From the IMG/VR virus record IMGVR_UViG_3300025751_000013, positions 1 through 64,000 of that record: a stretch of DNA of 64,000 nt, one strand, 5' to 3'. The notes under the pieces were generated by a model. It was not told the DNA's origin. It was given only the letters and a program-made list of their open reading frames with translations, and made no database searches. The first letter of the stretch is position 1. Every line of letters begins with the position of its first letter. Below are positions 1 through 64,000 of this stretch, piece after piece. The position numbers and the translations under genes were made by a program. The stretch is from a virus. Taxonomy: Duplodnaviria; Caudoviricetes.

Positions 1-2355
1 ATCTTTAGGTGCTTCGCCTATTACTGCACCTGTTGTTGCATCGATAATTTGTCCGTCACTTTCTACTGTTTCGTAAGATGCTAAAGCTTCGAGGAATTCG
101 TCGTCGTTTGCTGGAGGCAAATAACCTGATGACTGTTTCTTAGACACTATATCACGTTTCCATTCTGTAATTGAAGTGGAAGATCTACTAATAGTTTTTG
201 TTGTTGGTAAAGGCTTTTCAGACAACCCTACGGTACCGGCTGGCCTGTTATTAAATGTTTCGCTATAATAAGAAACTGGATTAGACAAGTTTGTCTCAAT
301 AGTATTCTGTCTATCGGGTGAATAAAATTCGTCTTTAAATTTATCAGATCGTTTTTTTAAATTGTTAATATTCTCTATTTCCCTAGGATCATTTAGGTCA
401 ATTCCTTTTGTTGCAACATAAGTGTTTCTCATACTTGTAAGATCATATACACTAGATGCTTCTTTATAATAACTAGCAGTAATTTTAGCACCTATCGTAG
501 GGTCATATACAAGGTCAGGCGTTGATACTAAATCTACGCCGATTTTGTCTGACATTTTTCTATAATTATCTTCTCCGGCTAACCCAATAAATCCTCTAGG
601 TTTAAATGCAGAGCCGCCAGCGTATGCATAAATTTCATCAAAGAATAAATCAGGATCTCCTTTTATAGCATCTAAAGTTGAATCAGTAATATTTTCTGCT
701 AATGGTCCGTATTCGTATCTTATTTGTTCATTTGAGAAACCTGCAACACTTTTAGTTGCGTTAGGGTTCAATGCACTTTGCTGTTCTACCATTGCTATAA
801 TATTAGATTTTACAGTATTATCTGTAATTCCTATATTTTCTAATTCTGAATTTATACTATTTGCCGAGCTCAATGCTTGCCCTGTTGTTGTTACTGCAGG
901 AAGTTGAGTTGTAGAGTCTATTACACCTCGGCCTCTTTCTTCAAAGCTAGGGTATCCTTTGTATATACTAGTAAAATCGTCTTCAACTTTATCTGCTTTG
1001 CCTATCGATTCGTTCTTTGACATATGGTTTGAATCAATTGTTCCGTTGTTTACTCTAAGATCTCTAACCATTCTTCCTAATCTAAAATCGTAGCGAGTGT
1101 AATGAGGTTCCATAGTCTTATATTCGTAAACATTACTATTAGCAGATGGTAACTCGAGCGATTTATTTGGATGAGCAGTTGTGCTGCGCCCTGCTGTCAT
1201 AATATTATTATTACCAGTAGCAAAATCTGTAGTACGTTTTAGACTAGCGCCACTTTCAGGATCAGCAACACTTGTTCCATCTGTGTTTATAACTGATTTA
1301 GTAATTTTTCCTGTGCCGCCGGTTCTAATATCTTTAAGAGCTTGTGTAAAATTAGAGCCTTTGTGTCCTACACCATTTATTCCGTCACCGTCGTAGAAAC
1401 CCTGTCCTTTGGAAAGATTAGTATTCGGGATAGGAACTCCTTTATACTCTCCTATTGCTCCTTTTGATACATCAAACGGCACTGGTACACTTGCAAACTC
1501 CATAGCTAATTGTAGTTGAAAATCTTGATCTGATAATTTTCCAGCCTTCCATTTTTTTAGTTTTCGAAATCCTTCTAGTCTTATAATTATAAGAGCATCT
1601 TGCACTTCAGGAGTAAATCTAATAATATCTTTTTTATCGTTTAGTCCTGCATTCTTAATACAGTAATCTAGTGTTACTTTGATAAATTGATATCTGCCAA
1701 CTGCTGACGATTTACCTGGTTTACCTTCTCTACTGACTAATTCATTTTGTTTTTCTTTCACATCATCTAAGGTCATACTGCATAGTCGATTATCAGTTTC
1801 TCCCATCCAATGTGCATTATAACCTAGAGGACCTGATTCGTATTTTGCAATTAAATCAAGTAACTTTTTATCTTGCTCAGTAATAGTAATGTACTCTTTG
1901 CCGTCTTCGTCTGCACTTTCAGATATGTCTGAAATTTTGTCTCTATTATTATATGTTTCCCCACTAGTAGATTGACTAGAAATCACACTTGTGCCATTGT
2001 TTAAGTTTATCTTTTTTGCGTTAAAGTCACCTATAATAGTTGCTTCGGGATATTGGTTCTTTATCTCTAGTGCCTTTTCTGTTGTAAGTTTAAGAGAGGC
2101 TCCTGCTTCCATAAAATCAGTAGCAGAAACAAGAGGTATAATTGTTGCTCCTTCTGCACTAGCTGCACTTTCAATTGCACTCTTATAAGAAGGTAACCCA
2201 TTTTCAGGATCATCATTGGGCGGAACCACAACTATAGTTTCGTATCCTTTTAACTTTAAATCTTTAATAATTTTAGTAAGATTTTCGCCTGTGGTTGCAG
2301 CAGGTAAATTTTGATCATTATTGCCAATAGATATTATTGCAGTTTTTTTACTCAT
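1..2355 (-). CDS. Tail/baseplate-associated murein hydrolase, truncated by the window edge: SGNH-like N-terminal segment, lambda-lysozyme/GH104-like domain, degenerate GH19-like domain
   Basis: Absent from the ORF track because it runs off the window. ATG at 2355 overlaps the upstream TGA (ATGA). Manual translation gives LLDLIAKYES..YNA..SSAVGRYQFI..FTPEVQDAL..EFASVP (GH104-like) and PRGFIGLAGEDNY..GVDLVSTPDL (GH19-like). Confidence 0.8.
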   Translation of the reverse strand, partial: MSKKTAIISIGNNDQNLPAATTGENLTKIIKDLKLKGYETIVVVPPNDDPENGLPSYKSAIESAASAEGATIIPLVSATDFMEAGASLKLTTEKALEIKNQYPEATIIGDFNAKKINLNNGTSVISSQSTSGETYNNRDKISDISESADEDGKEYITITEQDKKLLDLIAKYESGPLGYNAHWMGETDNRLCSMTLDDVKEKQNELVSREGKPGKSSAVGRYQFIKVTLDYCIKNAGLNDKKDIIRFTPEVQDALIIIRLEGFRKLKKWKAGKLSDQDFQLQLAMEFASVPVPFDVSKGAIGEYKGVPIPNTNLSKGQGFYDGDGINGVGHKGSNFTQALKDIRTGGTGKITKSVINTDGTSVADPESGASLKRTTDFATGNNNIMTAGRSTTAHPNKSLELPSANSNVYEYKTMEPHYTRYDFRLGRMVRDLRVNNGTIDSNHMSKNESIGKADKVEDDFTSIYKGYPSFEERGRGVIDSTTQLPAVTTTGQALSSANSINSELENIGITDNTVKSNIIAMVEQQSALNPNATKSVAGFSNEQIRYEYGPLAENITDSTLDAIKGDPDLFFDEIYAYAGGSAFKPRGFIGLAGEDNYRKMSDKIGVDLVSTPDLVYDPTIGAKITASYYKEASSVYDLTSMRNTYVATKGIDLNDPREIENINNLKKRSDKFKDEFYSPDRQNTIETNLSNPVSYYSETFNNRPAGTVGLSEKPLPTTKTISRSSTSITEWKRDIVSKKQSSGYLPPANDDEFLEALASYETVESDGQIIDATTGAVIGEAPKD

Positions 2356-5300
2356 GGCTCGTCTGGCCTTCTCAATATAGTTCTACCACTTACGTCATTA
2401 CCATCAGTTCGATTTTCTCGATAAAGGTTACCATAATAGTGTCCCGATGATCCTTCGCCTTCAGTAGTTTGATTAGCTCGTCTAATTAATTTTAAATTTT
2501 GTTTAAACTCGCCGCCACTAAAACTATTTGACACCCCAAGTATTTGAAATAGTCCACTAAACGGTCTTACAAGCTCAGGCATATTCATTACAAAATTTCC
2601 CATTTCTTTAGGATAATCAATCGGTGTTTTAAAATTGATAATACATAGTACTTCGTTATTTAAATATTCAACAGTGCCATCCTTAGACACATTTGGTGAT
2701 AAAAATCCTGACTTATAATTTCCTTGATCTGTAGGTAGATAGAACGGATCTCCCCAAATTTCCATTGTAGCAGATATCATTTCTATTTCACTGTTAATAA
2801 TTCTATTATGAAAAGTTTCAGCAATACGTCTAGCAGTAGTTTTTGAATAACTGCCATTTAAAAATTGATGATCATTCCTTGCTATTAGAGATATAGCTCT
2901 TGAGTCATAATCATCGTTATTTTCGGTTCCTGAATCATTTTCCGCTATCCGAGGATTGCTAACTATACCAGGTGCTATTGCTAATTTATTTGTGTTGTCA
3001 TAACCAGATCCTACGTCACTAAGAACATTACTAACAAATGCATTATTAAAATTAATATTAAAATCTATAATATCTTCATTTTTTCCTGTATATATGTAAT
3101 CATATTCTTTTACAGCAGAATCCTTTAACTTTTTTGTATTCATTGGAGATTCACCAGGTGCTAATGTCTTTGCTTCGTCTGGTAAATACGGATGTACACA
3201 ATAAACATACGTCATTCTATGCCTACCAATAGATTTTTCGATATCTGTGTCATATTCAATAAAAACCATAGGCTCAATTATAAACCATTTCTTTTTACCG
3301 TTATTTGTTTTTTGTGGGGCTTTTTGACAATAGTCTGTATCTAACATTACATCTTCAATTATTTGTGTAATTTTTGATTGCTGAGGATACGTAAAAAGGT
3401 TAGAAGTTACGGCAGTTTCTAATTCTGCAGAATTCTGAAACATAATAGACTTTTCTTTTGCGGCGTTAGGATCGTTTGGTCCAACAGACACTGCTGCCGG
3501 TGAAGCATTAGACGAATCATTAGATTTAGTAGGGTCTCCTAAAATTTTTGATCTACCTAGTTCGTTTACATTGTCTTCGTTCAGTCCCCATGCTCTTAAA
3601 GAACTATATATCGGAGGAGCATTAAAAAATTTAACATCCGATTTTACTGTTGCAACTTTTTCTGGTGCATTAGGATTGTTATCTTGTCCGCCTCTTTCTG
3701 TTTGATATTGGGTTTCTGCATCTATCATTAGTGCATTAAGGTTTGTTTTAAAACTGTTATAATTATTATACGCCTGTATTACACTATCTTTCTCTTTAGG
3801 AAATAAAATTAAATATCTATCATATCCTTTTACTTTTTTAGATTCTTCTAGTTTTTCTATATGTTCATTAATATTTCTTGTTATACTTTTATTTGATGTT
3901 TCTAATACTTCTGCAGCAGTTCTTCCTGAAGCATTTACATCAGTTTTTATAGTATTAATAGAATCTTCAAAAGCTATTTCAGAGTATGCTACTGCTTTAA
4001 CACCGTAAACGCTTCCTGATTCTGTAACGTCAAAATCTGTGTTTATTATCATAATAGGGATATATTTGTCAATTACGCCAGGAGCTTTTATTTTTTCGCC
4101 TGTCGGTCCGTATCCTTCAAATGATATTTTTAAACAAAAAGGTATTTTGTTAAAACTTGAATATTGCTTTTCTTCAGCAGTAATTTTTAATGCTTCTAAA
4201 AATTTACCCATACTATAAGGTTCAGTTACTGTAAAATTTATAGTAGTTCCTAAAGATACTCCGGTTTTTGAATTTGGGGCTATTACACTGTCAATTTCCA
4301 AATCATCTATAAAATACTCTGCGTGGCCTTTTAATTGTTCAACCTCAGCAGTAGTAAGTACTCGTCTATCTGTGCCGCCGCCTGATCTAATTATTACACT
4401 TTCAAATCCGTCAGTTTTATATTTTGATGCATTGTTATATTCTTCAGGAGATAAAACTCCTAAAGTAATTCTATAATTATATATACTATGTACTCTTAAC
4501 GGATTTTTAAGTTTATTACCTTGCATAGGTATTCCGAGATTTGCAAGATCGTCAGTTATAGACATAGGGTCATTAAATAACTCTATAAACGAATCTGCAC
4601 CTTCTATAATATCAGTAAGTCCTGTAAAAAATTTATTACTTCTATCAATTTGTAAAAGGTCTGATAATGGCTGTTGTAAATTTCCTGTTAGATTAGATAA
4701 TTGTCCTGCAAAATTTGAAATTTGACCGATTGTATTTGTAAGATTTGTTAGTTTTGCATTTTTTGAGCCAAAAACACCAGCAATATTATTAGCCGATATT
4801 AGTGCATTATTAACATTAGAAAGATTAGATATGCTGCTGCCTGGTTTTAGATTTCCGAGGCTAGAATTAATACGATTTAAATTGCCTACGATAGAACTCG
4901 AACCTCCTAGAAGATTACCTGTTACACTATTAACTTGTTTTGAAAGATCATTGTTTAAGTTTACTCCTAGTATTCTAGCAGTATCAGAAAGTGGATTTTT
5001 TATTGCTCCAATGTTTCCTGCAAAATTTCCAGATAGTCCAGTTATCGAACTTATTTTACCAGCTGTTTCTAAAACACTAAGTCCAGATAACGACGTAGAT
5101 AGTATACTATCAAGAGCAGGTATTTTTCCTGCTATACTTCCAAGCCCACCACCGGTTGCTTGACTTAAAGAATTAAGACTTGCAATTGTACCACGCAATG
5201 CAGGATTAATTGTACTAAGTGAATTAGAAATATTTGCAGCAACTTTATTTCGTTGAGGATCTAATGCTACAGTTGTTGCATCTGCAAAAGTAGTAATCGA

Positions 5301-5441
5301 ATCTGTTAATTCACCAGGGAGTAAACTAGGGTTACTTAACGGTGACGAAGTTATATTTTTTGGTGCAACATTACTATCAACGTTTGCTGACGAACTTCTC
5401 GGCGTTTGTGTTACTGGTTGATAATAAGACTTCGGTGCCAT
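2352..5441 (-). CDS. Baseplate hub protein (gp27/late-control-D-like) with a low-complexity S/N/G/L-rich N-terminus of about 300 aa
   Basis: 1029 aa. C-terminal EIWGDPFYL..SGLFQILGVSNSFSGGEFKQNLKLIR is typical of hub proteins; lies between the wedge gene and the lysozyme gene. Confidence 0.6.
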   Translation of the reverse strand: MAPKSYYQPVTQTPRSSSANVDSNVAPKNITSSPLSNPSLLPGELTDSITTFADATTVALDPQRNKVAANISNSLSTINPALRGTIASLNSLSQATGGGLGSIAGKIPALDSILSTSLSGLSVLETAGKISSITGLSGNFAGNIGAIKNPLSDTARILGVNLNNDLSKQVNSVTGNLLGGSSSIVGNLNRINSSLGNLKPGSSISNLSNVNNALISANNIAGVFGSKNAKLTNLTNTIGQISNFAGQLSNLTGNLQQPLSDLLQIDRSNKFFTGLTDIIEGADSFIELFNDPMSITDDLANLGIPMQGNKLKNPLRVHSIYNYRITLGVLSPEEYNNASKYKTDGFESVIIRSGGGTDRRVLTTAEVEQLKGHAEYFIDDLEIDSVIAPNSKTGVSLGTTINFTVTEPYSMGKFLEALKITAEEKQYSSFNKIPFCLKISFEGYGPTGEKIKAPGVIDKYIPIMIINTDFDVTESGSVYGVKAVAYSEIAFEDSINTIKTDVNASGRTAAEVLETSNKSITRNINEHIEKLEESKKVKGYDRYLILFPKEKDSVIQAYNNYNSFKTNLNALMIDAETQYQTERGGQDNNPNAPEKVATVKSDVKFFNAPPIYSSLRAWGLNEDNVNELGRSKILGDPTKSNDSSNASPAAVSVGPNDPNAAKEKSIMFQNSAELETAVTSNLFTYPQQSKITQIIEDVMLDTDYCQKAPQKTNNGKKKWFIIEPMVFIEYDTDIEKSIGRHRMTYVYCVHPYLPDEAKTLAPGESPMNTKKLKDSAVKEYDYIYTGKNEDIIDFNINFNNAFVSNVLSDVGSGYDNTNKLAIAPGIVSNPRIAENDSGTENNDDYDSRAISLIARNDHQFLNGSYSKTTARRIAETFHNRIINSEIEMISATMEIWGDPFYLPTDQGNYKSGFLSPNVSKDGTVEYLNNEVLCIINFKTPIDYPKEMGNFVMNMPELVRPFSGLFQILGVSNSFSGGEFKQNLKLIRRANQTTEGEGSSGHYYGNLYRENRTDGNDVSGRTILRRPDEP

Positions 5442-5444
5442 ATA

Positions 5445-5726
5445 TTATCCTATGCTCTTTGTTAAATATTGCTCTTGCGGTAGATAAATTTTTGTACCTG
5501 CAATAAAATCAAAAATAGGATCTTTTAATATATCAGTATTTCTCTGAGCAAATACCCACCATAAATCTTTTGATCCATATAATGCCATTGCAAGTAAGTC
5601 AGGTCTATATGTATACGCTGCTGGAATTTCAAACAATATATCGTCAGACGCTCTTGGAACTGGTCTAGGAACAAATAAGTCTAAATATCCTTGATTATTA
5701 ATTGGTGTATTTTCGTATAACTTCAT
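5445..5726 (-). CDS. Baseplate wedge protein, gp53/LysM-like
   Basis: YRPDLLAMALYGSKDLWWVFAQRN motif and operon context. Confidence 0.7.
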   Translation of the reverse strand: MKLYENTPINNQGYLDLFVPRPVPRASDDILFEIPAAYTYRPDLLAMALYGSKDLWWVFAQRNTDILKDPIFDFIAGTKIYLPQEQYLTKSIG

Positions 5727-6409
5727 TAGATAAATCCTTTATCACTAAGTTTACCTTCAGCAAAATCTTTAAGTGTAAATTGCGATACTAACGCTCTTGC
5801 GTATGTTGGTGATGCTGTAACTGTAATAGTCGATGATACAGGAACATAATTATCCTTGCCATCTACTTCGCATTTTATATAATCATTATCACCTAACAAA
5901 TCAGTAGTAAAGTTTGTTATTACAACTGGTACTCTGTCAAATACATGTCTGCCATAACCACTTAATCTAGATATCGGAGGCGGGGCACCTGTATCGCCGT
6001 AAAACATTTTTGTCATTGTTCTTAAAAAATGTACTGCTGCTAACCAATATTTTGCATCTTCTGCATTTTCGCTTATAAATTCACCAGTAATAGTAATTTG
6101 TTGAATTTCACTATTTCTATAGGACTGGAATGGATAGTTAGAATGTGTTGGTGCTATTTGTGTATAATTTGCACTATGTCCTAAAATAATTGTAGGAGTA
6201 AAAGGAAAAATCATATGACTGCCTAATGGTTTTAATATTTCACTATCTTTAAATTGGCTAGGTACTGCAAGTCTAACCCTCCAGTCATTTATAACTTCTC
6301 CATTATTTGTGGATGCTTGTGCAATTGTCTGTTTTTGTGCATTTGATTCGAATCCATTCAGCGCTTTCATCCATGACGGTGAAAGATTATACTCATAAAA
6401 TTTATCCAT
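5726..6409 (-). CDS. Tail tube initiator / baseplate protein (gp48/gp54-like)
   Basis: FPFTPTI..HSNY..ITITGEF..GAPPPI.RLSGYG..VPVVITNF pattern of tube-like baseplate proteins; GGAG RBS; upstream late promoter. Confidence 0.6.
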   Translation of the reverse strand: MDKFYEYNLSPSWMKALNGFESNAQKQTIAQASTNNGEVINDWRVRLAVPSQFKDSEILKPLGSHMIFPFTPTIILGHSANYTQIAPTHSNYPFQSYRNSEIQQITITGEFISENAEDAKYWLAAVHFLRTMTKMFYGDTGAPPPISRLSGYGRHVFDRVPVVITNFTTDLLGDNDYIKCEVDGKDNYVPVSSTITVTASPTYARALVSQFTLKDFAEGKLSDKGFI

Positions 6410-6426
6410 TAGTTATTCTCCTATAG

Positions 6427-6433
6427 TATTTAG
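6427..6433 (-). promoter_or_regulatory. T4-type late promoter (CTAAATA) for the baseplate operon
   Basis: TAAATA core 17 nt upstream of the 6409 start; the same core precedes most structural genes in the window. Confidence 0.6.
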
Positions 6434-6462
6434 TTGACAAATTTAACTACATAGTTTATAAT
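6434..6462 (+). promoter_or_regulatory. Consensus sigma70 promoter for the late sigma factor gene
   Basis: TTGACA (6434-6439), 17 nt spacer, TATAAT (6457-6462). Confidence 0.85.
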
Positions 6463-6487
6463 AGTAATAAAGTTTCTAGGAGAAATT

Positions 6488-7336
6488 ATGCGCAAAAAGA
6501 ATTATCTTAACAATAGAGATCTATTGTTAGAAATACACAAATCTAAAAATACATTTAATAGTTACATTGAACCGATATATTCTGAGTTTGATATAATACT
6601 GACTGATATCGACCGTATTAACATTCGTACAATAGCAGAAGCAAAGCGCAATAAAGCAAAACGCTTATCTACTAAAGATTACGAAACTCGGAAAATGGCA
6701 GGTGAGAAAGTAAAACAAGCAGATTGTGAAGTTGATTATAAATCTATTACAAAAGAAGAATTAGTTTTTCGAGTAATGACATTTGACCACATTCCAGACG
6801 AGCCTGGTCGCAAAAAGAATCCAAAGACTACAGCTGACACAAAAACTAAACTTAACTTTCCTCCGTTTCAACATTATAAATTTGACGATGAAGGTAATTT
6901 ATTTTGCATTGGTAAAAGTCATTGGATAGGCGGTATGGAAAACGGTACTTTTTCAAAAACACACGGCAAAGCAACAAACAAACTTGCTATGATGTGGCTA
7001 AAACTTGTAGATAGATATGCTACAAGAGGTAATGTTCGTGGCTATACTTACAATGACGAAATGAAAGGTCAAGCAATCTTACAACTTTCACAAATTGGAT
7101 TACAGTTTGACGAATCTAAGTCAAACAATCCGTTTGCATATTATACAGCAGCCGTTACTAACTCATTTGTGCGTGTAATTAACTTAGAAAAACGTAATCA
7201 AAACATCCGAGACGACATCTTAGAAATGAATAACTTAAACCCAAGTCATACAAGACAACACGCAGGTGAATGGGAGGCAGCAATAAAACGTAATGAAGAA
7301 GCAAGTGCCACTATTTTTACTAATAAGAAAAGTTGA
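6488..7336 (+). CDS. gp55: Late-transcription sigma factor, T4 gp55-like
   Basis: N-terminal NYLNN..LL.EI; N.RGYTYNDEM and FD..KSNNPFAYYT....NSF.R motifs; directly upstream of gp47 and gp46 as in T4-like phages. Confidence 0.85.
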   Translation: MRKKNYLNNRDLLLEIHKSKNTFNSYIEPIYSEFDIILTDIDRINIRTIAEAKRNKAKRLSTKDYETRKMAGEKVKQADCEVDYKSITKEELVFRVMTFDHIPDEPGRKKNPKTTADTKTKLNFPPFQHYKFDDEGNLFCIGKSHWIGGMENGTFSKTHGKATNKLAMMWLKLVDRYATRGNVRGYTYNDEMKGQAILQLSQIGLQFDESKSNNPFAYYTAAVTNSFVRVINLEKRNQNIRDDILEMNNLNPSHTRQHAGEWEAAIKRNEEASATIFTNKKS

Positions 7337-7365
7337 TTGACATCTCAATACTTTCCTGTTATAAT
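7337..7365 (+). promoter_or_regulatory. Consensus sigma70 promoter with extended -10 for the gp47-gp46-hemC unit
   Basis: TTGACA (7337-7342), 17 nt spacer, TG-n-TATAAT (7360-7365). Confidence 0.85.
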
Positions 7366-7388
7366 TAAAAGAAAAGCGGAGTCTATAG

Positions 7389-8402
7389 TTGTTTAAAAAA
7401 GCGGCAGTATTTACTGACATACATTTTGGCCTAAAAAGTAACAGTAAAATGCATAATCAAGACTGTGAAGATTACATCGATTGGTATATAAAAACTGCAA
7501 AAGAGCATGGTTGTGAAACTGCTCTTTTTTGTGGTGATTGGAATCACAATCGAAACAGCCTAAACTTAACTACTATGGATGCAGGCATCCGCAGTTTAGA
7601 AAAAATCGGTGCAGCGTTTGACAACTTTTACATGTTTGCTGGTAATCACGACTTGTATTACAAAGATAAACGTGATGTAAAGTCTACTGAATTTGCAAAA
7701 CACATACCGGGTGTTACTGTTATTGACGAAATATGGGAGCAAGACGATGTTGCGTTAGTTCCTTGGTTAGTCGGTGACGAGTGGAAGAAAATGTCTAAGA
7801 TTAAAAGCAAATATTTGTTCGGACATTTTGAACTACCCAGTTTCTATATGAATGCTATGGTGCAAATGCCCGATCACGGTGAACTAAAGTCGGAACACTT
7901 TGTAAACCAAGAATATGTGTTTTCAGGACACTTTCATAAAAGACAGAAACAAGGACATATACACTATATAGGAAACGCATTTCCACACAATTATGCAGAT
8001 GCTAGTGACGATGCACGTGGCATGATGATTCTTGACAAAGAAAACAACGCCGAGCCTTTGTACATCGATTGGGAAGATTGTCCAAAATATAGAAATACAA
8101 CACTTAGTAAACTACTCGATCCTAAGAGCAGTCTTATTAAACCTAAAATGCATCTACGTGTTACACTAGATATTCCTATTAGTTTTGAAGAAGCAGGGTT
8201 CTTAAAAGAAACGTATATTAAACAATATAACTGTAGAGAGATTACACTTATTAGCCAACGTCAAACTGAAGAAATTAATACAGATTTAGACATCAGCCAA
8301 TTTGCAAGTGTTGATCAAATTGTGTCAAACGAAATTTCACAACTAGATACTGAAAACTATAGCAAGAAAACGCTATTAGATATTTACAACGGGTTACAAT
8401 GA
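7389..8402 (+). CDS. gp47: Recombination nuclease, Mre11/SbcD-like (T4 gp47)
   Basis: Metallophosphoesterase motifs DIHFG, GDW, GNHD, GHF and SGHFH; TTG start. Confidence 0.92.
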   Translation: MFKKAAVFTDIHFGLKSNSKMHNQDCEDYIDWYIKTAKEHGCETALFCGDWNHNRNSLNLTTMDAGIRSLEKIGAAFDNFYMFAGNHDLYYKDKRDVKSTEFAKHIPGVTVIDEIWEQDDVALVPWLVGDEWKKMSKIKSKYLFGHFELPSFYMNAMVQMPDHGELKSEHFVNQEYVFSGHFHKRQKQGHIHYIGNAFPHNYADASDDARGMMILDKENNAEPLYIDWEDCPKYRNTTLSKLLDPKSSLIKPKMHLRVTLDIPISFEEAGFLKETYIKQYNCREITLISQRQTEEINTDLDISQFASVDQIVSNEISQLDTENYSKKTLLDIYNGLQ

Positions 8403-10171
8403 TAAAGATTAAGGATTTAACAGTAAAAAACTTTATGAGTGTAGGTAATGTAAGTCAAGGTGTTGACTTTGATCAACAAAGCCTTACACTCGTGCTCGGC
8501 GAAAACTTAGATCAAGGAGGTGACGATTCGGGTTCCCGTAACGGTACAGGTAAAACAACAATCATTAATGCATTGTCATACGCTTTATATGGCCAGGCTC
8601 TGACCAACATTAAGAGAAACAACCTTATTAATAAAACTAATTCAAAAGGTATGCTAGTTACACTTAGTTTTGAAAAGAATAATATAAATTATAGAATTGA
8701 ACGTGGACGTTCTCCTAATATTCTTAAGTTTTATGTAGATAATACCGAACAAGTTGAAGAAGACGAGTCACAAGGCGATAGTCGCAAAACACAAGAAAGT
8801 ATACAAGAACTATTGGGCATGAGTCATGATATGTTTAAACATATTTTAGCACTTAATACATATTCTGAACCATTTTTAAGTATGCGAGCTAATGATCAAC
8901 GTGCTATTATCGAACAGTTATTAGGTATTACATTACTAAGTGAAAAAGCCGATTCGTTAAAAGACGAAATTAAGCGTACTAAAGAGGCTATTACAGAAGA
9001 AACATTTAAATTAAACGCAATCGAAAGTGCTAATCAAAAAATACAAACTACAATTGACAGTTTAGGTAAAAATCAACGTGCATGGGTTGCAAAACGCAGT
9101 TCTGACGAAGAAAAACTAGTAACTGCTATCGAAGAATTAGAAAAACTAGACATTGATGCTGAATTAGATGCACACGAAAAATTAGCAAACTGGACAGAAC
9201 ATAATAATTCTATTTTGGCTCTTAGAAAAGAATTAAGCACACTAGAACCTGCACTAATACGTGCTGACAAAAGTGTAACCAAAGCAGAAAAAGATATTGC
9301 AGAACTAGAAGATGCTACTTGTTATACTTGTGGACAAGAACTTCATGCAGACAAAAAAGCAGAGATTGCAGAACGCAAAGGAAAAGAACTAGAAGATGCT
9401 ATTGCTTATCAAACAGAAATTACTGGAAAAGTAAAAGATGTTGCACTTGCTCTTAAAGAAATTGGTGATATTAATGGTCGTCCTACTACATTCTACGAAA
9501 CTGCAAAAGAAGCATACGAACATAGAAACAATGTTAAAAACTTGCAAAATGCATTAGTAAACAAACAAGCAGAAGTTGATCCGTATGAAGTACAAATTAA
9601 CGAACTAACAAGTACTGCACTACAAGATCTTGACTGGAGTATCATAAACAATCTTACAGAGTTTAAAGAGCATCAAGAGTTTCTATTAAAATTATTAACT
9701 AACAAAGATTCGTTTATACGTAAGAAAATTATTGATCAGAATTTAGCATATCTCAACAATAGGCTAACTTATTACTTAGATGTATTAGGATTACCACATC
9801 AAGTACAATTTTTAAACGACTTAAATGTTGAAATTACACAACTAGGACAAGATCTAGACTTTGATAATTTGTCAAGAGGTGAACGCAATAGACTTATACT
9901 CGGACTATCGTTTGCATTCCGTGATGTTTGGGAAAGTTTATACCAAGGAATTAATTTATTGTTCATTGACGAACTTATCGATTCAGGAATGGATAGTGCA
10001 GGTGTTGAAAACTCAATCAGTGTACTTAAAAAAATGACTAGAGAACGCAAGAAAAACATTTTCCTCATATCTCACAAAGATGAACTAGTTGGAAGGGTAA
10101 ACAATGTATTAAAGGTTGTAAAAGAAAACGGATTTACTTCTTATGCAAACGATTTGGAGATTGTAGAATGA
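8399..10171 (+). CDS. gp46: Recombination ATPase, Rad50/SbcC-like (T4 gp46)
   Basis: Walker A NGTGKTT, coiled coil with CYTCGQ zinc hook, LSRGE signature, LFIDE Walker B and ISH. Confidence 0.93.
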   Translation: MIKIKDLTVKNFMSVGNVSQGVDFDQQSLTLVLGENLDQGGDDSGSRNGTGKTTIINALSYALYGQALTNIKRNNLINKTNSKGMLVTLSFEKNNINYRIERGRSPNILKFYVDNTEQVEEDESQGDSRKTQESIQELLGMSHDMFKHILALNTYSEPFLSMRANDQRAIIEQLLGITLLSEKADSLKDEIKRTKEAITEETFKLNAIESANQKIQTTIDSLGKNQRAWVAKRSSDEEKLVTAIEELEKLDIDAELDAHEKLANWTEHNNSILALRKELSTLEPALIRADKSVTKAEKDIAELEDATCYTCGQELHADKKAEIAERKGKELEDAIAYQTEITGKVKDVALALKEIGDINGRPTTFYETAKEAYEHRNNVKNLQNALVNKQAEVDPYEVQINELTSTALQDLDWSIINNLTEFKEHQEFLLKLLTNKDSFIRKKIIDQNLAYLNNRLTYYLDVLGLPHQVQFLNDLNVEITQLGQDLDFDNLSRGERNRLILGLSFAFRDVWESLYQGINLLFIDELIDSGMDSAGVENSISVLKKMTRERKKNIFLISHKDELVGRVNNVLKVVKENGFTSYANDLEIVE

Positions 10172-11007
10172 TTAAAATTGGTGTAAGAGGTAGTAAATTA
10201 GCACTTGCATATGCCGATATTGTTGTTAACAGAATAAAAACAAACTTTAAACCAATTGTAGATATACAAATTGTTCCTATTAAAACAGATGGCGACATTT
10301 ATGCTAAAAAAAATATAGCAGAAATAGGCGGAAAGGGTGTTTTTGTCACAAAAATCGAACAAGAGTTGTTAGCAGGCAATATTGATTTAGCAGTTCATAG
10401 TTTTAAAGATCTTCCTAAGGACTTAGACGATAGAACAGAAATTCGTGCAGTAATGCCAAGGCATGATCCGCGTGATGCTGTTATCGGAAATCTAGTCGAC
10501 GGTTGTAAAATAGGCACAAGTAGTCCTAGACGTAAATTACAACTTGCAAAAATGTTTCCTAACAGTGAAATACTTCCAATAAGAGGTAATATTGACACAA
10601 GAATACAAAAAGTTCGTGACAACGAGTACGATGCTACAATTTTAGCAATGGCAGGACTTGATACAATGAACTTAGGTCACGAAATAAACAAGATACTAGC
10701 ATTAGAAGAATTAGTACCAGCTGTAGGACAAGGAGTTATTGCTGTACAGTCATTAAAAAATCAAAATACAGTATTATTAGAGAAAATTAATCACTTAGAA
10801 ACATATCAGTGTGCAATGGCAGAACGTAACATGCTTCAAATGGTTGACGGTGATTGTGATACCGCTATTGGATCAATTACAAGTATCATTGGCGATATAA
10901 TTTCGCTCGAAGCATACAATTACGAAAATAATAAATCTGTAAAAATGCAATCTAAAGCAATTGATTATCTTAATCTAGGCGAATTAGCTGGTAATAGAAT
11001 AAAATGA
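10168..11007 (+). CDS. hemC: Porphobilinogen deaminase (hydroxymethylbilane synthase), auxiliary metabolic gene
   Basis: RGSKLAL, GGKGVF, DLAVHSFKD (catalytic Asp), GTSSPRR, RGNIDTR, ILAMAGL, PAVGQG, AER..GDC (cofactor Cys). ATGA overlaps on both sides. Confidence 0.93.
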   Translation: MIKIGVRGSKLALAYADIVVNRIKTNFKPIVDIQIVPIKTDGDIYAKKNIAEIGGKGVFVTKIEQELLAGNIDLAVHSFKDLPKDLDDRTEIRAVMPRHDPRDAVIGNLVDGCKIGTSSPRRKLQLAKMFPNSEILPIRGNIDTRIQKVRDNEYDATILAMAGLDTMNLGHEINKILALEELVPAVGQGVIAVQSLKNQNTVLLEKINHLETYQCAMAERNMLQMVDGDCDTAIGSITSIIGDIISLEAYNYENNKSVKMQSKAIDYLNLGELAGNRIK

Positions 11008-11225
11008 ACAACGAAGACGACTTACATACACAATTAGTTCAAGCATACTTAGAATATTTTAAGGCAAATGAATGGTGGGAAAGGAAAAACTCAGTTAGAG
11101 CATATTCCGCAGTTCAAAAGGCAACAAGAGAAATACGTAGAATAGCAAGAGAACGAAATACTGAAATAAAAGAGATACAAAAAGACTATAAAATCAAGTT
11201 TAAAGGCAAACAATACAAGGATTGA
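11004..11225 (+). CDS. Small basic helical hypothetical protein
   Basis: 73 aa, translationally coupled to hemC. Confidence 0.6.
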   Translation: MNNEDDLHTQLVQAYLEYFKANEWWERKNSVRAYSAVQKATREIRRIARERNTEIKEIQKDYKIKFKGKQYKD

Positions 11226-11235
11226 TAAACATTGT

Positions 11236-11670
11236 ATGAATTGGACATATAATGGCGACGAAGTTACAGAAATACCAGATGAGTATGAAGGTTTTGTTTA
11301 CATTATTACTAATTTAACAGATGATCGCAAATACATAGGCAAAAAACTAGCAAAATTTAAAACTACTAAGCCACCCTTAAAAGGCAAAAAAAATAAAAGA
11401 CGCGGATACAAAGAATCAGACTGGAAAGACTATTGGGGGTCTTCAGATAAACTATTAGCAGACGTAGAAAAATTAGGCAAAGACAAGTTCACAAGAGAAA
11501 TACTATATTTTTGTAAAAGCAGAGGCGAAATGTCTTACTTAGAGGCAAGAGAACAGTTTAGTAGGCGAGTATTAGAGACGGACGAGTATTATAACGGTAT
11601 AATAAACGTGCGTGTAGGCGGATCAAACATACTTAGAGAAAATTTAAAGGCACATCAGGACACTATTTAA
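11236..11670 (+). CDS. Small GIY-YIG endonuclease (Seg-like)
   Basis: GFVYIITNLTDDRKYIGKK, ESDWKDYWGSS, YLEAREQ, YYNGII; preceded by a late-promoter-like ATAAACA at 11225-11231. Confidence 0.85.
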   Translation: MNWTYNGDEVTEIPDEYEGFVYIITNLTDDRKYIGKKLAKFKTTKPPLKGKKNKRRGYKESDWKDYWGSSDKLLADVEKLGKDKFTREILYFCKSRGEMSYLEAREQFSRRVLETDEYYNGIINVRVGGSNILRENLKAHQDTI

Positions 11671-12018
11671 AAGCCAAAATCCAGCCGAGGTAATGCTCGT
11701 CGCCGGTGGAGTGGTAAAGTCCAACAGGCTGTATGCTACGAAAACCCCTTAGCACTAGGAACGAAGCGGGGGATAGCGCATTTTGCGTGATGTCGACGTA
11801 GGTTGGGAAAGGTCAGAGCCCAGTAGCAAAGTCAAATACCTACTTCCAATGTCTCGACTATGATACTCACATGAAGATATCTTCGAGGACGACGGGACCC
11901 TGCAAGGTTCCGTCTGACTAATTAATCTACATGAAACTATTACTTCACATTCGTTCAGTTAAAAAGAAGAAATATAGTTTGAGCGATAGCGAAAACTTAT
12001 ATCTACGAAGTAGATATA
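11671..12018 (+). ncRNA. Unidentified structured non-coding element (RNA or ssDNA) directly downstream of the GIY-YIG gene
   Basis: No ORF, more GC-rich than its flanks, several helices and a probable pseudoknot (see findings). Strand inferred from context. Confidence 0.6.
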
Positions 12019-12025
12019 CTAAATA
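12019..12025 (+). promoter_or_regulatory. Late promoter (CTAAATA), nearly leaderless
   Basis: TAAATA core 5 nt before the ATG at 12031. Confidence 0.55.
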
Positions 12026-12030
12026 TATAC

Positions 12031-12591
12031 ATGAAGCTTAATGATATATTAACAGAATCACAATTAGATGAATTTATTCCTTTAACTAAACAAGGAAGAA
12101 TGATTCGACGTGCTGAAAAAGCAGGAGCAGCTGATCTACAAGCTACTGCAAATAAATTATTACAGCAATATGCAGCACATCTTGGAACACAAGAAAAAAA
12201 AGTTAAGACATCTGACTATAATGATTTGTTTGATTTCTTAAAAAGAAAAAATGTTGATACATCTGATATAGATACAACACCTCCGATTAATGCAAAACGG
12301 TTAAAAACTATATTTTTAGCAAAATCTAAACAAGCTATGACTCCTACTCAGTCATCTGGACAAAAAACGCCTAGCAAAGAACCTAAACAACCTGCAACAA
12401 AAGTAAGTAGTGCATATATGTCAACAAAAAATGCTGCGCTAAAGTTAAATTCAAAAGAAAAACGTAGATTAATAGCACAATTACAAAAATCTGTTGATAA
12501 TACTGCAAGACCTAAAAAACAACCTACTATAGTTGATAAGAACTTTGATAAAAGTCAACGTTTAAGCCAATATGGTAAAGTTGGCAAGTGA
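12031..12591 (+). CDS. Basic protein, possible internal head protein
   Basis: 186 aa, Lys-rich; N-terminus MKLNDILTESQLDE carries L-x-E sites of the T4 prohead-protease type. Confidence 0.5.
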   Translation: MKLNDILTESQLDEFIPLTKQGRMIRRAEKAGAADLQATANKLLQQYAAHLGTQEKKVKTSDYNDLFDFLKRKNVDTSDIDTTPPINAKRLKTIFLAKSKQAMTPTQSSGQKTPSKEPKQPATKVSSAYMSTKNAALKLNSKEKRRLIAQLQKSVDNTARPKKQPTIVDKNFDKSQRLSQYGKVGK

Positions 12592-12804
12592 TTAGAAGAA
12601 TGGCAGTCCGCTTTTCTTAGTAGTTTCCATATTATTTTTAACAATACCGCTAATTATTTCTCTATCTTCAGGTGATAATGAAAATGCTTCTTCAAGATTA
12701 CAACCTCCTCGCATAAACCATGCTAATTGTATGACTTCATGCTTTAGTTGTTTTTGTTCTTCTTTTAATTTCTTATCTTCTGCTAGAATTTCAGTCAGAT
12801 TCAT
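12592..12804 (-). CDS. gp51-like short ORF, probably the -1 frameshift extension of the upstream gene
   Basis: LAWFMRGG..EEAF.LSPEDRE motif; no clear RBS; its frame is open back to a T-TTT-TTC heptamer at 12822-12828. Confidence 0.6.
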   Translation of the reverse strand: MNLTEILAEDKKLKEEQKQLKHEVIQLAWFMRGGCNLEEAFSLSPEDREIISGIVKNNMETTKKSGLPFF

Positions 12805-12815
12805 TGAAAGAAGTT

Positions 12816-13706
12816 TTATCCGAAAAAATTTGATTGGTCAAATGTAATAGGAATTTGAAAAGTTTTTGGAGCACCAGCGTTTTGTTCATCTTCTGTAGTG
12901 TTTACTGTCATAGGCTCTAATTCAAACTGTGATCTTTGAATTTCTAAATGTTCTTTAACTCCAGTATAGAAGGTTTTATCTGAATTTTTAATAAATTCTT
13001 CTATATGACCTCTATTTGTTACAGTTTGATCTTCAACTCGTATGCTTACTACACTTTTGCACAACATATCGATGGTTAGTGCAGTTAATTTTGAGAAACT
13101 TTCATTAAACTTTGACATTTTTTCACTATCAGGAACAGTATCGTCGTTAACTAGATTAAAGATACGCTGTTCTTCAAACGTTTTTAAACTACTTTCAGTA
13201 AACTCTCTATAAGTTAATGGTCGAATTGTTACTCCTAGTCCATTAATTGTACTTTCAGAGTGAAACTCATTAGATAAAAGTTTATTAAGTAACTGTCTAA
13301 GGTCAACAGTATAGTCTTTCTCTATACCTGCACCTGGAATTTTAGTAGTTAGTGTTAGTTCTTCGCCATATGTTGCAACTCGAATGCCTACAAGTACTGC
13401 ATCAAGATCGATACTTGGCATATGCCATGGATCAATTATAGCAGGAATACAACTCTTAATTACATCAACAGTTGCTTGTCCGTTTAACAACGCATCTGGT
13501 GTTTTAATAGTAATTTCGTCTTTAGCAGTCATTGGAAATACCGGAAGTTCACCGTTATCGGGTAATTCGAGTGTGCCTTCTGGGTAAAAATTACCTTTAC
13601 TAGGCAATGTTATGTATACTTTAGGTTGTCTAAAGTATTTTTGCAGCGGGTTAGGCTGAAAATCTTGATTATTTCCCTGAAATGCATTAGGGTCGAACTC
13701 TGGCAT
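12816..13706 (-). CDS. Baseplate hub assembly / tail assembly chaperone, T4 gp26-like
   Basis: YITLPSKG.FY..PMTAKDE..DLDAVLVGIRVATYGE..FDQSNFF. Start placed at 13706 because GGAG lies 6 nt upstream (the track uses 13718). Confidence 0.75.
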   Translation of the reverse strand: MPEFDPNAFQGNNQDFQPNPLQKYFRQPKVYITLPSKGNFYPEGTLELPDNGELPVFPMTAKDEITIKTPDALLNGQATVDVIKSCIPAIIDPWHMPSIDLDAVLVGIRVATYGEELTLTTKIPGAGIEKDYTVDLRQLLNKLLSNEFHSESTINGLGVTIRPLTYREFTESSLKTFEEQRIFNLVNDDTVPDSEKMSKFNESFSKLTALTIDMLCKSVVSIRVEDQTVTNRGHIEEFIKNSDKTFYTGVKEHLEIQRSQFELEPMTVNTTEDEQNAGAPKTFQIPITFDQSNFFG

Positions 13707-13717
13707 GGTAATCTCCA

Positions 13718-13752
13718 TATAAATACAATGTAAAGTATATATCTATATTTAT
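13718..13752. promoter_or_regulatory. Face-to-face late promoters: TATAAATA (+, 13718-13725) and ATAAATA (-, 13746-13752)
   Basis: The T4 late consensus occurs on both strands in the short divergent intergenic region. Confidence 0.6.
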
Positions 13753-13779
13753 TAAGTGCGCAGTTTATAGGAATTAGGG

Positions 13780-16700
13780 TTGGCTGAAGAAATTGAAATT
13801 GGTAATTTTGGTAAAGGCGGTGTTGCTAGTGAAGAAACCTTAAAAGATCTTCTCAAAGCAATTGAACACCTTGCTAAAAAAGAAGGATTTGATCCTAAAA
13901 AGTCAGCTGACAAAGCAAAAAAACTTGCAGATGCTTTTGATAAAGGCATTGATGTTGTAACTGACCATAGAGATGCACTAAATGAAAATACAAAGTCTGT
14001 AAAGCGTAATACAAATGTATTAAGCAAGAGTTTAGGCGTACTTGGAGTTGGTATTGTTGCTATAGGTACAAGTTTAAGTAATTTTACTAAAGAACTTATC
14101 GACGGCGGCAGTAGTTTAACTGATTTTACAAAGCATATACCGATATTTGGTAGTACTATTGCAGGTTTAACTGGATATTTTGATGACACGCTAGAAAGTT
14201 TTAGAGAAATATCTCGTGTAGGCGGTTCAATGGGCAACAGTTTAGAAGAAGTAAGGCGTAGTTCGGCTCAATTGTTTATGACTTTAGACGAGTTTACAGG
14301 ATTTGTTAAAGGAAATTCTAAAGAATTATCAACATTTGGCGGAACTGTTACACAAGGTGTTCGTAGAGTTGCTGATTTACAAAAAGCACTAGATAAAACT
14401 ACACGTAATCAACTTTTAAATATGGGTTTGACATTTGAAGACATTAACGAGTCACTTATGAGATATGCTGTACTTGACAGAGCAGGATCAAGGACAAGAC
14501 AAATAAATGATGCCCAGCTTGCTTTAAATGCAGCAAGTTACGCTAAAAGTTTAAGTACACTGTCAAAATTAACAGGTGAAGAAATAGATTCACTTGAAGC
14601 AAAGGCTGCTGCTAATCAAAATGATATTGCTTACCAAATGGCAATGTCTAAAATGGATGAAACTGAAAGAGAAAAAGTTCGTTCTGGTATGGCTGAAGTT
14701 ACTGCACTATACGGCGAAACTGGAGCAGAGTTTTATAAACAACAAATATTAGGTATAGGTCCTGTAACTGATGCAACTGCTATGTTAGCAGCAGGGCTTC
14801 CGGGAATTGCAGAACAAATAAAACTTACAGCCGCACTAACAAAAGATGCAAATACTGACCTGAAAGCGTTTGAAGGAGGATCTATTGATAGATTTGTAGA
14901 AGGCGTTAAAGCAGCAGCAGCATCGTCAGATGATTTAGAAGGTTTATTAACAGTTGCAGCCGCAGGCATGGACGGGCCTGGTAAAGAATTAGCATTAATT
15001 TTACAATCTATGGGCAAGAACTTTACTGATTATATGGATAACGGTATTTTTGACGAAAAAAGATTAAGAGATGATCTCGAAAAAGCTAAAAAAGAATCTG
15101 ATTCTAGAGACAGTACAACAAATGCATTAGTTACTTTTAATCAGGCTATCAAGAATGCAAGAAAAGAAATTACAGATAACTTTATTGACAGCGGAGTGTT
15201 CAGAGTAATATCACAATCAGTAGAAAGTATTGCAAATATGTTAGGTTCGGAAGGATTTATTACTCTTCTAAAAGATGCAATAGTAACTATTACCGATTGG
15301 ACTGAAAGTTTTATTACTACTTTAAGTGTTGACGGATTTAAATCAGCAATGAATATGTTGTGGACAGACATTACACAAGTAATCAAAGATTTCTTTATGG
15401 GTGTTACTGCTGAAGAACAAAAACAAAGGGCATTAGATGACAAAGCCACAGTTGAATCTCAACTTTCAAAAGTTTTAGCCAAACAATTTGAACAAGAGAT
15501 GTTAGCCGCTTCTAGTCCAGATGAGGAAACAAGATCGAAAGCTGTAAAAGAACTTGCAAGATTAGAAGAACAATACAAAATACTTGAAGAAAAGAAAGCA
15601 TCTCTAGATAAAGAACTTCAAAAAAATGACTATGTAGACAAGACTGGTACTTTGTCTACAGTTGGTAGTGCAATTACTAAAGCAATTACTGATAAAATAG
15701 ATGGAAGTTTACTCGATCTTAAACCATTTAAACCAAATGAAGCCGGTCAACTAGAAGATGGGTTATTTCTTAGTGCTGAGACTAAGAAAGCTATTAATGA
15801 CCTGTTTGGTGAAAACGGTACACTAATGGATGAAATTGGAACAGTTATTGTAGCTGGGTTTACTGGTTTATTTTTACTTCCTGCTGTAACCGCAGGTGTA
15901 GCAACAGCAATTGCAACAGGAATTGGAACAGCATTAACAACTGCATTCTCAGGAAGCGGAGGACTACCTTCCGATTTAGAAGAATTTACAGGCAAGGATG
16001 GAAAAACAAGAGTAAGAAATAAAACATCTAAAAAAATAGCAGCAGATCCAAGAAAACTTAAAGCACCAGCAGGCACTAAATTTGTAGAAGGACTTGGCAA
16101 AGGCGGCAAAGGAGAAGGCGGCTTATTAGGAGGCGCAGCTAGAGGACTAGCAGTTTGGGGAAGTCCTGTTGGAGCTAAGGCAGTATTAGGCGCTGCTGCT
16201 CTTGGAACAGCAATAGGTGCAATTGCAACGGGAATAGGCGTCGGTGTATGGGTACTAGGAGAAAGTTTTGGTACTTTTTCTGAAAATATGAAAGAGTTTG
16301 AAAACTTAGACGGAGAAAAATTAAAATCAGTAGGTCAAGGTATGAGAGCTGTAGGTTTAGGTATAGGCACACTCGGAGTAGGTAAAGTAGCAGACGGTTT
16401 AGGAAACTTTATACAGGGCATCGGTGGCTTTTTAGGAAATCTATTTTCGATTGCTAGTGGCAAAGGCAAACAAAAATCAACTTATGAATTACTAGAAGAA
16501 TTCCAAGGTATGGAAATCGATACTGCTACTATTAAACTAAAAGCAGAAGCTTTACAAGCATTTGCAACAGGTATGAATACGTTAGGAGCAGGTTTAAAAT
16601 ACGAAGGTTTAGCAAACTTTTGGAACGGGGTAGCAGATTTCTTTTTTGGAGAAGATACAGATCCATTTAAAGAAATTAAAGAATTTGGATCTACAAAATT

Positions 16701-17256
16701 TGAAAGCGAATTTCTTGAAAACAATTTAAAAGTACTAGAAGCATTTGCAACAGGCATGAGCACATTGGCTCAAGTTAACAACGGCGAAACAGTAAGTTAT
16801 GGTAGCATCTCTTCATTAAAAATAAATCTACAGAAGTTAGGCCAAGTAAAAGGATTAAAAGGAACAGCAGAAGGAATTGCTGAACTTGCTAATATTACTA
16901 ATGTAAAAACTAAATTAAATGATTTAGCATCTGCAGATATTGAAGGAATAACAAATACAGCTGAAGCAATTAAAAAATTAGCTGATTCATTTATTGAATT
17001 AAACAAAGCACTTGCAGATAAAAACAGCGGCATCCGCGAAAGCGGAGTTAGCACTGCATCACTTCTTAATGAAGGTAAATTTAATTTAGGCAGCGGATCA
17101 GGTCTAACTGAGGAAACAGTAAAAGAGTTAAATAGTATATTAGCGAAAATAGAAGAACATACTATGTGGTCTAGCAGATATAATAAGACAATGTCTAAGA
17201 ACATAGCAGGTATAGCCAATAATAATCTTGCTGACGGAAATATAACGAGCCCGTAA
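13780..17256 (+). CDS. Tape-measure-like tail protein
   Basis: 1158 aa, helical, A/G/L/K-rich, with hydrophobic Gly-rich stretches; adjacent to the chaperone pair; TTG start. Confidence 0.65.
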   Translation: MAEEIEIGNFGKGGVASEETLKDLLKAIEHLAKKEGFDPKKSADKAKKLADAFDKGIDVVTDHRDALNENTKSVKRNTNVLSKSLGVLGVGIVAIGTSLSNFTKELIDGGSSLTDFTKHIPIFGSTIAGLTGYFDDTLESFREISRVGGSMGNSLEEVRRSSAQLFMTLDEFTGFVKGNSKELSTFGGTVTQGVRRVADLQKALDKTTRNQLLNMGLTFEDINESLMRYAVLDRAGSRTRQINDAQLALNAASYAKSLSTLSKLTGEEIDSLEAKAAANQNDIAYQMAMSKMDETEREKVRSGMAEVTALYGETGAEFYKQQILGIGPVTDATAMLAAGLPGIAEQIKLTAALTKDANTDLKAFEGGSIDRFVEGVKAAAASSDDLEGLLTVAAAGMDGPGKELALILQSMGKNFTDYMDNGIFDEKRLRDDLEKAKKESDSRDSTTNALVTFNQAIKNARKEITDNFIDSGVFRVISQSVESIANMLGSEGFITLLKDAIVTITDWTESFITTLSVDGFKSAMNMLWTDITQVIKDFFMGVTAEEQKQRALDDKATVESQLSKVLAKQFEQEMLAASSPDEETRSKAVKELARLEEQYKILEEKKASLDKELQKNDYVDKTGTLSTVGSAITKAITDKIDGSLLDLKPFKPNEAGQLEDGLFLSAETKKAINDLFGENGTLMDEIGTVIVAGFTGLFLLPAVTAGVATAIATGIGTALTTAFSGSGGLPSDLEEFTGKDGKTRVRNKTSKKIAADPRKLKAPAGTKFVEGLGKGGKGEGGLLGGAARGLAVWGSPVGAKAVLGAAALGTAIGAIATGIGVGVWVLGESFGTFSENMKEFENLDGEKLKSVGQGMRAVGLGIGTLGVGKVADGLGNFIQGIGGFLGNLFSIASGKGKQKSTYELLEEFQGMEIDTATIKLKAEALQAFATGMNTLGAGLKYEGLANFWNGVADFFFGEDTDPFKEIKEFGSTKFESEFLENNLKVLEAFATGMSTLAQVNNGETVSYGSISSLKINLQKLGQVKGLKGTAEGIAELANITNVKTKLNDLASADIEGITNTAEAIKKLADSFIELNKALADKNSGIRESGVSTASLLNEGKFNLGSGSGLTEETVKELNSILAKIEEHTMWSSRYNKTMSKNIAGIANNNLADGNITSP

Positions 17257-17268
17257 GGAAAACAAAAA

Positions 17269-19014
17269 ATGTCTTGGAAAAAATATTTTACACCAGTACC
17301 AACTGTAAATAACCCTAGTGGAAGCTATAGTCCATTTAGTAATCGCAACTCTGGTAGTATGCCTGGTCCTGCTAGATCAAACTATTCGAGTTATTTGCCT
17401 GATGTATATGTTGGTACACCTAATCGTGTTGAACGTTATGGCCAGTACAACACAATGGATCTTGATTCAGAGGTTAATGCTGCTTTAGATATCCTTGCAG
17501 AGTTTTGTTCTCAACTTAATGATCAAAACGGTACACATTTTATAACTGAATTTAATAAAAAGGCAACAAATACTGAAGTTACAATACTTGCCCAGTATCT
17601 AAAGCAATGGTGTAAGATACAAAAATTTGATACACGTATGTTTAGAATACTAAGAAATGTATTCAAGTACGGTGACCAAATTTTTATTAGAGATCCAGAA
17701 ACTAGAAAATGGTTTCATACTGATCCATCTAATGTAACAAAAATTATTGTTAACGAATCAGAAGGCAAAGTGCCTGAACAGTATGTTGTAAAAAACTTTA
17801 ATGTAAATTTTGTAGATATGGTTGCAACAACTCCGTTTGATACTAACGGTAATGTAACAGGCGGCGGCAGTGGATATTTAACTGGCGGTGTTAGAGGAAT
17901 GGTTGGTAATAACCCAATTAACAACGGCAACCGTTGGCAAAATGAAGAAAATGAAATTACAGTTGATGCAAAACATGTAGTGCATTTAAGTTTATCAGAA
18001 GGCTTAGATAAAAATTATCCGTTTGGTAATTCACTATTAGAAACTGTATTTAAAGTATACAAACAAAAAGAATTACTTGAAGATGCGATTATTATCTATC
18101 GTGTTCAACGTGCTCCTGAGCGCAGAGTATTCTACGTTGATGTGGGTAACATGCCATCACACCTTGCTATGCAGTTTGTGGAGCGTGTAAAGACCGAAAT
18201 TCACCAAAGAAGAATCCCATCGGCGACTGGAGGAGGGCAAAATGTCATAGACAGTTCTTATAATCCTCTGTCAATTAACGAAGACTACTTCTTTCCACAA
18301 ACGGCTGAGGGCCGTGGATCTAAAGTTGAGACATTGCCAGGTGGAACTAATCTAGGAGAAATTGATGACCTTAGATATTTTACTAACAAGTTAGTTCGCG
18401 GCTTGCGTATTCCGTCAAGTTATCTACCTACTGGTGCAGATGATGCAAGTAGCCAATATAATGACGGTAGAGTAGGAACAGCATACATTCAAGAATTAAG
18501 ATTTAATACATATTGTGAACGTTTACAAGGATTAGTTGCTGAGCAGTTTGATACTGAGTTTAAACGTTATGTATTAGAAAAAGGTGTAAACATAGATACA
18601 AATATGTTTCAACTTAAATTCCAACCACCGCAGAACTTTGCAAGTTATAGACAGAGTGAAATTGATAATGCACGAGTGCCTACGTATACACAAATGGCAG
18701 CACTGCCTTACATTTCAAATAGATTTGCTCTTGATAGATTCTTAGGTTTATCAGCTGAAGAGATTGCAGAAAATGAACGCTTATGGCGTGAAGAAAATGA
18801 AGAAACACTTGAGCCAACAGCAACTGACGCAGGCGGCGAAATGCGTAGTGCTGGTATAAGTAGTGCTGGTATAGAAAGTGACTTAGGCGGGATTGAAGAT
18901 GTAGATGATACAGGTGAAGCACCAATACAAGGCTCGGAAGGCGATTCACCCGAAACTGCAACAGGCGATTCGCCTATGCCAGGCGGCGGAGCAAATGCTG
19001 AGCAAACGATATAA
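17269..19014 (+). CDS. gp20: Portal protein, T4 gp20-like
   Basis: LEDAIIIYRVQRAPERRVFYVDVGNMP, EDYFFP, GRGSKVETLPGG.NLGEIDD..YF, LRIPSSYL. Confidence 0.95.
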   Translation: MSWKKYFTPVPTVNNPSGSYSPFSNRNSGSMPGPARSNYSSYLPDVYVGTPNRVERYGQYNTMDLDSEVNAALDILAEFCSQLNDQNGTHFITEFNKKATNTEVTILAQYLKQWCKIQKFDTRMFRILRNVFKYGDQIFIRDPETRKWFHTDPSNVTKIIVNESEGKVPEQYVVKNFNVNFVDMVATTPFDTNGNVTGGGSGYLTGGVRGMVGNNPINNGNRWQNEENEITVDAKHVVHLSLSEGLDKNYPFGNSLLETVFKVYKQKELLEDAIIIYRVQRAPERRVFYVDVGNMPSHLAMQFVERVKTEIHQRRIPSATGGGQNVIDSSYNPLSINEDYFFPQTAEGRGSKVETLPGGTNLGEIDDLRYFTNKLVRGLRIPSSYLPTGADDASSQYNDGRVGTAYIQELRFNTYCERLQGLVAEQFDTEFKRYVLEKGVNIDTNMFQLKFQPPQNFASYRQSEIDNARVPTYTQMAALPYISNRFALDRFLGLSAEEIAENERLWREENEETLEPTATDAGGEMRSAGISSAGIESDLGGIEDVDDTGEAPIQGSEGDSPETATGDSPMPGGGANAEQTI

Positions 19015-19022
19015 ATAATACT

Positions 19023-19271
19023 ATGATACTGAGAGAAATATTTTATTTTGATAAAGAAACTGTAGAGCCTGTAGAAGATGATCGCTACGAGCCTGAAAAC
19101 GATGTGTCACCTATTGACTATGACGACACAAGAAAAACTAGACTAACTCTTAAACAAATTAATAGAATTAGAAAAGCATCTGATTTACACGCAGAAGAAA
19201 AGAAAAAAGATCTTCAATTTGTAAGACAAATGTACGGAATGGCAGCAAACGCAGCAGCTGAAGGTGTCTAA
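19023..19271 (+). CDS. Conserved head-module hypothetical protein
   Basis: 82 aa following TATAAATA (19010-19017); RKTRLTLKQINRIRK. Confidence 0.65.
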   Translation: MILREIFYFDKETVEPVEDDRYEPENDVSPIDYDDTRKTRLTLKQINRIRKASDLHAEEKKKDLQFVRQMYGMAANAAAEGV

Positions 19272-20050
19272 TGGCCAAGATAGACAAGTCAAAGTATTCT
19301 AAAGAAGAATACAGACGTCTCAAAGAACAACGTAAAATTGATAAAGCTAGAGAGCGTATTGCAAAGCAAAGTGCAATAGAACGTAGTAAGCCACAACCTA
19401 ACCCTACGTTAATAAAAATACAAGAACATGCACAAGAACTTGTTGAAGAAAATGTTTCAGGAATGCGGAAAGCATTTATAATAGGCAATGGCATGAGTCG
19501 AAAGGGCATTCCTTTAGAACCTTTGAGAGCCTTTGGTAAAATGTACGGATGTAATGCAATTTATAGAACATTCGATCCTGATTATTTAATTGCAGTAGAT
19601 ACTAGAATGGTTTTTGAAATTACAAAAACAGGATGGCATTTAACACGACCTTTATGGACAAACCCTAATCGTAGTTATCGCAACATAACACATCTTAATT
19701 TGTTTGATCCAAGCAAAGGCTGGAGCAGCGGTCCGACGGCATTATGGTTAGCTAGTCAGCATAAGCATAAAATAATTTATATATTAGGTTTTGATTATAA
19801 AGGTTTAGATGACGGTAGATTTGTAAATAATATTTTTTCGAGTACACCGAATTATAAAAAATCTGGTGACAGGGCAACATTTTATGGCAATTGGCTTAAA
19901 CAAACAGTGATTACTGTAAAAGAAAACCCTAATATTCAATATATAAGAGTAATTGACAAAGAAGGCTTTATTCCTCCTGATTTGGTAAATATTGATAACA
20001 TAAAACACATTACCGTTGAAGATTTTAAAAATCGACACGGATTAATGTAG
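19271..20050 (+). CDS. Maf/DUF115/CstII-sialyltransferase-like nucleotide-sugar transferase fold protein
   Basis: AFIIGNGMSR..YGCNAIY..PDYLIAVD..SSGPTAL..IYILGFDY motif set, with a charged N-terminal extension. Confidence 0.6.
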   Translation: MAKIDKSKYSKEEYRRLKEQRKIDKARERIAKQSAIERSKPQPNPTLIKIQEHAQELVEENVSGMRKAFIIGNGMSRKGIPLEPLRAFGKMYGCNAIYRTFDPDYLIAVDTRMVFEITKTGWHLTRPLWTNPNRSYRNITHLNLFDPSKGWSSGPTALWLASQHKHKIIYILGFDYKGLDDGRFVNNIFSSTPNYKKSGDRATFYGNWLKQTVITVKENPNIQYIRVIDKEGFIPPDLVNIDNIKHITVEDFKNRHGLM

Positions 20051-20170
20051 TCAGATAACTGAAAATCTTGCAAATAATAGCCGTTTCAGGACTATTTCGT
20101 GTAAATAAAGTAAATAATATTGACAGCCCATACCGAGTAAACGGTATTTATTTTATTGCAGGAGAAAACA

Positions 20171-21199
20171 ATGGCAGATCGTAGTAAATTTGAAGAAATG
20201 CTCGAGCTACTTGTCAACGAAGACAAAGAGCGAGCACAAGAACTATTCCACGAGATTGTGGTAGAAAAATCAAGAGATATTTATGAGTCACTACTAGAAG
20301 ACGAAGAAGTTGATGAAGCATCTGATGAAGAAGTAGATGAGTCAGAAGAAGTAGATGAGTCAGAAGAAGATCTAGACGAAGCAGACGAAGAAGTAGATGA
20401 GTCTGATGATGAACTAGAAGAAGGTTTTGATCTAGACGAGTTTGAAGTAGAAGCAGACCCAATGATGATGGGTGGCGATGCTGGCGACGACATGGAGATG
20501 GATATGGATCCAGACATGGACGACGAAGACGGCGACGACATGGACATGGACGACGAAGGTGACATGGCCGATCGTGTTGAAGATCTAGAAGATGAATTAG
20601 AAAAACTAAAAGCAGAATTTGATTCAATGATGAACGATGATGACGCAGGCGACGAAGAAGAAGCAGGCGACGACATGGACATGGACATGGATGACAAAGA
20701 GCCAGAAGAAGGTTATGCATTTGAAGCAGCAGACGAAGAAGTTGAAGAAGCAGCAGACGAAGAAGTTGAAGAGTCAGACGAAGATCTAGACGAAGCAGCA
20801 GACGAAGAAGTTGAAGAAGGCGATAAGTCAGCAGCGGAACAAATGCGTGAGTATGTAGAAAAAGTTGCTCCGGCTAAAATGGGCGACAATGGCGCAAACA
20901 CAAAATCATCTGTAGCAGGTCCAAATAATATGGGCGGAACAAGCGCAAACATTTTACGTAGCGATACTGAAAACAGTGGAGAAGCTGGCGCAGGATCAAA
21001 AATAAAAGGTTCAGCACTTAATGACCAAAACCCAAAAGACATGAACACTAAGAACATTAACGTTCCTGGTGGTAAAGCTGGCAAAACAGGATTTAAAAAA
21101 TCTGAGCCAGGACACGGCGCTGAGAAAAAAGGTAAGCCGGAAACTGCTGACAAAGCCGCAGGTCCAACACTTAACAAGTTGAGCAAGCGAGCAAAGTAA
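20171..21199 (+). CDS. Highly acidic prohead core/internal scaffolding protein with a basic C-terminal tail
   Basis: D/E-rich repeats, immediately upstream of the prohead protease. ATG at 20171 follows GGAG (the track uses TTG at 20156). GTAAATA twice upstream. Confidence 0.7.
   Translation: MADRSKFEEMLELLVNEDKERAQELFHEIVVEKSRDIYESLLEDEEVDEASDEEVDESEEVDESEEDLDEADEEVDESDDELEEGFDLDEFEVEADPMMMGGDAGDDMEMDMDPDMDDEDGDDMDMDDEGDMADRVEDLEDELEKLKAEFDSMMNDDDAGDEEEAGDDMDMDMDDKEPEEGYAFEAADEEVEEAADEEVEESDEDLDEAADEEVEEGDKSAAEQMREYVEKVAPAKMGDNGANTKSSVAGPNNMGGTSANILRSDTENSGEAGAGSKIKGSALNDQNPKDMNTKNINVPGGKAGKTGFKKSEPGHGAEKKGKPETADKAAGPTLNKLSKRAK
20296..20825 (+). repeat. Imperfect coding tandem repeats (DEEVEEA/DEEVDES and MDMDMDD units)
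   Basis: GCAGACGAAGAAGT(T/A)GA recurs several times; GGCGACGACATGGA recurs three times. Confidence 0.8.
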
Positions 21200-21216
21200 G
21201 CAAGACAGGGCATTAG

Positions 21217-21837
21217 ATGAACAACTACTTACGAGAGCATTTGACATTCGATCAAGCACAAATTGTGCTTGAGAATGCCAACGAAGGCAAAGATCTTTAT
21301 ATGAAAGGTATTTGCATTCAAGGTGACGTCCGTAACGCTAATCAGCGAGTATATCCTGTAAACGAAATTGGCAGGGCTGTCAAAACGCTCAACGATCAAA
21401 TCCAAAACGGATTTACCCCTCTCGGAGAGGTTGATCATCCAGATGGCTTAAATATTAACCTAGACCGTGTATGTCTCATGATTGAAAGCATGTGGATGGA
21501 CGGTGCAAATGGTTATGGAAAACTAAAAATATTACCAACTCCAATGGGACAATTAGTTAAAACTATGCTTGAAGCAGATGTTAAACTAGGCGTTTCTTCA
21601 AGAGGAGCAGGTGAAGTTGACAACAACGGTAATGTTGCTGACTTTGAAATTATCACTGTGGACGTTGTGGCTCAGCCCAGCGCCCCCGGTGCTTACCCAA
21701 CACCAATCTACGAACAATTATTAAATGCTCGTGGGGGTATGAAGGCATATGAACTAGCACAGGCAACAAAACACGATAACAAGGCACAAAAATATCTTAA
21801 GGAATCGCTGATTAACATAATCAGCAAACTCCAATAA
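21217..21837 (+). CDS. gp21: Prohead protease, T4 gp21-like
   Basis: N.NQRVYP, LGEVDHP, LGVSSRGAG, DVVAQPSAPGAY. Confidence 0.93.
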   Translation: MNNYLREHLTFDQAQIVLENANEGKDLYMKGICIQGDVRNANQRVYPVNEIGRAVKTLNDQIQNGFTPLGEVDHPDGLNINLDRVCLMIESMWMDGANGYGKLKILPTPMGQLVKTMLEADVKLGVSSRGAGEVDNNGNVADFEIITVDVVAQPSAPGAYPTPIYEQLLNARGGMKAYELAQATKHDNKAQKYLKESLINIISKLQ

Positions 21838-21851
21838 TAGGAGGACAATTA

Positions 21852-22949
21852 ATGTTGGACGCACTGAAAACACTTTTTGAAAACGATGTTGTTTCGGAAG
21901 AAATCAGAGCTGAAGTTGAGGAAGCTTGGAATGCGAAGATCGTCGAGAATCGCCAACAAGTAACCGCTGAACTACGTGAAGAGTTCGCACAGAAGTACGA
22001 GCACGATAAAAATACAATGGTGGAAGCTATTGATCAGATGTTATCAGAAGGATTAGCAAGTGAAATTGCTGAGTTTGCTGAAGATAGAAAGCAATTAGCA
22101 GAAGCTAAAGCAAAATATGCTGTAGCAATGCGTGAAAATGCTGATCTATTAAAAACATTTGTTGTAGATCAGTTACAAGGAGAAATTCAAGAACTTAGAG
22201 CAGACAAAGCAGCAATGGCTGAGTCTTATGCTAAACTTGAAGAGTTCGTTGTAGAACAGTTAGCTTCAGAGATAACAGAGTTTCATGAAGACAAAAAAGA
22301 TTTAGCAGAAACAAAAGTACGTTTAGTACGTGAGGCTAAATCACACTTGGCTAAAGTTAAAACTGACTTTATCCAAAGAAGTGCTACACTAGTATCTGAA
22401 ACAGTTGCAAAGACTCTTACTAAAGAGATTAGCGCACTAAAAGAAGATATCAATGTCGCACGTAGAAACGACTTTGGTCGTAAAATATTTGAAGCATATG
22501 CAGCTGAATACACTAATTCATATTTGAATGAAAAAACTGAAACTGCAAAGCTACTAAAAGTTCTTGATACTAAAAATCAACAACTAGCAGAAGCTAAAAA
22601 GTATGCTGCAAAAGCAATTGCTATTGCAGAATCTAAAGAAGCAGAAAAACAAAGACTTCAAGAATCAGCAATAAGAGCAGAAAAAATGAACAATCTTCTT
22701 GGACCTTTAAGTAAGGACCAAAGAGAAATTATGACAGACTTACTGGAATCAGTACAAACATCAAGACTAGAATCTTCGTTTGAAAAGTACCTACCATCAG
22801 TTATTGATAGTAATACTCCAGCAAAGCAAAAGGCACCACTAATAGAGGCAAAAGAAGTAACAGGCAACCGTGAGCAATCACAAACAAGTAGTAAACAAGC
22901 AGACGACGGAAATGTTATTGACATCAAGCGTCTTGCTGGATTAAATTAA
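21852..22949 (+). CDS. gp22: Prohead core scaffold, T4 gp22-like
   Basis: 365-aa coiled-coil protein between the protease and capsid genes. Confidence 0.8.
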   Translation: MLDALKTLFENDVVSEEIRAEVEEAWNAKIVENRQQVTAELREEFAQKYEHDKNTMVEAIDQMLSEGLASEIAEFAEDRKQLAEAKAKYAVAMRENADLLKTFVVDQLQGEIQELRADKAAMAESYAKLEEFVVEQLASEITEFHEDKKDLAETKVRLVREAKSHLAKVKTDFIQRSATLVSETVAKTLTKEISALKEDINVARRNDFGRKIFEAYAAEYTNSYLNEKTETAKLLKVLDTKNQQLAEAKKYAAKAIAIAESKEAEKQRLQESAIRAEKMNNLLGPLSKDQREIMTDLLESVQTSRLESSFEKYLPSVIDSNTPAKQKAPLIEAKEVTGNREQSQTSSKQADDGNVIDIKRLAGLN

Positions 22950-22959
22950 GGAGATTATT

Positions 22960-24141
22960 ATGTCGGAACTACTAGAAAGTCGCTGGCAGGATACGAAAAC
23001 AGCACTTCTTGAAGGCCTAAATGGCAACAAGAAAAGCGTAATGGCAGCAACATTAGAAAATACTCGCAAGTATCTTTCAGAAACTGCTACAGCTGGTGCT
23101 ACATCTGCCGGTAATGTCGCAACACTAAACCGTGTAATCCTTCCAGTGATTAGACGTGTTATGCCAACAGTTATAGCTAATGAGCTAGTTGGTGTTCAAC
23201 CTATGACTGGACCAGTTGGTCAAATCCACACACTAAGAGTACGTTATGCAGATAGCATTTCTACAAGTGGTGGCACAGACGTAACAGCTGGCGAAGAGGC
23301 TCTAAGCCCATTCAAAATTGCTGAAGCTTATTCAGGAAACGAAGGCAACCCAGGTACTGCTGATGTAACAGCAGCTATGGAAGGTGTTGCTGGTAACAGA
23401 ATGAGTATTCAGATCTTGAAACAAACTGTGGAAGCAAAGTCACGCAAGCTATCAGCTCGTTGGACTTTCGAAGCAGCTCAAGATGCTCAGTCACAGCATG
23501 GTATTGATGTTGAAGCAGAAATAATGGCTGCTCTAGCACAAGAAATTACTGCTGAGATTGACCAAGAAGTTTTAGCTTCTTTAACTTCGCTAGCCGGTAC
23601 TGCGGTTGAAACATACAACCAAGCAGCAGTATCAGGTACAGCTACATTTGTTGGTGACGAACATGCAGCACTTGCAGTTCAAATCAACCGCGCATCAAAC
23701 CTAATCGCTCAGCGTACACGTCGCGGCGCAGGTAACTGGGCAGTTGTTTCACCATTCACACTTACACTTCTACAGTCAGCAACTACTTCGGCATTTGCTC
23801 GTACTACAGAAGGTACTTTTGAAGCACCAACAAACACTAAAATGGTTGGTACACTAAACAACGCAATGAAAGTATATGTAAACACATATGCATCAGATGC
23901 ATCACCAGTACTTATTGGGTACAAAGGTACAAGCGAATCAGACGCAGCAGCGTTTTATTGCCCGTACATCCCACTAATGAGTTCAGGTGTTGTTCTAGAT
24001 CCAGGCACATTTGAGCCAACAGTATCATTCATGACTCGTTATGGATATGTTGAGCTAACAAATACTGCTTCGTCTCTAGGTAACGCAGCTGATTATCTAG
24101 CAAAAGTTGCAATTGATAATTCAAATGTAAGCTTTAGCTAA
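22960..24141 (+). CDS. gp23: Major capsid protein, T4 gp23-like
   Basis: RRVMP..IA.ELVGVQPMTGPVGQI, VEAKSRKL.ARWT.E.AQD, YCPYIPL, F.P..SFMTRYG. Confidence 0.96.
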   Translation: MSELLESRWQDTKTALLEGLNGNKKSVMAATLENTRKYLSETATAGATSAGNVATLNRVILPVIRRVMPTVIANELVGVQPMTGPVGQIHTLRVRYADSISTSGGTDVTAGEEALSPFKIAEAYSGNEGNPGTADVTAAMEGVAGNRMSIQILKQTVEAKSRKLSARWTFEAAQDAQSQHGIDVEAEIMAALAQEITAEIDQEVLASLTSLAGTAVETYNQAAVSGTATFVGDEHAALAVQINRASNLIAQRTRRGAGNWAVVSPFTLTLLQSATTSAFARTTEGTFEAPTNTKMVGTLNNAMKVYVNTYASDASPVLIGYKGTSESDAAAFYCPYIPLMSSGVVLDPGTFEPTVSFMTRYGYVELTNTASSLGNAADYLAKVAIDNSNVSFS

Positions 24142-24164
24142 GTTATAGTTAATACAGATAAAAG

Positions 24165-24190
24165 ATAGGCGCTACGGCGCCTATTTTTTT
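24165..24190 (+). terminator. Intrinsic terminator after the capsid gene
   Basis: ATAGGCGC-TACG-GCGCCTAT followed by a T-run. Confidence 0.9.
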
Positions 24191-24212
24191 GACTTTTTTT
24201 CTAATAAAATGG

Positions 24213-24240
24213 TTGACATTGTCTGTATAGATGTTATATT
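24213..24240 (+). promoter_or_regulatory. Sigma70-type promoter for the ncRNA
   Basis: TTGACA (24213-24218), 16 nt spacer, TG-n-TATATT (24235-24240), AT-rich upstream tract. Confidence 0.75.
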
Positions 24241-24246
24241 AGTTAC

Positions 24247-24499
24247 ATAACAAAGACGACGGTCTGAGTTAGATAGTGCAAGGAAGAGGAGTAGCAGGCT
24301 CCGAACTTGGCTCACACACTGTAGTGGTGCTAGTAGACTGTGGAGACACGGAGTGCTAGAAAAAGTAAACCTAACTAGTTTACTGTGAGGCGCCTAAGTT
24401 ATTTTCGAGCGACTGTACGCTTGGGTTGTTGGTATTCGCAAGTCCAACCTATCCATATTATAAAAAAGGCCTGTTATTAACTTAGCAGGTCTTTTTTTT
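24247..24499 (+). ncRNA. Unidentified stand-alone structured RNA of about 250 nt
   Basis: Own promoter and terminator, no ORF of 60 aa or more, about ten compatible helices including a GAGA tetraloop. Confidence 0.75.
24467..24499 (+). terminator. Intrinsic (possibly bidirectional) terminator
   Basis: AGGCCTGTTA/TAGCAGGTCT stem flanked by an A-run and a T-run. Confidence 0.85.
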
Positions 24500-24510
24500 A
24501 TAAATACATC

Positions 24511-24915
24511 ATGCAGGATGAATATGTATCTGCATTTTATGATGTAGTACAAGAAACTAGACAACATACTGGTATTGAATTACCAGAAACTATTGAGCAC
24601 TATGTTGTAGTCTTACTGGCATCTCATATTGATAAATCAAATTTTTTACCTTCTCATTCGTTTGCAAAATCGTTTTTACAATTAAAACAAGCAAGTGATG
24701 CAAAAACATTAGGCGATACATGTTTATTTGTAACGGGTATATTTCCAGATTACGGAATTGATATAGATTATTATTCAGATATAGGTAAAACTAGTTATAG
24801 TACCGTTGCTAATACACTAAATGGCGAATTATTTTCTACTTTAAGCGTACATTTTGACATTGTTAGAGATTTTATAAATTGTATTCCTAACAAACGAGAT
24901 AAATACTTAGTCTAA
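24511..24915 (+). CDS. Hypothetical helical protein
   Basis: 134 aa after TATAAATA (24499-24506); LGDTCLFVTGIFP..YY..IG..SY motif. Confidence 0.7.
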   Translation: MQDEYVSAFYDVVQETRQHTGIELPETIEHYVVVLLASHIDKSNFLPSHSFAKSFLQLKQASDAKTLGDTCLFVTGIFPDYGIDIDYYSDIGKTSYSTVANTLNGELFSTLSVHFDIVRDFINCIPNKRDKYLV

Positions 24916-24967
24916 AAGTGCTTCGTAAGAAGACTTATGCGGACCCACCGCGTAGACCTAGAACGTC
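24916..24967 (+). promoter_or_regulatory. Structured 5' leader with three tandem hairpins before the RBS
   Basis: CTTC-GTAA-GAAG, TATGCGG-ACCCA-CCGCGTA and GAC-CTAGAAC-GTC, then AAGGAG; late promoter ATAAATA at 24899-24905. Confidence 0.55.
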
Positions 24968-24979
24968 AAGGAGAAAACA

Positions 24980-25438
24980 ATGGGAAGACCATTAAACAAA
25001 CGATTATTTGCAGATGCTACTACAGGCCCAGGTGCAGGAGATGAAATTAAAGTAAACTTTCACGATGGCGCAGGCGTAAAAGAAGGTTTTATTGTAAAGC
25101 AAAAAGGATCTAAAAGATTTGTATGTTCAGAAGCAGGAGCATCTGATACTGTACATACATGTGTACTAACAACTGGAAAACTACCATCAGCATTAGCAGC
25201 AGGCGAAATGTCAATATCATTTAAGATGGATGATGAAGAAACTTACACAGTAAGTAAAATTTCTGGACGTAAAGCTACATTGTCAGCACCGAGTGCAACA
25301 GGATCAAACGCCTATGACGGCGCAAGTGTAGCATGGAACTTTGCAACATCACTAGTAGACGGCGCAGCACAGGTTGAAGAAGCTGGTGCAGATGACGTTG
25401 CTAACACAGATGACGATGATTTTACTGAAGACGCATAA
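24980..25438 (+). CDS. Putative virion structural protein
   Basis: 152 aa, strong RBS, late promoter. Confidence 0.6.
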   Translation: MGRPLNKRLFADATTGPGAGDEIKVNFHDGAGVKEGFIVKQKGSKRFVCSEAGASDTVHTCVLTTGKLPSALAAGEMSISFKMDDEETYTVSKISGRKATLSAPSATGSNAYDGASVAWNFATSLVDGAAQVEEAGADDVANTDDDDFTEDA

Positions 25439-25448
25439 GGATTGAGTA

Positions 25449-25817
25449 ATGACTAGACCTATTAATGTTTTTGGAACAGTAGTAAACTATCTAAAAGATT
25501 TAATAGTAACAGTCAAGATTGGTTGTGCTAAGGTTTCACCTTTTGGTGTTATCTTAGCACAAATAACAGATACAACATTCAAAGTCCAAGATGATCTTGG
25601 AAATGAAGGAATATGTACACTTGTTAATAAAAGAAACAGTAACGATTTAGAAGAAAATGAAATGACAATAAAAGGGTTAGTAACAGATAATGTTAGTTTT
25701 GTTTTAATATCAAAGGTAATAAAGGATATTATGTTTGATTTTAAAAATATAAGATATTATTTTACTATAGATCACGACTCAACGTCTAATATTCTTTTAT
25801 TGACAGAAAGAGGGTAA
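25449..25817 (+). CDS. Putative structural protein, diverged paralogue of 24980-25438
   Basis: Shares M.RP.N, G.I..Q....F, C.L and EM.I patterns with the preceding gene. Confidence 0.55.
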   Translation: MTRPINVFGTVVNYLKDLIVTVKIGCAKVSPFGVILAQITDTTFKVQDDLGNEGICTLVNKRNSNDLEENEMTIKGLVTDNVSFVLISKVIKDIMFDFKNIRYYFTIDHDSTSNILLLTERG

Positions 25818-25820
25818 TTT

Positions 25821-26837
25821 ATGTCAAAGTTTTTAAAAGTAATAGACGGAGATTACAAAATATCAGTTGAGCCTGGTAGAGAAATATCTCTTAATACAGG
25901 TTTAGAAACTGGTACAGTAAGGATTAGTGGTGACTTAATAGTCGAAGGTAATACGGTTACTGTTCAATCTGAAAATTTAACTGTTAAAGATAATGTTATT
26001 GTAGTTAACCAAGGCGAAACAGGATCTGGAGTTACAGGTAGTGCTACTGCTGGTGCTCCAAACTCAAGTGGTATAAGTATTGACCGCGGCGGATTTAGTG
26101 ATGCTTACATTTTATTTGATGAAAATGTAACTTGGTTAGATCCAGGTGATGATGAAAATCCTGATATTGATGTAACACCTAGAAGTGGTGCATTTATATT
26201 ACGTGACGATATTGGAAACTTAATAGGTTTAAAAACAAACAGTATTGTTACAGGTGGCGGAAATTTATTTTTAATCAGCCAAGGTTCAGGAGTACTAAGT
26301 GTTGAAGGTACTGTTAACTATGAAAGTAATGTTACACAAGACGATCACATACCAAATAAAAAATATGTCGACGATGCTGTTTTAGGTTTCGTTGGTATTA
26401 GACGTATTGCGTCAGGTGACGAGTTTATCGGAAGCGGTATTACATACGTTGAAGCACTATCAAAAGATGTTGCTATTGGTAATCTTGAAAGTTTTGTTGA
26501 ATTTAAGATTGATAATGTATCTTTAGCATATTTTTACGATGATAGAGCAGAGATTGATGATATAAAAATTCAAGATAATCAAATTACTACTGTATCATCA
26601 GGTATTGACTTAGTTCTTAAACATACAAGTAACCAAAGTGTATTAGTTGATAACAATCTTGCAATTAAAGAACTTCCAAATCCATTACTTGTTCCAGCAA
26701 CACCAACTGATGGCGTAAAGATTTATGCAAGTGATCAGTCAATTGGTGGTACAGGTATATACTTTGTTAACAAAGAACAAACAAGAGACGAGTTAGTGAG
26801 TAGAAGTAAATCTATTCTATACGGAATTATATTTTAA
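25821..26837 (+). CDS. Virion structural/fibre-type protein
   Basis: GDLIVEG.T..V....L.VKDN.I..N.GE...G and GI.IDRG motifs, PNKKYVD, hydrophobic C-terminus. Confidence 0.65.
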   Translation: MSKFLKVIDGDYKISVEPGREISLNTGLETGTVRISGDLIVEGNTVTVQSENLTVKDNVIVVNQGETGSGVTGSATAGAPNSSGISIDRGGFSDAYILFDENVTWLDPGDDENPDIDVTPRSGAFILRDDIGNLIGLKTNSIVTGGGNLFLISQGSGVLSVEGTVNYESNVTQDDHIPNKKYVDDAVLGFVGIRRIASGDEFIGSGITYVEALSKDVAIGNLESFVEFKIDNVSLAYFYDDRAEIDDIKIQDNQITTVSSGIDLVLKHTSNQSVLVDNNLAIKELPNPLLVPATPTDGVKIYASDQSIGGTGIYFVNKEQTRDELVSRSKSILYGIIF

Positions 26838-26851
26838 AAAGGTAAAAGACA

Positions 26852-27211
26852 ATGGCAATTAAAAGCGTTCAAATTGGAGTAGAAGATACAGAATTACTAG
26901 AAGTACCAGCAGGATTAAGATTTGCTGTTACTGTAATTATGATTTGTAATACATCCGAACCAGATCCAGCAGATCCAGATGCAAATGCAGCATCATTTAC
27001 AATGCATTTTGTAAAAACTGGTGACCCAATTAGTGATCTAAACACAGTAATTAAAAGTTTACCGTTACCAGCGGGTGAAACATTTACTTTTGATACAGAA
27101 AAAATAATTATGGAGCAATTTGATAAAATTGTTATCAATGGTGATTATCCAGCAGGCGGAGATTCTTCTTCTAATTATCTTTCAGCAACAACAAGCTTCT
27201 TGGAACTATAA
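26852..27211 (+). CDS. Small beta-sandwich structural/adaptor protein
   Basis: Similar pattern to 48842-49180 and 49831-50163. Confidence 0.6.
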   Translation: MAIKSVQIGVEDTELLEVPAGLRFAVTVIMICNTSEPDPADPDANAASFTMHFVKTGDPISDLNTVIKSLPLPAGETFTFDTEKIIMEQFDKIVINGDYPAGGDSSSNYLSATTSFLEL

Positions 27212-27732
27212 TGAAATATTTAAAACGACAATCTACAAGTAATAAAACACCATTAGGAAACGCAGTTGTGTTCGACGTTAACGAACAGGTTGTAATGGAC
27301 ACAAGACGAGTAATGCTTATACCAAAAGGTACAGAAGCAGAGAGACCTGTGACTCCTAATAATGGTCATATGAGATATAATACAACTTCGGAAGAATTTG
27401 AATCATATCAAGATAGTGCTTGGAGAAAAGTTCGTTTTAAAGAACCAAGAGAAATTGTTCAACAAACATTTAGTGGACACGATGGTACTGAAACAACCTT
27501 TGGTCCACTCGATAACCAAGATGCAGACTTTACTGCACCTGACAGTGCGCAAGCAATGCTAGTTCTAATTGAAAATGTATTTCAGTTAGCAACAACGAAT
27601 TATACACTTACACAGAGTGATGGTACATTAACAGGACCAAATGGCCCATATGCGGCAGGCTGGTATATTGTATTTTCATCACCTGTTCCAATTGGCAAAG
27701 ATGTAACTGTACTACATAACTTTAACAAGTAA
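27211..27732 (+). CDS. Virion structural protein with a fibre-type motif
   Basis: IPKGTEAERP..GHMRYNT...FESY...W. Confidence 0.6.
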   Translation: MKYLKRQSTSNKTPLGNAVVFDVNEQVVMDTRRVMLIPKGTEAERPVTPNNGHMRYNTTSEEFESYQDSAWRKVRFKEPREIVQQTFSGHDGTETTFGPLDNQDADFTAPDSAQAMLVLIENVFQLATTNYTLTQSDGTLTGPNGPYAAGWYIVFSSPVPIGKDVTVLHNFNK

Positions 27733-27753
27733 CTTATTTTTTTTAATAATACG

Positions 27754-27881
27754 ATAAATAATATTAATGAGGCGTAGCTATGAGGGCTAATCTTCAGGAC
27801 AAACTGTGGTCAACCCGCAAAGAACCGTAACCAAGCGGATGAGAAAGTGGTTGGTGGGACAGGATCCCCGGGGGAAGAGTA
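27754..27881 (+). promoter_or_regulatory. Late promoter plus GC-rich structured leader
   Basis: ATAAATA at 27754-27760; helices CTGT/ACAG, CAACC/GGTTG and CCG/CGG. Confidence 0.5.
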
Positions 27882-30800
27882 ATGGCTGTAGGTCGTATTT
27901 CAGGTCAGGTCTTGAAGAGTGAGTTATCACGAGACGGAGTTGACATATTTTTTAATAACGAGAACGGCGACCCCGCAATATTATATCTATCAGTAGACGA
28001 CAACAGAGTTGGAATTAACAACAGTTCCCCAACCTCTGATTTTGATATCACCGGAGAACTAAGAAGTACAACTGCAATATTTCAAACTAGTTTACAAGTA
28101 GCTGACATTTTTATGGATACTACAACTATTAGTACTACTAGCGGAAATTTAGTTCTTACTCCTGCAACTGCAACAGACGAAATACAACTTAATAGTGATG
28201 TAACTACATCAGCAAACTTAACAGTAGATAACAATATAACTTCTACTAACGGAACTATTACTGCACCTAATATTGACATTGGTCAAGTTAGTATAACCGA
28301 AGATGCCGGCGGCAATACAACCATTACGGCTGACGCTGGCGGTATTATTGTTACAGCCGGAGCCGGCGAAAGTATAGATTTAAATAACGATGTAAACATT
28401 GACGGAGATTTATCTGTAACAGGAAGCACACAAATTGATGTTAATCTAAACGTTGATGGCATAATAAGTACTCCACAAGTAGATACGGGCAGAGTTGAGA
28501 TTGACGAAAACATGTTGCTCAATCAAAACACTATACAGATACTTTCTAACGATACTGATTTAAGATTACAAGCAGGCCCAATAGGTACAGACCCATTTGG
28601 AAACCCGAATGCTGACACGCAAATTAGACTTTTAAGTAAAACAACAATTATTAAAGGACTAAACATTCTTGGTACTGATGCTTTTATTAATATTGATGAT
28701 AAACTTTTAATCGATGATAATACTATTTCCAGTGTTACTAACGACATTGATATATCCGCTGGCGCAGGTGATAGTACATCAGTTGCTAATTTAAATTTAA
28801 CATCAGCAATTGATACAAATATTACTGCTACTGACGGAGATGTTAATATTAGTACAGCAGGTGATGACAGTACTGTACACTCAATTAACTTTTTAGGAAC
28901 AACTATAACTTCAGAGACCGCTGTGTTTAGAGATTCAATTAAAGCTGAAGTTGAAGTTGATGTTCCTGATTTAAGAGTAGAACGAATTGGTAACAGACCT
29001 AATGATGGAGACATACAAGTAACATCTAGAGATAGACTTGGCGTTGAAACAACATTTATTGATTTAGTTGGTAGAACAGAACTTATAGGCGACTTTACTC
29101 AAGCCGATGGCTTTGATATGTTCTTAGACAGACTTGACGTAAACAATATAAGAATTGATGATAATAGTATTACTACTATAAACGGAAATCTGTTTATTAA
29201 TCCTACTGATGGAAGTATTGTTGACATAGGAAAAGATGTTAACATTGCTACACAAGTTACAGTACCAGATGTAATTTCAACAAACAGTATCCAAGGTGTA
29301 CTAATGGATATCGATAATATCCAAATAGACGGTAATGAAATTAAATCTACTAGTGGACACATAAATGTTTATACTCCAAATCCTGCTACTGACTTTGTAA
29401 ATATTTTTACTAATTTAGAAGTAGACGGTAACATTCACGCTACCGGATCGATTACTGCTGACGGTGATTTAGTTTTAGGTGACCAAAATACAGACAATAT
29501 TACTTTTAATGCAGATGTAAACAGTGATGTTCTTCCAAATATAAATGCAATTTCTTCTTCTCCTGATTCAACTGCTGTAATAGGTTTTGATTTAGGATCT
29601 GAAACAAAATACTGGGATACAATGTATCTTAGACACTTTGACTTAAATGGATATGAAGTAAGAGATATCAACAACGACCATTCTACATATTCTGCATCAG
29701 CAGCCAAGGATGTAAACTTAATCACCGAAGGCGGCATGATTAGATATTTTGAAGAAAATCTTGCTACTAACCGAGGCGATAACATTCCAATGGGCTTTCC
29801 GGAGGATAGTGTTTATAACGATGGTGCATTCTTTCTAAGCGCAAATACAGATCAAAACGGTGCACCTAAAGAAGATATTATCGACGACAAAACTTTTATT
29901 GCAGAAGCAATCGACTTATTAAATGAGTCTATGAATAATATTAGAAACAATACATTTATTAGAGATATTGATGCTGCTACACCGTCACCGGCAGCAGCAG
30001 GTAGTGGCCAAACATTTACACTTAATCTAAATGTAGACGGTGAATATAATAGAGTAGAAGTTGACTGGGATGTAAACAATAGATTTGAATATATTAAATC
30101 TCTTATAGAAGGCGCCGGCGGAACATATAATGTACCTTCAGGTGCACACGATAGTGTATATGTAGGAACTAATCCGTCTACTGTATCCTTTGTTTATGAT
30201 GCTCCGCTAGGAGGCTTGTTTACTGTAAAAGTTACAGTAAGAAATACAAATGCTCAAGTTCCTGGCAGTGCAGGAACCGATAGTGATTTATTACAAGAAA
30301 ATTTAATTCTAGTTTACACACAAGATCCAGTAATGGGATATAATTTATACAGAAGTACAAGTGGCGGCAGTATACTTTCAGGAAATGATTTATATGTTAT
30401 AGAAGGTAATTCTTTAGCATTAGAAAACATAACAACTAACACAGGTCCTGACTATGGTTTAGATAACACAGTTACATATACTATAAACTGGGGTGACGGA
30501 ATTACTGAAACGATTACACCAGACGATACCGAAGATGGTGGATCAGGAGGTCCTAGACTTGCACACACATGGCTAGACGGAACACAAACAGGAACTGGTA
30601 ATAGCACTGTAACATTAACTATGACAGATCACCAATCATGTGATCCAACTATTCTTCCTCTAAGTACATCTAAAACTTTAAAAGTATATGAAAATGACCC
30701 AGTTGACCCTGACGGCCTAAGTACTAAAACTATTTCATTCACTGGAGGCACTGGTAATGCTAGTCTTTGTGCAAACTTTACTAATAATGATGTAAATTTA

Positions 30801-32417
30801 GCAACTAGTTCTGTTGCAGGCACTATATTGCCAAGAACAGTATCAACGTCTGGTACAATTAAAACAACTACATTTACAAATTACGCTTATGCAGAAACAG
30901 GGCTAGAATCAGATTTTGGCGATGGATTAATTTCTGCTCCAGTATTAACTGCTGAAGTAAATGGGGTTACTGCTGGTACAAGGACTTTTACAAATCCGTT
31001 TAGCACAAATAGTGGAAGCAATAATGCTTTGAAGATTGATGCACAAAGCGACTATAATTTATTAAACTCATCAGGCGGCTCGTTGTCTTTCTCAAATAGT
31101 ATATTTTATCCAGATGCATTTTTTGGTTATAGAGCTCACGTAGAAGAAACGGCAAGTGTAGTTCCGTTTGGTTTATGCACATTCCAGTTGCGCCATGATG
31201 TAAATGGTGATACAAACTTAGTTGAATTTGTAAAGGATGATGTAAACTCAGTTCCGGTTATTACAGCAGGAACAGTTATCGAAAATAACGCTGGAACATA
31301 CAGATATATTTCTGGTATACCGTATTATAACTCAGGAAATCCAACACTAACATTAACAGGCGTAACAGTACAAAACTGGATAGGACAAGCATACTTAAAT
31401 AGTTCTCAAATTGTTCAAGCAAATTCAGATACATCTACTAGTCCAGAAGGCCAAACTGGACAGGCTATTACACAAACATATTACAACTATTCAACAATTG
31501 AAGGCACTGTACCTTTATTAGACGGCAGCGGAAATCCTTTTGCTGATAGTGGAAAAACAACAGGTTATGTATTAGATGATCTTACACTACCTATTGTTAC
31601 AAGCAGTAGAAGGACTATTGATTCAGTGCGTTATAGAATTCAAAATTTAAATGGTTATTCGTCGTATAGACAGGAAACTAGTATACCAATTGCATTACAT
31701 ACATCTAACCAGTTTGGTATTAGTGAAATTGCAATTGATGTTGCAAGTAGTTTAGGAAATGGCGTTTACACGGATGATGCAATTAGAATACATGATTTTG
31801 ATACTGACCCTGTAGACAATCCAGTATACACTAGTTCGACAAATTTTTATACAAATGATGTTTATACAGAAGGTACAGATTCAGGGATATCAGCAGCAGG
31901 CGGAATTGCAAATATTAGAGAAGCAATTATTAGACTAGGCGAAATCGAACACAATGTAGAAGACTATACAAATTATCTTCCATTAGGTCCTAATCTTAAT
32001 ACTGCAACAAGAGCAAATACACAATACTTTACAATGGCATTCCGTAGACGAGTTGTTGCTAACTTTGCAATTAATATTACAGCACCTAGTGGTGTTGCCG
32101 GCGTATGGATAGCAGCACCAGGTACAGCAATTGACAATGGTAGTAGTCTAAACGGCTGGCTAGATTGTTCTACACAATATGCTGGTGCAGGTGTTCCGGG
32201 TGCAATAGATGGAAATTCAGGCGGTACTGGTAACGGATCAGATGGTTGTGCAATCACAGGTGCTGATAGAATAATACCAAATCAATCATTATCAGGTGGT
32301 TATGATATGACACTAGGTAGCGAAAATATGAGTAACGCTCAAGACAATGTTGTTCTTGTAAGAATAGCATTATCAGCAGGGCAAAGCGTTACATCGTTAA
32401 ACATAGGGCAGACATAA
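27882..32417 (+). CDS. Large virion structural protein with a beta-repeat stalk and PKD/Ig-like domains
   Basis: 1511 aa; repeated I.ID.N.I units; YTINWGDG..HTW (PKD-like). Confidence 0.7.
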   Translation: MAVGRISGQVLKSELSRDGVDIFFNNENGDPAILYLSVDDNRVGINNSSPTSDFDITGELRSTTAIFQTSLQVADIFMDTTTISTTSGNLVLTPATATDEIQLNSDVTTSANLTVDNNITSTNGTITAPNIDIGQVSITEDAGGNTTITADAGGIIVTAGAGESIDLNNDVNIDGDLSVTGSTQIDVNLNVDGIISTPQVDTGRVEIDENMLLNQNTIQILSNDTDLRLQAGPIGTDPFGNPNADTQIRLLSKTTIIKGLNILGTDAFINIDDKLLIDDNTISSVTNDIDISAGAGDSTSVANLNLTSAIDTNITATDGDVNISTAGDDSTVHSINFLGTTITSETAVFRDSIKAEVEVDVPDLRVERIGNRPNDGDIQVTSRDRLGVETTFIDLVGRTELIGDFTQADGFDMFLDRLDVNNIRIDDNSITTINGNLFINPTDGSIVDIGKDVNIATQVTVPDVISTNSIQGVLMDIDNIQIDGNEIKSTSGHINVYTPNPATDFVNIFTNLEVDGNIHATGSITADGDLVLGDQNTDNITFNADVNSDVLPNINAISSSPDSTAVIGFDLGSETKYWDTMYLRHFDLNGYEVRDINNDHSTYSASAAKDVNLITEGGMIRYFEENLATNRGDNIPMGFPEDSVYNDGAFFLSANTDQNGAPKEDIIDDKTFIAEAIDLLNESMNNIRNNTFIRDIDAATPSPAAAGSGQTFTLNLNVDGEYNRVEVDWDVNNRFEYIKSLIEGAGGTYNVPSGAHDSVYVGTNPSTVSFVYDAPLGGLFTVKVTVRNTNAQVPGSAGTDSDLLQENLILVYTQDPVMGYNLYRSTSGGSILSGNDLYVIEGNSLALENITTNTGPDYGLDNTVTYTINWGDGITETITPDDTEDGGSGGPRLAHTWLDGTQTGTGNSTVTLTMTDHQSCDPTILPLSTSKTLKVYENDPVDPDGLSTKTISFTGGTGNASLCANFTNNDVNLATSSVAGTILPRTVSTSGTIKTTTFTNYAYAETGLESDFGDGLISAPVLTAEVNGVTAGTRTFTNPFSTNSGSNNALKIDAQSDYNLLNSSGGSLSFSNSIFYPDAFFGYRAHVEETASVVPFGLCTFQLRHDVNGDTNLVEFVKDDVNSVPVITAGTVIENNAGTYRYISGIPYYNSGNPTLTLTGVTVQNWIGQAYLNSSQIVQANSDTSTSPEGQTGQAITQTYYNYSTIEGTVPLLDGSGNPFADSGKTTGYVLDDLTLPIVTSSRRTIDSVRYRIQNLNGYSSYRQETSIPIALHTSNQFGISEIAIDVASSLGNGVYTDDAIRIHDFDTDPVDNPVYTSSTNFYTNDVYTEGTDSGISAAGGIANIREAIIRLGEIEHNVEDYTNYLPLGPNLNTATRANTQYFTMAFRRRVVANFAINITAPSGVAGVWIAAPGTAIDNGSSLNGWLDCSTQYAGAGVPGAIDGNSGGTGNGSDGCAITGADRIIPNQSLSGGYDMTLGSENMSNAQDNVVLVRIALSAGQSVTSLNIGQT

Positions 32418-32418
32418 G

Positions 32419-33783
32419 ATGGCAATTGCAGACGAACAGAAGTTAGACTTTCTTTGGAAAAAGATTGGTTATGGTTTTTCAAAGACTGACGTAAATGGTA
32501 TTAAAGCAGCGGTCAACGAAAGTATACCTAGTCCATTATTACTTAGAGGTGATACTATTTGGGTTGACTCAGATATTATCCCAAGTAGTATCCCAGTTGT
32601 TAATATTGAAAATCTTGTTGACGTTTATAGTGATGCAGGTGCTAACGTTGATGATACAGTTGAATGTGAAGAAGATATTACTGCATCACCGAGACGTACT
32701 TGGAGAACAGTTGAACCTGATAGCACTCCGATAATAAATTGGATACCTCCGGAGTTTGGATCTACATATCAAATCAAAGTTTATATCGATAACCCAGGAG
32801 CAGCAAATCCACAAACTACTGGTACACAAATATTTGCTGCTGGTAGTGGTAATAATGACGAATGGTTCTTTGACTATAAATCAGGAATCTTAAATTTTAT
32901 TGGAGATAATTTACCTAGTCAACTTACTAGTAGTAAAGTAGTTTATATATCTGGAGCAAATTATGTAGGAGAGTTTGGAGTCAAAGGTGACAGAGCTGTC
33001 CTTGGTAATATTGAAATAGAGAATAACGAAATATCTGCACTTAACCTAAACGGTGACATTAACTTAATTGCTAATGGACCTGAAGGTGCAGTACAAGTTC
33101 AACAAAGTAATTTAAATGTTGAAGAAAATTTTAATGTTGAAGGAATTGCAAACTTTAACAATACCACAGATTCTACTGGCGCAACTTCTGGATCGGTTGT
33201 AGTAGATGGAGGAGTAGGCATCGCAAAGAAATTATATGTAGGAGACGATGCCTACTTCTCTCGTAGATTAGAAGCAAAACATGTTATGCTTTACAGTTTA
33301 TCTGTTTATGATGAAAGTGTAGATAGAGATATTTTGTTTGGCATTGAACAACTACGTGATGCAATTAATAATAACGAAAATTTAGCACTTGGCGAGGGAT
33401 CACTTGTAAACTCTGCACTAGACGGAGAGTTGAATATTGCTATTGGTAACAATACCGGTAGTGGACTTACTGAAGGTTGGTTTAATGTAATCATTGGACA
33501 CAATTCTGGAAACAGTTTGACAGTAGGTAGTAACAACATAATAATTGGTAACTATACAAACCCTTCTTCAAAAAGTGCTAATAACGAAGTTACAATAGGT
33601 AATGAATTAATAAGCAAAGTAAGAATACCTGGAGTTGATTTTGAAATCGACGAAGGCAAGGTTGTTATCGGTAACGAGGGTACAGATTTTGAAGAAAATC
33701 TAGTTGTCAATGGCGATGCAACTGTAACTAACTTGTTTACAGCAAGAAGAATTGAGGGTGATATTGACGGAGGAAGTTTCTAA
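32419..33783 (+). CDS. Virion structural/fibre protein with YadA-head-like N-x-x-I-G repeats
   Basis: 454 aa; NIAIG/NVIIG/NIIIG repeats; ends DIDGGSF. Confidence 0.65.
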   Translation: MAIADEQKLDFLWKKIGYGFSKTDVNGIKAAVNESIPSPLLLRGDTIWVDSDIIPSSIPVVNIENLVDVYSDAGANVDDTVECEEDITASPRRTWRTVEPDSTPIINWIPPEFGSTYQIKVYIDNPGAANPQTTGTQIFAAGSGNNDEWFFDYKSGILNFIGDNLPSQLTSSKVVYISGANYVGEFGVKGDRAVLGNIEIENNEISALNLNGDINLIANGPEGAVQVQQSNLNVEENFNVEGIANFNNTTDSTGATSGSVVVDGGVGIAKKLYVGDDAYFSRRLEAKHVMLYSLSVYDESVDRDILFGIEQLRDAINNNENLALGEGSLVNSALDGELNIAIGNNTGSGLTEGWFNVIIGHNSGNSLTVGSNNIIIGNYTNPSSKSANNEVTIGNELISKVRIPGVDFEIDEGKVVIGNEGTDFEENLVVNGDATVTNLFTARRIEGDIDGGSF

Positions 33784-33951
33784 AAACCATTATTAGCCAC
33801 TATTATAGATCGAAATCTCTAAAAAACTATATATACATGTAATTGCTAGTTAAATTAGCATAAAACTAACCAAAAAATGTCGCATTTGATAAATAGAATT
33901 GTGTTTATAAACTACATACATAATACACAGTCTGCATAGGGGAACGATTAT

Positions 33952-36900
33952 ATGTCAACAATAAGACTCAAGAGAAGTGCTGAGCCGGGTAAAATCCCAT
34001 CGATTGAACAACTAGAACTAGGCGAAGTAGCTGTCAATACACATGACGGCAAAATGTTTATGAAAAGAGACCAAAGTGGTAACTTTGCTATAAAAGAATT
34101 TGGCGCAAGAGACGCCGCAAGTAATGTGTTTTACGTAACACAAGACGGATCTAATACTAACGATGGTAAAACAATAGGAGACGCATTTGCGACTATTGAT
34201 TACGCTTTAAAAAATATTCCAGAGGGATCAACACTATATGTAAAGGCTGGACAGCACACAGTTGACAATCCAGTTAAACTTCCGGCATTTGTTGCTATTG
34301 TTGGTGACTCACTTAGAACTACATTTGTACAACCAAAAAATCCAGCAGAAGATATATTTTGGGTTAACAACGGTTGTTTCCTTAAAGATATGCGCTTTAA
34401 TAACTACATTGCACCTAGTGCAGCAGTTTCGTTCCCCCCAGATGGAAGCGCCGGATCAATTATGTGTTCACCGTATGTACAAAACTGTACATCATATACT
34501 ACAACTGGTACAGGTATGCGAGTTGACGGATCAGTTGTTACTGGCCTACGCTCAATGGTTGTTGACGCCTATACACAGTATAACCAGGGTGGTATTGGTG
34601 TGCATCACCTTAACAGAGGTAACACACAGCTTGTTTCGATCTTTACAATTTCATGTGATATTTCGATTCTTTGCGAAAGCGGCGGCTTTTGCTCACTAAC
34701 TAACTCAAACACATCATTTGGTAACTACGGACTTATTTCCGATGGTTATAGTGAAGCACTATTTGGTGCGTCTGCTGGTGCTAACATTAGTAGAAACTCG
34801 ATGTTTATGAATGACCTAGTAACGGTTCCATTTATTCAAAACGCATCTGTGTTTAGTGGCACTGGTGAAGTTTATACAATTTCAGAAGCTACTCCGATTA
34901 AAGTCGGTCAAGGTGTTGTAACTGGACCAACACTAACCCAAGAAGACAGTGATTTATTATTTGCTAGAGAAAGAATTTTAGCCAATAGAGAAGTAATTCA
35001 AAGATCAACAGTTAACTTTGTGAAAGATAATTATCAAACAGGCGGCGAATTTGACGAAGCTAAATGTGCTAGAGATAGTCAACTTATACTTGATGGTGTA
35101 GGTTTTGATGTTGCACTAGATACAAACTTTAACAGTGTTTATAATGGTATTTCGTATCAAAGAGCAAATGCTAAATTTGTTATTAATACCCAGTTTGAAG
35201 CAACAAAAGGCGCAATTGATTTCTTAAAAGCCGAAACAGCAGCTTTACTAAGTGGTACTTCATTAACTAGAGCTAATGCAGGATTTGACGATGTAAAAGG
35301 AATTCTTGACGGTGGTGTAATAAGCACTACAGTTCCAGGAGATGGTGTAGCCGACGCACTTACATTTAGTTCAACACTAGGTGTAACAGATGGTATAAAT
35401 GCTAGAACAATTTTACAAGCGAATATTGCATTCTTACAAGCAGAAGTACTTGCATTTAACGATGATTATAATGCAACGGCGATTGCTGCTGACGCTACCG
35501 GTGCAACTACAGTAGTTTATGATAGAGAAAAGTGTCAAAGAGATGTACAATACATTGTAGACGCTCTTTCATATGACGCACAGTATGGTGGCAATAGCGC
35601 AACAGTATCGGCTATGAATTCTTATATTGTTGGTACAGGAATTGATCAACTTCCAGCAGATCAAAGAGATCTTACTGCTGATTCATATGCTCACTTAGCA
35701 GATATGGTTGCAGCAATTTTAACTGATCCGTCAGTTGATCCTGGTACAAAATTAAGTGCTGGTAGTCCAGACAATTCCGCAGCGGTTACTGCTGCATCTC
35801 TTTCAGGTACAATCGAAGCACTTGTAGATACATTTGCAGGAGTATTAATTGAAGATGCAACGCCGGCTGGCACACCAACTGCAACTATTCCAGCAGTAGT
35901 AACTCCAAATGTTACAACATTGGGTGTAGCAGCAGAGTTTACAACATCGCAAACTGCAATCACAAATGCGTCTGCACAAATTGTAGATGATGTAATTGCA
36001 TTTGTTAATCAAGAATATAATTTCTCTTTCAACCAAGAAAAATGTGCAAGAGATTTACAAGAAATAATTGATGCAGCTAAAATAGATGCTGTTACAAACT
36101 CTTTGTACAATCAAACTGTAGTTGGTTTAACATACACAATGGAAAGTAGTGCTTATCTACTTAACTTACAAAAAACACAAACCGCAGCAGGTATTCAATA
36201 TGCTAGAGATTTAGTTACAGCAGACGGTAATTTTACAGATACTACAGACAGAACTGAATTTATTAATGCTGTAAACGAAGTAATTAACATATTAAATACA
36301 GGAACTCCAACATCTGACTTAACAACTGGTACTTTTGCAACTAATTTTCCAACAAGCACTGATTATTCTAATGCAGCAAGTCGTGCAGCCGCAGCTGAAG
36401 CAATAATAAACGGTATTCCTTCTTTACAGACTGATGCTCTAACTTTCCTACAGAATGGGAACGCAGGTGGTGGTTTTGATTTTTCAGCCCAAGCCGGAGA
36501 ATTTTCAAGTTTAGCTAGTGGAGGTACTGTTTCATCAGATGAACTAAAATCAGTATACCAAGATATGGTAAGAGATGGAACATTTACCAAGTGTCAAAGA
36601 GACGTGGCTTACTTAGCACAAGCAGTAGCATTTGATACAATGTATGGTGGTAATAGTGCAACTTTGCGTGTAGCAAAATCATACTTTGTAGGTGCAATTG
36701 CAGGTGACGACGATACTGAAATATCACAACTAGGTGGCGGACAAAAGAATGCAACACTTGCACTATATGCCTTCTTGGCAGTACAAATTGCGGCAGCTGT
36801 TAGCGCTGCGTCAGCAAATGCAGGGTTAGGTTCGGGCTCTGGTGCATCAAAAACAATTAATCAATTAGTTGCAGTTGTTACTGATCATATTGACGCAGAC

Positions 36901-39900
36901 GGTGTAGCATTAGCTTCTTTAGATACAGTTATACTTGCCAGCCCTGCCGACGACGATGAAATTCTAACAGTATCTGAAATTGAAGCAGTTGACGACGAAG
37001 CAATTAATGATACAATATTCTATCTACAAGATGCATTTGTACTACTAGACTTTAACGAGTCTAAGTGCTACAGAGATACAGGTATTATTATTGATGCTGT
37101 TGTAGATGACATGGTACTAGGAACAAATTATAAATCAGTAGTTTCTGGTAGAACATATTCAATGGATTCAGCGGCACTTGTTATTGCGGATCAAAAAGTA
37201 GAAACATTAGCAGCAATAAATCATGCAAGAGACGAAGCACTAGGATTTATCAATGACTTTTCGTCTAATGCTTCAAAAGTTACAGCATATAATAGAGTAC
37301 AGTCAAACTTTAATTTGATTTCTGATTTAATTAGTAAGTCAGAGTATGCATTTAAATCATATACAGTAGTAGACGCAGATTACAATCCGACGGCTGCTGG
37401 TAACTATGGTAGTACTTCTACTCCTGCAAACAGAGTTATGACATTAACAATTGGCCAGCATAGTTTTACAACATCAGATACAGTTGTAATTGCTCCTAAT
37501 AGTTTAACATTCCAGTGTTATTCAAGTGGTGATAATGAGTTCCAAACTATTACACATCCAAGAGAAGTAGCAGGTCAAAGTGCAGATCCAAATGCAGTAT
37601 CTCCAGGTTCAGATCCAGCATTTGAAACTCCAGTAGATATTGTTGCAGTTACAGACACTACAATTACAGTAGACGTTGGTGTAAATACTGGTGCTGGTAA
37701 TGTTGAGCATACATTTATTAGTGCTACAGAAAATGGTATAACATATGGTAATTCGTTTATTAATTATCCAATGCCAACAAATGTTCTACCAGAAATAAAC
37801 AGAGCGTTTACAAACATCAAGAAAAACAAAGCATATTTGATTGAAGAAGCAGTTGCTCATATCGATCAAAACTATCCGTTACTAGGATACGACAGAGGAA
37901 CATGCGAAAGAGATATCGGACTTATAATTGATGCTGTGTCATACGATGCAATGTTTGACTCAAACTTCCGTTCAATTACAGCTGGTAAAGCATATCTAAG
38001 AGGTGTTATACAAGTTATAACAGGTGATGTACTTGTAGATGAAACAACTACTACAACAGGTATTACTGGTACACTATTAACAATGGATCCAACTAAAACA
38101 GTAGTAAATCCAGGTGACGAGTTAACAGTTCTACCAACTGAGCAAAAAATTGCAACACTAGAATCATTTAGAAAACTAAGAGATTTACTTGTTCAGATTA
38201 CATTTGATAATGATACAAAGGCACGTGTAGTAGACCGTATGGATCTTATTATAGATATTGTACAAGATGGCGAATCAGTAATTCCAGCAGTAAGTATTCC
38301 TACAGCAAACATTACAACTAACGACACAGTAAACTATACAGAAAACTTTAATGCAACTGGTGTTCCAGAAACAATTACAAACATTGAAAATTCGAGAGAA
38401 TTTATTATTGCAGAAACAAAGGCATTTATTGATACTAACTTCCCAGCATTATTATCAACTGATGCTAACGGTAATATTGTCCGAGACTATAATGCAAACG
38501 ACAAGTGTGAAAGAGACGTAGGTCTTATATTAGATGCACTAAAATATGACTTAACATATGGCGGTAATATGGAAACCTTAATAGCTGGTAAAGCATACTT
38601 CTCAGATGTTGTTGCATCAGCAGATGGACCAGTTGATTTATTAGGTTCACGTTCAGTAAACATAGATATTGTTAATGCTGGTGGTATTCAACTGATTAAT
38701 CCAATTACAATTACAACATCTATTAAACATGGCTTAGTTGATGGATCACAAGTAACACTACTAGATATTAGTGGCGTTGTTGAACTAACAGGTAAAACTT
38801 TCTTTGTTAAGAAAGTAAGCGACACAGTGTTTGAATTATATGATGATGCAGCCCTAACAATCCCATTAGACGGTACTACTGGATTTACAGCATATGCTAA
38901 CTTAGGTGGTACTGTAAGAGTTAATGCAGCAGAAGTAATTGCTACTGTAGAGTCTTATAACTTCCTAGCAGATCTAATATTGACACTAGGTAATGGTGTT
39001 GCTCCAGTTAATCCACAGCAAACAATTGTTACAGCAGGAGCACTGACAACAACTAACAGTCCAAATGGTACTAGAGCAAAATCACTTGTTGACGATATTA
39101 TTACTATAATTGAAAACGATAGCTCTGTTCCAGTTGAGTTGCTTGCAGATCCAAGTTGGGTCACTGGCTACAATGCAACCGAAACATATCCGTTAGAATT
39201 AAATGGCACCGATCTTTATTCAGACTTCTTGATTATGCAAGGTGAAAAAGATGATATACAATCAGAAATTACAAGATTTATTGAAGCAAACTTTGCTTAT
39301 GATAAAAAAGTATGCCGTAGAGATATGGGATACATTATTGATGCTACATTATTTGATGCACTATACAACGGTAACAGTGCAAGTTATGATGCAGCAAGAC
39401 AATACTATACACAAGGTAAACTAGTTATTCCAGCAATCCAGCGTAAAGCAACAGGTGACGCAATGGAACTTCTTAGAAAGCGTATAGGTGATGTACTACG
39501 TTCAAACAGAGTTGTTGCAGAACAACTTCCAACATCGCCGACATTAGTGCTACAAGATACAACTACTCCAGCAGCCACAATTACTGAAATTCTAAGAATT
39601 CAGAAAAACTTTGATGTACTTGAAAGTCAAATACGTAGAGATTATTTCATCAATGACTTTATTGATGTAATTGATCCTGACTTTAATCTTCAAACAGAAA
39701 CAGCAAACAAAATTAGAAATAAGATACTTGCTGAAAAAGAAAACCTACAGGTTAAAACAATTAAATTTATCGATACAACATTTAGAGAATTCCGTTTTGA
39801 TAGAGAAGTTTGCTCAAGAGACGTAGGACTTATTTTAGATGCAGTTGCAATGGATGTTGCACTAGGTACTAACTATAATTCAATTATTGCAGGTCTATCA

Positions 39901-42900
39901 TATCAAAGAGGTAGTTTGTCAATTGGTACTGTTAAAGATGAGCAGAAGCCACAAACAATAGCAGCTATTGAATTCCTAAAAACAGAAACACTAGCAATTT
40001 CAGGACTGTCAGCAACAGGTATTGCAAGAGCAACAGCAGCATTTGATGAAATTATAGACATCTTTACAAATGGTGAAACAAGTACTAGAACAGCAGCAGA
40101 TGCAATTACATATCCAGTTCCGACAGGTGTTGATACTAACAAACAAAACTCACATGACTTGTTACGTGCTAACAGAGACTTTATATCTGAAGAGATTATT
40201 GAATGGATTGAAGATAACTTTACAAACTTTGAATATGATGAGTTTAAGTGTGAAAGAGACACAAGAATTATACTAGATGCAATTGCACTAGACGCAGCTC
40301 TAAATACAAACTATAACACAATTACAGTAGCACTTGCATACAAGCGTGTAAATGCACAACTAGTAATTACAGATCAGTTGATACAAACTGTAGCAGCTAT
40401 GGATTATCTACGCAAATTAGTAGACGAAAACAAAGATCTAAGTGTTATTGGTCGTGCAAGAATGACACGTTTAATCGATGATATTATAGAAATTGTACAA
40501 TCAGATACAACTGACTTAGATGTATTTGACAGTACAAACTTTGATAGTACACTACTTAACGCATACGAAAACATTGAAATGAATGCACCTAAAAATGCAA
40601 CACAAGATGAAATCGATGCCAAAGAGCAGTTAAAACTTAACAAAGAATTCTTAGCAAGTGAAGTATTAGCGTTTATCAACTTAAACAATCCGACACTAGA
40701 CTATGTTGAAGCTAAGTGTAAAAGAGACGTTAAATTCTTACTTGATGCAGCAGCATTTGACTTACTATACGGTGGTAACTCAGCAACTGTACAAGCGGCT
40801 AATAGCTACTTTGTAGGAACAGCTAACCAGTTAGGTGATGACGAAGTACAAGCAACAATCGATGCTTATAACCATTTAAAAACTGTTATTGAACCAGTTG
40901 TACTTGCAACTAGTGAAGATAACAATCCAGTATATGTACCAACAGCTGGTAATAGTATGCGTCAAATTATCGAAAGTGATCCAGGAACAGCTACTGAAGT
41001 TGCAGCTATTCAAGCATCGCTTGATATTGTTATTGCTAGAATACAAGGCACACCGACACCAACACTAGTTAAGCCAAGTTTAACAGGTGCTGATGCTAAC
41101 TTAATTAAAGACTTTAATGAAATATCAGAGACTGCTTCAGTAGAAGCACAGAAAGTTGTAGATTATGTAAATGATCAATTTGCAAACTTTACATATGATA
41201 TTGACAAGTGTGCAAGAGATGTTAAACTAGTTGTACTAGGCGCAGCAATTGACTTAGAGTATTCAACTAACTATAACAGTGTAACTAATGGTCTTTCATA
41301 CCTAAGAGGAAATGCTAAGAAAGTTTCAAACGCATTCCAAAAAGCAATTACACTAGCCGCACTTGATAAACTAAAAACACTAGCAGCTACAACTATCGGA
41401 ACAGGTACAGGTTATGCAGCAGCAGTAACAGCAGTTAATGCAAGTATTGATACAGTAAAAACAATATTTGATGAAGGTTTAGTTGGCATAACACCAACAA
41501 ACGCTGTATATGATCCAACAACAGGTGTTATGGATCTTACAATTGGCGAGCATACATTCATACAAGGTGATACAATTACACTAGAGCCAGGCAGCTTGAA
41601 ATTTACTTGTGCAAGTGACGGAAACAACGTTGTACAAGCATACCCAAGAACAAGTGATCCGGCATTTAATTATACACTAAAAATTATTGACACTGGTAAA
41701 CTAACAATAAGTGTAAACGTTGGAGTATCATCAGAAACATCAGCGCACACATTTATTACAGCAGATGAAAAAGCAATTAAAACTGGTGCTCTTCCAAATG
41801 CAGTTCCGGCGCTAACATTTGCAGGTATAGATGCAACAAATGACTCGGCTTATGCAGCAAAAGCAATACTTGCTAACAAAGCGTTTATTGCAGCAGAGAT
41901 GTCAGCATATGTTGTAAATGATCCTAACTTTATACTAGTTGGTAACTACGATGAAACAAAATGTCGTAGAGATTCAAATAATATATTAGATGCAGTTGCA
42001 TTAGATTTGCGTACAGGTTCAAACTATAACTCACTATATGCAGGTATTGCATACACAAGAGCAAATAGTGATTATGTAATTAGTGCCCAAAAATCAGCAA
42101 CAATAGCAGCTATTGAATTCTTAAGAGATACTGTAAAAGCACTATCAAATGTTGATGCAGCAGCAGACACAAGAATTGATTCACTATTTGCAATTATTAT
42201 CGCAGCAATTAACAGTGGCGCTACAAGCACGTTGCTTCCAGGAGGCGCTACAGGCGTTCCACTATTAAGTCTTCCAACTCCGAATACTCCAATTGCAGGC
42301 GGCGCAGATGCAGCAGCACGTTTAACATATAACAGAGATGCGTTAGCAGAAGAAGTACTAGAACACATTAACCAAAATGCAAATGCTATATACCTATCTA
42401 TGGATCAAGCTAAATGTTCAAGAGATGTAAAATACATTGTTGAAGGACTAGCACATGATGCAGTATATGGTGGTAACATTGGTGCTAAACTAAATGGCGA
42501 AGCATACTTTGTAGGTAACGATACTGAACAGTTAGGCATTGGTCAAAGATCTGCAACAGTAGCAGCATATCAACATCTTGCACAAGTAATAGAGCAGTTA
42601 GTCGGCGCAGGTGTAGCTGATGCTGGATTCACTAGCGTAATATTAGTAGCTAACCCAACTCAAGCGTGGAGTGATAATTCAGTACCTAATGCAGCAACAA
42701 TAGCAACTTACTTAGCAGACAGTTCAACTGGGTTAATTGAAACTTGCATAGTTGCACCTATTAATGCAAACAAATTGGCTAACTTCTACACACCAACAGC
42801 GGCATCATATGTTCCAACTACAGGTGTACTAACACTTACTGTAACTGGTAATCCGTTCTCAAATGGTGATACAATTAGACTAGCAGAACGTAGCATTGGA

Positions 42901-45900
42901 TTTAAATGTCAAAGTGATGGATTTAGAAAAGTATTCTACTATCCAAGAACAACTGATCCAGCACTTAACTCAGACTTAACAATAAGTAACGTAGTAGGTG
43001 ATAGTTTTGACGTCCAGATTGGTGTATCATCAGAAGAAAGTACACATCAGTTCGTAGGACCAGCTACAAATGCAATCATTGATAGCACATTACCAGATGA
43101 TGTACAACCAGCAAGTGCTCAGTATGTAACAACTGTATCGTTCACAGATGCAGCAACAGCAATTGTTGCAGGATCAGGAACAGCAGTAGATTCAACAATA
43201 TCTTATATCAATTCAGATCTAAGCTTTAACCAAACTAAGTGTGAAAGAGACACAGGTTACATTGTTGAAGCATTAACACATGATACATTGTACGGCGGCA
43301 ATTATGCAACTACACAAGCAGCTCTAGCTTATAGAGTTGGTGTCGCAGGACAGTTAGGTAGTAATTCACCTGAAACTACAGCAACAGTAGCAGCATATGG
43401 TACACGTTTACCAGCAGTAGTACAAGCAATTGTTCAAGGCGATGCACTAACACCGTCAACAGGCAATTCAGTGACTCAAGTTGCAAATGCAAATACAGTA
43501 AGCCCGTGGACTAATGCTAATGCAACTATTGCAGCAGATATTCAAAATATTGTAGATGTTATTGAGCATGGCGGTGATCCACTATCAGTTGATGCTTCGA
43601 TGATAGCAGAAACTAACATAACTGAAGGTACAATATATGATGCAGAATCAGGTGTACTAACACTAACACTTAGCGGCACATCTACAGGACTAGTAGCAGG
43701 TACAAGCACAATTAGACTAGCACGTAATAGTTTAACATTTACTTGTGCAAGTGATTCACATGCTACTTCATTAACATATCCAGACAAAGATAGTTTTGGT
43801 TATGATAGAGAATTAAGAGTATTAAGTGTTGCAGAAGCAGGTAACACAACTATTACTGTTAACATAGGTAATGCACGTAAACTAGGTGCTACTTCAGCAG
43901 ATAGAATACACAGATTTGTAAGTGCAGCAGCTAATGCAGTTGTATTACCAATTTCACCAACAAGACCAACTATAGCAAACACATTTGCTACATCACTTGT
44001 AACAAAAGCCGATGCAGCAAGCGATAACTTTGGTGATTTGATAAATGCATATCTACTATCAGACTTCCCAACAAGCACATACGATAGAACACGTTGTAAG
44101 CGTGATGTAGGATTTATTGTAGACGCTCTATCATACGATGTACTATATGGCGGTAACAGCGCAATGCGTGAAGTTGCAAGAAGCTACTTTAGCTTTGGTC
44201 TAAACTTACTAGGTGATGATTCTAAAGAAACAGATGCAACAATATTTGCATATGAGCACCTAAGTAGTATTATTGGAGAGATTGTACAAGGTGTACAAGT
44301 AGGAAAAGCTACAGGTAACTTATTAGTACAAACATATGATACAGCAAGTACACTAGCAGAAGCAGCAGTTGCTCAAACACTACTAAAACTAGTTACAGAT
44401 ACAATTAGAGATAGAAGTGTTAATAAGCTAGATGAGCAAGAGCTACCAGATATTACTTGGGCAGCGTCAGAATTCCAAAATGACTTTGCAAGCATTACTT
44501 TTAACAAGTCAGTAGCACAAGCTGATACACTACAGTTTATTGACGATAGATACACAACATTTAGTTACGATCAGTTTAAGTGTTCAAGAGACGTTGGATT
44601 GATCTTAGATGCTGTTTTAGCTGATATGGTAATGGGTGGTAACTACCAGTCATTACTAGCAGGAAGCAGTTATTACAGAGCAAGTGCGTTTATTGTAAAA
44701 GGCGATCAGCTACCAGAAACAATTGAATCAATCAAATTCTTGAAGAAAGAAGTTGAGAAAATCTTAACAGATCCATTGTTTACAGCAACAGTTGTTCCAG
44801 GTACATATCCTAACCCAACTATAAGAGCTATTACTCCGTTAGAAGCTATTGAAAATGCTAAAACACTAACTGAAGTATTTGGTGATACGCAAGAGTATGC
44901 AGATCTTATTGCAAGATTTAATGATGTTCTTAGAGTTATGGAAAATGGACTAACTAACGCAGCTGAAGATCAAATACAATTTGTTGCTCCAACTGGAATT
45001 ACAGGAACAAGAACTAATGCTAAAGACATATTACTTGCAAACAAAGAATTCTTTGTTGAAGAGTCAGTGGCGTTTATCAAAGAAAACTTCCCACTAATTG
45101 GATATGACAGACAGACTTGTGAAAGAGATGTAGGACTAGTTCTTGATGCTCTAGGGTTTGACTTAATGTTTGGTTCAAATATGCGTAGTATTACAGCAGG
45201 TAGATCTTACTTTAGAGAAGGCGCTGCTGTTGTAAGTGCAGATCAAAAGAAAGCAACACTAGCAGCATTTGAATTCTTAAAAGTTAAAGCAGCAGAAGTT
45301 GTAAGCAGTGCAATACTATCAAATGGTTCTTACGTAGCACCAGGCGGAAATAAAGAATTTATCATAACAGTAGGTGCTGACTCATATGAACAAAAACCAA
45401 CTGGTGTATTCTACTTAGATGGTATAGAGCAGCCGATAATAGAACTAGATCCAGGTGCAGTATATACCTTTAATCAAGATGATCCAACTAACGCTTACTT
45501 TGGCGATAATCGTCATCCTCTAGTGTTTAGCACAACAAGAGATGGTGATAATGCAGGTGGTACAACTTATGACACTGGTATTGCTTACTACTTAGACGGT
45601 GTATCAGTTGACGAAGCACAGTACGAAAGAGGATTTGCTAGAGCAACACTACGTAGAGTAGAACTTGATCTTAGAGGCAAGTATACAACAGAACTATACT
45701 ATGCAGGCGGCGCCCGCAAAGGTATGGGTAACTTAATCTACGTAAAAGCAAAAACAACAGGTGAACCGATTAAAAAGTCTATACAAGATAATATGAATGT
45801 TATTCTTGCACTTCTTGATAGAGGTAATGTTACTTGGCAGCCATATGATGCAGAATATAAAACAGTAGGCACAGATACAAGTGGTAATCTAAAACTTTAC

Positions 45901-48828
45901 ATTAGAGAAAATCCATTTAAGGTCGGAGATAAAATTAAACTAAAACCAAATAGTTTGACATTTACATGTGCATATGATACTACTACTCCGTTATCATATC
46001 CAGATTATAACGGCGGAACTGGTGCAGCTCCAGCATGGCAAGCAGATTTAGAAATCACAGCAGCAGATGATGTTAGTATTACTGTTAACGTTGGAGATGC
46101 CGCAGGCGCAGCAGCAACTAGTGTTCATACATTTGTAAGTGCAGATATTGATACTATTAGTTTAGTTCCAGGATATGTAACACCAAGCCCAACTGGTTAT
46201 GATGCAGGAACTTACCTAAGTACATATAAACAAGCTAGAGATAATATCGAAGCTAACAGAGAGTTTATAATTGCAGACGTAATCGGATTCATTGAAACTG
46301 ATGATACATTACTAGGATTTGACAGAGATACTTGTGCAAGAGATACTGGACTAATAATTGATGCAATATCATGGGATTTAGTATTTGATTCAAACCAACA
46401 AAGTATTACAGCAGGTAGAGGATATCTAAGACAAGATGTAGGAGTTCTTCCAGCAACTCAAACAGCAGCTACAACAGCAGGATTTGATAGACTAAGAGAC
46501 TTACTTTTGGCTCTAGTAATTCAAACTGGTGCAGATGCAGAAAGAGCAAAAGAAAGTATTTCGGCTAACATTGGTCTAATAAATGATATCATTACTAATG
46601 GTGATAGTCAAACAATTCCATCTAGAAAACTTCCAGCACCAACAACAGGCGCAGCAATTGTTCCAACTGCTATTACATATACTCCAGCTGATGGTTTAAT
46701 GGTTATTACATCAGAAGCGCATGGTTTAAATGTAGGCGATTATGTAATGATTGCAGACGAGAGTTTAACATTTACTTGTGAAAGTTCTCTAGGAAGTGGT
46801 ATACTAGAAAAAATTAGTCATCCAAGATCAAACGAGTATGCAAGCCGTAGAGCAATTATTGTTTCAGCAGTAGCTGATGCCAATACATACACTATTAACA
46901 TTGATCCAAATCTTGAAAACAGTGGCGACGGTAATGTTGCTCATACATTTGTAAGTGCAAGCGCAAATGCAATTAAGAAAGCAGAAGATGCTAATGGTAA
47001 ATTAGATGTATTCTTTAACATTAGCGCACAGCGTACATGGATTATCGATGCAGTAGAAGACTATATTGAAGATGCTACCGGATTAAATCAACCAGCTGGT
47101 AGTTGGAATACCAAGTGTAAAGAAGACATAGGTCTAATAATTGACGCAGCATTGTATGACTTAATGTACGGTACCAATCTTGAAACACGCACAGCAGCAC
47201 AAGCATATACAACCGATGCAGGTGTATTACTACTAGGTGCAGACCCAACTGAAAGATCTAACACTATTGCAGCATATGTATATCTAGCAGACTTGCTTGA
47301 GCAAGTTGGTAATGATGTAGTTACAGAAACTTTATATGGCGATACAGCAACAGCTGGATTTACAGCAACTGGTACAGTACCAGGCGGCAACGGATCTCCT
47401 GCACTAGCAGCTCATGATAGTGTTGAAGTTGTTAGAGCTTACCTAGATGCATATGTTACAAGTGCAACTGATAATGCAACTGACAAAGCAGCAGCAGAAG
47501 CTACACTTCCTGCAGTTGCTTATGGTTCGAGAACTTGGTCTTCAACTACACAACAAGCTATATTCAACCAATTCCAAAGTGAACGTCAAGAATTGCAAGA
47601 TGCAGTTACAGCGTTTATTGAAGAGAACTTTGCTTATGTGCAAGAAAAATGTAAGAGAGATGTAGGCTATATTCTAGATGCAGTTTATTACGATATGACA
47701 TATGGTGGTAATAGCGAAACGTTTACAGTTGGTAAGAGTTACTTCTCCGACGAAGGTGTAAATCAATTAAGAACACTAAGAGAAGTAAATGCAACTCAAG
47801 CAGCATACGGACACTTAAGAGACTTAGTAGAAGCAGTTGCCATTGGTGATGACACCGTGGCGTTGATTGCAACTCCTAAACAGACAGATATTGCTTATAA
47901 TTCAACAGCAGTTGATCAGGGAGGCAGCAATGCTGGTAGTACCCAGGCTAAATTACTAATAAGCAATGTGTTAAGTTTCTTAGATGATACTATTAATAGA
48001 ACAAATGTAATACCAACTGTAGCTGAAACTACTCCATCTACATCATGGGTAGCAGCTGATCTAGTAACAGCCGCAACTGCACTAACTGATGCAAAGCGTA
48101 CAGTACAAGATGAAACAACTGTATTCATTGAAGAAAATTATGCTTACATTAAATCTAAGTGTGAAAGAGATATTAGATACATTGTAGATGCAGTTGCATA
48201 CGACATATTCTATGGTGGTAACTCACAAGCACATCTAGCAGCAGAGCAATATTTTGACGGAGGTAATTATCAAATACCAGTTCCAACAAAGAATGCTACA
48301 GTACAGACATTTAAATATCTACTAGAAATAATGTCAGATGCTGTACGTAACATTACTGTGTCTGCATTACAAAATAGAGTAATCCAAACTACAACTGGCG
48401 CATCTGCAACAACGTTTGAAGCAGATCGTATTAAGGACTTGTTAACAATTATTGTTAATCTAGTACAGCATGGTTACTCAAGTCAAGTTACATTTGATGT
48501 TAATATCACAACAATACCGAGAATTAACGAAAGTGTAACATTCCACCAAACAAGTTTGATTACAGCAAGTGGACAAACATTTGAGTGGGTTGGATCCGGA
48601 ACTAATATTCAATCAGCGGTTCCATACAAAGGCGGACAACCAGTTGAAGCACAACAGGTAGTGGAAAGTAACGAAGGTAAAGTTTACTTTACAAGTACTG
48701 ACCAAAAAGGTGACTTCAAAATTGGTAACAGCTTAACTATTGAACGTGCGTCTGGTACGATTACTGGACAGACTTTTGATAGATCACTATTCGCGGTGTT
48801 AACACCATACATCTTGTCACTACAGTAA
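33952..48828 (+). CDS. Giant fibre/tailspike-like protein: Mtd-N-like anchor, beta-helix, 22 phycobiliprotein-like Cys repeats and accessory beta domains
   Basis: 4958 aa; N-terminal TIRLKRS..P....L..GE.AVNT.DGK; FYV..DGS..NDG..AFATI beta-helix cap; 22 C-x-(R/E)-D repeats; late promoter ATAAATA at 33889-33895. Confidence 0.8.
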   Translation: MSTIRLKRSAEPGKIPSIEQLELGEVAVNTHDGKMFMKRDQSGNFAIKEFGARDAASNVFYVTQDGSNTNDGKTIGDAFATIDYALKNIPEGSTLYVKAGQHTVDNPVKLPAFVAIVGDSLRTTFVQPKNPAEDIFWVNNGCFLKDMRFNNYIAPSAAVSFPPDGSAGSIMCSPYVQNCTSYTTTGTGMRVDGSVVTGLRSMVVDAYTQYNQGGIGVHHLNRGNTQLVSIFTISCDISILCESGGFCSLTNSNTSFGNYGLISDGYSEALFGASAGANISRNSMFMNDLVTVPFIQNASVFSGTGEVYTISEATPIKVGQGVVTGPTLTQEDSDLLFARERILANREVIQRSTVNFVKDNYQTGGEFDEAKCARDSQLILDGVGFDVALDTNFNSVYNGISYQRANAKFVINTQFEATKGAIDFLKAETAALLSGTSLTRANAGFDDVKGILDGGVISTTVPGDGVADALTFSSTLGVTDGINARTILQANIAFLQAEVLAFNDDYNATAIAADATGATTVVYDREKCQRDVQYIVDALSYDAQYGGNSATVSAMNSYIVGTGIDQLPADQRDLTADSYAHLADMVAAILTDPSVDPGTKLSAGSPDNSAAVTAASLSGTIEALVDTFAGVLIEDATPAGTPTATIPAVVTPNVTTLGVAAEFTTSQTAITNASAQIVDDVIAFVNQEYNFSFNQEKCARDLQEIIDAAKIDAVTNSLYNQTVVGLTYTMESSAYLLNLQKTQTAAGIQYARDLVTADGNFTDTTDRTEFINAVNEVINILNTGTPTSDLTTGTFATNFPTSTDYSNAASRAAAAEAIINGIPSLQTDALTFLQNGNAGGGFDFSAQAGEFSSLASGGTVSSDELKSVYQDMVRDGTFTKCQRDVAYLAQAVAFDTMYGGNSATLRVAKSYFVGAIAGDDDTEISQLGGGQKNATLALYAFLAVQIAAAVSAASANAGLGSGSGASKTINQLVAVVTDHIDADGVALASLDTVILASPADDDEILTVSEIEAVDDEAINDTIFYLQDAFVLLDFNESKCYRDTGIIIDAVVDDMVLGTNYKSVVSGRTYSMDSAALVIADQKVETLAAINHARDEALGFINDFSSNASKVTAYNRVQSNFNLISDLISKSEYAFKSYTVVDADYNPTAAGNYGSTSTPANRVMTLTIGQHSFTTSDTVVIAPNSLTFQCYSSGDNEFQTITHPREVAGQSADPNAVSPGSDPAFETPVDIVAVTDTTITVDVGVNTGAGNVEHTFISATENGITYGNSFINYPMPTNVLPEINRAFTNIKKNKAYLIEEAVAHIDQNYPLLGYDRGTCERDIGLIIDAVSYDAMFDSNFRSITAGKAYLRGVIQVITGDVLVDETTTTTGITGTLLTMDPTKTVVNPGDELTVLPTEQKIATLESFRKLRDLLVQITFDNDTKARVVDRMDLIIDIVQDGESVIPAVSIPTANITTNDTVNYTENFNATGVPETITNIENSREFIIAETKAFIDTNFPALLSTDANGNIVRDYNANDKCERDVGLILDALKYDLTYGGNMETLIAGKAYFSDVVASADGPVDLLGSRSVNIDIVNAGGIQLINPITITTSIKHGLVDGSQVTLLDISGVVELTGKTFFVKKVSDTVFELYDDAALTIPLDGTTGFTAYANLGGTVRVNAAEVIATVESYNFLADLILTLGNGVAPVNPQQTIVTAGALTTTNSPNGTRAKSLVDDIITIIENDSSVPVELLADPSWVTGYNATETYPLELNGTDLYSDFLIMQGEKDDIQSEITRFIEANFAYDKKVCRRDMGYIIDATLFDALYNGNSASYDAARQYYTQGKLVIPAIQRKATGDAMELLRKRIGDVLRSNRVVAEQLPTSPTLVLQDTTTPAATITEILRIQKNFDVLESQIRRDYFINDFIDVIDPDFNLQTETANKIRNKILAEKENLQVKTIKFIDTTFREFRFDREVCSRDVGLILDAVAMDVALGTNYNSIIAGLSYQRGSLSIGTVKDEQKPQTIAAIEFLKTETLAISGLSATGIARATAAFDEIIDIFTNGETSTRTAADAITYPVPTGVDTNKQNSHDLLRANRDFISEEIIEWIEDNFTNFEYDEFKCERDTRIILDAIALDAALNTNYNTITVALAYKRVNAQLVITDQLIQTVAAMDYLRKLVDENKDLSVIGRARMTRLIDDIIEIVQSDTTDLDVFDSTNFDSTLLNAYENIEMNAPKNATQDEIDAKEQLKLNKEFLASEVLAFINLNNPTLDYVEAKCKRDVKFLLDAAAFDLLYGGNSATVQAANSYFVGTANQLGDDEVQATIDAYNHLKTVIEPVVLATSEDNNPVYVPTAGNSMRQIIESDPGTATEVAAIQASLDIVIARIQGTPTPTLVKPSLTGADANLIKDFNEISETASVEAQKVVDYVNDQFANFTYDIDKCARDVKLVVLGAAIDLEYSTNYNSVTNGLSYLRGNAKKVSNAFQKAITLAALDKLKTLAATTIGTGTGYAAAVTAVNASIDTVKTIFDEGLVGITPTNAVYDPTTGVMDLTIGEHTFIQGDTITLEPGSLKFTCASDGNNVVQAYPRTSDPAFNYTLKIIDTGKLTISVNVGVSSETSAHTFITADEKAIKTGALPNAVPALTFAGIDATNDSAYAAKAILANKAFIAAEMSAYVVNDPNFILVGNYDETKCRRDSNNILDAVALDLRTGSNYNSLYAGIAYTRANSDYVISAQKSATIAAIEFLRDTVKALSNVDAAADTRIDSLFAIIIAAINSGATSTLLPGGATGVPLLSLPTPNTPIAGGADAAARLTYNRDALAEEVLEHINQNANAIYLSMDQAKCSRDVKYIVEGLAHDAVYGGNIGAKLNGEAYFVGNDTEQLGIGQRSATVAAYQHLAQVIEQLVGAGVADAGFTSVILVANPTQAWSDNSVPNAATIATYLADSSTGLIETCIVAPINANKLANFYTPTAASYVPTTGVLTLTVTGNPFSNGDTIRLAERSIGFKCQSDGFRKVFYYPRTTDPALNSDLTISNVVGDSFDVQIGVSSEESTHQFVGPATNAIIDSTLPDDVQPASAQYVTTVSFTDAATAIVAGSGTAVDSTISYINSDLSFNQTKCERDTGYIVEALTHDTLYGGNYATTQAALAYRVGVAGQLGSNSPETTATVAAYGTRLPAVVQAIVQGDALTPSTGNSVTQVANANTVSPWTNANATIAADIQNIVDVIEHGGDPLSVDASMIAETNITEGTIYDAESGVLTLTLSGTSTGLVAGTSTIRLARNSLTFTCASDSHATSLTYPDKDSFGYDRELRVLSVAEAGNTTITVNIGNARKLGATSADRIHRFVSAAANAVVLPISPTRPTIANTFATSLVTKADAASDNFGDLINAYLLSDFPTSTYDRTRCKRDVGFIVDALSYDVLYGGNSAMREVARSYFSFGLNLLGDDSKETDATIFAYEHLSSIIGEIVQGVQVGKATGNLLVQTYDTASTLAEAAVAQTLLKLVTDTIRDRSVNKLDEQELPDITWAASEFQNDFASITFNKSVAQADTLQFIDDRYTTFSYDQFKCSRDVGLILDAVLADMVMGGNYQSLLAGSSYYRASAFIVKGDQLPETIESIKFLKKEVEKILTDPLFTATVVPGTYPNPTIRAITPLEAIENAKTLTEVFGDTQEYADLIARFNDVLRVMENGLTNAAEDQIQFVAPTGITGTRTNAKDILLANKEFFVEESVAFIKENFPLIGYDRQTCERDVGLVLDALGFDLMFGSNMRSITAGRSYFREGAAVVSADQKKATLAAFEFLKVKAAEVVSSAILSNGSYVAPGGNKEFIITVGADSYEQKPTGVFYLDGIEQPIIELDPGAVYTFNQDDPTNAYFGDNRHPLVFSTTRDGDNAGGTTYDTGIAYYLDGVSVDEAQYERGFARATLRRVELDLRGKYTTELYYAGGARKGMGNLIYVKAKTTGEPIKKSIQDNMNVILALLDRGNVTWQPYDAEYKTVGTDTSGNLKLYIRENPFKVGDKIKLKPNSLTFTCAYDTTTPLSYPDYNGGTGAAPAWQADLEITAADDVSITVNVGDAAGAAATSVHTFVSADIDTISLVPGYVTPSPTGYDAGTYLSTYKQARDNIEANREFIIADVIGFIETDDTLLGFDRDTCARDTGLIIDAISWDLVFDSNQQSITAGRGYLRQDVGVLPATQTAATTAGFDRLRDLLLALVIQTGADAERAKESISANIGLINDIITNGDSQTIPSRKLPAPTTGAAIVPTAITYTPADGLMVITSEAHGLNVGDYVMIADESLTFTCESSLGSGILEKISHPRSNEYASRRAIIVSAVADANTYTINIDPNLENSGDGNVAHTFVSASANAIKKAEDANGKLDVFFNISAQRTWIIDAVEDYIEDATGLNQPAGSWNTKCKEDIGLIIDAALYDLMYGTNLETRTAAQAYTTDAGVLLLGADPTERSNTIAAYVYLADLLEQVGNDVVTETLYGDTATAGFTATGTVPGGNGSPALAAHDSVEVVRAYLDAYVTSATDNATDKAAAEATLPAVAYGSRTWSSTTQQAIFNQFQSERQELQDAVTAFIEENFAYVQEKCKRDVGYILDAVYYDMTYGGNSETFTVGKSYFSDEGVNQLRTLREVNATQAAYGHLRDLVEAVAIGDDTVALIATPKQTDIAYNSTAVDQGGSNAGSTQAKLLISNVLSFLDDTINRTNVIPTVAETTPSTSWVAADLVTAATALTDAKRTVQDETTVFIEENYAYIKSKCERDIRYIVDAVAYDIFYGGNSQAHLAAEQYFDGGNYQIPVPTKNATVQTFKYLLEIMSDAVRNITVSALQNRVIQTTTGASATTFEADRIKDLLTIIVNLVQHGYSSQVTFDVNITTIPRINESVTFHQTSLITASGQTFEWVGSGTNIQSAVPYKGGQPVEAQQVVESNEGKVYFTSTDQKGDFKIGNSLTIERASGTITGQTFDRSLFAVLTPYILSLQ
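34960..48480 (+). repeat. Array of 22 helical C-x-R-D protein repeats (11 A-type, 11 B-type)
   Basis: Cys codons start at 35065, 35533, 36043, 36592, 37066, 37903, 38506, 39313, 39811, 40249, 40717, 41209, 41962, 42415, 43240, 44095, 44581, 45118, 46333, 47116, 47650 and 48160. Confidence 0.9.
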
Positions 48829-48841
48829 GAGGAAATAAATC

Positions 48842-49180
48842 ATGGCCGAACCATTAAACGTATTTAAGACAATAACAGCAGACTTAACAACTGGGAACGA
48901 AATTGTATATACTGCCCCAGACGGAAAAACTGCAATCATATTGATGGCACAAATATCAAATGTAACAACTACAGCAGCAGCTACTAGTTTTTTACACTTT
49001 GATGCTTTCACTGCTGATCAAACAGAACTACTATCTAATTTTGTAGTTCCAGGTAACGATGCTACAAGTCCTATCACAGGTAAACTTGTGGTAGAAGAAA
49101 ATAACTCGTTACGGGCACAAGCATCAGTAAACGATGCACTAGTGTTAACATTAAGCTTATTGGAGTCACTAAATGCATAA
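48842..49180 (+). CDS. Small beta-sandwich structural/adaptor protein
   Basis: N.FK....T..E.VYTAP.G..I....Q..N..GKLV..E; paralogue of 49831-50163. Confidence 0.65.
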   Translation: MAEPLNVFKTITADLTTGNEIVYTAPDGKTAIILMAQISNVTTTAAATSFLHFDAFTADQTELLSNFVVPGNDATSPITGKLVVEENNSLRAQASVNDALVLTLSLLESLNA

Positions 49181-49754
49181 TATAGGATTATTAAGTAACA
49201 GAGTCAAAAAGACTCCAGCGTTAAACGCTGAGAGTTACAGATATACATATCTTGACTTGGAAAATGCTGAACCGGATTGGGGTGTACCTGATACCGCTAA
49301 AGCAGATAACAAAGGTATTAACATTAATCGAGGCCTTGCTGCTTCGGATACACAAGGTACTAGAAACTGGGTTGTAATTGGTCCAGGTCTTAGAATTAAT
49401 GGTGATGATGTTTTACTCGTTGACGAGGAAGCATTTGTTAGTTTGACAGGGGACCAAGAATTTAGCGGTACAAAGACATTCCTTGATCAAATAGTTATTG
49501 GGTCAACTGACTCTACTGACTTAGGTGAAAGATTACGTGTAGACGGTACTATATCGGTCAATAATATCACTACACAGAATCCTGCTTTTAATTTAGTAGA
49601 TACAGTTGCTGAAATTATTAACTTTGGCGGACAGGGTACTGACATTAATATCGGTTCTAGCTTTGGTACAACTACAATTAATAATGATTTAATTATTAAA
49701 GGTAACGTAACAATCGAAGGTACCGAACAAAATATGGACGGTGGTTATTATTAA
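49173..49754 (+). CDS. Virion structural/fibre connector protein
   Basis: N-terminus shared with 50156-50803; ends MDGGYY. Confidence 0.6.
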   Translation: MHNIGLLSNRVKKTPALNAESYRYTYLDLENAEPDWGVPDTAKADNKGININRGLAASDTQGTRNWVVIGPGLRINGDDVLLVDEEAFVSLTGDQEFSGTKTFLDQIVIGSTDSTDLGERLRVDGTISVNNITTQNPAFNLVDTVAEIINFGGQGTDINIGSSFGTTTINNDLIIKGNVTIEGTEQNMDGGYY

Positions 49755-49758
49755 TAAT

Positions 49759-49794
49759 TTAGCAAGGTTCACATATAGAAACCTTGCTAATTTT
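49759..49794 (+). terminator. Probable intrinsic terminator, followed by late promoter CTAAATA (49800-49806)
   Basis: TTAGCAAGGTT/AACCTTGCTAA 11-bp inverted repeat followed by TTTT. Confidence 0.7.
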
Positions 49795-49830
49795 ATTAAC
49801 TAAATATCATAGTGATAAAAGGACGCACAG

Positions 49831-50163
49831 ATGCCAAATAATAGTTTTAAATCTGTTAACACAGTAATAACTACAGTTAATGAAGTAATCTATACAGCCC
49901 CTCCGGGATTTACAACAATTGTGATTAACGCACAATTAGCAAACACAGCAGAAACAGACGTCAATTGTACATTTAGTTATGTTGAAAGTTCTTCAGGAAG
50001 TGAAACAAATCTTATAAGAGATTTTCGTGTTAGAGGTAACCAATCGCAGTCTGCGATTATGGGACGTCTAGTTATTAACGAAAACGACTCAATTAAGTGT
50101 CGATCAAATATCGATGCACCAATAAGATTAAGTTTAAGCTTGCTGGAGACTGAGGATGTCTAG
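49831..50163 (+). CDS. Small beta-sandwich structural/adaptor protein
   Basis: Paralogue of 48842-49180. Confidence 0.65.
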   Translation: MPNNSFKSVNTVITTVNEVIYTAPPGFTTIVINAQLANTAETDVNCTFSYVESSSGSETNLIRDFRVRGNQSQSAIMGRLVINENDSIKCRSNIDAPIRLSLSLLETEDV

Positions 50164-50803
50164 AGGAATAGGGTTACTCAGTGGTAGAGTAACTAAGACA
50201 CCGCCAACAGAAGTTGAATCTGTTGCGCCGGATAGATTTACGTTTATTGATGTTTCAACTGCTGAGGCAGACCTAGGCGTACCTCCTGGCAACGACTACT
50301 TTCTTACCTCTGATACAGTCGGTAACAGATCATGGTTACCTCCGGGGTCACTAGGATTAAACGGTGAAGAAAACGAACTTGTTTTTATTAAAAACGGCGT
50401 AAGTGCATCAACTACTAATATAGAATACGACGAAGTTACTGATAGTATAAAATTTCATAATTCTTATCAGCAACGAGGTACTGCTAAAGTAATATCAGAT
50501 GACAGTTCTTTTACTGACGGAGTAATTGCAACGTTTGATAAAAACTCTTTTGGCAGTGCAAAATATATTGTGCAGGCTGACACACCTTCACGTAAAAGAC
50601 AAATAAGTGAACTACTTTTAGTTCATGACGGTACCAATGCTTCGGCAACAGAATTCGGTGTTATACACACTACAGACCTTCCTATTGCTGAATTTGATGT
50701 AGATATTGAAGGTGATTTAGTAAGATTATTAGCAACAAATGCTATAGATGATTCTACCGAAAATGTAAGTTTTCGTATAGTAGAAATGCTGATGCTAATC
50801 TAA
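50156..50803 (+). CDS. Virion structural protein
   Basis: IGLLSGRVTKTP..AEADLGVP N-terminus; C-terminal SAKYIVQA..QISELLLVHDG..TEFG domain. Confidence 0.65.
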   Translation: MSRGIGLLSGRVTKTPPTEVESVAPDRFTFIDVSTAEADLGVPPGNDYFLTSDTVGNRSWLPPGSLGLNGEENELVFIKNGVSASTTNIEYDEVTDSIKFHNSYQQRGTAKVISDDSSFTDGVIATFDKNSFGSAKYIVQADTPSRKRQISELLLVHDGTNASATEFGVIHTTDLPIAEFDVDIEGDLVRLLATNAIDDSTENVSFRIVEMLMLI

Positions 50804-50884
50804 TAAAACAGTACATTATTATCCGCTTAAGCTTCAATTGGCATAAATACCTTACAGCATGCCAATTAGGGGAGAGTGAACCGG

Positions 50885-51328
50885 ATGGCTAATAATAAAA
50901 AGTTCGTAGTCAAAAATGGACTACGCACCCATAACATTGACTTTACAACAACAGATTTGACAAAAACCATTCTTATGGATATTGACAATCTAGGTGATCT
51001 AAATGTTATCGGTGAGGGCAAAATCGTAGTAGGCGATTATGATGACAGTAGTAGTGTCATCGATCCTACAACTAAAATTGAGGTAATAGGTAATATTACA
51101 GCTTTTAAAGTAAAAGCTGATTTCCAGGGGGATGTGTTTGGGCAAGACTCTTCTCGACTTGTGGACTCTAATAACGGAGAGTTTAACGGATTTTTAAATG
51201 GGCAAGTAAGTAGTTTAGATAATCATACAACTGATGATCTAGATGAGGGCACACAAAATCTTTACTTTACGAAACAGAGAGCAAGACGTGAAGCAAGAAT
51301 AATGGCACTGATCTTTGGGAGTAACTAA
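50885..51328 (+). CDS. Short fibre-type structural protein
   Basis: KKFVVKNGL start; TTDDLDEGTQNLYFT..RAR motif; ends ARIMALIFGSN; late promoter at 50843-50849 (the track uses GTG at 50876). Confidence 0.65.
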   Translation: MANNKKFVVKNGLRTHNIDFTTTDLTKTILMDIDNLGDLNVIGEGKIVVGDYDDSSSVIDPTTKIEVIGNITAFKVKADFQGDVFGQDSSRLVDSNNGEFNGFLNGQVSSLDNHTTDDLDEGTQNLYFTKQRARREARIMALIFGSN

Positions 51329-51331
51329 TAT

Positions 51332-54300
51332 ATGTCTTTTATAAGCACGACAAGAGTAATAGAGAACAATCAAGAGGTTTTATTCGAAGGCCCATTAGAT
51401 AAAGAAAGTAATGTACACACAGTTGCCGTACTGAATGAAGGTGTTTCGCCTAATTCTACAACCGATCCAATTAAAGTTACATTAAGTCTTTATGATGCAT
51501 CTGAGCCCGCGACAAGACCTTTTGCGATACTAGAAGTTGCTCCAGGTACTGATGCACAGTATACTAAAGTTATAAACATACGTCCTGGAGATCAACTAAG
51601 AGCCGAAACTGATGGTGGTGAAGTCACTATTATGATCGGCGCTTTCGTTGATGAAGATACTCTAGTAACAAGTATTTTTAATATAACAGGGCAGTATGAT
51701 CATACAGTTACATATCAACCATATGATGTTGCATATTATCTTGGGTCAACATATGTTAATACAACAGTAGACCAAACTGCTGTATATCCTACACAAGTTA
51801 ATGGCGGTTGGACACCTTTAGGTTCTGGATTTAACGCATATGGTGAATTTGATCCACTTGTATTATATCCGCCGTTGTCTGTTGTTAAGTGGGCTAACAA
51901 TGTTTATGTTACAGTTACAGGATCTCCTGTTGGAGTTTATCCGAATGATTATAACAGTACGTGGATTTCTTTTACATCATTAACAAGTGACGAAATTCCA
52001 GATACGTCTGGTGTAAGTGCAAACGTTGCCGCAAGTATTACAATACTTAATAACAGATTAAACACACTTACTACAACTGAAGTCCCAGAAGCATCTGATG
52101 CCGATTTAGAAGCAGCATCAGGATTTGAAAATGCTTACTTTACTAGAGCTAGAGCTCGTGAATCTATTAGTGTAACAGGTGACTTAATTTATGATGTTAA
52201 CACTGGTGTATTATCGGCTCAAACATTAACACAAGATGATGTTAATATATTCATTGACAATAGAGTGTCAAAATCATTTGTTGATGCATTAGGAGTTGAT
52301 GCAGATACAGTTGATGGAATTGAAGGCACAGTATTAGCACGAACTGATATATCTCCAACATTTAGTCAAAACATTATAGTTTCAGGAGAAATGCGTGGCG
52401 ACCTACGTGGTAATGTATTAGCTGACGATAGTAGTATTATAATCAATCATGCTACAAAAGAAATTAACGGACGTTTCGAAGGTACACTAATTGCAGCAAA
52501 TAGTGATGTTATTTTAAATACAGGTATAGATGGTTTTGACGCTACGTTCACTGGTACTACATTTGGTGAACATAGAGGTGATGTTTTATCAGACGATTCG
52601 AATGTAATCATTGATGCTAGTTCAGGATTAATAAGCGGTGACTTAGAAGGTAACGTCACTGCAACCTTTGGTGTGTCACGATTTAATGATATTATTACTG
52701 ATAACATTATTGTTCAAGAAGAATTACAAGTTGCTAACATTTTAGGTAACATTACGTCAACAGGTGTTAGTACATTTAATAACGTTGATATTAATGGCGG
52801 TTATATTGATAACGCTGTTATAAACACAACTAATATTACAGGTACAACTATTGTAGGTACCTATATAGAAGCACAAACTGGTGGATTTAGAGGTGATATT
52901 CTATCCACAGGTACATCACGTTTCAACGACTTGATCGTTACAGGTGATCTAACATTTAACACATTAGAGGTACAAGCACTTGCTGACTTTAAATCTCTTG
53001 TAAATATCGACGGCGGACTTACAGTTGGCGGAACACTTAACGTTACTGGTGGAACTACATTTGGTAATATTAATGTTACTGGTGGACAAATTAGTGGCGT
53101 TACTTTGGGTAGTGGATCTTATCCAGTTGATATCGTTGCAGATGATGTAACAATTTTAAATTCATTTACTGCTACAGATGTTACTGCTGAATTTTCGACA
53201 TTAATAGTTACAGACGAAATGACAGGTGATGTCAGCGGTAACTTGAGAGGAAATGTATTATCACAAGATGGTACAACTGTTATAATAGATGCATTTGCTG
53301 GAATTATCAGAGGCGACTTAGTCGGCGACACAGTAGGACAACATACTGGTAATGTTGACGGTAATGTTGTAGGTAATGTAACAGGTAATGTTACTGCTGC
53401 TGCTGGACTATCGTCATTCTCTAGTATGAATGCACAAATTGGTGACATTGCTGCTCTTGAAGCAGGCTCATTAACAGTTACTGGTGCAGCAAGTTTTACA
53501 GGTGATCTAACATTTGACACACTACAAATTGCTTCATTAGCAGTTAATAACACATTGACAGTTTCTGGTATTTCAACCCTTGGATCAGTAGACATCGGCG
53601 GCGGCACAATGGATGCTGTAACAATCGGTGGCAATGTGCCTGCAAGTGTTACTGGTACAATTTTTACCGGTGACAAAATGTTTGCTGATTTATTTACAGG
53701 TAGCCTAAAGGGTGTCGTAGAAGGATCAGTTGAAGGTGACTTATACGGTAATGTCCTAGGATTAGATAGTTCAATCGTTCTAAATACAAGTACTGCAAGA
53801 GCTACATTAGATGCTGATGTTACTGGACAGATTGATGCAACAGCAAATGGTGGCGGCGAAAGTAGATTTGATGATATAACCATTACTGGTGTATTTTCGT
53901 TACAAGGCGGCGGCCAACTTACGGGTGATCTAACAGGTAATGTAGTAGGTGACGTTACAGGTGATGTATATGCAAGTAACGGAGATAAGATTTTAGAAAC
54001 AGGCAACGGAACAACTATTCCTGCAAAGTTAACAGGTAATGTAGAAGGCGAAGTATTAGGTACATTTACTGGTACAGCTTCTGGAGACTTCACAGGTGAT
54101 GTATTTGCTTACGATTCAACTAAAATGCTTGATGCGTTTTCTAATATATTGAGGGGTGATTTAGTTGGTAATGTAAGTGGTAATGTTTTAGGCGATTTAA
54201 CAGGTAATGTTAACACTACAGGAACTCAAAGCGATGGTTTCTTTAGAAACTTAACAGTTGAAGATACACTTACATTTCCATCATTGAATATTTCGACAAT

Positions 54301-57300
54301 TGATTCAGATAACATTGATGTTGATAATGCAATATTAGATGTTGTAACAATCGGCGCTGGTATAACTACTGGTACAATTGACAACACTACTATTGGTGCT
54401 ACAACCCCAAGAGGTGGTGTATTTACTACATTACAAGGTGCAATTATTGAAGCATCGAGTGAGTTTAGAGGTAACATTGTATCATCAGGATCTTCTAGAT
54501 TTAACGAGCTTATTGTTACTGGCGATTTTGTAGCAAACTTACGTGGTGATATTATTGCTGAAGATTCAAGTGTAATTGTTAACAATGCAACAAAAACATT
54601 TTATGGAACACTACAAGGTACAACAGTTGGAACACTACAAGGTAATGTTATAGCAACTTCAGGACTAAGCGAATTTAATAGTATAAACGTAGCACAAGAA
54701 ATATCAGGTACATTAAGAGGCGATGTAGTTGCACCTGATAGTACATTGTTAATTGATATATCTAGTCAAAATATAAACGGTAACGTAATAACAGCAACAG
54801 GTGGATTTAGTGGAGAGATTACTGGAACACTAGTAGGAGACATTAAGGCTACTGGTGGCCAGGTTGTTTTAGATTCAGGTACTGATGGCACAGATGCAAC
54901 ATTTGCAGGAAACGTAACAGGTAACGTTTTAAACACACTAGGTGAAACAGTACTAGATGCTAATGCTGAAAGACTTACAGGTACATTAGCAGGTAATGTA
55001 TACGCAATAGACGGAATATCACAAATACTAGACTCAGGCACAGATGGTACTGATGCTGTATTTACTGGACAAGTAATCGGAGATGTTACTGGGAATGTCA
55101 CAGCCTCGTCAGGTGTTTCTAACTTTAATAATATAGTTATTGCTAACGAAGCAGTAGGTAATTTTAAAGGTAATGTTCTTGCAGCAGATAGTTCTGTACT
55201 TGTTAATTATCTTGACTCGTCGATCACTGCTGCTACGATTACAGCAACAGGTAATTTTGTAGGTGACGTAATCGGTAATGTCGATACAAGAACAGTTGAT
55301 GTTAACACAAGAAGTTATTTCCAAAACATCACAGTGTTGGGCGAAATTGACCTTAGTGGCGCATCAGGTAATATTACTGCTGATATTGAAGGTACTTTAA
55401 AAGGTAATGTTGTTTCTACAACAGGTGACCCTAATGCTGCTGATGTATTATTATTAGATGCTGCTGGTAGATCGATTCTTAATATGGCATCAATTAGTTC
55501 TAATGAATTTACTGGTGACGAATTTATTGGTGATTTCCTTGGAGATTTATATTCTGCAGACGGATCATTTAGAGTATTAGATACAGGTGCAACAGGAAAT
55601 CAAGCATATTACATCGGTGATATGAGAGGTAATGTACAAGGTAACTTACTCGGTGATGATTCGTCGGTAATTGTAAATTATGTTTCGGGTGACATTAATG
55701 GTAGAGTAGTTAGTTCTTCTCAAGGATTTCAAGGTAAAATTGAAGATCCAAATAACAATATGTCCTCTTTGTATGACTTAACAATTCGTAATAATTTATT
55801 TGTTGAAGGCACAACTACTACCGTTAATACTGATAACTTAGATATTAAAGATAATACAATTGTTTTAAACAAAGGACAAAGCGACGGAGTTACTGGTGTT
55901 GTACTAGGTACAGCAGGTATCCAAATTGACAGAGGCAACGGCGTAGATGCAAACCTACTTTGGACGGAAGACGGCGGCGCTGGCTATTGGGACTTTACAA
56001 ATACTGCTCAAGTAAGAGGTGCATTTAGAGGTAATGTCACAGGTGATGTTTATAGTCCCTTTAATTCAGGAACTCCTATTCTAGACACAGGTACTGCAAC
56101 TTTACCTGCTACATACATAGGTAATGTTGTAGGTGATATAGAAGGTAACGTAACTGTTGGCGCTGGCTTGTCTAGTTTCTTTAGCGTAAATGTTGAAGAA
56201 GAAATTGCTGGTAATTTACGTGGTAACGTATTAGCAAACGACAGTACTAAGATTATTGATTTTATTAACAGTAATATCTATGGTGCTACAATTTCAGCAA
56301 CTGCTGGATTTAGTGGTGATGTATTTGGTAATATTGATGCTAGAGGAGAAAGTTCTGCAAGTTATAGTTATTTCCAAAACCTTAGTGTATCAGGTGACAT
56401 CCAATTTGATAGTTTAAACATTGCTACACTTGAAGTAGGTACTGATTTAAACGTAGGTAACAATGTAGATGTTACTGGTCAAATTACAGCAGGTAGTGTA
56501 GATATTGCTGGTGGTGAAATAGACGGCACAATTATAGGTTCAAATGTTGCTTCTGCTGCTAGTGTAACTACTCTTACAGTAACCACTGGTGATATTAATG
56601 TTACTCAAGGTACTATTAATATTACACAAGGTAACTTGAGTGCTGATACTATTTTTGCTGTTACTGATTTTAGAGGTAATTTAGTAGGTAATGTTACTGG
56701 TAGTTTATCAGGCGGCACTGTAACAGGTGACGTTTATGGTAACCTTTATCGCCCAGGAGGCACTACTCCTGTTCTTAATACTGGTACAGGCGGAGTTGAA
56801 CCTCGACTTTACGGTAATGTAACAGGTAATGTTACAGGTGACGTATTAGGTGATGTAACAGGTAACGTGCAAGGTGTATTATACGGTAGTGTTATAAGTG
56901 AAGATAGCACAACAACTATTGTTAATGCTTCGTCTGGTTTAATTACAGGTGACATTAATTCATCAGGTACATCTACTTTTAATAATATTGTTGTTGAAGG
57001 CGCATTAGACTTTACAACATTTGCTCTTAACGAAATTACAGTTAACACACTTCTACAGGTTGACGGCACTGCTAACTTAACAGTAGCAAATATATTTGCT
57101 GGTAATATTGATAACACTAGAATAGGCGTTACAACTCCTTCAACTATTAAGGGTACTGTTATTGAAGCAACTACTAAGTTTGTCGGTGACATTGCAGGTG
57201 AAGTAGATGGTAACGTTACTGGAGACTTAAGAGGTAATATAATAGGTGAAGATAGTTCAGTTATTGTAGATAATGATCTTAAAAGATTTACAGGTAATTT

Positions 57301-60300
57301 ACTAGGTGATGTATATACAACCGATGGTGTGACATTATTTAATATTTTAGATTCAGGAACAGACGGCACAGATGCATCTATAATTGCAGATGTTAAAACA
57401 CCTTTAGGTGCAACTATCGTTGATACAAGTGCTGCTACTGTCACAGCAACAGGCGGCTTTACAGGCCAAATAGATGCGTCAGCTCCGGGCACTTCTCAAT
57501 TCCATACAGTAACAGTTTCAAACAATTTAAGTGTTCCGGGAACTGTAAATGTTACTCAAACAGTTGAAGCATCAGGCGGTATCGAAAATACTTCAATAGG
57601 TGCAGGAAATACAGAATCAACTGGTGCGTTTACATCTATTACTACAACTGGAGCCGTTACTGTTGGCGGAGACTTAATAGTACAAGGTAATACAGTTACG
57701 TTAAATACTTCGACATTAGACGTTGAAGATTTAAACATTACTGTTGCAAAAGGTGCTGCAAACGCTGCTGCTGCTGATGGCGCAGGCCTAACAGTTGATA
57801 CAGCAGGAGCATGGATACAATATAAGAATCCAAGTGATCAATGGCGCTTTAATAAAGATATAGATTTAACAACAGAAAACGTAAGACTATTAGGTAACAT
57901 TACTTCAACTGGTGTTTCAAACTTTAGTGGTACAGCAAACTTTAGTGGCACAGTCGATATGGCGGGTGCAACGATCAATAACTCAACTTTCCAAAATATG
58001 GATGTTGCTGCAACATCAGAGTTTAGCGGAAATATGACATTAGATACTGCTGCAAACTTTACAATGATAAATGCCGCTGGTACTCCAGTAACAGTATTTT
58101 CAATCGACGGATCAAATGGTAATACTACGATTTCACAGGGCGGACAGTTTGAGATATTAGATACGTTATCTGCTTCGATGTTTAGTGTAGACGGCGGCAC
58201 AGGAAATACGTTAGTTACAGGTACACTTGGTGTAGACGGCATAGTTAGTATTAATAACACAACAGGATCTACTACTACAACAACGGGTGCGCTAATTGTA
58301 GACGGCGGTGTCGGCATAGCAGAAAACTTATTCATAGGCGGCAACTTAGATGTTGCTGGCAATGCAGTTATTTCAGGTAATTTAACTTTTGGTGATGCTG
58401 CAACTGATACAGTAGCATTTGGCGCTGATATTAATAGTAGTATCATTCCAGATATAAACAACACATACGATTTAGGTAGTTCGGCACAGGCTTGGAGAGA
58501 ACTTTATCTTACACAAAATATTAACTTTAAAGGTGCAACAGGTGATAATGAAATTATTGTTCCAACAAATTTATTTGATGCTCTAAGTATTAAAGATGAT
58601 GCTAATACAAGCATAATTGACGTTGAAACAACTACAGGTGCTCCGGTTGTAAAAATTAACCCGAATACAACCGTTGCTGGCACTCTTGATGTTACAGGTG
58701 AAACTACACTAGCAAGTGCAATTATCAGTGATGTAAATCCAAGTAGAGTTGTACTATCAGGCGGTAGTAAAGAAATAAGTTACAGTGATCAATTTACATA
58801 TTCAGCAGGCGCTGGAGTAATTGATGTAGACATTACTGGTAGTTTAGCAGTTGACAACTTAACATTTGATGGAAATACAATTTCAAGTACAGATTCGAAT
58901 GGCGCTATTATACTTGATCCGCAAGGTTCTGGTGTAGTTACAGTAAATGCTAACACAACAATAAGTGGCACATTTACAAGCACAGGGCTTGCAAGCTTAG
59001 ATAACGGTATTGATGTTAATGGTGCTGTGTTTACAGTTTCTAACACAGGTGCAGTTAATACTACATCAACATTAGATGTTACTGGTCTTGCATCCCTTGA
59101 TGGCGGAATTGACGTCGACGGTGCCTTTACTGTGGCAAATACAACAGGTAATATTACAACCTCAGGCACACTAGACATAACAGGCACAACTACTTTAAGA
59201 AATACGGTCGGCATACAAGGTATTACAACTATAAGTAACGCTAATGATGCGTCTAATGCAACTTCAGGAGCATTAATAGTTTCAGGCGGCGCAGGAATTG
59301 CTAAAAAATTATTTGTTGCCGGCGACTTTGAAGTCGGCACAAATAGATTTAATGTAGCAGCAACTACAGGTGATACAACTGTAGCAGGTGACTTTACTGT
59401 TACTAGCGGAACAGCATTCTTAGACGGTGGCATTAATGTTGATAGTGGTGCATTTATTGTGGCAAATACAACAGGTGATATTACAACCCTCGGTGATATT
59501 AGTATAGCAGATAGTAAGAAGTTACTAATTGGTACAGGAAACGATTTAGAAATCTTCCATGATGGTTCTAATTCTTTTATTAAAGATGTTGGTGCAGGTA
59601 ATTTAACAATAGCAACAGATGTACTAACACTTACAAAGGGTGACGGTACTAAAACAACAGCAGTATTAGATGCAGATGGTGCAACTGAACTTTATTACAA
59701 TAATACAAAAAGATTTGAAACTACACTTGTAGGAGCAGATGTTACCGGAACATTCAACACTTCAGGACTTGCAACTTTAGATTCGGCTGTAATATCAGAT
59801 TTACCTGCTAACAGAATTGTATATACAAGTGGTGCAAATGGTAGACTAATTAGCACAGCAGATTTTGTAATAGACGGCACATCATTAAATGTAGGCTCAA
59901 ATAATTTTGTTGTTACAGCAGCAACAGGTAACACTGCTATAGTTGGTACTTTAGACGTAACTGGCGAAACAACAGTAGGTAACTTAGTTGCTGACGATAT
60001 AAAGTTAGGCGATGGCGAAAAGATACAATTTGGTAATGCACAAGATTTAGAAATTTATCACGACGGATCTAATAGTTATATACATGAATCTGGTACAGGA
60101 GGTTTGATCCTAAGATCTGCCAACTCAATTCTTTTCCAAGACGCTACTAGTACAAAAACAGCCATGTCATTAACTGCTAACGGTAGCCAGATATTATACC
60201 ATAATGATGTTCAAAGATTTCAAACAACTGTCTCTGGCGCAGATATAACAGGTGATGTTGACATCTCTGGCACTTTAGATGTTGACGGCAACTTTCAAGT

Positions 60301-63300
60301 TGGCACAAGCAGATTTAATGTAGAAGCAACTACCGGTAACACACAAATTGATGGAACTCTTACAGCAGACGGATTAACTACACTTAATGGTGGTATTACA
60401 GCAGACGGTGGTGTGTTTACCGTAGCAGATGGTACTGGTAATATTGCTACAAGTGGCACGTTAAATGTAACAGGCGACACAACTTTAAGTACACTAACTG
60501 CAACAAGTGATGTAACAGTTCAAGGTGATTTAACAGTTGAAGGTAACTTAACTACTGTTAATGCTACAGAAATAAATGTATCTGATAAGAATATTACACT
60601 AGGCGGCACAACTACAACATTGAGTGCGCTAAACAATAGTGGAATTACTATAGGTGGAACATTAGGAGCAGGATCAAATCCTGCACTAACTTATACATAC
60701 ACTGGTGTTTCTCCAAATCAGGTAGAAAGATTTAATTTAAATAGAGAATTAATCGTTGATAAGGTACACGGTGATATAAAAGGTAATGTTTATGCATCAG
60801 ATGATACAAGTATTATTTTAAATGCAGGTACTAATGGCAACGATGCAATATTCAAAGGTGACGTTTATAGTACAACTGATACATTAATTATAGACAGTGG
60901 TGCAAGTATAGACGATGCAACATTCTATGGAAATATAGATCTTAGAACAGAAACAAATTACGGAAATACTCCAAGCACAGGTACTACTTCATACTTTAAC
61001 AATTTAGATGTTGCCGGTACACTATCGATGGCAAATGCTTCAATAGGCACACTGTCTGGTAACTTAGTTGGAGATATATATGCATCTAACGGAACAAGTT
61101 TAATATTAGACAATGGTACTAATGGAACAGACGCATCATTCCAGGGTAATATTAAAAATGACAACGGAACAGTAATTATTCAAAATGGTTCGACAGGAGT
61201 TGCAGCAACATTTACTGGTAAATTAGTAGGTGATGTAGATAGTAGCGGCATATCTTATTTTAACAATATGTATGCTAACGTTATTAATGCATTCTTAGAC
61301 GGTGACATTTCGGGTAGTGTACTAGGCGAAGATAGTGTAATGATGCTTGATGCTGGTGCTAGAACACTTAGCGTTACTGATGTACAAACAAGTACAATTA
61401 CTGCATCATCTTATCTATCAGGCGATGTTCGTGGCGATATTTACAACAATAACGGCACCCAAAAAATATTAGAAACAGGAGGCACAGCAACAGATGCTGC
61501 TATCTTTACTGGTAGAGTTGATGCGTCAAATGCAATTAACACAACATCTAATTTTAACAATGTTGACGCAACGGGTATATTTACCGGTGTACTAGGCGCA
61601 GTAGGTAATACGGCTAATGCATTTGTAAATGATTTAACCGTAGACAGCGTAGCAACATTTACTGGCGTTGTTAATGCTCTTACTTCAGCTGTTAATATTA
61701 ATTCTGTAAATATAGATGGCGGAACAATAGACGGAACAGTTATTGGCGCAGCGACTCCAGCAGCAATCACAGGTACAACCGTAACTGCAAACACAGGATT
61801 TGTTGGTAACATTACAGGTAACATCACTGGAGACTTAGACGCAAGAGGTCTAGGCGGTACAACGTTCATTGATGATTTAGTTATGGGTCCAGGCACAAAT
61901 GCTGCTATAGATACTGCAACAATTACTACACTTAATGCTTCTACTCTTGTTCTAACAAACTTAGCACTAAGTGGAGATTTAGACGTACTTACTGGTACAG
62001 GTACATTCCAAAACTTAGAAGTTACTGCTGGCGGTAACATTGTAGGACTTGCTACACTAGGTACAAGTGCATCACCAGTAGCAAGTTCAGTAATTACTAC
62101 AATTGATGTTAGTGCAGGTGATATAGTTGGCTTGTCTACTCTAGGTACAAGTGCATCACCGGTTATAGCAGCAGACATAGACACTGCGGTTATAGATGAT
62201 GTAACTAGTGTTACAGTAAGGGCTGATAACTTTACTATTACTAACACTGGCGATTCTGCTCATAAGTTTACTGGACCATTAGAAGGTAATATTACAAGTG
62301 CAGGAACAAGCACATTTACCGGCACAGTAAGTTTATCAGGTGCAACTGTTGTACTTGCTGATAATCAACTAAGCGGTGACAAAATAGACGGCGGCGTTAT
62401 AGGCAATGCTGATCTGTTAGGTAATGGAACAAGTAACACAATTAGTGGATACGATATTACAGTAACAGGAGCACTTGACTTAACTGGAGCAACTGTAACT
62501 TATGACAACGATTCGATATCAGGTGATAAAGTATCTGGCGGTACTATTGATGCTGCAAATATAACTGGCGGCGCAGGTAAAACACTTGACGGATATGATA
62601 TTACAGTAGGTGCCGGTAGAACATTAACTGTAAATGGATCAACAAGTGTTGCAACATTAGCAGCATCTGCACTTGTAGAATTAGACGGCGGTTTTAATGT
62701 TAATGACGACTTTGTTGTAGATGTAGACGGTAACACACGCCTTAATGCAGCAGCTAATTTTGAAATTTGGAATGCAGCAGGAACACCTGTTAAGGTATTT
62801 GACATTGTTGGTTCAACAGGTGCAACTACTATTGCAAATACCTTAGATGTTGTTGGTCCAGTATCTATAACAACAGGAACAGGAAGTACAAGCACATCTA
62901 CTGGTTCACTTACTGTTACTGGCGGAGTAGGTATAAGTGAAAATGCATTTGTAGGTGGTGATTTGGATGTTGCAGCAAATGCACAACTTAGCGGCACTTT
63001 AGATGTTGACGGCGTAACAAATATTAATAACACATTAACTGTAGATTCACTGGCAAGTTTAGACGGCGGCATTGCAGTATCAGATGGCGCAGCAGGCGAT
63101 GCATTTACAGTTGCAGTTACTACAGGTAATGTAGTAACAACAGGTACATTAGATGTAACAGGTTTGTCGTCATTAGATGGCGGAATCGATGTTAACGGAT
63201 CTAACTATACAGTATCAGCAGCAGGCGCAGTAACACAAGCAAGTACATTAGATGTAAGTGGAGATGTTACATTATTACAATCTGCAAACTTTGAAATCTT

Positions 63301-64000
63301 TGATGCAGGTGTCGGTAGTAATTCTACATTCGCTGTTAATGGTGCAGACGGTAACACACAAATAGCAGGTACATTAGGTGTAGACGGTCTAGCATCGTTA
63401 AATGCAAGTTTGACTGTTACTGGACTTACAACAACTGATACAGCAGTAGTTAACAATACACTCAATGTAACTGGTGCAACAACGCTAGACGGAACATTTG
63501 CTGTACAAAACGCAGGAGCAGACGTATTTACAGTCGCCGATGCAACAGGAAATACAGTAATTTCAGGAACACTTCAAGCAGGTAATACCACTGTAGCAGA
63601 CGTAACTGCAACCGGAACTGGAACTATAACTGGTAACTTTGATGTAAACACTACTGCATTTACTGTTGCAGCAGCAACAGGTAACACTGATATACTTGGC
63701 GATTTAGCAGTTAACACAACGGCTCTTACAGTAGCAGCAGCAACAGGTAATACTACAGTAGGTGGAACACTTGATGTAGCAGGTGATACAAACTTTAACA
63801 GTACTACAGGAAGCACATTAAGTACTAATGGTGCAGTAGTAATTGATGGCGGTCTAGGTGTTGCAGAAAATATTAATTTTGGTGGTGTGTTAAAGACAAC
63901 GACAGCAACAGCAAGTACAGATACAGTAACAGGATCAATTGTTACCGCAGGCGGCGTTGGTATAGCAGGCGCTTTAAATGTCGGTGGTGTAACACATATT
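51332..64000 (+). CDS. Giant (>4200 aa) beta-repeat fibre protein, 3' end outside the window
   Basis: ATG at 51332 (MSFISTTRV..); the same frame reads IAGALNVGGVTHI at the window end. The track lists no closed + ORF here, which implies no stop. Dense G(N/D)(V/L)xG and DGG repeats. Confidence 0.85.
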   Translation, partial: MSFISTTRVIENNQEVLFEGPLDKESNVHTVAVLNEGVSPNSTTDPIKVTLSLYDASEPATRPFAILEVAPGTDAQYTKVINIRPGDQLRAETDGGEVTIMIGAFVDEDTLVTSIFNITGQYDHTVTYQPYDVAYYLGSTYVNTTVDQTAVYPTQVNGGWTPLGSGFNAYGEFDPLVLYPPLSVVKWANNVYVTVTGSPVGVYPNDYNSTWISFTSLTSDEIPDTSGVSANVAASITILNNRLNTLTTTEVPEASDADLEAASGFENAYFTRARARESISVTGDLIYDVNTGVLSAQTLTQDDVNIFIDNRVSKSFVDALGVDADTVDGIEGTVLARTDISPTFSQNIIVSGEMRGDLRGNVLADDSSIIINHATKEINGRFEGTLIAANSDVILNTGIDGFDATFTGTTFGEHRGDVLSDDSNVIIDASSGLISGDLEGNVTATFGVSRFNDIITDNIIVQEELQVANILGNITSTGVSTFNNVDINGGYIDNAVINTTNITGTTIVGTYIEAQTGGFRGDILSTGTSRFNDLIVTGDLTFNTLEVQALADFKSLVNIDGGLTVGGTLNVTGGTTFGNINVTGGQISGVTLGSGSYPVDIVADDVTILNSFTATDVTAEFSTLIVTDEMTGDVSGNLRGNVLSQDGTTVIIDAFAGIIRGDLVGDTVGQHTGNVDGNVVGNVTGNVTAAAGLSSFSSMNAQIGDIAALEAGSLTVTGAASFTGDLTFDTLQIASLAVNNTLTVSGISTLGSVDIGGGTMDAVTIGGNVPASVTGTIFTGDKMFADLFTGSLKGVVEGSVEGDLYGNVLGLDSSIVLNTSTARATLDADVTGQIDATANGGGESRFDDITITGVFSLQGGGQLTGDLTGNVVGDVTGDVYASNGDKILETGNGTTIPAKLTGNVEGEVLGTFTGTASGDFTGDVFAYDSTKMLDAFSNILRGDLVGNVSGNVLGDLTGNVNTTGTQSDGFFRNLTVEDTLTFPSLNISTIDSDNIDVDNAILDVVTIGAGITTGTIDNTTIGATTPRGGVFTTLQGAIIEASSEFRGNIVSSGSSRFNELIVTGDFVANLRGDIIAEDSSVIVNNATKTFYGTLQGTTVGTLQGNVIATSGLSEFNSINVAQEISGTLRGDVVAPDSTLLIDISSQNINGNVITATGGFSGEITGTLVGDIKATGGQVVLDSGTDGTDATFAGNVTGNVLNTLGETVLDANAERLTGTLAGNVYAIDGISQILDSGTDGTDAVFTGQVIGDVTGNVTASSGVSNFNNIVIANEAVGNFKGNVLAADSSVLVNYLDSSITAATITATGNFVGDVIGNVDTRTVDVNTRSYFQNITVLGEIDLSGASGNITADIEGTLKGNVVSTTGDPNAADVLLLDAAGRSILNMASISSNEFTGDEFIGDFLGDLYSADGSFRVLDTGATGNQAYYIGDMRGNVQGNLLGDDSSVIVNYVSGDINGRVVSSSQGFQGKIEDPNNNMSSLYDLTIRNNLFVEGTTTTVNTDNLDIKDNTIVLNKGQSDGVTGVVLGTAGIQIDRGNGVDANLLWTEDGGAGYWDFTNTAQVRGAFRGNVTGDVYSPFNSGTPILDTGTATLPATYIGNVVGDIEGNVTVGAGLSSFFSVNVEEEIAGNLRGNVLANDSTKIIDFINSNIYGATISATAGFSGDVFGNIDARGESSASYSYFQNLSVSGDIQFDSLNIATLEVGTDLNVGNNVDVTGQITAGSVDIAGGEIDGTIIGSNVASAASVTTLTVTTGDINVTQGTINITQGNLSADTIFAVTDFRGNLVGNVTGSLSGGTVTGDVYGNLYRPGGTTPVLNTGTGGVEPRLYGNVTGNVTGDVLGDVTGNVQGVLYGSVISEDSTTTIVNASSGLITGDINSSGTSTFNNIVVEGALDFTTFALNEITVNTLLQVDGTANLTVANIFAGNIDNTRIGVTTPSTIKGTVIEATTKFVGDIAGEVDGNVTGDLRGNIIGEDSSVIVDNDLKRFTGNLLGDVYTTDGVTLFNILDSGTDGTDASIIADVKTPLGATIVDTSAATVTATGGFTGQIDASAPGTSQFHTVTVSNNLSVPGTVNVTQTVEASGGIENTSIGAGNTESTGAFTSITTTGAVTVGGDLIVQGNTVTLNTSTLDVEDLNITVAKGAANAAAADGAGLTVDTAGAWIQYKNPSDQWRFNKDIDLTTENVRLLGNITSTGVSNFSGTANFSGTVDMAGATINNSTFQNMDVAATSEFSGNMTLDTAANFTMINAAGTPVTVFSIDGSNGNTTISQGGQFEILDTLSASMFSVDGGTGNTLVTGTLGVDGIVSINNTTGSTTTTTGALIVDGGVGIAENLFIGGNLDVAGNAVISGNLTFGDAATDTVAFGADINSSIIPDINNTYDLGSSAQAWRELYLTQNINFKGATGDNEIIVPTNLFDALSIKDDANTSIIDVETTTGAPVVKINPNTTVAGTLDVTGETTLASAIISDVNPSRVVLSGGSKEISYSDQFTYSAGAGVIDVDITGSLAVDNLTFDGNTISSTDSNGAIILDPQGSGVVTVNANTTISGTFTSTGLASLDNGIDVNGAVFTVSNTGAVNTTSTLDVTGLASLDGGIDVDGAFTVANTTGNITTSGTLDITGTTTLRNTVGIQGITTISNANDASNATSGALIVSGGAGIAKKLFVAGDFEVGTNRFNVAATTGDTTVAGDFTVTSGTAFLDGGINVDSGAFIVANTTGDITTLGDISIADSKKLLIGTGNDLEIFHDGSNSFIKDVGAGNLTIATDVLTLTKGDGTKTTAVLDADGATELYYNNTKRFETTLVGADVTGTFNTSGLATLDSAVISDLPANRIVYTSGANGRLISTADFVIDGTSLNVGSNNFVVTAATGNTAIVGTLDVTGETTVGNLVADDIKLGDGEKIQFGNAQDLEIYHDGSNSYIHESGTGGLILRSANSILFQDATSTKTAMSLTANGSQILYHNDVQRFQTTVSGADITGDVDISGTLDVDGNFQVGTSRFNVEATTGNTQIDGTLTADGLTTLNGGITADGGVFTVADGTGNIATSGTLNVTGDTTLSTLTATSDVTVQGDLTVEGNLTTVNATEINVSDKNITLGGTTTTLSALNNSGITIGGTLGAGSNPALTYTYTGVSPNQVERFNLNRELIVDKVHGDIKGNVYASDDTSIILNAGTNGNDAIFKGDVYSTTDTLIIDSGASIDDATFYGNIDLRTETNYGNTPSTGTTSYFNNLDVAGTLSMANASIGTLSGNLVGDIYASNGTSLILDNGTNGTDASFQGNIKNDNGTVIIQNGSTGVAATFTGKLVGDVDSSGISYFNNMYANVINAFLDGDISGSVLGEDSVMMLDAGARTLSVTDVQTSTITASSYLSGDVRGDIYNNNGTQKILETGGTATDAAIFTGRVDASNAINTTSNFNNVDATGIFTGVLGAVGNTANAFVNDLTVDSVATFTGVVNALTSAVNINSVNIDGGTIDGTVIGAATPAAITGTTVTANTGFVGNITGNITGDLDARGLGGTTFIDDLVMGPGTNAAIDTATITTLNASTLVLTNLALSGDLDVLTGTGTFQNLEVTAGGNIVGLATLGTSASPVASSVITTIDVSAGDIVGLSTLGTSASPVIAADIDTAVIDDVTSVTVRADNFTITNTGDSAHKFTGPLEGNITSAGTSTFTGTVSLSGATVVLADNQLSGDKIDGGVIGNADLLGNGTSNTISGYDITVTGALDLTGATVTYDNDSISGDKVSGGTIDAANITGGAGKTLDGYDITVGAGRTLTVNGSTSVATLAASALVELDGGFNVNDDFVVDVDGNTRLNAAANFEIWNAAGTPVKVFDIVGSTGATTIANTLDVVGPVSITTGTGSTSTSTGSLTVTGGVGISENAFVGGDLDVAANAQLSGTLDVDGVTNINNTLTVDSLASLDGGIAVSDGAAGDAFTVAVTTGNVVTTGTLDVTGLSSLDGGIDVNGSNYTVSAAGAVTQASTLDVSGDVTLLQSANFEIFDAGVGSNSTFAVNGADGNTQIAGTLGVDGLASLNASLTVTGLTTTDTAVVNNTLNVTGATTLDGTFAVQNAGADVFTVADATGNTVISGTLQAGNTTVADVTATGTGTITGNFDVNTTAFTVAAATGNTDILGDLAVNTTALTVAAATGNTTVGGTLDVAGDTNFNSTTGSTLSTNGAVVIDGGLGVAENINFGGVLKTTTATASTDTVTGSIVTAGGVGIAGALNVGGVTHI

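Follow-up and report, generated by a model that had tools for sequence, protein, structure and literature searches.

The hemC gene of this jumbo phage (positions 10168–11007, plus strand) very probably encodes a working, virus-adapted hydroxymethylbilane synthase, an auxiliary metabolic gene carried as a mobile cassette that would uphold tetrapyrrole flux. As its closest relatives also possess genes for converting heme to a pink bilin pigment, the gene probably boosts the supply of pigment or heme precursors. The window analysed comprises 64,000 nucleotides of a 109.9-kb viral record, itself ∼30% of a roughly 330–360-kb genome from a jumbo phage with a PA5oct-type capsid.

The 279-amino-acid product belongs to a short viral clade of HemC proteins. 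It scored 270 bits with the NCBIfam hemC equivalog TIGR00212 (cut-off 164) and 222 bits with Pfam PF01379 (6 × 10−66; cut-off 22.1), while the C-terminal domain, PF03900, reached 23.9 bits, slightly under its 26-bit cut-off. The nearest solved structures were HemC of B. megaterium, V. cholerae and E. coli (E about 3 × 10−43). Residues R7, S9, K80, D81, R121, R122, R139, R145 and C230 were invariant across an alignment of 29 sequences (hemC and 28 relatives); from HMMER alignments and E. coli numbering, we take these to be R11, S13, K83, D84, R131, R132, R149, R155 and C242. The cofactor cysteine, C230, lies in a G-D-C motif and is retained in the 245-aa viral forms too. An AlphaFold2 model of the protein (pLDDT 92.9) superimposed on E. 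coli 1PDA with a TM-score of 0.91 and an rmsd of 2.4 Å. Domain 3 lacks its last helix, a 4-residue gap is present, and the 7-residue inter-domain loop that follows RDAVIG is deleted; the C-terminal shortening characterises the entire viral clade and is not peculiar to this gene. Because the last helix is missing and PF03900 falls under its cut-off, stability or processivity could differ from those of cellular HemC. The gene is under purifying selection, with dN/dS values of 0.05–0.19 against close kin over dS of up to 1.7 (0.07–0.11 for gp46). At the level of sequence and predicted fold, 10168–11007 is thus confirmed as an intact phage-borne HemC: the catalytic aspartate, arginine motifs and cofactor cysteine reported in the first-pass annotation are all in place, and the shortened C-terminal domain that it described was recovered as well.

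hemC is the third gene of an operon, gp47–gp46–hemC–orf73. A sigma-70-type promoter (7337–7365, plus strand; TTGACA, 17-nt spacer, TG, TATAAT) matches the consensus at 12/12 positions and carries the extended TG. The earlier description of hemC as lying under a consensus sigma70 promoter stands as far as the promoter is concerned, but this element precedes gp47, 2.8 kb upstream of hemC. A second 12/12 match was found at 6434–6462, and no terminator-like site was detected between the promoter at 7337–7365 and hemC. The first two genes encode a gp47-like SbcD/Mre11 nuclease subunit (7389–8402, plus strand; Pfam Metallophos, 1.9 × 10−6) and a gp46-like SbcC/Rad50 ATPase subunit (8399–10171, plus strand; Pfam AAA_23 and SMC_N, with the Rad50 zinc-hook under the cut-off). 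Parts of gp47–gp46 share ∼66% nucleotide identity with PA5oct-type jumbo phages (21% of the query), where they are annotated as SbcD-like. The ATGA overlaps noted for the insertion after gp46 were verified by direct reading of the sequence, the gp46 stop overlapping the hemC start at 10168–10171 and the hemC stop overlapping the orf73 start at 11004–11007; a GGAG lies 8 nt 5′ of the hemC ATG. The small conserved protein orf73 (11004–11225, plus strand), which had no Pfam or PHROG match, follows hemC in all the close viral loci described below as group A. A SegE-like GIY-YIG homing endonuclease (11236–11670, plus strand; Pfam PF19835, 3.9 × 10−35) borders the variable slot. The GC content of hemC resembles that of its flanks. 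Rfam searches of the window and of the GC-rich stretch 3′ of SegE were negative, and no tRNAs were found.

In this lineage hemC is an optional cassette. Three relatives whose capsid proteins are 78–84% identical (G005, the closest at 84%, G009 and G012) present the order gp55–gp47–gp46–…–SegE without hemC; their gp46-to-SegE slot holds other genes or none, with SegE in place. In G005, gp46 is followed by orf73 and then SegE, the orf73 match being short and weak (57% identity over 30 residues). Two further loci (L155 and L156) contain hemE and a 245-aa hemC in the corresponding slot, and two unrelated HemC types were found in one slot position in different phages.

Relatives of hemC were detected on at least 220 IMG/VR contigs. 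The short HemC clade was found here on viral contigs only, spread over several phage lineages, and its members measure 245–285 aa versus mostly 290–320 aa for cellular proteins. In the HemC tree, a single branch separates off 36 viral sequences, 35 of which group with an SH-aLRT value of 92, and the viral clade adjoins Pelagibacteraceae; since this was a quick LG+G4 tree with compositional bias flagged, no donor or host is claimed from it. An alignment scan of genome contigs yielded no cellular source of the clade, the best identity being 41–44%, to Pelagibacteraceae, and a scan of genome contigs using a single short-clade member as query found nothing. One clade member carries a ‘Euryarchaeota archaeon’ MAG label and may come from a mis-binned viral contig. 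The 279-aa protein shares only 33–44% identity with the cellular and solved HemC proteins compared. In the deposited phage collection, 10 records had a HemC match (33–39% identical to hemC), several of them being records of bacterial genomes or short fragments without annotation. Host contamination as the source of hemC was considered and rejected, given its phage-specific synteny; it is the deposited ‘phage’ HemC records that look like host sequence.

Synteny is kept in 10 close viral loci (group A), in which HemC is 75–96% identical. In other phage lineages the neighbours of hemC are hemE, hemF, hemB and an ALA synthase gene (TIGR01821, 579 bits; PDB 2bwn, 2 × 10−133). Group B contigs carry ALA synthase, hemB, hemC, hemE and hemF, to which one of them, G003, adds hemO and pcyX. 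Six contigs were common to the best 80 hemC and the best 80 pcyX matches; most contigs are fragments. The reductase of another contig, G004, is PcyX (PDB 5owg, 4.6 × 10−69).

The lack of a heme oxygenase, reductase or lyase, noted at first for the window, extends throughout the 109.9-kb record: heme oxygenase (PF01126), Fe_bilin_red (PF05996), HEM4 and CpeT, the lyase searched for, gave no match. Neither did hemE, hemB, hemF or ALA synthase by tblastn within the record. A CpeT-family lyase was also absent from G003, G004, G005 and G009, and HemD from the five viral records searched. The suggested hunt for such genes in the rest of the genome was therefore empty over 110 kb but successful in near-complete relatives, which carry hemO and a ferredoxin-dependent bilin reductase (FDBR). 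G005, collinear with this record for 46 of 70 proteins, has hemO, pcyX and ALA synthase in the part of its genome that lies beyond the end of this record; its ALA synthase, at 54.4–55.6 kb, is 70% identical to the group B enzyme. G009 (92% complete) contains hemO and an FDBR and lacks ALA synthase. As the closest relatives carry hemO and FDBR genes, a bilin route is likely open to this lineage.

We propose that a host-type promoter would drive hemC together with the recombination genes gp47 and gp46, probably early, and that during infection the hemC product would polymerise four units of porphobilinogen to give hydroxymethylbilane. Flux through the common tetrapyrrole trunk would be kept or raised as host gene expression falls. 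The cassette may have been drawn from a pool of short viral HemC genes common to several marine phage lineages, a pool in which hemE, hemF, hemB, ALA synthase, hemO and pcyX stand alongside hemC. The end use could be heme for respiration, or heme opened by hemO and pcyX to give phycoerythrobilin. The role in tetrapyrrole supply first put forward for hemC gains from the intact enzyme, from a viral pool that includes hemO and pcyX and from pathway genes in the closest relatives. With HemD absent from the viral records searched, the product would need host HemD, failing which its fate would be cyclisation to the dead-end isomer I. With hemC the sole hem gene detected in 110 kb, its contribution to flux may be small unless the host pathway is limited at the HemC step. 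That the closest relatives manage without hemC counts against our preferred explanation.

The bilin acceptor proposed in the first-pass annotation is a 4,958-aa fibre-like protein (33952–48828, plus strand), recognized by the cysteine contexts of its 22 repeats, which bear K-C-x-R-D…I-x-D-A. In an alignment of these repeats C89 and D92 are invariant and R91 is present in at least 90%; the C-x-R-D presumably corresponds to the phycobiliprotein Cys84 attachment site. Using a repeat model with a pLDDT of 74, Foldseek returned phycobiliprotein-type bilin-binding proteins for all PDB matches at ranks 1–50, with a probability of about 1, weak E values (0.05–0.3) and TM-scores of 0.4–0.5. The Pfam scan gave no PF00502 match. 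The domain occurs in 328 of about 50,700 deposited phage records, all but one of them (327) cyanomyoviruses, and none of the 328 is among the 10 deposited records with a HemC match. A back-translated motif scan gave at least 120 viral stretches, unranked.

These repeats suggest an alternative, namely that HemC, with ALA synthase, hemO and pcyX elsewhere in the genome, feeds a bilin attached to the 22 fibre domains of a pigmented virion. We regard this as rather unlikely. The unanimous Foldseek result and the conserved C, D and, nearly, R argue for it, while the E values are weak. Collinear relatives combine hemO and pcyX, or another FDBR, with repeat-domain proteins in the syntenic fibre region; all four of the large pcyX contigs contain the domain, which among deposited phage records is nearly confined to cyanomyoviruses, phages of hosts that make bilins; and of two genomes with the motif and a completeness of at least 90%, one possesses an FDBR and the other psbA. 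In group B, with its many hem genes, and above all in G003, heme would be built only to be opened, which points to a bilin as the likely product, and for phages of non-photosynthetic hosts the purpose of hemO and pcyX has been called enigmatic (Wegner et al. 2024, PMC11480375). Against this stand the absence of heme oxygenase, FDBR and CpeT from the present record and of CpeT from G003–G005 and G009. Moreover, hemC is missing from five records, G005–G009, in which a bilin reductase accompanies the repeat domain or its motif, so the fibre needs no viral HemC. G002 (73% complete) encodes HemC and a repeat protein with neither heme oxygenase nor FDBR, and Pelagibacter phage Mosig has hemO and pcyX with no detectable repeat domain. 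The samples are small and the contigs mutually related, and an early hemC with a late fibre is compatible with the idea, not diagnostic of it. Tetrapyrrole supply for the fibre specifically is coherent but unproven. The fuller proposal, that the lineage builds a pigmented virion for which phage-borne alaS, hemC, other hem genes, hemO and pcyX supply the chromophores of phycobiliprotein-like fibre domains, seems to us likewise rather unlikely; on that proposal a heterotroph-infecting phage with such fibre domains would have to bring its own chromophore route, since its small non-photosynthetic host would produce no bilin, nor enough heme to furnish ∼22 chromophores for each fibre chain of each particle.

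It is a real possibility, which we entertain tentatively, that HemC instead serves general heme or cofactor supply, cytochromes and tetrapyrrole enzymes powering the large burst of a roughly 350-kb genome. The clustering of hemC with hemE and hemF, whose products direct the pathway into the protoporphyrin/heme branch, is consistent with this, as are the presence of hemC in G002, where heme oxygenase and FDBR were not seen, and early-type expression beside DNA metabolism genes. Such a role was argued for vAlaS (Wegner et al. 2024, PMC11480375), and porphobilinogen deaminase was described as unique to a putatively deep-water pelagimyophage ecotype (Zaragoza-Solas et al. 2020, PMC7029224). General supply leaves unexplained, however, why the gene pool travels with the heme-destroying hemO and pcyX, and heme proteins would, we infer, outlast the lytic cycle. 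By contrast, we find it very hard to credit that hemC is a passenger of no use to the phage, brought in by the homing endonuclease or recombination, or else a contaminant from the assembly or the host. The slot beside SegE does vary among relatives and has received two unrelated HemC types, but this reading is already largely refuted by the low dN/dS sustained over high dS, the retention of all catalytic residues, translational coupling at both ends of hemC, synteny repeated on 10 independent contigs, a GC content that matches the flanks and the distance to the nearest cellular HemC (just 41–44% identity).

A virus-adapted HemC that upholds flux, the reading we prefer, can be compared with known systems. 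Cellular HemC (E. coli 1PDA, B. megaterium 4MLQ) shares with the viral protein the three-domain fold (as modelled), the substrate-binding arginines, the Lys-Asp pair and the cofactor cysteine; it measures about 300–320 aa, versus 279 aa for the viral enzyme, which is without the last helix of domain 3 and the 7-residue loop. Unlike its cellular counterparts, viral hemC resides in a phage recombination operon with no adjoining hemD. In aquatic pelagimyophage-like phages, alaS–hemO–pcyA/X genes are known (Wegner et al. 2024, Nat Commun, PMC11480375; PcyX structure 5OWG); like hemC, they are phage auxiliary genes of one pathway, and they occur on viral hemC contigs in two other lineages. G005, with hemO–pcyX plus a distant alaS, represents a ‘broken cassette’ of that system, while this 110-kb record has no alaS, hemO or pcyA/X. 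The phages that carry the two systems also differ, a roughly 330–360-kb jumbo phage with a PA5oct-type capsid versus a 140-kb pelagimyophage. The main text of that study does not mention hemC, hemB or hemF. Porphobilinogen deaminase and coproporphyrinogen oxidase were named as pelagimyophage genes in a single sentence of a report that analyses neither clade nor structure nor context (Zaragoza-Solas et al. 2020, mSystems, PMC7029224). Our group B and D contigs fit its description of putatively deep-water pelagimyophages, whereas the hemC studied here belongs to a different phage lineage and a different locus.

Cyanophages carry the bilin genes ho1, pebS, pcyA and cpeT, of which pcyA was also observed here. 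They are marine myoviruses which, like this phage, combine tetrapyrrole genes with the C-x-R-D repeat domain, there in tail-fibre-like virion proteins. Their genes differ in acting after heme, in hosts that are already bilin makers, and none of these records was among the deposited phage records with a HemC match.

Viral genes published so far cover both ends of the pathway (ALA synthase at one, heme oxygenase and PcyX at the other), and this hemC indicates that the middle is virus-borne too. If the fibre repeat were the acceptor of PcyX-made phycoerythrobilin, viral hemC would serve to supply a structural pigment. The viral HemCs of 245–285 aa are, in addition, naturally minimised versions of an enzyme that has been studied in depth.

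In at least 13 contigs, pcyX is adjoined by homologues of a 161-aa protein encoded in this genome. The protein had no Pfam match, and a bilin function was set aside, the adjacency to pcyX being taken as shared synteny. Its appearance suggests a coiled coil that ends in a hydrophobic C-terminal tail.

The 279-aa open reading frame at 10168-11007 (+ strand) is identified as hemC, encoding hydroxymethylbilane synthase, by Pfam, TIGR00212 and structure matches. Its product matches PF01379 at 6e-66 and solved HemC structures at ~3e-43, and scores 270 bits against the NCBIfam hemC equivalog TIGR00212 (cut-off 164). Aligned with 28 relatives, the protein shows no variation at R7, S9, K80, D81, R121, R122, R139, R145 and C230; from HMMER alignments and E. 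coli numbering, we take these residues to include the arginines that bind substrate, the Lys-Asp pair of the active site and the Cys that carries the cofactor. The first-pass annotation, which had read a 279-aa hemC with the catalytic Asp, Arg motifs and cofactor Cys, was therefore correct. So was its description of a shortened C-terminal domain: the last helix of domain 3 and four residues within that domain are absent, and PF03900 (C-terminal domain) reaches 23.9 bits, slightly below the 26-bit cut-off. A 7-residue loop after RDAVIG is also missing. The AlphaFold2 model (pLDDT 92.9, pTM 0.90) superposes on E. coli 1PDA with a TM of 0.91 and an rmsd of 2.4 Å.

The reported insertion of hemC after gp46 with ATGA overlaps was confirmed, one overlap joining the gp46 stop to the hemC start and the other the hemC stop to the start of orf73. 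Perfect (12/12) sigma-70 sites were found at 6434-6462 and 7337-7365, the latter with an extended TG and upstream of gp47. The consensus promoter attributed to hemC thus exists, but it stands before gp47, so that hemC comes third in gp47-gp46-hemC-orf73. The scanned region has no terminator-like site on its + strand. From the promoter type, we infer early expression of hemC.

The window covers the opening 64 kb of an IMG/VR record 109.9 kb long, whose completeness CheckV estimates at ~30%. In its major capsid protein, the phage shares 67-72% identity with PA5oct, Serratia phage BF, Vibrio phage 2.275.O and Sinorhizobium phage Phosso, whose genomes span 285-470 kb. Three IMG/VR records have a closer capsid: G005 (262 kb, CheckV completeness 73%, capsid identity 84%), G009 (328 kb, 92% and 79%, respectively) and G012 (119 kb, 34% and 78%). 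G005 and this record are collinear (46 of 70 proteins match), record positions 2-109 kb corresponding to G005 positions 190-90 kb; G009 is also collinear, its own record beginning elsewhere in the gene order.

The row gp55-gp47-gp46-hemC-orf73-SegE is kept in 10 IMG/VR loci, with HemC 75-96% identical. G005 carries the same row without hemC, the gp46-SegE slot is empty or holds other small ORFs in G012 and G009, and in loci L155 and L156 it contains hemE and a 245-aa hemC from another subclade. The slot is bordered by the gene for a SegE-like GIY-YIG endonuclease. Against close kin, hemC shows dN/dS values of 0.05-0.19 (dS up to 1.7), compared with 0.07-0.11 for gp46. In this lineage, hemC is thus a selected gene on an optional cassette; it is real, encodes a virus-type HemC and probably acts as an auxiliary gene. 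'Mini' HemC forms of 245-248 aa (L155:3188-3925, L160, L161 and L162), ending shortly after the cofactor Cys and hence without most of domain 3, make up their own starred subclade; they occupy the gp46 slot of the 279-aa type in L155, L156 and L161. Directly after the SegE-like gene, a non-coding stretch at 11671-12030, GC-rich by eye, had no Rfam match even at E up to 1.

The closest HemC relatives outside this kin are also viral (50-54% identity, 273-280 aa), the best cellular identity being 41-44%. A profile scan found relatives on at least 220 IMG/VR contigs, with contigs of 338-372 kb recurring as carriers of clade members. Viral HemC proteins measure 245-285 aa, against 290-320 aa for most cellular HemCs. 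A quick maximum-likelihood tree puts 36 viral HemC sequences to the same side of a branch, 35 of them with an SH-aLRT of 92. The same tree places the viral clade next to Pelagibacteraceae; composition bias was flagged, and for this reason no donor is claimed. This phage and the hemC-bearing viral records G002-G004 have few genes in common, HemC being among the best conserved, which points to exchange among phages. A 295-aa protein of the short viral-type clade (P0024, 52% identical) carries the deposit label 'MAG: Euryarchaeota archaeon'; its contig of 75 kb may stem from a phage and have ended up in an archaeal MAG by binning.

As noted earlier for the window, no heme oxygenase (HO), bilin reductase or lyase is visible, and HO, ferredoxin-dependent bilin reductase (FDBR), CpeT and HemD are missing from the entire 110-kb record, as are hemE, hemB, hemF and ALA synthase. 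In G005, the genome part past the end of our record contains ALA synthase (54.4-55.6 kb) as well as hemO (19.7-20.3 kb) and pcyX (19.0-19.7 kb), and G009 has hemO and an FDBR gene at 163.5-164.7 kb. By inference, hemO and pcyX are probably present in this phage too; the lineage very probably makes both products. Outside the window, positions 92628-93113 of the record (L280:628-1110) encode a 161-aa protein that no Pfam family matches; it reads as a coiled-coil with a hydrophobic C-terminal tail, and on at least 13 viral contigs its homologues (45-66% identical) directly adjoin pcyX.

The proposed use of HemC was tetrapyrrole supply for chromophorylation of the 4,958-aa fibre protein (33952-48828), which contains 22 copies of a repeat with the motif K-C-x-R-D...I-x-D-A; across the copies, C and D never vary and conservation of R is at least 90%. 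All PDB matches listed by Foldseek for the repeat model (pLDDT 74; ranks 1-50) are phycobiliprotein-type bilin-binding proteins with a probability of ~1, at weak scores (E 0.05-0.3, TM 0.4-0.5), and no PF00502 match came from Pfam. Among deposited phage records, 328 have the repeat domain, 327 of them from cyanomyoviruses, the giant virion protein of P-RSM6 being one example. It is present in 4 of 4 large pcyX contigs, in G002, in G004 and, within the region syntenic to the fibre, in G009; G005 gives repeat profile matches at 133 and 152 kb, with the Cys motif kept in two of three. Among the five largest contigs of an unranked motif scan, two are at least 90% complete; FDBR was found in G009 and psbA in G010. 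Against the link, G002 (73% complete) lacks HO and FDBR, and Pelagibacter phage Mosig, with ferrochelatase, hemO and pcyX, has no detectable repeat domain, only the end modules of its tail fibre being common to ours. G005-G009, which have a bilin reductase and the repeat domain or its motif, lack hemC. The proposed fibre link is coherent and open to testing, but hemC itself is not tied to it, and a role of HemC in feeding fibre chromophorylation is plausible but rather unlikely. The Mosig overlap consists of a 48-aa segment of the N-terminal region and a 116-aa C-terminal module, not repeats. The Mosig locus (L269, MT647606.1 31656-48333) has an annotated ferrochelatase, four 2OG-Fe(II) oxygenases, hemO and pcyX between the tail-fibre gene and the neck genes. 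The two motif types of our fibre, K-C-x-R-D...I-D-A and S-L-T-F-T-C...D...H-x-Y-P, recur in the P-RSM6 protein (L163, CPXG_00128; 8,573 aa), a virion structural protein. After the fibre genes, a single 9,511-aa ORF runs from 51332 through 64000 to 79867 of the record.

Wegner et al. 2024 (PMC11480375) reported alaS in viruses together with hemO and pcyA/X, demonstrated alaS activity and called the purpose of hemO and FDBR enigmatic; hemC, hemB and hemF are absent from the main text of that study. For a putatively deep-water pelagimyophage ecotype, porphobilinogen deaminase and coproporphyrinogen oxidase have been mentioned (Zaragoza-Solas et al. 2020, PMC7029224), and further full-text searches yielded nothing relevant on phage hemC. 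In other phage lineages, group B loci carry hemF-hemC-hemE-hemB, followed in L093:9049-20803 (and L092-L107) by ribose-phosphate pyrophosphokinase, fatty-acid desaturase and a 402-aa ALA synthase (TIGR01821 579 bits; PDB 2bwn 2e-133), and group C loci have nrdA and nrdB, then hemC-hemE. Within 10 kb of hemC, hemE is found in 39 loci, hemF in 16, hemB in 12 and ALA synthase in 7. HemD (uroporphyrinogen-III synthase, PF02602) was absent from the five hemC-bearing viral records (G000, G001-G004), even where hemC and hemE are adjacent. The HO gene adjoins the FDBR gene in G003 (group B) and G004 (group C), the G004 reductase being PcyX (PDB 5owg, 4.6e-69). Relatives of pcyX occur on 295 viral contigs, and six contigs are common to the best 80 of these and the best 80 of the at least 220 hemC matches. 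Close relatives of the L093 HemC lie on contigs of ~340 kb.

Follow-up and report, generated by a model that had tools for sequence, protein, structure and literature searches.

The window analysed here comprises the first 64,000 nucleotides of the IMG/VR virus record IMGVR_UViG_3300025751_000013 (Caudoviricetes). On its + strand, a gene encoding a small GIY-YIG nuclease is followed by a structured RNA with a core at ~11655–11945 and further hairpins extending to ~12017. The comparison of homologous sequences shows this element to be a conserved non-coding RNA, with predicted pseudoknots, that always adjoins the GIY-YIG gene. The features are listed in Table 1.

Table 1. Features of the nuclease gene and the adjoining RNA in the window
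Feature	Position	Strand	Remarks
GIY-YIG nuclease gene	11236–11670	+	encodes 144 aa comprising just the nuclease domain
5' domain closed by helix P-I	11658–11722	+	GGAC (11658–11661, within the last ORF codons) / GTCC (11719–11722)
Long-range helix alpha	11727–11833	+	encloses H1, H2, and the invariant block
Alpha, outer part	11727–11730 / 11830–11833	+	GGCT / AGTC; 3/4 pairs compensatory
Alpha, inner part	11734–11739 / 11823–11828	+	TGCTAC / GTAGCA; 6/6 pairs compensatory, 98.9% of cells paired
Hairpin H1	11745–11772	+	CCCC..GC / GC..GGGG; 12-nt loop ACTAGGAACGAA; A-rich junction 5' of it
Hairpin H2	11776–11788	+	GCGCA / TGCGT; 4/4 base pairs compensatory
Invariant 34-nt block	11789–11822	+	GATGTCGACGTAGGTTGGGAAAGGTCAGAGCCCA; near-invariant in 121 unique cores
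Beta, 5' strand (in block)	11798–11803	+	GTAGGT
Hairpin TGGG/CCCA (in block)	11804–11807 / 11819–11822	+	
Gamma, 5' strand (in block)	11811–11815	+	GGTCA
Beta, 3' strand	11838–11843	+	ACCTAC; predicted to pair with 11798–11803, crossing alpha (pseudoknot)
Hairpin H3	11851–11890	+	GTCTCGA / TCGAGGAC; loop of ACTC and repeat 1, ACATGAA (11869–11875)
Hairpin H4	11891–11914	+	GACGGGACC / GGTTCCGTC; 3' strand invariant
Gamma, 3' strand, and repeat 2	11915–11935	+	TGACT (11915–11919), predicted to pair with loop 11811–11815; then ATCT and repeat 2, ACATGAA (11929–11935)
3' tail	11977–12017	+	kept behind both type A and type B
3' tail, hairpin 1	11977–11996	+	GTTTGAGCGATAGCGAAAAC; tandem G-A pairs; GC/GC to GT/AC replacement
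3' tail, stem-loop 2	11999–12017	+	ATATCTAC-GAA-GTAGATAT

The product of the nuclease gene matched the Pfam family PF19835 SegE_GIY-YIG (E 3.9e-35; residues 3–123 aligned to profile positions 1–123 of 123) and phrog_447 (E 3.9e-38). Inspection by eye against the known motifs identified GIY, YIG, Arg, Glu, and Asn. Relatives of the nuclease were numerous (575 in IMG/VR), and homologues occurred in 784 phage records; no relative was retrieved by sequence among solved structures. The Pfam match covered a nuclease domain only, in agreement with the preliminary description of a protein without an obvious separate DNA-binding domain. The protein does not resemble a homing endonuclease of the Seg or I-TevI type, as it has no C-terminal DNA-binding domain and its distribution is not patchy or mobile. 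The gene was present in all the syntenic loci and looks vertically inherited, because its divergence is similar to that of the neighbouring gp46 (75–80%).

The GC content was 50–54% over positions 11650–11900, beginning at the nuclease stop codon, compared with ~32% (~26–40% in the immediate surroundings), and no ORF of at least 40 aa starting with ATG, GTG, or TTG was found in positions 11671–12030, where the longest stop-to-stop frame (67 aa) lies on the - strand. The GC-rich, ORF-free block that had been read from the sequence is thus real. A coding region was rejected: no frame was conserved, the small ORFs starting from the ATG of either 7-nt repeat varied in frame and length among relatives (by eye), and the in-frame extension by TAA read-through (39 aa in the window) was not kept in class 2, one of the subclasses of relatives. 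The genes flanking the RNA were variable, and no structured part was found upstream of the nuclease gene. The fold of the single sequence was not more stable than those of its shuffles (z of 0.21 for the + strand and 0.40 for the - strand), and the evidence for structure is therefore comparative, not thermodynamic.

The structure model was evaluated on alignment A1, consisting of 52 diverse homologues aligned by MAFFT without fitting to structure, and support was scored by pair counts (compensatory changes and pairable cells). In total, 91.0% of the cells paired, compared with 33.5–41.8% for slid partners. Covariation among homologues, which had been proposed as the test of the element, was observed at 26 pairs with compensatory changes (277 cells changed on both sides), and none of 500 shuffles was as good by any measure. 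U-G pairs were common (UG:31, UG:34, and GU:40 at single pairs) and fit the + strand only. Of the helices drawn in the preliminary description, five were retained, including the crossing pseudoknot, while CAGCC/GGCTG was not supported across the family: it was present only in the subclass of the window and in type B, and was missing from the other subclasses. Type B is a second, interchangeable core type found at the same site in related phages, and shares the 5' domain and the 3' module with the type A core. An alternative partner for GGCT of the unsupported helix is AGTC at 11830–11833, i.e., the outer part of alpha.

The long two-part helix alpha, surrounding two hairpins and the invariant 34-nt block, is the core of the RNA. 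The cognate strands of alpha were more stable than the non-cognate ones (−10.96 versus −6.51 kcal/mol), with the cognate combination better in 73/73. In H1, six of the seven pairs were compensatory (e.g., CG:28 and UA:22), and eight positions of the loop were invariant. The length of H2 was highly variable in relatives, ranging from 8-nt GNRA-capped hairpins to insertions of tens of nucleotides. Exact copies of a 31-mer from the invariant block numbered more than 119 in IMG/VR and, among metagenome contigs, more than 118; these counts are lower bounds. As the block makes two further long-range pairings, beta and gamma, the predicted fold is doubly knotted. The hairpin TGGG/CCCA and the crossing helix GTAGGT/ACCTAC were invariant and 99.5–100% pairable in the 52 sequences, without covariation; beta was 100% pairable, with GC:47 and GU:5 at one of its pairs. 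Gamma was also 100% pairable (GU:40 and GC:12 at one pair), and type B likewise allows GGTCA/TGACT.

Further 3', H3 could always form and showed some C-G, U-A, and A-U replacement among the aligned rows, with 56–70% pairing in the MAFFT columns and no partner specificity (35/64). H4 (GACGGGA/TTCCGTC) was 98.9% paired, with one-sided variation at five pairs and a compensatory change at one, mostly G-C/G-U and A-U/G-U. Covariation does not prove the pairing in either pseudoknot, in the TGGG/CCCA hairpin, or in the greater part of the 3' module, because these are invariant. The 3' tail may be part of the same RNA molecule. In relatives, it is followed by a late-promoter-like box (TATAAATA).

Helix P-I, which closes the 5' domain, covaried in three subclasses. 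Compensatory variants in the related loci were GGAC/GTCC, GAAC/GTTC, and GGAT/ATCC, the analogues in type B were TGAGC/GCTCA, CGGAC/GTCCG, and GGGAC/GTCCC, and class 2 carried CCAACA/TGTTGG. The position of P-I relative to the nuclease stop codon varied from inside the ORF to after it. In class 2, two copies of GTTGG, one proximal and one distal, are available as partners of CCAACA, and both copies co-vary.

A second pair of twin segments is formed by the 7-nt repeats 1 and 2, which were identical within a sequence in 95 of the 97 type A and 15 of the 19 type B sequences. They changed in parallel, giving 13 variants, and their spacing was confined to 54–68 nt in the 97 type A and 56–58 nt in the 19 type B sequences. 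A common complementary partner was not found, as no 7-of-7 match (G-U allowed) occurred at a consistent place. The reverse complement of the last five nucleotides was found in the 3' tail of only 39 of the 75 sequences carrying ATGAA, with a specificity no better than in the other classes, and the translation start region of the nuclease was only partly complementary to the 7-mers (by eye). The 5' side of the H3 loop is a local pairing partner of repeat 1, in registers that differ among the subclasses. No textbook explanation was found for the parallel change of the 7-mers. Together, the parallel-evolving twin segments (the GTTGG copies facing CCAACA, and the 7-mers) suggest either that the RNA alternates between two exclusive pairing states or that it offers a pair of equivalent sites for docking or processing. 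The bypass in T4 gene 60 uses matched take-off and landing sites. Here too, a strong hairpin separates two identical short sites ~50–60 nt apart, and a homing-nuclease gene is close by in a T4-like phage, but no reading frame runs through the region and the spacing of 54–68 nt is not fixed to a frame; the analogy is formal only.

Two 7-bp direct repeats changing in parallel are what recombination core sites would need, and the neighbouring gene is of the homing type. The element could thus act as DNA, i.e., as a homing target, origin iterons, or recombination core sites, with the 7-bp repeats serving as sites for a protein or for recombination. Compensatory changes, G-U pairs on one strand, and hairpins that still pair at variable lengths are, however, signatures of RNA. 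In addition, no recombinase was found among the Pfam matches of the adjacent ORFs, and no repeat-less or deleted variant occurred among the 116 sequences. We regard a DNA-level element as highly improbable. The replication or packaging signal suggested earlier is likewise unlikely at the DNA level, because the compensatory changes, together with G-U pairs that fit one strand only, indicate an RNA.

No known RNA family accounts for the element. As the preliminary description had proposed as a check, the window was compared with Rfam 15, and no match reached the gathering score. In the E-value mode on 11400–12300, only two chance-level matches were retrieved (E 4.4 and 9.7), and the five related loci gave no match. 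CRISPR-DR40, SorX, and ARRPOF matched at chance level only and were rejected. The blastn search of the RNA against 50,697 phage records yielded no match. A tRNA or tmRNA was also rejected: ARAGORN reported no genes in the window, and with relaxed settings on 25 sequences it gave only five low-score matches, which lay on the opposite strand; allowing introns yielded none. RNase P RNA was rejected, as there was no Rfam match and the 5' end is engaged in the internal helix P-I instead of joining the 3' end; GGGAAAGGTCAGAGCC bears what we take to be a resemblance to RNase P CR-I, and type B lacks its AAAG. Resemblances to RNase P CR-I/CR-V, to the cobalamin riboswitch (through GGGAAGG and AATAGGGAA), and to an HDV-like topology had no model match, and the motifs were not kept in type B. 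No description of the RNA was found in the literature searched in full text or under the terms searched in PMC10690425, whose supplements (~10,000 candidate viral RNAs) could contain it.

The group I intron context suggested in the preliminary description was not borne out. RF00028 had no match in the window at the gathering score and none at E up to 10 on 11400–12300; on the whole record, only two matches (5.6–6.6 bits) were found, ~95 kb away. As a control, RF00028 gave a signal in eight of 14 named genomes and exceeded the cut-off in two. The RF00028 model misses some group I subgroups. In architecture, the RNA shares with group I introns a pseudoknot of two crossing helices and an intervening two-hairpin domain. 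Further common features are the A-rich junction that follows the first strand, the varying length of the second hairpin, and the adjoining homing-type nuclease gene. The P3/P7-like crossing and P4-P6-like domain correspond to alpha crossing beta with H1 and H2 in between, although beta is only compatible with pairing. Unlike group I introns, the RNA lacks P8 (only an A-rich linker lies between the 3' strands of alpha and beta, with 15–24 nt from CCCA to ACCTAC in 93 sequences), a conserved terminal G, P1, and exons, and it does not lie inside a gene. The candidate terminal G, in the ATG of repeat 2, was A in 14 of the 97 type A and 10 of the 19 type B sequences, a P1 with a U-G pair was not found at the 5' end (by eye), and no ORF continued across the RNA. 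When P1–P9 were mapped by hand, an alternative assignment with gamma as P7 restored the order P3-P7-P3'-hairpins-P7', and was rejected as there was still no conserved terminal G and no exons.

These comparisons also bear on a self-processing ribozyme, in which a knotted group I-like or HDV-like core would cleave the transcript or cut at the 7-mers to release a 54–68-nt hairpin RNA. The strand order (alpha 5', beta 5', hairpin, alpha 3', beta 3'), A-rich junction, two-hairpin domain, GNRA-capped variable hairpins, invariant core, and identical 7-mers at two sites with constrained spacing are consistent with such a molecule. Against it stand the lack of any Rfam ribozyme match at E up to 10, the negative result with RF00028, the missing hairpin at the place of P8, the variation of the sole candidate terminal G, and the lack of exon context, and a ribozyme of this kind appears quite unlikely.

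The RNA belongs to a widespread clade of marine T4-like myoviruses, which are probably jumbo phages. The order of the locus is gp47, gp46, (hemC), a small ORF, the GIY-YIG gene, the RNA, variable genes, and baseplate genes on the other strand. gp46 or orf73 was located upstream in 88 of the 90 type A loci having at least 500 nt of upstream sequence, and gp46 in 40 of the 41 metagenome loci. Linkage between the RNA and the nuclease, which had also been proposed as a test, was kept: a co-oriented nuclease gene lay upstream of every copy of the RNA with enough upstream sequence (76/76, 31/31, and 52/52 in three sets, the IMG/VR and metagenome sets sharing some contigs). As all the RNA loci occupy one syntenic position in one phage clade, this linkage carries no more weight than the conservation of gene order. 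An extra ORF lay between the nuclease gene and the RNA in six loci, and the core types A and B were switched four times on the nuclease tree. The nuclease of the cultured Methylophilales phage Melnitz, 73% identical, and the cyanophage homologues are not accompanied by such an RNA, whereas nuclease homologues of only 56–65% identity are. In cyanophage Syn19, the nuclease homologue is followed by tRNA-Arg. Among 33 further ORFs of the window, Pfam retrieved T4-type structural and gp47 matches only and no other RNA-related protein.

Large structured RNAs beside nuclease ORFs are known from HEARO (omega-RNA) and the TnpB reRNA, which are part of mobile elements present in many copies and include a variable guide. 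The present RNA is similar to these in being a large conserved structured RNA that adjoins and partly overlaps a small nuclease ORF, and HEARO was also first seen as an 'ORF-associated RNA' of unknown role. In contrast, the nuclease here is GIY-YIG and not RuvC/HNH, the locus is single and fixed, no guide was found, and a close protein homologue occurs without the RNA. The RNA could nevertheless be a ribonucleoprotein partner that, because the protein has no DNA-binding domain, would recruit, guide, activate, or inhibit the nuclease, in a layout like that of TnpB with the RNA overlapping the 3' end of the ORF. The strict adjacency in the same orientation, the start of the RNA within the ORF, the nuclease-only protein, and the variable sequence after repeat 2 agree with this. 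The confinement to one locus of one clade, not many mobile copies, the Melnitz homologue and those of the 784 phage records without the RNA when more distant ones have it, and the exchange of RNA types relative to the protein tree all argue against it, and no guide-like variable single strand was identified; we hold such a partnership to be distinctly improbable. Of the RNA-associated GIY-YIG system proposed earlier, a conserved RNA always beside the nuclease is supported and an RNA-guided function is not: the variable guide-like segment sought in the aligned homologues was not found, and an RNA-guided nuclease is unlikely, given one conserved locus of one clade and a 73%-identical nuclease without the RNA.

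Seg-type genes offer another comparison, as segB of T4 lies in a tRNA cluster. Both arrangements occur in T4-like phages and place a small GIY-YIG gene directly 5' of a conserved gene for an RNA, but here the RNA is not a tRNA, the protein has no Seg DNA-binding domain, and the gene looks vertically inherited. The nuclease gene may be a neighbour, as Seg-type genes are beside stable-RNA genes, and not an obligate partner. A functional tie of the RNA to the nuclease or its mRNA is possible, because the gene is upstream of every copy and P-I reaches into the ORF.

Metatranscriptome contigs ran from the ORF into the RNA (11333–11842 and 11141–11817, with three more at 0 differences), and co-transcription of the two may occur; this evidence consists of contigs assembled from four runs of RNA libraries, which can contain DNA. 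No joints were found in the contigs of the four runs, and the search of the + strand for a terminator-like site was negative. In a cis-acting reading, the RNA would be a 3' element of the nuclease or early transcript, serving as a conformational switch or 3' barrier that controls the stability of the mRNA, the translation of the nuclease, or read-through from the early + strand unit in the direction of the convergent late genes. As ribosomes reached the end of the GIY-YIG ORF, P-I would be melted and the fold flipped. Consistent with this, P-I uses the final codons or nucleotides surrounding the stop codon, CCAACA of class 2 has two co-varying partners, the RNA ends the + strand gene block ahead of the late-promoter-like box and the - strand genes, and the RNA-library contigs join ORF and RNA. 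However, its size, invariant 34-nt core, and double knot far exceed known 3' stabilisers and terminators, the place of P-I relative to the stop codon is not fixed, an extra ORF intervenes in the six loci, and a terminator-like site is lacking. We consider a cis-acting element rather unlikely.

The reading that we favour, tentatively and at slightly less than even confidence, is that the RNA represents an uncatalogued family of large multi-pseudoknotted phage RNAs of ~290–450 nt. Such an RNA would have no promoter of its own and would be made as the 3' extension of an early or middle transcript ending in the nuclease gene. The product would act as RNA, as a ribozyme-sized catalytic or protein-scaffolding molecule, not as a guide or an intron, and it might switch between two mutually exclusive pairing states or offer two equivalent docking or processing sites. 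GOLLD, ROOL, and similar RNAs are large ornate RNAs associated with phages (cf. 10.1101/2024.12.08.627333). The present RNA is likewise big, highly conserved, phage-borne, and rich in helices, with no assigned function, and its region holds tRNA genes in related phages. It differs from them in having no Rfam match to them, a smaller size (~300–450 nt), another architecture, and an origin in a marine T4-like phage clade.

Large RNAs with comparably conserved structure are rare, and they have repeatedly been found to act as ribozymes or as the RNA component of important machines; HEARO, for example, was later recognized as the guide RNA of IscB. In our view, it is unlikely that the present molecule represents a new class of natural ribozymes or a two-state RNA machine whose knotted, invariant core works on the two 7-mer sites (e.g., excising or re-joining the 54–68-nt hairpin), or else the first RNA partner of a GIY-YIG nuclease. 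If true, either would extend the short list of large functional RNAs by a new kind, from very abundant ocean phages. If the RNA is only a 3' stabiliser, no such element known from phages would approach it in complexity. At ~300 nt, it is a well-defined and easily synthesised target for cleavage, probing, and structural work, and it gives an uncultured clade of T4-like phages, probably of jumbo size, a new conserved feature.

The source record is a linear IMG/VR virus record of 109.9 kb (CheckV completeness estimate, 30%), and its first 64 kb carry T4-like genes for a gp47-type phosphoesterase, a gp46/SbcC-type ATPase, the gp20 portal, the gp21 protease, the gp23 capsid protein, and a T4 baseplate protein. 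The region around the RNA site is AT-rich (~32% GC). As described preliminarily, a GC-rich, ORF-free block begins at the nuclease stop codon, with 50–54% GC over 11650–11900 and no ORF of at least 40 aa in 11671–12030, where the longest stop-to-stop frame (67 aa) is on the − strand. Only some relatives have a hemC homologue at this site, between gp46 and the small ORF, which marks the hemC-like gene as an accessory metabolic gene.

Features at and around the RNA locus in the window
Feature	Position	Strand	Basis
gp47	first in local + strand order	+	5' of gp46
gp46	8399–10171	+	gene order
hemC-like gene (porphobilinogen deaminase)	10168–11007	+	PF01379, E 6.2e-66; C-terminal domain matched more weakly
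73-aa ORF	between hemC-like gene and GIY-YIG gene	+	ORF map
GIY-YIG nuclease gene	11236–11670	+	PF19835 (SegE_GIY-YIG), phrog_447
Helix P-I	GGAC 11658–11661 / GTCC 11719–11722	+	base pairing
Non-coding block (RNA)	between GIY-YIG gene and 186-aa ORF	+	comparative structure
Segment ACTC+ACATGAA, in unit 1	11865–11875	+	sequence reading
Segment ATCT+ACATGAA, in unit 2	11925–11935	+	sequence reading
3' tail (hairpin, then stem-loop)	11977–12017		conserved hairpin
186-aa ORF	12031–12591	+	ORF map; then − strand genes
Single open frame, ~4,958 codons	33952–48825	+	ORF map

The 144-aa nuclease, which also matched phrog_447, covered the whole PF19835 profile (E 3.9e-35) and consists of the nuclease domain only, in agreement with the initial impression that a separate DNA-binding domain is lacking. 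An IMG/VR protein scan yielded 575 nuclease relatives, and 80 loci were kept for comparison. In most relatives (e.g., L064 and L080), a conserved TAGGCAnnGGTAAGTAnnnn-ATG motif, missing in the window itself, lies ~5–25 nt 5' of the GIY-YIG start, after the small ORF that precedes the nuclease gene. The protein family is also common beyond this clade: homologues were found in 784 phage records, mainly of cyanophages, in which they are annotated as 'NAD synthetase'. In Synechococcus phage Syn19, a tRNA-Arg gene lies 200 nt beyond the homologue (L202, 3501–3908), which looks mis-called and misnamed because its tblastn match (~370 nt, 3501–3869) exceeds the annotated 78-nt CDS. The homologue of Methylophilales phage Melnitz (72.6% identity) is directly followed by a late-promoter-like box, and no RNA was found after the gene.

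Type A, the core type of the window RNA, was retrieved by blastn and then iterated nhmmer in 63 of the 80 loci, and a second core type, type B, occupied the same place in seven. One of the two types was thus present in all 70 loci with sufficient downstream sequence, the remaining 10 ending <190 nt beyond the ORF. A 31-mer of the invariant core matched exactly in >119 IMG/VR and >118 metagenome loci among the matches listed and in two contigs of one MAG, and a type B 29-mer had 34 exact matches. The block had no blastn match in 50,697 GenBank phage records, and the profiles of both types retrieved nothing from homologue loci outside the clade at E up to 10 (nhmmer). The two MAG contigs, which are the genome-collection matches and carry type A (PBPT01000016.1, 335 kb; PBPT01000082.1, 153 kb), come from a 'Candidatus Neomarinimicrobiota' MAG and are probably phage contigs binned into it; their lengths and the 30% completeness of the 110-kb record suggest phage genomes of ~300 kb or more.

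Linkage across homologues, named preliminarily as a test, was borne out. A same-strand nuclease gene was upstream in 76 of 76 IMG/VR type A loci whose upstream sequence is 447 nt or longer (four loci without a match have <230 nt, and another 39 had 300-nt flanks only), in 31 of 31 type B loci (three without a match have at most ~100 nt), and in all 52 metagenome loci preceded by 1 kb or more, some of which are on the same contigs as in the IMG/VR set. As gp46 or the small ORF was also upstream (88 of 90 loci; 40 of 41 in the metagenome set), baseplate genes come after the locus, and the nuclease has diverged about as much as gp46, the linkage was attributed to conserved gene order in one clade. 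That the RNA is the RNP partner of the nuclease, in line with the RNA-associated system first proposed, is considered quite unlikely.

The single-sequence fold was no better than dinucleotide shuffles (z of 0.21 on the + and 0.40 on the − strand), and thus the structure had to be tested comparatively. The model was derived by reading sequences and was not fitted to the test alignment (MAFFT, 52 diverse type A sequences), on which 91.0% of 2745 cells pair, compared with 33.5–41.8% when the partners were slid by 1–3 columns. Two-sided changes occurred at 26 of 56 pairs (277 cells), and none of 500 shuffles reached any of five measures. Among the helices described preliminarily, compensatory changes were observed for TGCTAC/GTAGCA (6/6 pairs; 98.9% paired), which is the inner part of the long-range pairing alpha, and for CCCC/GGGG (hairpin H1, 6/7) and GCGCA/TGCGT (hairpin H2, 4/4); the outer part of alpha (3/4) and the 5' hairpin h0 (5/5) were added. 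Cognate alpha strands paired at −10.96 versus −6.51 kcal/mol for non-cognate strands and were better in all 73 distinct strand pairs. The H2 inserts range from none to tens of nucleotides, the shortest forms having GNRA loops.

Other proposed helices stood in part. Hairpin H4 (GACGGGACC/GGTTCCGTC) was 98.9% paired, but its changes were mostly one-sided and G-U-compatible; H3 (GTCTCGA/TCGAGGAC) can form in every case but is not partner-specific (35/64); and CAGCC/GGCTG is confined to the window's subclass and type B. TGGG/CCCA and the crossing helix GTAGGT/ACCTAC (beta) are 99.5–100% pairable, but they are invariant, which leaves the pairing unproven. The same applies to gamma, a second long-range pairing of the loop GGTCA with TGACY 3' of H4; all three pairings are compatible with the data. 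The many U-G and G-U pairs fixed the strand as +, and an element acting at the DNA level is considered extremely improbable.

Helix P-I, which closes the 5' domain, pairs nucleotides of the nuclease ORF end with the segment just 5' of alpha and covaries in all subclasses: GGAC/GTCC, GAAC/GTTC, and GGAT/ATCC in class 1; CCAACA/TGTTGG in class 2; and TGAGC/GCTCA, CGGAC/GTCCG, and GGGAC/GTCCC in type B. A proximal second copy in class 2, GGTTGG, shows parallel changes and is another possible partner of this CCAACA. P-I is variably placed with respect to the stop codon, and its strand is non-coding in six unique loci in which an extra ORF follows the nuclease gene and precedes the RNA. Such insertions include L018 (3456–3700), L027 (3435–3700), L140, L113, and L123; the extra ORFs of L113 and L123 show a Cys-x2-Cys ... 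WxPKG pattern, and those of L027 and L140 a GKxxGKxLS(D/E)L..YL.W pattern, which we take to be that of a phage domain of unknown function. The core is constant, while three or more architectures occur in the 5' domain. The 3' tail hairpin carries a tetraloop and tandem G-A pairs and is conserved in the same place in L045, L050, L064, and L080; it covaries from GAGCG-NNN-GCGAA to GAGTG..ACGAA and is followed by a variable stem-loop and, in relatives, by a T4 late-promoter-like TATAAATA box ahead of the next gene.

Type B has the window-type 5' domain of type A, and both types contain the ACGAAGC motif, a hairpin with GGTCA in its loop, a short AATCTC...AAGAT hairpin, a GC-rich hairpin, TGACT, and two repeat-bearing units. 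The central sequence differs between the types, and the type B core is itself highly conserved. Type B lies behind the same nuclease gene (e.g., L045/L215, L050/L205, and L204–L237, with L204 at 1008–1500). On the nuclease-gene tree (108 rows), there are four changes of A/B label and 14 of RNA subclass, indicating that RNA modules were exchanged between lineages while the locus was kept.

The two 7-mers (ACATGAA in the window) sit in loosely alike units of ~30 nt. The copies were identical in 95 of 97 type A sequences (of 100, those parsed by pattern), 15 of 19 type B sequences, and 103 of 108 tree rows. Their spacing was 54–68 nt in type A, where the script mis-parsed three sequences, and 56–58 nt in type B. 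The 13 forms (ACATGAA, ACATAAT, GTATGAA, ACGTGAA, ACATGAT, ACATAAA, GCATAAA, ACATGAG, GCATGAA, GAATAAT, GAATGAA, GAATGAT, and AGATGAT) imply at least 12 joint changes of both copies. On the nuclease tree, each copy alone required 26 changes, a count inflated by recombination and tree error, and the pair together 27, compared with a mean of 44 and a minimum of 41 for shuffled labels (200 shuffles). A search for a common complementary partner of the two copies found none.

The suggested Rfam check (Rfam 15) was negative for the RNA, as were ARAGORN and a controlled search of the whole record with RF00028. A group I intron, which the preliminary description had linked to GIY-YIG genes, was not supported: crossing helices, an A-rich junction, and a two-hairpin domain with a variable second hairpin are alike, but P8, the conserved terminal G, P1, and exons are absent. 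The resemblances that we presumed to RNase P CR-I, cobalamin riboswitch motifs, and an HDV-like topology were dismissed, since no model match supported them and the motifs are not kept in type B. Six of the 20 libraries with the stretch are RNA libraries. Contigs from four RNA-library runs extend from the ORF into the RNA; being assembled and possibly including DNA, they show presence at most. No joints were reported in these contigs. A self-processing ribozyme, also proposed preliminarily, is considered unlikely, and a switch acting in cis on the early transcript somewhat unlikely. No account of the RNA was found in the literature searched, but one could be present in the supplements of PMC10690425. 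The RNA is called new because no described RNA family matched it and not because a new mechanism was shown; in this sense, it may well be a large, knotted phage RNA of a new family, acting at the RNA level.

Follow-up and report, generated by a model that had tools for sequence, protein, structure and literature searches.

In phage phi29, the packaging RNA (pRNA) is a small RNA that the phage encodes and that is transcribed separately; its copies are linked by intermolecular loop-loop pairing, which co-varies between related phages. The pRNA gene is located within or close to the head and packaging functions, and the RNA assembles as a ring at the portal of small podophages. ROOL, GOLLD and OLE-type non-coding RNAs are often borne by phages or prophages and located near tRNA genes; their chains of several hundred nucleotides form RNA-only closed symmetric particles, as dimers or dihedral multimers. 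The PeSLs of T4-type phages are mobile cassettes of a promoter plus a stem-loop, which flank small protein ORFs.

manA RNAs were described by Weinberg et al. in 2010 as a probable riboswitch in 5′ UTRs, from marine metagenomes, T4-like cyanophages and two gamma-proteobacteria, with no known ligand and with an element drawn as ‘pseudoknot?’ in the structure (PMC2864571). The Rfam alignment of the family was corrected in release 14.3 (PMC7779021). By cryo-EM, Ren et al. (bioRxiv, July 2026) found that manA RNAs join as pentamers, that these close to form octamers, decamers or a 60-mer T=1 cage, and that neighbouring copies of manA_A0F1 are in contact through L5-L7′ and L8-L9′ kissing loops, the assemblies having been obtained by in vitro folding of concentrated RNA in 10 mM Mg (10.64898/2026.07.01.735769).

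The stretch described here lies in the first 64 kb (hereafter the window) of an IMG/VR record of 109.9 kb, which CheckV estimates to be ~30% complete, so that the source is a jumbo phage. It is a divergent manA-family RNA, a new, sub-threshold member of a known family. As with PeSLs, the cassette that carries it is short, has early-promoter and terminator-like bounds and is present or absent between conserved genes of related phages, but its cargo is a structured RNA instead of small protein ORFs, and what bears on its possible mobility here is the pair of present and absent alleles. ROOL, GOLLD and OLE-type RNAs are families unrelated to manA, and the window RNA is ~210 nt long. It has no sequence or structure similarity to phi29 pRNA, and neither pRNA nor tRNA-clan families gave an Rfam match at E up to 10 in 23800-24900. 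Canonical manA copies, unlike the phi29 pRNA gene, are not near head genes, and we know of no link between manA and packaging.

A divergent manA RNA downstream of the major capsid gene

The head module of the window ends with a major head protein that shares 67-72% identity with its counterparts in Sinorhizobium phage Phosso, Vibrio phage 2.275.O, Pseudomonas phage PA5oct and the Serratia BF / GAP32 group. Past the head and tail genes lie two giant ORFs, at 33952-48828 (+ strand, 4958 aa) and 51332-64000 (+ strand, open end, at least 4223 aa). On the 3′ side of the capsid gene, the capsid terminator is followed by a promoter, a GC-richer stretch and a stem-loop with a U8 tail that ends at 24499. 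The region is laid out as follows.

21217-21837: maturation protease gene, head module
21852-22949: gene for a 365-aa protein, head module
22960-24141: major head (major capsid) protein gene, head module
24160-24199, + strand: intrinsic terminator of the capsid gene, 13-bp stem and T-run; upstream edge of the cassette
24200-24498, + strand: entire inserted cassette of ~300 bp (promoter, RNA and terminator), T-runs at both edges, bounded by comparison with the relatives L008 and L009
24213-24240, + strand: sigma70-type promoter, -35 TTGACA, 16-nt spacer, TG-extended -10 TATATT, 11/12 positions
24247-24457, + strand: manA-family RNA body, P1 to P9, ~210 nt, identified by model scores and covariation
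24462-24499, + strand: intrinsic terminator of the RNA, with an A-run, GGCCUG/CAGGUC (24468-24491), a 12-nt loop and U8
24499-24506, + strand: TATAAATA box, T4-late-promoter-like, between the RNA terminator and the ATG at 24511
24511-24915, + strand: 134-aa ORF after the cassette, without a PHROG family

The Rfam model of manA (RF01745) aligns to 24252-24458 over its full length, model positions 1-192 of 192, with a score of 44.5 bits. The E-values, 6e-10 for the local search and 3.5e-8 when the whole window is searched, exclude chance. The score is below the gathering cut-off of 55.2 bits, the match having been found by E-value reporting, and at gathering thresholds Rfam places no family in the window. 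Syntenic relatives score 34.7-54.5 bits on the same model, and because all 57 unique clade sequences fall under the cut-off, the whole clade is missed by standard Rfam annotation.

The nine-helix consensus architecture is fully present, with P1, P2 and P3, a P4 multiloop that holds P5, P6 and P7, and then P8 and P9. For a search in the reciprocal direction, a covariance model, R1, was built from 52 clade sequences only, without canonical manA. R1 scores the window RNA at 188 bits and matches full-length, at 17.7-44.9 bits, 81 of 100 loci gathered with a canonical manA consensus word; all 20 of the R1-matched canonical loci that were checked were confirmed by RF01745, at 125-195 bits. The full-length match and the reciprocal model search therefore identify the RNA as a divergent manA member missed by the curated threshold, and not as a new class.

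Canonical manA and the window RNA have in common the nine-helix architecture from end to end, complementary L5/L7 and L8/L9 loops, and a series of short words: GACG in the P1 loop, AGUG after P2, GU(R)GU in L5, UAAC(Y)A in L7 and GGUA...UCC in P9. Canonical manA and the clade RNA are alike found in phages of marine or aquatic origin, and in each some copies adjoin tRNA genes. Beyond the gap in RF01745 score between the clade and canonical manA, the clade RNA has a shorter P3 and a longer P6, with an internal loop and a GAGA tetraloop, and its L8/L9 words are unlike those of canonical manA and variable within the clade. The carriers differ as well, being a jumbo phage for the clade (its capsid protein has, as above, relatives in Vibrio phage 2.275.O, PA5oct and Serratia phage BF) and T4-like cyanophages for canonical manA. 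Finally, the clade RNA has its own sigma70-type promoter and terminator, as opposed to the 5′-UTR position described for manA.

Fold, covariation and loop-loop complementarity

The + strand of 24248-24500 folds at -82.4 kcal/mol (z = -3.7, with 0/200 shuffles equally good); the - strand of the same segment is unremarkable (z = -0.7). The parts of the RNA body are as follows, all on the + strand.

24248-24271, + strand: P1, 5′ hairpin, UAAC/GUUA and AGAC/GUCU, loop GACG; corresponds to the consensus P1 with its GAcg loop
24272-24276, + strand: P2, 5′ strand GAUAG of the closing helix, partner CUAUC at 24449-24453; 100% paired, invariant
24279-24309, + strand: P3, CAAG/CUUG with inner GGAG/CUCC
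24311-24389, + strand: P4 multiloop, CUCACA/UGUGAG, enclosing P5, P6 and P7; as in the manA consensus
24322-24325, + strand: L5 bases UAGU, complementary to L7 ACUA
24374-24377, + strand: L7 bases ACUA, partner of L5
24393-24425, + strand: P8, CCUAAG/CUUGGG
24409-24412, + strand: apical L8 bases GCGA, complementary to L9
24428-24448, + strand: P9, GUUGG/CCAAC, 11-nt loop; as in the manA consensus
24436-24439, + strand: L9 bases UCGC, partner of L8

Within the multiloop, P5 is CAC/GTG, P6 is CTAGTA/TGCTAG with CTGTG-GAGA-CACGG, and P7 is GTAAAC/GTTTAC (in DNA letters). A 2-bp ‘P8b’ was rejected for want of a conserved register and because of its overlap with the pairing bases of L8.

Base pairs were counted in an R1-guided alignment (A4) of 52 distinct sequences; a plain MAFFT alignment mis-registers P4, P7 and P8. 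Across the whole structure, 86.6% of cells in A4 are paired, compared with 77.6% in shuffles, and 33 pairs have changed on both sides, compared with 21.9 +/- 1.9 in shuffles, none of 500 of which reaches 33. As a control, sliding the 3′ partners by one to three columns leaves at most 10 pairs changed on both sides. Compensatory changes are found in all 10 pairs of P6, in 2 of the 3 pairs of P5, in 5 of the 6 of P8 and in several of P9, while P1 (nearly invariant in the 52 sequences), P2 and P3a show no variation and are hence uninformative on covariation. P3b, P4 and P7 are 22-75% paired in A4, where the register of these helices is that of the window, a minority variant; in the RNAalifold register, P3b, the inner helix of P3, is well paired and co-varies.

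The two loop-loop complementarities are kept across the clade. L5-L7 (columns 80-83 with 134-137) is 99.5% paired, its middle pair being A-U in 36 sequences, G-C in 15 and G-U in 1. L8-L9 (columns 171-176 with 200-204) is 96.2% paired; its pair (173,203) is G-C in 36 sequences, U-A in 8, A-U in 5 and C-G in 3, and is broken in none, and another position is A-U in 36, C-G in 8 and G-C in 6. Five L8/L9 word pairs occur in the clade (AGGAU/AUCCU, CUGAU/AUCAG, GCGA/UCGC, CGAGA/UCUCG and CAGA/UCUG), and the Rfam manA consensus has, at the same sites, UGGU with ACCA for L5/L7 and aCUguA with uacAgu for L8/L9. The compensatory changes in L5-L7 and L8-L9 place both pairings under selection. This covariation is equally compatible with contacts between molecules and with pseudoknots inside one molecule.

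The cassette and its surroundings in related phages

The first-pass annotation had described a structured RNA behind the capsid gene, as a separately promoted and terminated unit that is insulated by the capsid terminator. Comparison with relatives bears this description out, and every helix named there is present, each with a counterpart in P1 to P9 of the Rfam manA consensus. The capsid terminator, with its 13-bp stem and T-run at 24160-24189, lies upstream of the promoter, which is the best-scoring site within 23000-26000. The transcription start predicted from it, at ~24247, puts the beginning of P1 within a base or two of the start. TTGAY-N16-18-TAYNWT is found at a fixed distance from P1 in 52/52 unique upstream regions of relatives and the TGn extension is kept in 43/52, against a variable spacer and a variable A/T tract further upstream; hexamers that are kept around a variable spacer are the pattern expected of a working promoter.

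The terminator of the RNA begins only ~5-10 nt after the fold. With terminators called in relatives by a T-run plus an RNAfold test, a hairpin and T-run are found at most 60 nt from the RNA 3′ end in 77 of 112 evaluable loci, with stems and loops that differ from one relative to another, independently of variation in the RNA body. About one third of the related loci have no terminator right after the RNA and have another structured element instead. In both the MFE and the centroid structures of the window RNA, the full manA fold and the terminator form simultaneously, and their coexistence in the MFE structure speaks against switch-like behaviour.

One second folded element that replaces the terminator, at 3500-3623 (- strand) of L051, has a ~22-bp closing helix and three hairpins (-47.4 kcal/mol, z = -6.3) and no Rfam match at E up to 0.01; likewise, L049, L060, L066, L082, L088 and L096 carry such an element, which is a candidate for a further non-coding RNA. 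A distinct ~60-nt spacer (...AGCAACGTG...) occurs about 60-80 nt after the RNA in L055, L043, L070, L079, L087 and L131, and ends in a long GAAAGG(C/T)ATACTAG hairpin ahead of the next gene.

The 5′ motif of the RNA occurs in at least 118 IMG/VR contigs, which yield 57 unique RNA sequences; the record of the window itself holds one copy of a manA-type RNA by R1 search. Of 130 loci, 113 have the RNA behind a major-capsid homologue, at a distance of 102-1850 nt. The gene on its 3′ side varies, with at least 7 different homologues of window genes in that place across the loci. The 134-aa ORF at 24511 follows the RNA in only 23 of the 130 and is thus itself a variable insert of the post-capsid region. 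In two relatives, L008 and L009, the cassette is absent and its flanks are kept, so that the capsid terminator runs directly into the 134-aa ORF. There the ORF is intact, with a TATAAATAC box ahead of its ATG, and the TATAAATA box is kept without the RNA; these natural alleles show that absence of the cassette is tolerated.

The TATAAATA box occurs 3 times in the 64 kb, compared with 9.2 expected, and all three copies (13718-13725, 19010-19017 and 24499-24506) are on the + strand, just before gene starts, 2-5 nt ahead of an ATG. Related loci have GATAAATAC at the equivalent position. Since the box is rare, confined to the + strand and placed right before gene starts, the ORF at 24511 appears to own a late-type signal, and the box belongs to this downstream gene and not to the RNA. 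The boxes could be T4-type late promoters that yield leaderless or near-leaderless mRNAs. The ORF at 24511 has no Shine-Dalgarno sequence.

The next intergenic region, 24919-24982 (+ strand), gives a full-length, sub-threshold match to another Rfam family, the freshwater-2 RNA (RF02980), which scores 38.5 bits in the window and 41-44.6 bits in relatives, below a cut-off of 49.9 bits. The match spans the Shine-Dalgarno sequence and ATG of the ORF at 24980-25438, and copies in relatives lie at L010:3411-3476, L055:1888-1960 and L079:2375-2442; the element looks like a clade-wide conserved 5′-UTR element of that ORF. At L058:4195-4368, a copy of the manA-type RNA is truncated after P6 and fused directly to the freshwater-2-like leader, without the 134-aa ORF, and looks like a deletion allele.

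The RNA body itself exists in a second form. In L006, L010, L012, L017 and L049, a type B body of 177-179 nt (at about 2773-2950 in L010) has the same promoter, P1, P2 and terminator, but the P5-P7 domain is replaced by a smaller one with a single hairpin and a repeated UUAGCG word. With RF01745, type B reaches 44-51 bits, and with R1 it reaches 61-68 bits. The variant suggests that RNA bodies have been exchanged between constant promoter and terminator flanks.

One clade RNA, in L089, lies within a tRNA array, and for 3 of the 20 canonical manA RNAs a tRNA gene follows 0-8 nt past the 3′ end. These canonical copies, in L171, L182 and L197 (170-177 bits), end before a tRNA gene on the same strand. 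In many other canonical copies, a conserved GACCTAAGATGCAAC...GGGCAGATGGTC hairpin follows, and in three loci (L173, L197 and L212) glutamine riboswitch aptamers lie a few hundred nucleotides from the canonical manA RNA.

The window RNA had no blastn match among 50,697 cultured phage records, and the commonest clade variant had only 59-nt, promoter-like matches in Enterococcus phages, which we judged spurious. The complete genomes of Vibrio phage 2.275.O and PA5oct had no R1 match. The clade 5′ motif had no exact match in 185,579 prokaryote genomes, which thus gave no host or prophage lead. An IMG/VR search with the pattern GTAGTGGTGCTAG...CTAG...TAAC returned mostly coding DNA (Gly-Ser-Gly-Ala codons), with real matches only in three contigs that were already known.

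A probable separate RNA gene and its possible assembly

We consider the stretch to be, with good probability, a stand-alone RNA gene of the divergent manA family that acts in trans and self-assembles, and not a riboswitch. The two parts of this reading differ in strength. That the RNA is a gene of its own is highly probable on the arrangement of its locus, and is favoured by the kept promoter, the terminators, the variable next gene, the absence of the cassette in L008 and L009, the box owned by the downstream gene, and the copies that lie in a tRNA array or adjoin tRNA genes, a site typical of stable RNAs and not of leaders. That copies of the RNA assemble with one another in vivo is argued by analogy, and we put its chances only slightly above even.

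In the proposed sequence of events, host sigma70 RNA polymerase would start at the TG-extended promoter (24213-24240), which would imply early or constitutive expression, and transcription would end at the 24462-24499 terminator to give an RNA of ~250 nt. Its ends, abundance and timing are all predicted here from signals in the DNA. The body, 24247-24457, folds into the nine-helix manA core, as the model match and covariation show, and compensatory change maintains the complementarity of L5 UAGU with L7 ACUA and of L8 GCGA with L9 UCGC across the clade. Copies could then join through L5-L7′ and L8-L9′, as in manA_A0F1 (10.64898/2026.07.01.735769), into a trans-acting, self-assembling particle or scaffold. 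The choice of contacts between molecules draws on this one unreviewed preprint, which deals with other manA sequences; because manA_A0F1 copies are joined there by both contacts, we favour a trans-acting particle over a leader of the next gene. As to what such a particle might do, sequestering or scaffolding is our guess.

The same stand-alone RNA might instead work as a monomer, with L5-L7 and L8-L9 as intramolecular pseudoknots that lock a compact fold for binding a protein or small molecule in trans. We regard this as unlikely, although the observed covariation fits it equally well and the present data hold no direct counter-evidence. L5 and L7 lie in one multiloop and P8 and P9 are neighbours, so that pairing within one chain is sterically conceivable, and the ‘pseudoknot?’ drawn by Weinberg et al. 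(PMC2864571) is in line with it; what weighs against it is that cryo-EM places both loop pairs between neighbouring copies of manA_A0F1 (10.64898/2026.07.01.735769).

Much less probable is a riboswitch or other cis-regulatory leader, in which the 24462-24499 terminator would be an expression platform that controls early read-through into the ORF at 24511 and beyond. Rfam types manA as Cis-reg, in keeping with the 2010 description of a probable riboswitch in 5′ UTRs (PMC2864571), and in the window the RNA is co-oriented with the downstream genes and closely followed by its terminator. Against this, the downstream neighbours are too varied to give a constant 5′-UTR position before a coherent gene set, and the ORF at 24511 retains its own TATAAATA box and is intact in the relatives that lack the cassette. 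Terminator stems and RNA body have varied independently of each other, and fold and terminator are not mutually exclusive in the MFE structure, with no conserved alternative pairing seen, short of a dedicated covariation search. Nor would a leader be expected inside a tRNA array or, as in canonical copies, directly against tRNA genes.

We give hardly any credence to the suggestion of the first-pass annotation that the RNA represents a new class, outside the known families, and might be a tRNA mimic or a ribozyme; a decoy role, also raised there, is as speculative as that of a ribozyme. No Rfam family reaches its gathering score, and a standard pipeline would leave the element unannotated, but the reciprocal full-length covariance-model matches to manA make chance very unlikely and already refute a place outside the known families. 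ARAGORN finds 0 genes in the window, in agreement with the earlier remark that no tRNA or tmRNA is recognisable, and equally offers nothing for a tRNA mimic. The ‘TTCG’ loop and loosely tRNA-like 3′ end do not survive the comparison: the UCG is part of the L9 word of the window variant, UCGC, one of five interchangeable words and one side of the co-varying L8-L9 pairing, and in relatives the T-loop-like UUCG of the 11-nt P9 loop gives way to UCCU, UCAG, UCUC or UCUG. Evidence for a cleavage site or a catalytic core was not found.

A small peptide with incidental structure can be set aside with similar assurance: stop-free stretches of 41-68 codons, mostly on the - strand, and short ORFs at 24181-24315 (-), 24385-24480 (+) and 24394-24567 (-) are present, but the + frame of 24385 is open in only 6 of 52 relatives, the - strand ORFs would cross the promoter, terminators or neighbouring gene, compensatory pair changes dominate the variation, and since variable columns show no codon periodicity (43/42/45 by codon position, p = 0.95) and most indels have lengths other than multiples of three, a hidden peptide does not explain the conservation.

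To return to the preferred reading of a self-assembling RNA gene, a more specific extension by analogy is a long shot. In infected cells, the RNA might form pentamer-based rings or cages, the five L8/L9 and two L5/L7 words might act as lineage-specific assembly codes that prevent mixing among co-infecting relatives, and its nearly constant location, where the block of head genes (portal, protease, scaffold and capsid) ends, might reflect a role at capsid vertices or in head assembly, loosely like that of phi29 pRNA.

From 2010 to date, manA has been filed as a probable riboswitch; this locus, with its 57 unique sequences, presents manA as a gene of its own. Natural selection maintains the complementarity of the very loop pairs that form the assembly contacts of manA_A0F1. 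The reading of assembly as function thereby becomes testable, for example by mixing RNAs with different natural loop words, and adding the clade sequences to the Rfam seed alignment would cure the annotation gap.

Follow-up and report, generated by a model that had tools for sequence, protein, structure and literature searches.

The window analysed here is a stretch of 64,000 nucleotides (positions 1 to 64,000 of the IMG/VR virus record IMGVR_UViG_3300025751_000013), from an uncultured aquatic jumbo phage that occurs in samples of 17 studies from fresh water, marshes, estuaries and the sea; the record is 30% complete. No tRNAs were found in the window. Downstream of the portal and major head genes a single uninterrupted open reading frame encodes a giant protein of 4,958 amino acids (P0001), and a homologue of a T4 baseplate protein is located at 12816-13718. 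P0001 matches PHROG families of tail fibres (5342, 4527, 17885) and of virion proteins (701, 18802) with E-values of 1e-190 to 1e-69, and from these families and its place in the structural gene module it is predicted to be a virion fibre. The fibre gene is covered by metatranscriptome contigs from three studies and gave no megablast match among GenBank phages. A second giant open reading frame, from 51332 onwards, has no such repeats as those described below and no cysteine. The features are collected in Table 1.

The N-terminal domain of P0001 falls within the match to the tail fibre family phrog_17885 (aa 3-439), and its atlas features are nearest to the viral Mtd_N, DUF1565 and Pect-lyase clusters (recognition 3265), which suggests a pectate-lyase-like beta-helix confined to the N-terminal 330 residues or so. 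A preliminary description of this DNA had the repeats inserted into a beta-helix scaffold; this does not hold for the body of the protein, which is the chain of globin-type repeats itself with six beta domains of about 120 aa interspersed. The C-terminal domain is conserved in the homologous fibres L001-L016 (tblastn). Neither the N-terminal 340 aa nor the C-terminal 139 aa had a match among PDB sequences.

Regular expression search and alignment agree on 22 repeats of about 140-150 aa each, spanning nt 34930-48444, close to the 34960-48480 given before, with a Cys-to-Cys spacing of 146-405 aa. That the array is no chance pattern is seen from the match of each repeat to the family profile, which includes these repeats, with an E-value of 1e-22 to 1e-44. 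Repeat 7 matches in two pieces (aa 1455-1563 on profile positions 10-88, aa 1646-1745 on 86-142), and the domain nested in it gave the only Pfam match of the whole protein (PF16190, aa 1585-1652, 24.8 bits against a cut-off of 29.5). P0001 is otherwise poor in cysteine, as had been noted: out of 35 cysteines 22 are in the repeats, six in the N-terminal domain, six in the beta inserts and one elsewhere. The same domain is present in 2,253 copies in about 120 giant homologues, 4 to 36 per protein, and it occurs in approximately 1,560 protein clusters of public data. The only complete relative is G002; the major capsid proteins of G002 and the window share 84% identity.

Table 1. Position of the giant fibre gene, its domains and the hemC gene within the window.
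Feature	Position	Strand	Cysteine	Remarks
hemC (porphobilinogen deaminase)	10168..11007	+		PF01379, 222 bits; putative link to fibre
Fibre gene (P0001)	33952..48828	+		4,958 aa; single ORF, PHROG families
N-terminal domain	33952..34929	+	6 Cys	aa 1-326; fibre adaptor and probable pectate-lyase-like beta-helix
Globin repeat 1	34930..35349	+	Cys372 (codon at 35065)	type B
Globin repeat 2	35398..35817	+	Cys528	type A (YGGN)
Globin repeat 3	35908..36327	+	Cys698	type B
Globin repeat 4	36457..36876	+	Cys881	type A
Globin repeat 5	36931..37350	+	Cys1039	type B
Beta insert domain 1	37366..37728 (approximate)	+	Cys1189	motif L-T-F-x-C ... H/Y-P-R ... H-T-F; phrog_1276
Globin repeat 6	37768..38187	+	Cys1318	type B; loop insertion of ~35 aa after helix F'
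Globin repeat 7	38371..39186	+	Cys1519	type A; split by nested domain (aa ~1564-1645)
Nested small beta domain in repeat 7	38704..38907	+		E1_FCCH-like; PF16190, below Pfam cut-off
Globin repeat 8	39178..39597	+	Cys1788	type A
Globin repeat 9	39676..40095	+	Cys1954	type B
Globin repeat 10	40114..40533	+	Cys2100	type B; first domain of modelled pair (AlphaFold model mbaa667589786)
Globin repeat 11	40582..41001	+	Cys2256	type A; second domain of modelled pair
Globin repeat 12	41074..41493	+	Cys2420	type B
Beta insert domain 2	41458..41820 (approximate)	+	Cys2553
Globin repeat 13	41827..42246	+	Cys2671	type B
Globin repeat 14	42280..42699	+	Cys2822	type A
Beta insert domain 3	42757..43119 (approximate)	+	Cys2986
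Globin repeat 15	43105..43524	+	Cys3097	type A
Beta insert domain 4	43594..43956 (approximate)	+	Cys3265
Globin repeat 16	43960..44379	+	Cys3382	type A
Globin repeat 17	44446..44865	+	Cys3544	mixed A/B
Globin repeat 18	44983..45402	+	Cys3723	type B; modelled as single repeat (model m8a9774dcdbeb, pLDDT 77)
Beta insert domain 5	45817..46179 (approximate)	+	Cys4006
Globin repeat 19	46198..46617	+	Cys4128	type B
Beta insert domain 6	46627..46989 (approximate)	+	Cys4276
Globin repeat 20	46981..47400	+	Cys4389	sole C-K-E-D copy (Arg to Glu)
Globin repeat 21	47515..47934	+	Cys4567	type A
Globin repeat 22	48025..48444	+	Cys4737	type A
C-terminal domain	48460..48825	+		aa ~4837-4958; conserved among homologous fibres; phrog_3442 (aa 4848-4957)

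All repeats contain the cysteine, which is part of a C-x-R-D motif in 21 of the 22 and of C-x-E-D in the remaining one. Invariant throughout the array are this Cys, the Asp of the motif, an Asp at +14 and a Tyr at +30, with Arg, Asn and Thr conserved to at least 90%. Over the 2,253 repeats the same picture is found against a background identity of about 15-25%, with Cys at 99.5%, Arg at 94.5%, Asp at 99.9%, Asp+14 at 99.3%, Tyr+30 at 99.7% and Thr+46 at 92%. Both HMMER and hhalign place the motif in register with Cys84, Arg86 and Asp87 of the phycobiliproteins, as the preliminary description had proposed; the peptides which it quoted are all present in P0001 and the alpha-phycocyanin sequence which it gave agrees with CpcA sequences. 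Bilins are documented to be attached at CXRD in phycobiliproteins and in bilin biosynthesis-associated globins (BBAGs), the latter attaching them by themselves (PMC10151467). For the additional invariant Asp, Tyr and Thr no secure counterpart is seen in phycobiliproteins, and their role may be purely structural, as a polar network.

When the repeat profile was compared to the sequences of the PDB, phycobiliproteins made up 15 of the 18 matches of a first profile (A1) and 35 of the 38 matches of a deeper one (A2), the repeat cysteine falling on Cys84, and the E-value improved from 0.07 (A1) to 0.0023 (A2, against phycocyanin). In hhalign the deeper profile aligned to CpcA plus CpcB with a probability of 94.1% (P 1.2e-7), against P values of 0.009-0.78 for 20 column-shuffled alignments and 0.75 for a reversed one. 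The phycobilisome family PF00502, with which the preliminary description had suggested a comparison, is recognised in homologues, namely in P0011 (33.8 bits), P0017 (33.3 bits) and one G002 domain (30.6 bits; cut-off 22.2), but not in P0001 itself, where the whole protein had no match at E up to 1 and, among the single repeats, only repeat 11 gave a sub-threshold one (E 0.12, 12.8 bits).

The AlphaFold model of repeats 10 and 11, a B-A pair (pLDDT 87.9, pTM 0.86), predicts a globin-like fold with helices at residues 8-19, 21-35, 43-63, 67-75, 79-87, 89-104 and 111-129, which correspond to A, B, E, F', F, G and H in the order of phycobiliproteins, C-x-R-D being situated on the third, helix E. 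In a VIA-align comparison with 48,161 chains the top eight matches are all phycobiliproteins (Z 15.2-12.5, rmsd 2.1-3.0 Å over 115-130 residues), with allophycocyanin, ApcE and phycoerythrin first, followed by photocobilin, sensor globins and haemoglobins. Model residues 2-129 align with allophycocyanin 29-159, which fits the similarity around helices G and H pointed out earlier. Foldseek also ranked phycobiliproteins on top with probability 1.00 and E-values never below 0.07; the structural kinship rests on the VIA-align Z scores and the sequence profiles, not on these E-values. Also found among the structural matches of the repeats was smURFP.

The proposal of globin-fold, phycobiliprotein-like repeats is thus borne out by the PDB profile searches, hhalign, AlphaFold, VIA-align, Foldseek and the PF00502 matches of homologues. 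In neither modelled domain is helix A preceded by an N-terminal X-Y helical hairpin, and both sequence and structure alignments begin only at phycobiliprotein residue 28-50 or thereabouts. The X-Y helices pair the light-harvesting alpha and beta subunits and mediate disc assembly, and as they are absent the repeats are to be seen as related to the globin core and not as antenna subunits of the canonical type. That the fibre shaft consists of 22 globin-fold domains from the phycobiliprotein/BBAG lineage, devoid of the X-Y helices, is to our judgement close to certain.

Regarding tetrapyrrole metabolism, the complete relative G002 carries, like the window, a hemC gene (PF01379, 278 bits) and in addition adjacent heme oxygenase and bilin reductase genes, the reductase lying on the minus strand at L023:6688-7371 and the fibre genes being more than 200 kb away from the oxygenase-reductase pair. 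The PF00502 matches of G002 are all in giant fibre ORFs. Searches for the CpeT, CpeS and HEAT_PBS lyases, PHY and psbA were negative in G002 as well as in G000, G006, G008 and G012. Neither heme oxygenase nor bilin reductase turned up in the window's own record, at 30% completeness, or in 15 fragmentary relatives of 4-52% completeness, an absence that is uninformative. All eight viral contigs of at least 128 kb with a reductase gene carry the repeat, but the reductases are 73-100% identical and belong to one phage clade, so that this co-occurrence counts as about one independent event. Judged by gene content, the genomic context favours bilin attachment to the repeats. What bilin-synthesis genes do in phages whose hosts have no phycobilisomes has been left open in the literature, where a globin that binds bilins is mentioned as one candidate answer (PMC11480375).

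The explanation which best accommodates these data is that in the infected cell each domain would take up a linear tetrapyrrole, presumably the phage's own bilin, formed from heme by heme oxygenase and a PcyA/PcyX-type reductase and fed by the phage HemC. The bilin would be bound by a thioether to the repeat cysteine, while Arg and Asp would hold its propionate and pyrrole nitrogens. Attachment may be autocatalytic, as in ApcE and BBAGs, which is proposed because no lyase was found in the complete relative. We give a probability of about one half to such bilin uptake at the repeats, resulting in a released particle with up to 22 bilins per chain.

Possible, though clearly less likely, is a structural relic, in which former bilin-binding globins now act as rigid stackable modules that lengthen the fibre, and C-x-R-D with the Asp, Tyr and Thr makes up a polar network in the interior or a contact between domains, without any ligand. 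The confident relative orientation of the two modelled domains is what would be expected of a shaft module, the repeat number varies as freely among homologues as that of spacer repeats, no known lyase was found in the complete relative and the cyanophage P-SSM2 has bilin genes without repeats. However, packing alone hardly explains a lone cysteine that is kept in nearly all of more than two thousand copies and accompanied by the very Arg and Asp that partner it in the bilin site, a cysteine in a protein core being normally exchanged with Ala, Ser or Val, and in the related jumbo phages, which have genes for HemC, heme oxygenase and bilin reductase, no other acceptor was detected.

An unlikely alternative is a different chemistry of the same site, with the cysteine serving redox sensing or, after release, inter-chain disulfides, or with the pocket taking up heme, a cyclic tetrapyrrole or a metal. 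The fold also matches heme sensor globins (Z 11), HemC feeds heme as well as bilins, and the oxidising surroundings after lysis could form disulfides. Against this, the near-invariant positions (C, R, D, D, Y, T, N) include no His for heme ligation, bilin-binding globins, not heme globins, provide the nearest folds and the sole sequence matches, and one cysteine per domain makes an intradomain disulfide impossible. Chance resemblance of an unrelated helical bundle, such as a baseplate gp6/gp7-type domain with a CxRD-like motif, is very improbable, since even if single P0001 repeats stay below Pfam significance, the atlas features of the repeat point to Gp6-like_1st and baseplate J clusters (low recognition, 1351) and the N-terminus of T4 gp6 is aligned by hhalign with P 0.004, the alignment to CpcA/B is far outside the range of its shuffled controls and gains signal with profile depth, and the structural match covers the whole domain with an identical order of the seven helices.

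Kinship to T4 baseplate proteins was rejected: the hhalign probability for gp6 is only 8% with the CxRD deleted in the alignment, the repeat HMM matches neither gp6 nor gp7, and no T4 baseplate chain is among the best 50 structural matches of either model.

The repeats were also compared with data on five cultured cyanophages. S-PM2 carries nine copies of the repeat and P-HM1 and P-HM2 four each, P-SSM2 and P-SSP7 carry none, and the distribution of CpeT in these five phages is the same; in S-PM2 the cpeT gene is located 1.4 kb upstream of a repeat-bearing giant gene. P-SSM2 with bilin genes but no repeats, and S-PM2 with repeats but no reductase, indicate that there is no strict coupling of the repeats to phage bilin genes; cyanobacterial hosts provide bilins of their own. 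We know of no report of coloured preparations of the well-studied cyanomyoviruses. Light is needed for the adsorption of S-PM2, P-HM1 and P-HM2 but not for that of P-SSM2 and P-SSP7, which adsorb in darkness (PMC6628666). The repeats therefore track CpeT and published light-dependent adsorption in 5 of 5 phages, a small sample for which the chance probability of the adsorption match is about 1 in 10, and less favourable than that as P-HM1 and P-HM2 are near-identical. For light sensing in cyanophage adsorption, host receptors and/or tail fibres have been suggested, independently of photosynthesis (PMC6628666 and work cited there).

If the repeats do bind bilins, their most likely use, put forward tentatively, would be that of a light-responsive module gating adsorption or fibre conformation, the alternatives being photoprotection or plain light absorption. 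The complete reading, by which the fibre is a true biliprotein with up to 22 covalent bilins and the phage's own photoreceptor gating adsorption by light, is speculative. Were it true, it would account both for the hemC, heme oxygenase and PcyA/PcyX-type genes in phages of non-phototrophs and for the way in which cyanomyoviruses like S-PM2 and P-HM2 adsorb, dependent on light yet independent of host photosynthesis; pigment and light response would be properties new to virus particles. With their predicted virion fibres, phages of this lineage encode many candidate bilin acceptors of their own. Both the role of phage bilin genes and the light sensor in cyanophage adsorption can now be tested directly. 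Compact self-attaching biliprotein domains would also be of interest to makers of fluorescent probes. In agreement with the preliminary description, our literature search found no paper describing a phycobiliprotein-like virion fibre.

It is of use to compare the fibre with the systems to which its domains are related. The light-harvesting phycobiliproteins (CpcA/B, ApcA/B, CpeA/B; PF00502) have in common with the repeats the globin-type fold with seven helices from A to H, the K-C-x-R-D-(I/V)-G block at the start of helix E, the G-G turn after this helix and the similarity in the G-loop-H region. The repeats differ by a B-E loop about 11 residues shorter, by the extra invariant Asp, Tyr and Thr, and by their arrangement as 22 tandem copies in one predicted virion protein, whereas phycobiliproteins are free subunits of 160-170 aa assembled in (alpha-beta)3 discs; no photosynthesis gene was found in the phage.

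The core-membrane linker ApcE resembles the fibre in having a phycobiliprotein-type domain inside a much larger multidomain protein, and its bilin-binding domain is among the closest structures (Z 13.8, rmsd 2.1 Å over 115 residues). ApcE attaches its bilin without a separate lyase, the mode proposed here for the repeats. It differs in carrying a single such domain, with the cysteine elsewhere, followed by linker repeats, and in being part of the phycobilisome and not of a virion.

The BBAGs and the photoglobins/photocobilins are non-antenna members of the same globin lineage from heterotrophic bacteria, and the photocobilin globin domain matches the repeats with Z 11.9. Some BBAGs carry CXRD, attach bilins by themselves and are encoded together with heme oxygenase or pre-PcyA genes (PMC10151467). 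In G002 the bilin genes share a genome with the fibres but are not adjacent to them, and the window's record has hemC. BBAGs are small, single-domain, cytoplasmic proteins encoded beside bilin genes, whereas the phage domains form arrays of 4-36 in structural proteins.

Related as well are the giant proteins P-HM2 gp7 (4,454 aa, gp7-like baseplate) and the S-PM2 'short tail fiber' (165928-177267), which share with the fibre the CxRD globin domain and also the L-T-F-T-C beta insert. The records examined do not annotate these domains as globins. They differ in belonging to another phage lineage and in having 2-9 copies per genome among other domains; both are annotated as virion structural proteins, in T4-like cyanomyoviruses.

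The giant fibre protein of the window (P0001) carries an array of globin domains of the phycobiliprotein lineage, a reading which we hold at a probability of about 0.95. The 22 repeats announced in the preliminary description are all present, each with one Cys, and the motif C-x-R-D is found in 21 of them, the remaining copy reading C-K-E-D. The Cys, the Asp of the motif, a second Asp at +14 and a Tyr at +30 are invariant in all copies (22/22). Every peptide cited in that description was found in P0001, and the alpha-phycocyanin sequence given in it agrees with the CpcA sequences retrieved for comparison. Four largely independent lines, namely profile searches of PDB sequences, profile-profile alignment, Pfam matches in homologues and structure models, favour the kinship of the repeats with phycobiliproteins and uphold the proposed phycobiliprotein-like globin fold.

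A profile of the 22 repeats gave 18 matches among PDB sequences at E <=10, fifteen of them phycocyanin alpha chains (best E 0.07), with the repeat Cys aligned to Cys84 and the R-D pair to Arg86 and Asp87. With a deeper alignment (A2) of 106 diverse repeats, from the window and ten related viral loci, 35 of 38 matches were phycobiliproteins, beta chains now among them, and the best E-value was 0.0023; this rise of the signal with profile depth is as expected of a true relationship. Aligned by hhalign to a CpcA and CpcB set from 80 cyanobacterial cpcBA loci (query, a 71-residue stretch of 1f99_A), A2 reached a probability of 94.1% and P 1.2e-7, while for twenty column-shuffled versions P lay between 0.009 and 0.78, and for the reversed alignment it was 0.75. 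The suggested Pfam check on single repeats held in part: the phycobilisome family PF00502 does not match P0001 as a whole and matches only one of its 22 repeats taken singly (E 0.12), but it exceeds the cut-off of 22.2 bits in the homologues P0011 and P0017 (33.8 and 33.3 bits) and in one single fibre domain of a complete viral relative, G002 (30.6 bits). The N-terminal helical domain of T4 gp6 (L021) also shows a weak hhalign match to the repeat profile (probability 8%, P 0.004), which leaves a gap of two residues at the CxRD position, and Gp6-like_1st clusters are indicated by the Atlas features of one repeat as well; this resemblance could reflect either very distant kinship or noise.

The single-repeat AlphaFold model, from a 22-row alignment, had a pLDDT of 77. 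The model of a B-A pair (repeats 10 and 11, 73-row alignment) reached pLDDT 87.9 and pTM 0.86, with the adjacent domains packed and the first showing the globin-type helices A, B, E (bearing the Cys), F', F, G and H. Searched by VIA-align, which is independent of Foldseek, against 48,161 representative chains, the pair retrieved phycobiliproteins at all of the first eight ranks, down to Z 12.5. The list is headed by far-red allophycocyanin at Z 15.2 (124 residues, rmsd 3.0 A). It also includes the bilin domain of ApcE, at Z 13.8 and 2.1 A over 115 residues, and, at Z 13.5 and 13.4, allophycocyanin and phycoerythrin. Next below these eight came a photocobilin globin with Z 11.9, then sensor globins near Z 11 and, at Z 7-8, ordinary haemoglobins. 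The weaker single-repeat model left this order unchanged, and Foldseek gave the same ranking, with E-values of only 0.07-0.3.

The fibre ORF belongs to a structural module (table below), and P0001 was assigned to tail-fibre and virion-protein families of PHROGs (E 1e-190 to 1e-69). The source record is a 109.9-kb viral contig estimated by CheckV to be 30% complete, which implies a jumbo phage. The N-terminal 330 or so residues resemble, by Atlas features, Mtd_N and DUF1565/pectate-lyase beta-helix proteins; the probable beta-helix is an end domain and not, as had been proposed, a scaffold holding the globin domains. The six beta inserts share the motifs L-T-F-x-C, (Y/H)-P-R and H-T-F, each with its own conserved Cys. 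The 13 non-repeat Cys of P0001 lie in the N-terminal domain (six), the beta inserts (six) and elsewhere (one). Repeat 6 has a loop insertion of about 35 aa, and the domain nested in repeat 7 is E1_FCCH-like at 24.8 bits, under the Pfam cut-off, a domain-in-domain insertion. The repeats fall into subtypes A, with Y-G-G-N, and B, with x-T/S-N-Y/F; if repeat 17 is taken as B, they run B A B A B B A A B B A B B A A A B B B A A A, which is a balanced bracket word, for which the chance is 1 in 12 with 11+11 copies, and alone it is not significant. The second giant ORF is rich in Gly, Thr, Asn and Val, with short G-N-V/G-D-V-type repeats, and its part inside the window contains neither Cys nor globin repeats.

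Features of the fibre region and its setting in the window
Feature	Position	Strand	Remarks
hemC, porphobilinogen deaminase	10168-11007	+	PF01379, 222 bits; directly after SbcC-like nuclease gene
T4-baseplate-protein homologue	12816-13718		structural module with fibre ORF
Portal	17269-19014		structural module with fibre ORF
Major head protein	22960-24141		structural module with fibre ORF
Start of RNA contigs	33865-33924		30-90 nt upstream of fibre ATG
Giant fibre ORF (P0001)	33952-48828	+	4,958 aa, uninterrupted
Cys codons of the repeats	35065-48160
Beta inserts, six copies	37366-37728, 41458-41820, 42757-43119, 43594-43956, 45817-46179, 46627-46989	+	about 120 aa; phrog_1276
Globin repeat 7	38371-39186	+	split between helices F' and G by nested small beta domain
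Second giant fibre ORF	51332-64000	+	at least 4,222 aa; runs past window end; structural module with fibre ORF

Conservation of the candidate bilin site was determined in 2,253 repeat domains from about 120 giant homologues. The motif Cys is present in 99.5%, Arg in 94.5% and Asp in 99.9%, the Asp at +14 in 99.3%, the Tyr at +30 in 99.7% and the Thr at +46 in 92%, and repeat columns overall have an identity of just 15-25%. In phycobiliproteins, CXRD serves as the chromophore-binding motif, the Cys forming the thioether and the remaining two residues hydrogen-bonding the bilin; some bilin biosynthesis-associated globins (BBAGs) have CXRD and bind bilin lyase-free (Rockwell et al., PMC10151467). 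A single near-invariant Cys beside the exact Arg and Asp partners argues for retained bilin-site chemistry in the phage repeats, and covalent binding by the putative site appears plausible, at roughly even odds.

Besides hemC, a gene absent from the account of phage tetrapyrrole genes in PMC11480375, neither heme oxygenase nor bilin reductase was found in the window's record, which holds 30% of the genome (70% absent). Five related viral records, among them G002 (399,796 bp, CheckV 100%), encode major capsid proteins 83-90% identical to that of the window. G002 has a homologous fibre, hemC (278 bits) and a pair of overlapping genes, one for a heme oxygenase (75.8 bits) and the other for a ferredoxin-dependent bilin reductase (58.2 bits). 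Adjoining this pair (L023, G002:C1:333000-348000) are phage-encoded ClpS, Hsp20 and full-length Hsp70 (DnaK, 866 bits). The complete G002 contains no psbA, PHY domain, CpeS, CpeT or HEAT_PBS lyase, and its PF00502 matches all lie within giant ORFs, so that the fibres are the only detected candidate acceptors there for the bilin it could make. Relatives of this reductase occur on 335 IMG/VR contigs, and all eight reductase-bearing contigs of at least 128 kb that were tested carry the repeat domain (ORFs of 1,829-4,416 aa); as the reductases are 73-100% identical, they form one clade and count as roughly one independent observation. The purpose of alaS-hemO-pcyA/X cassettes in phages of non-phototrophs has been called unknown, with a BBAG-type globin named as a possibility (PMC11480375).

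Near-identical DNA was found in runs of 17 studies of freshwater, marsh, estuary and marine samples, and in three studies metatranscriptome contigs span the entire fibre gene at about 99% identity. RNA contigs of two studies begin just upstream of the fibre ATG, where depth rises several-fold and is flat in a DNA run, a weak hint of a transcript start. The repeat domain occurs in 1,558 public protein clusters at 50% identity; the best 150 are all multi-copy (4-36 matched stretches, 844-6,382 aa). The literature searched contained no account of domains of this kind in phage particles.

By tblastn, the repeat domain is present in 323 GenBank phage records, nearly all T4-like cyanomyoviruses. In P-HM2 gp7 (4,454 aa), CxRD occurs twice, together with the beta insert domain of about 120 aa, here with the motif L-T-F-T-C. 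Five phages with published adsorption behaviour (PMC6628666) were compared: S-PM2 (nine repeat matches), P-HM1 and P-HM2 (four each) carry CpeT and require light, and P-SSM2 and P-SSP7 (no matches, no CpeT) adsorb in the dark. Light-dependent adsorption of S-PM2 does not need host photosynthesis (PMC6628666), and its cpeT lies 1.4 kb upstream of a giant gene bearing the repeats. In RefSeq the 3,779-aa 'short tail fiber' CDS with the repeats (NC_006820, 165928-177267) contains 16 tRNA features, apparently through a fault in the annotated coordinates; just upstream of it are cpeT and a gene for a 2OG-Fe(II) oxygenase. The agreement in all five phages has a chance of about 1 in 10, with P-HM1 and P-HM2 near-identical, and is a lead, not a result. 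The link between repeats and CpeT breaks down in the jumbo-phage clade, and P-SSM2, with a reductase and no repeats, and S-PM2, with repeats and no reductase, count against strict coupling of phage bilin genes and repeats. A role of the fibre in light-gated adsorption is speculative and rather unlikely.

With respect to known phycobiliproteins, the alignments begin only at about residue 28-50, and the phage repeats therefore correspond to the globin core. In distinction to them, antenna phycobiliprotein subunits possess the X-Y hairpin, which the phage repeats lack.
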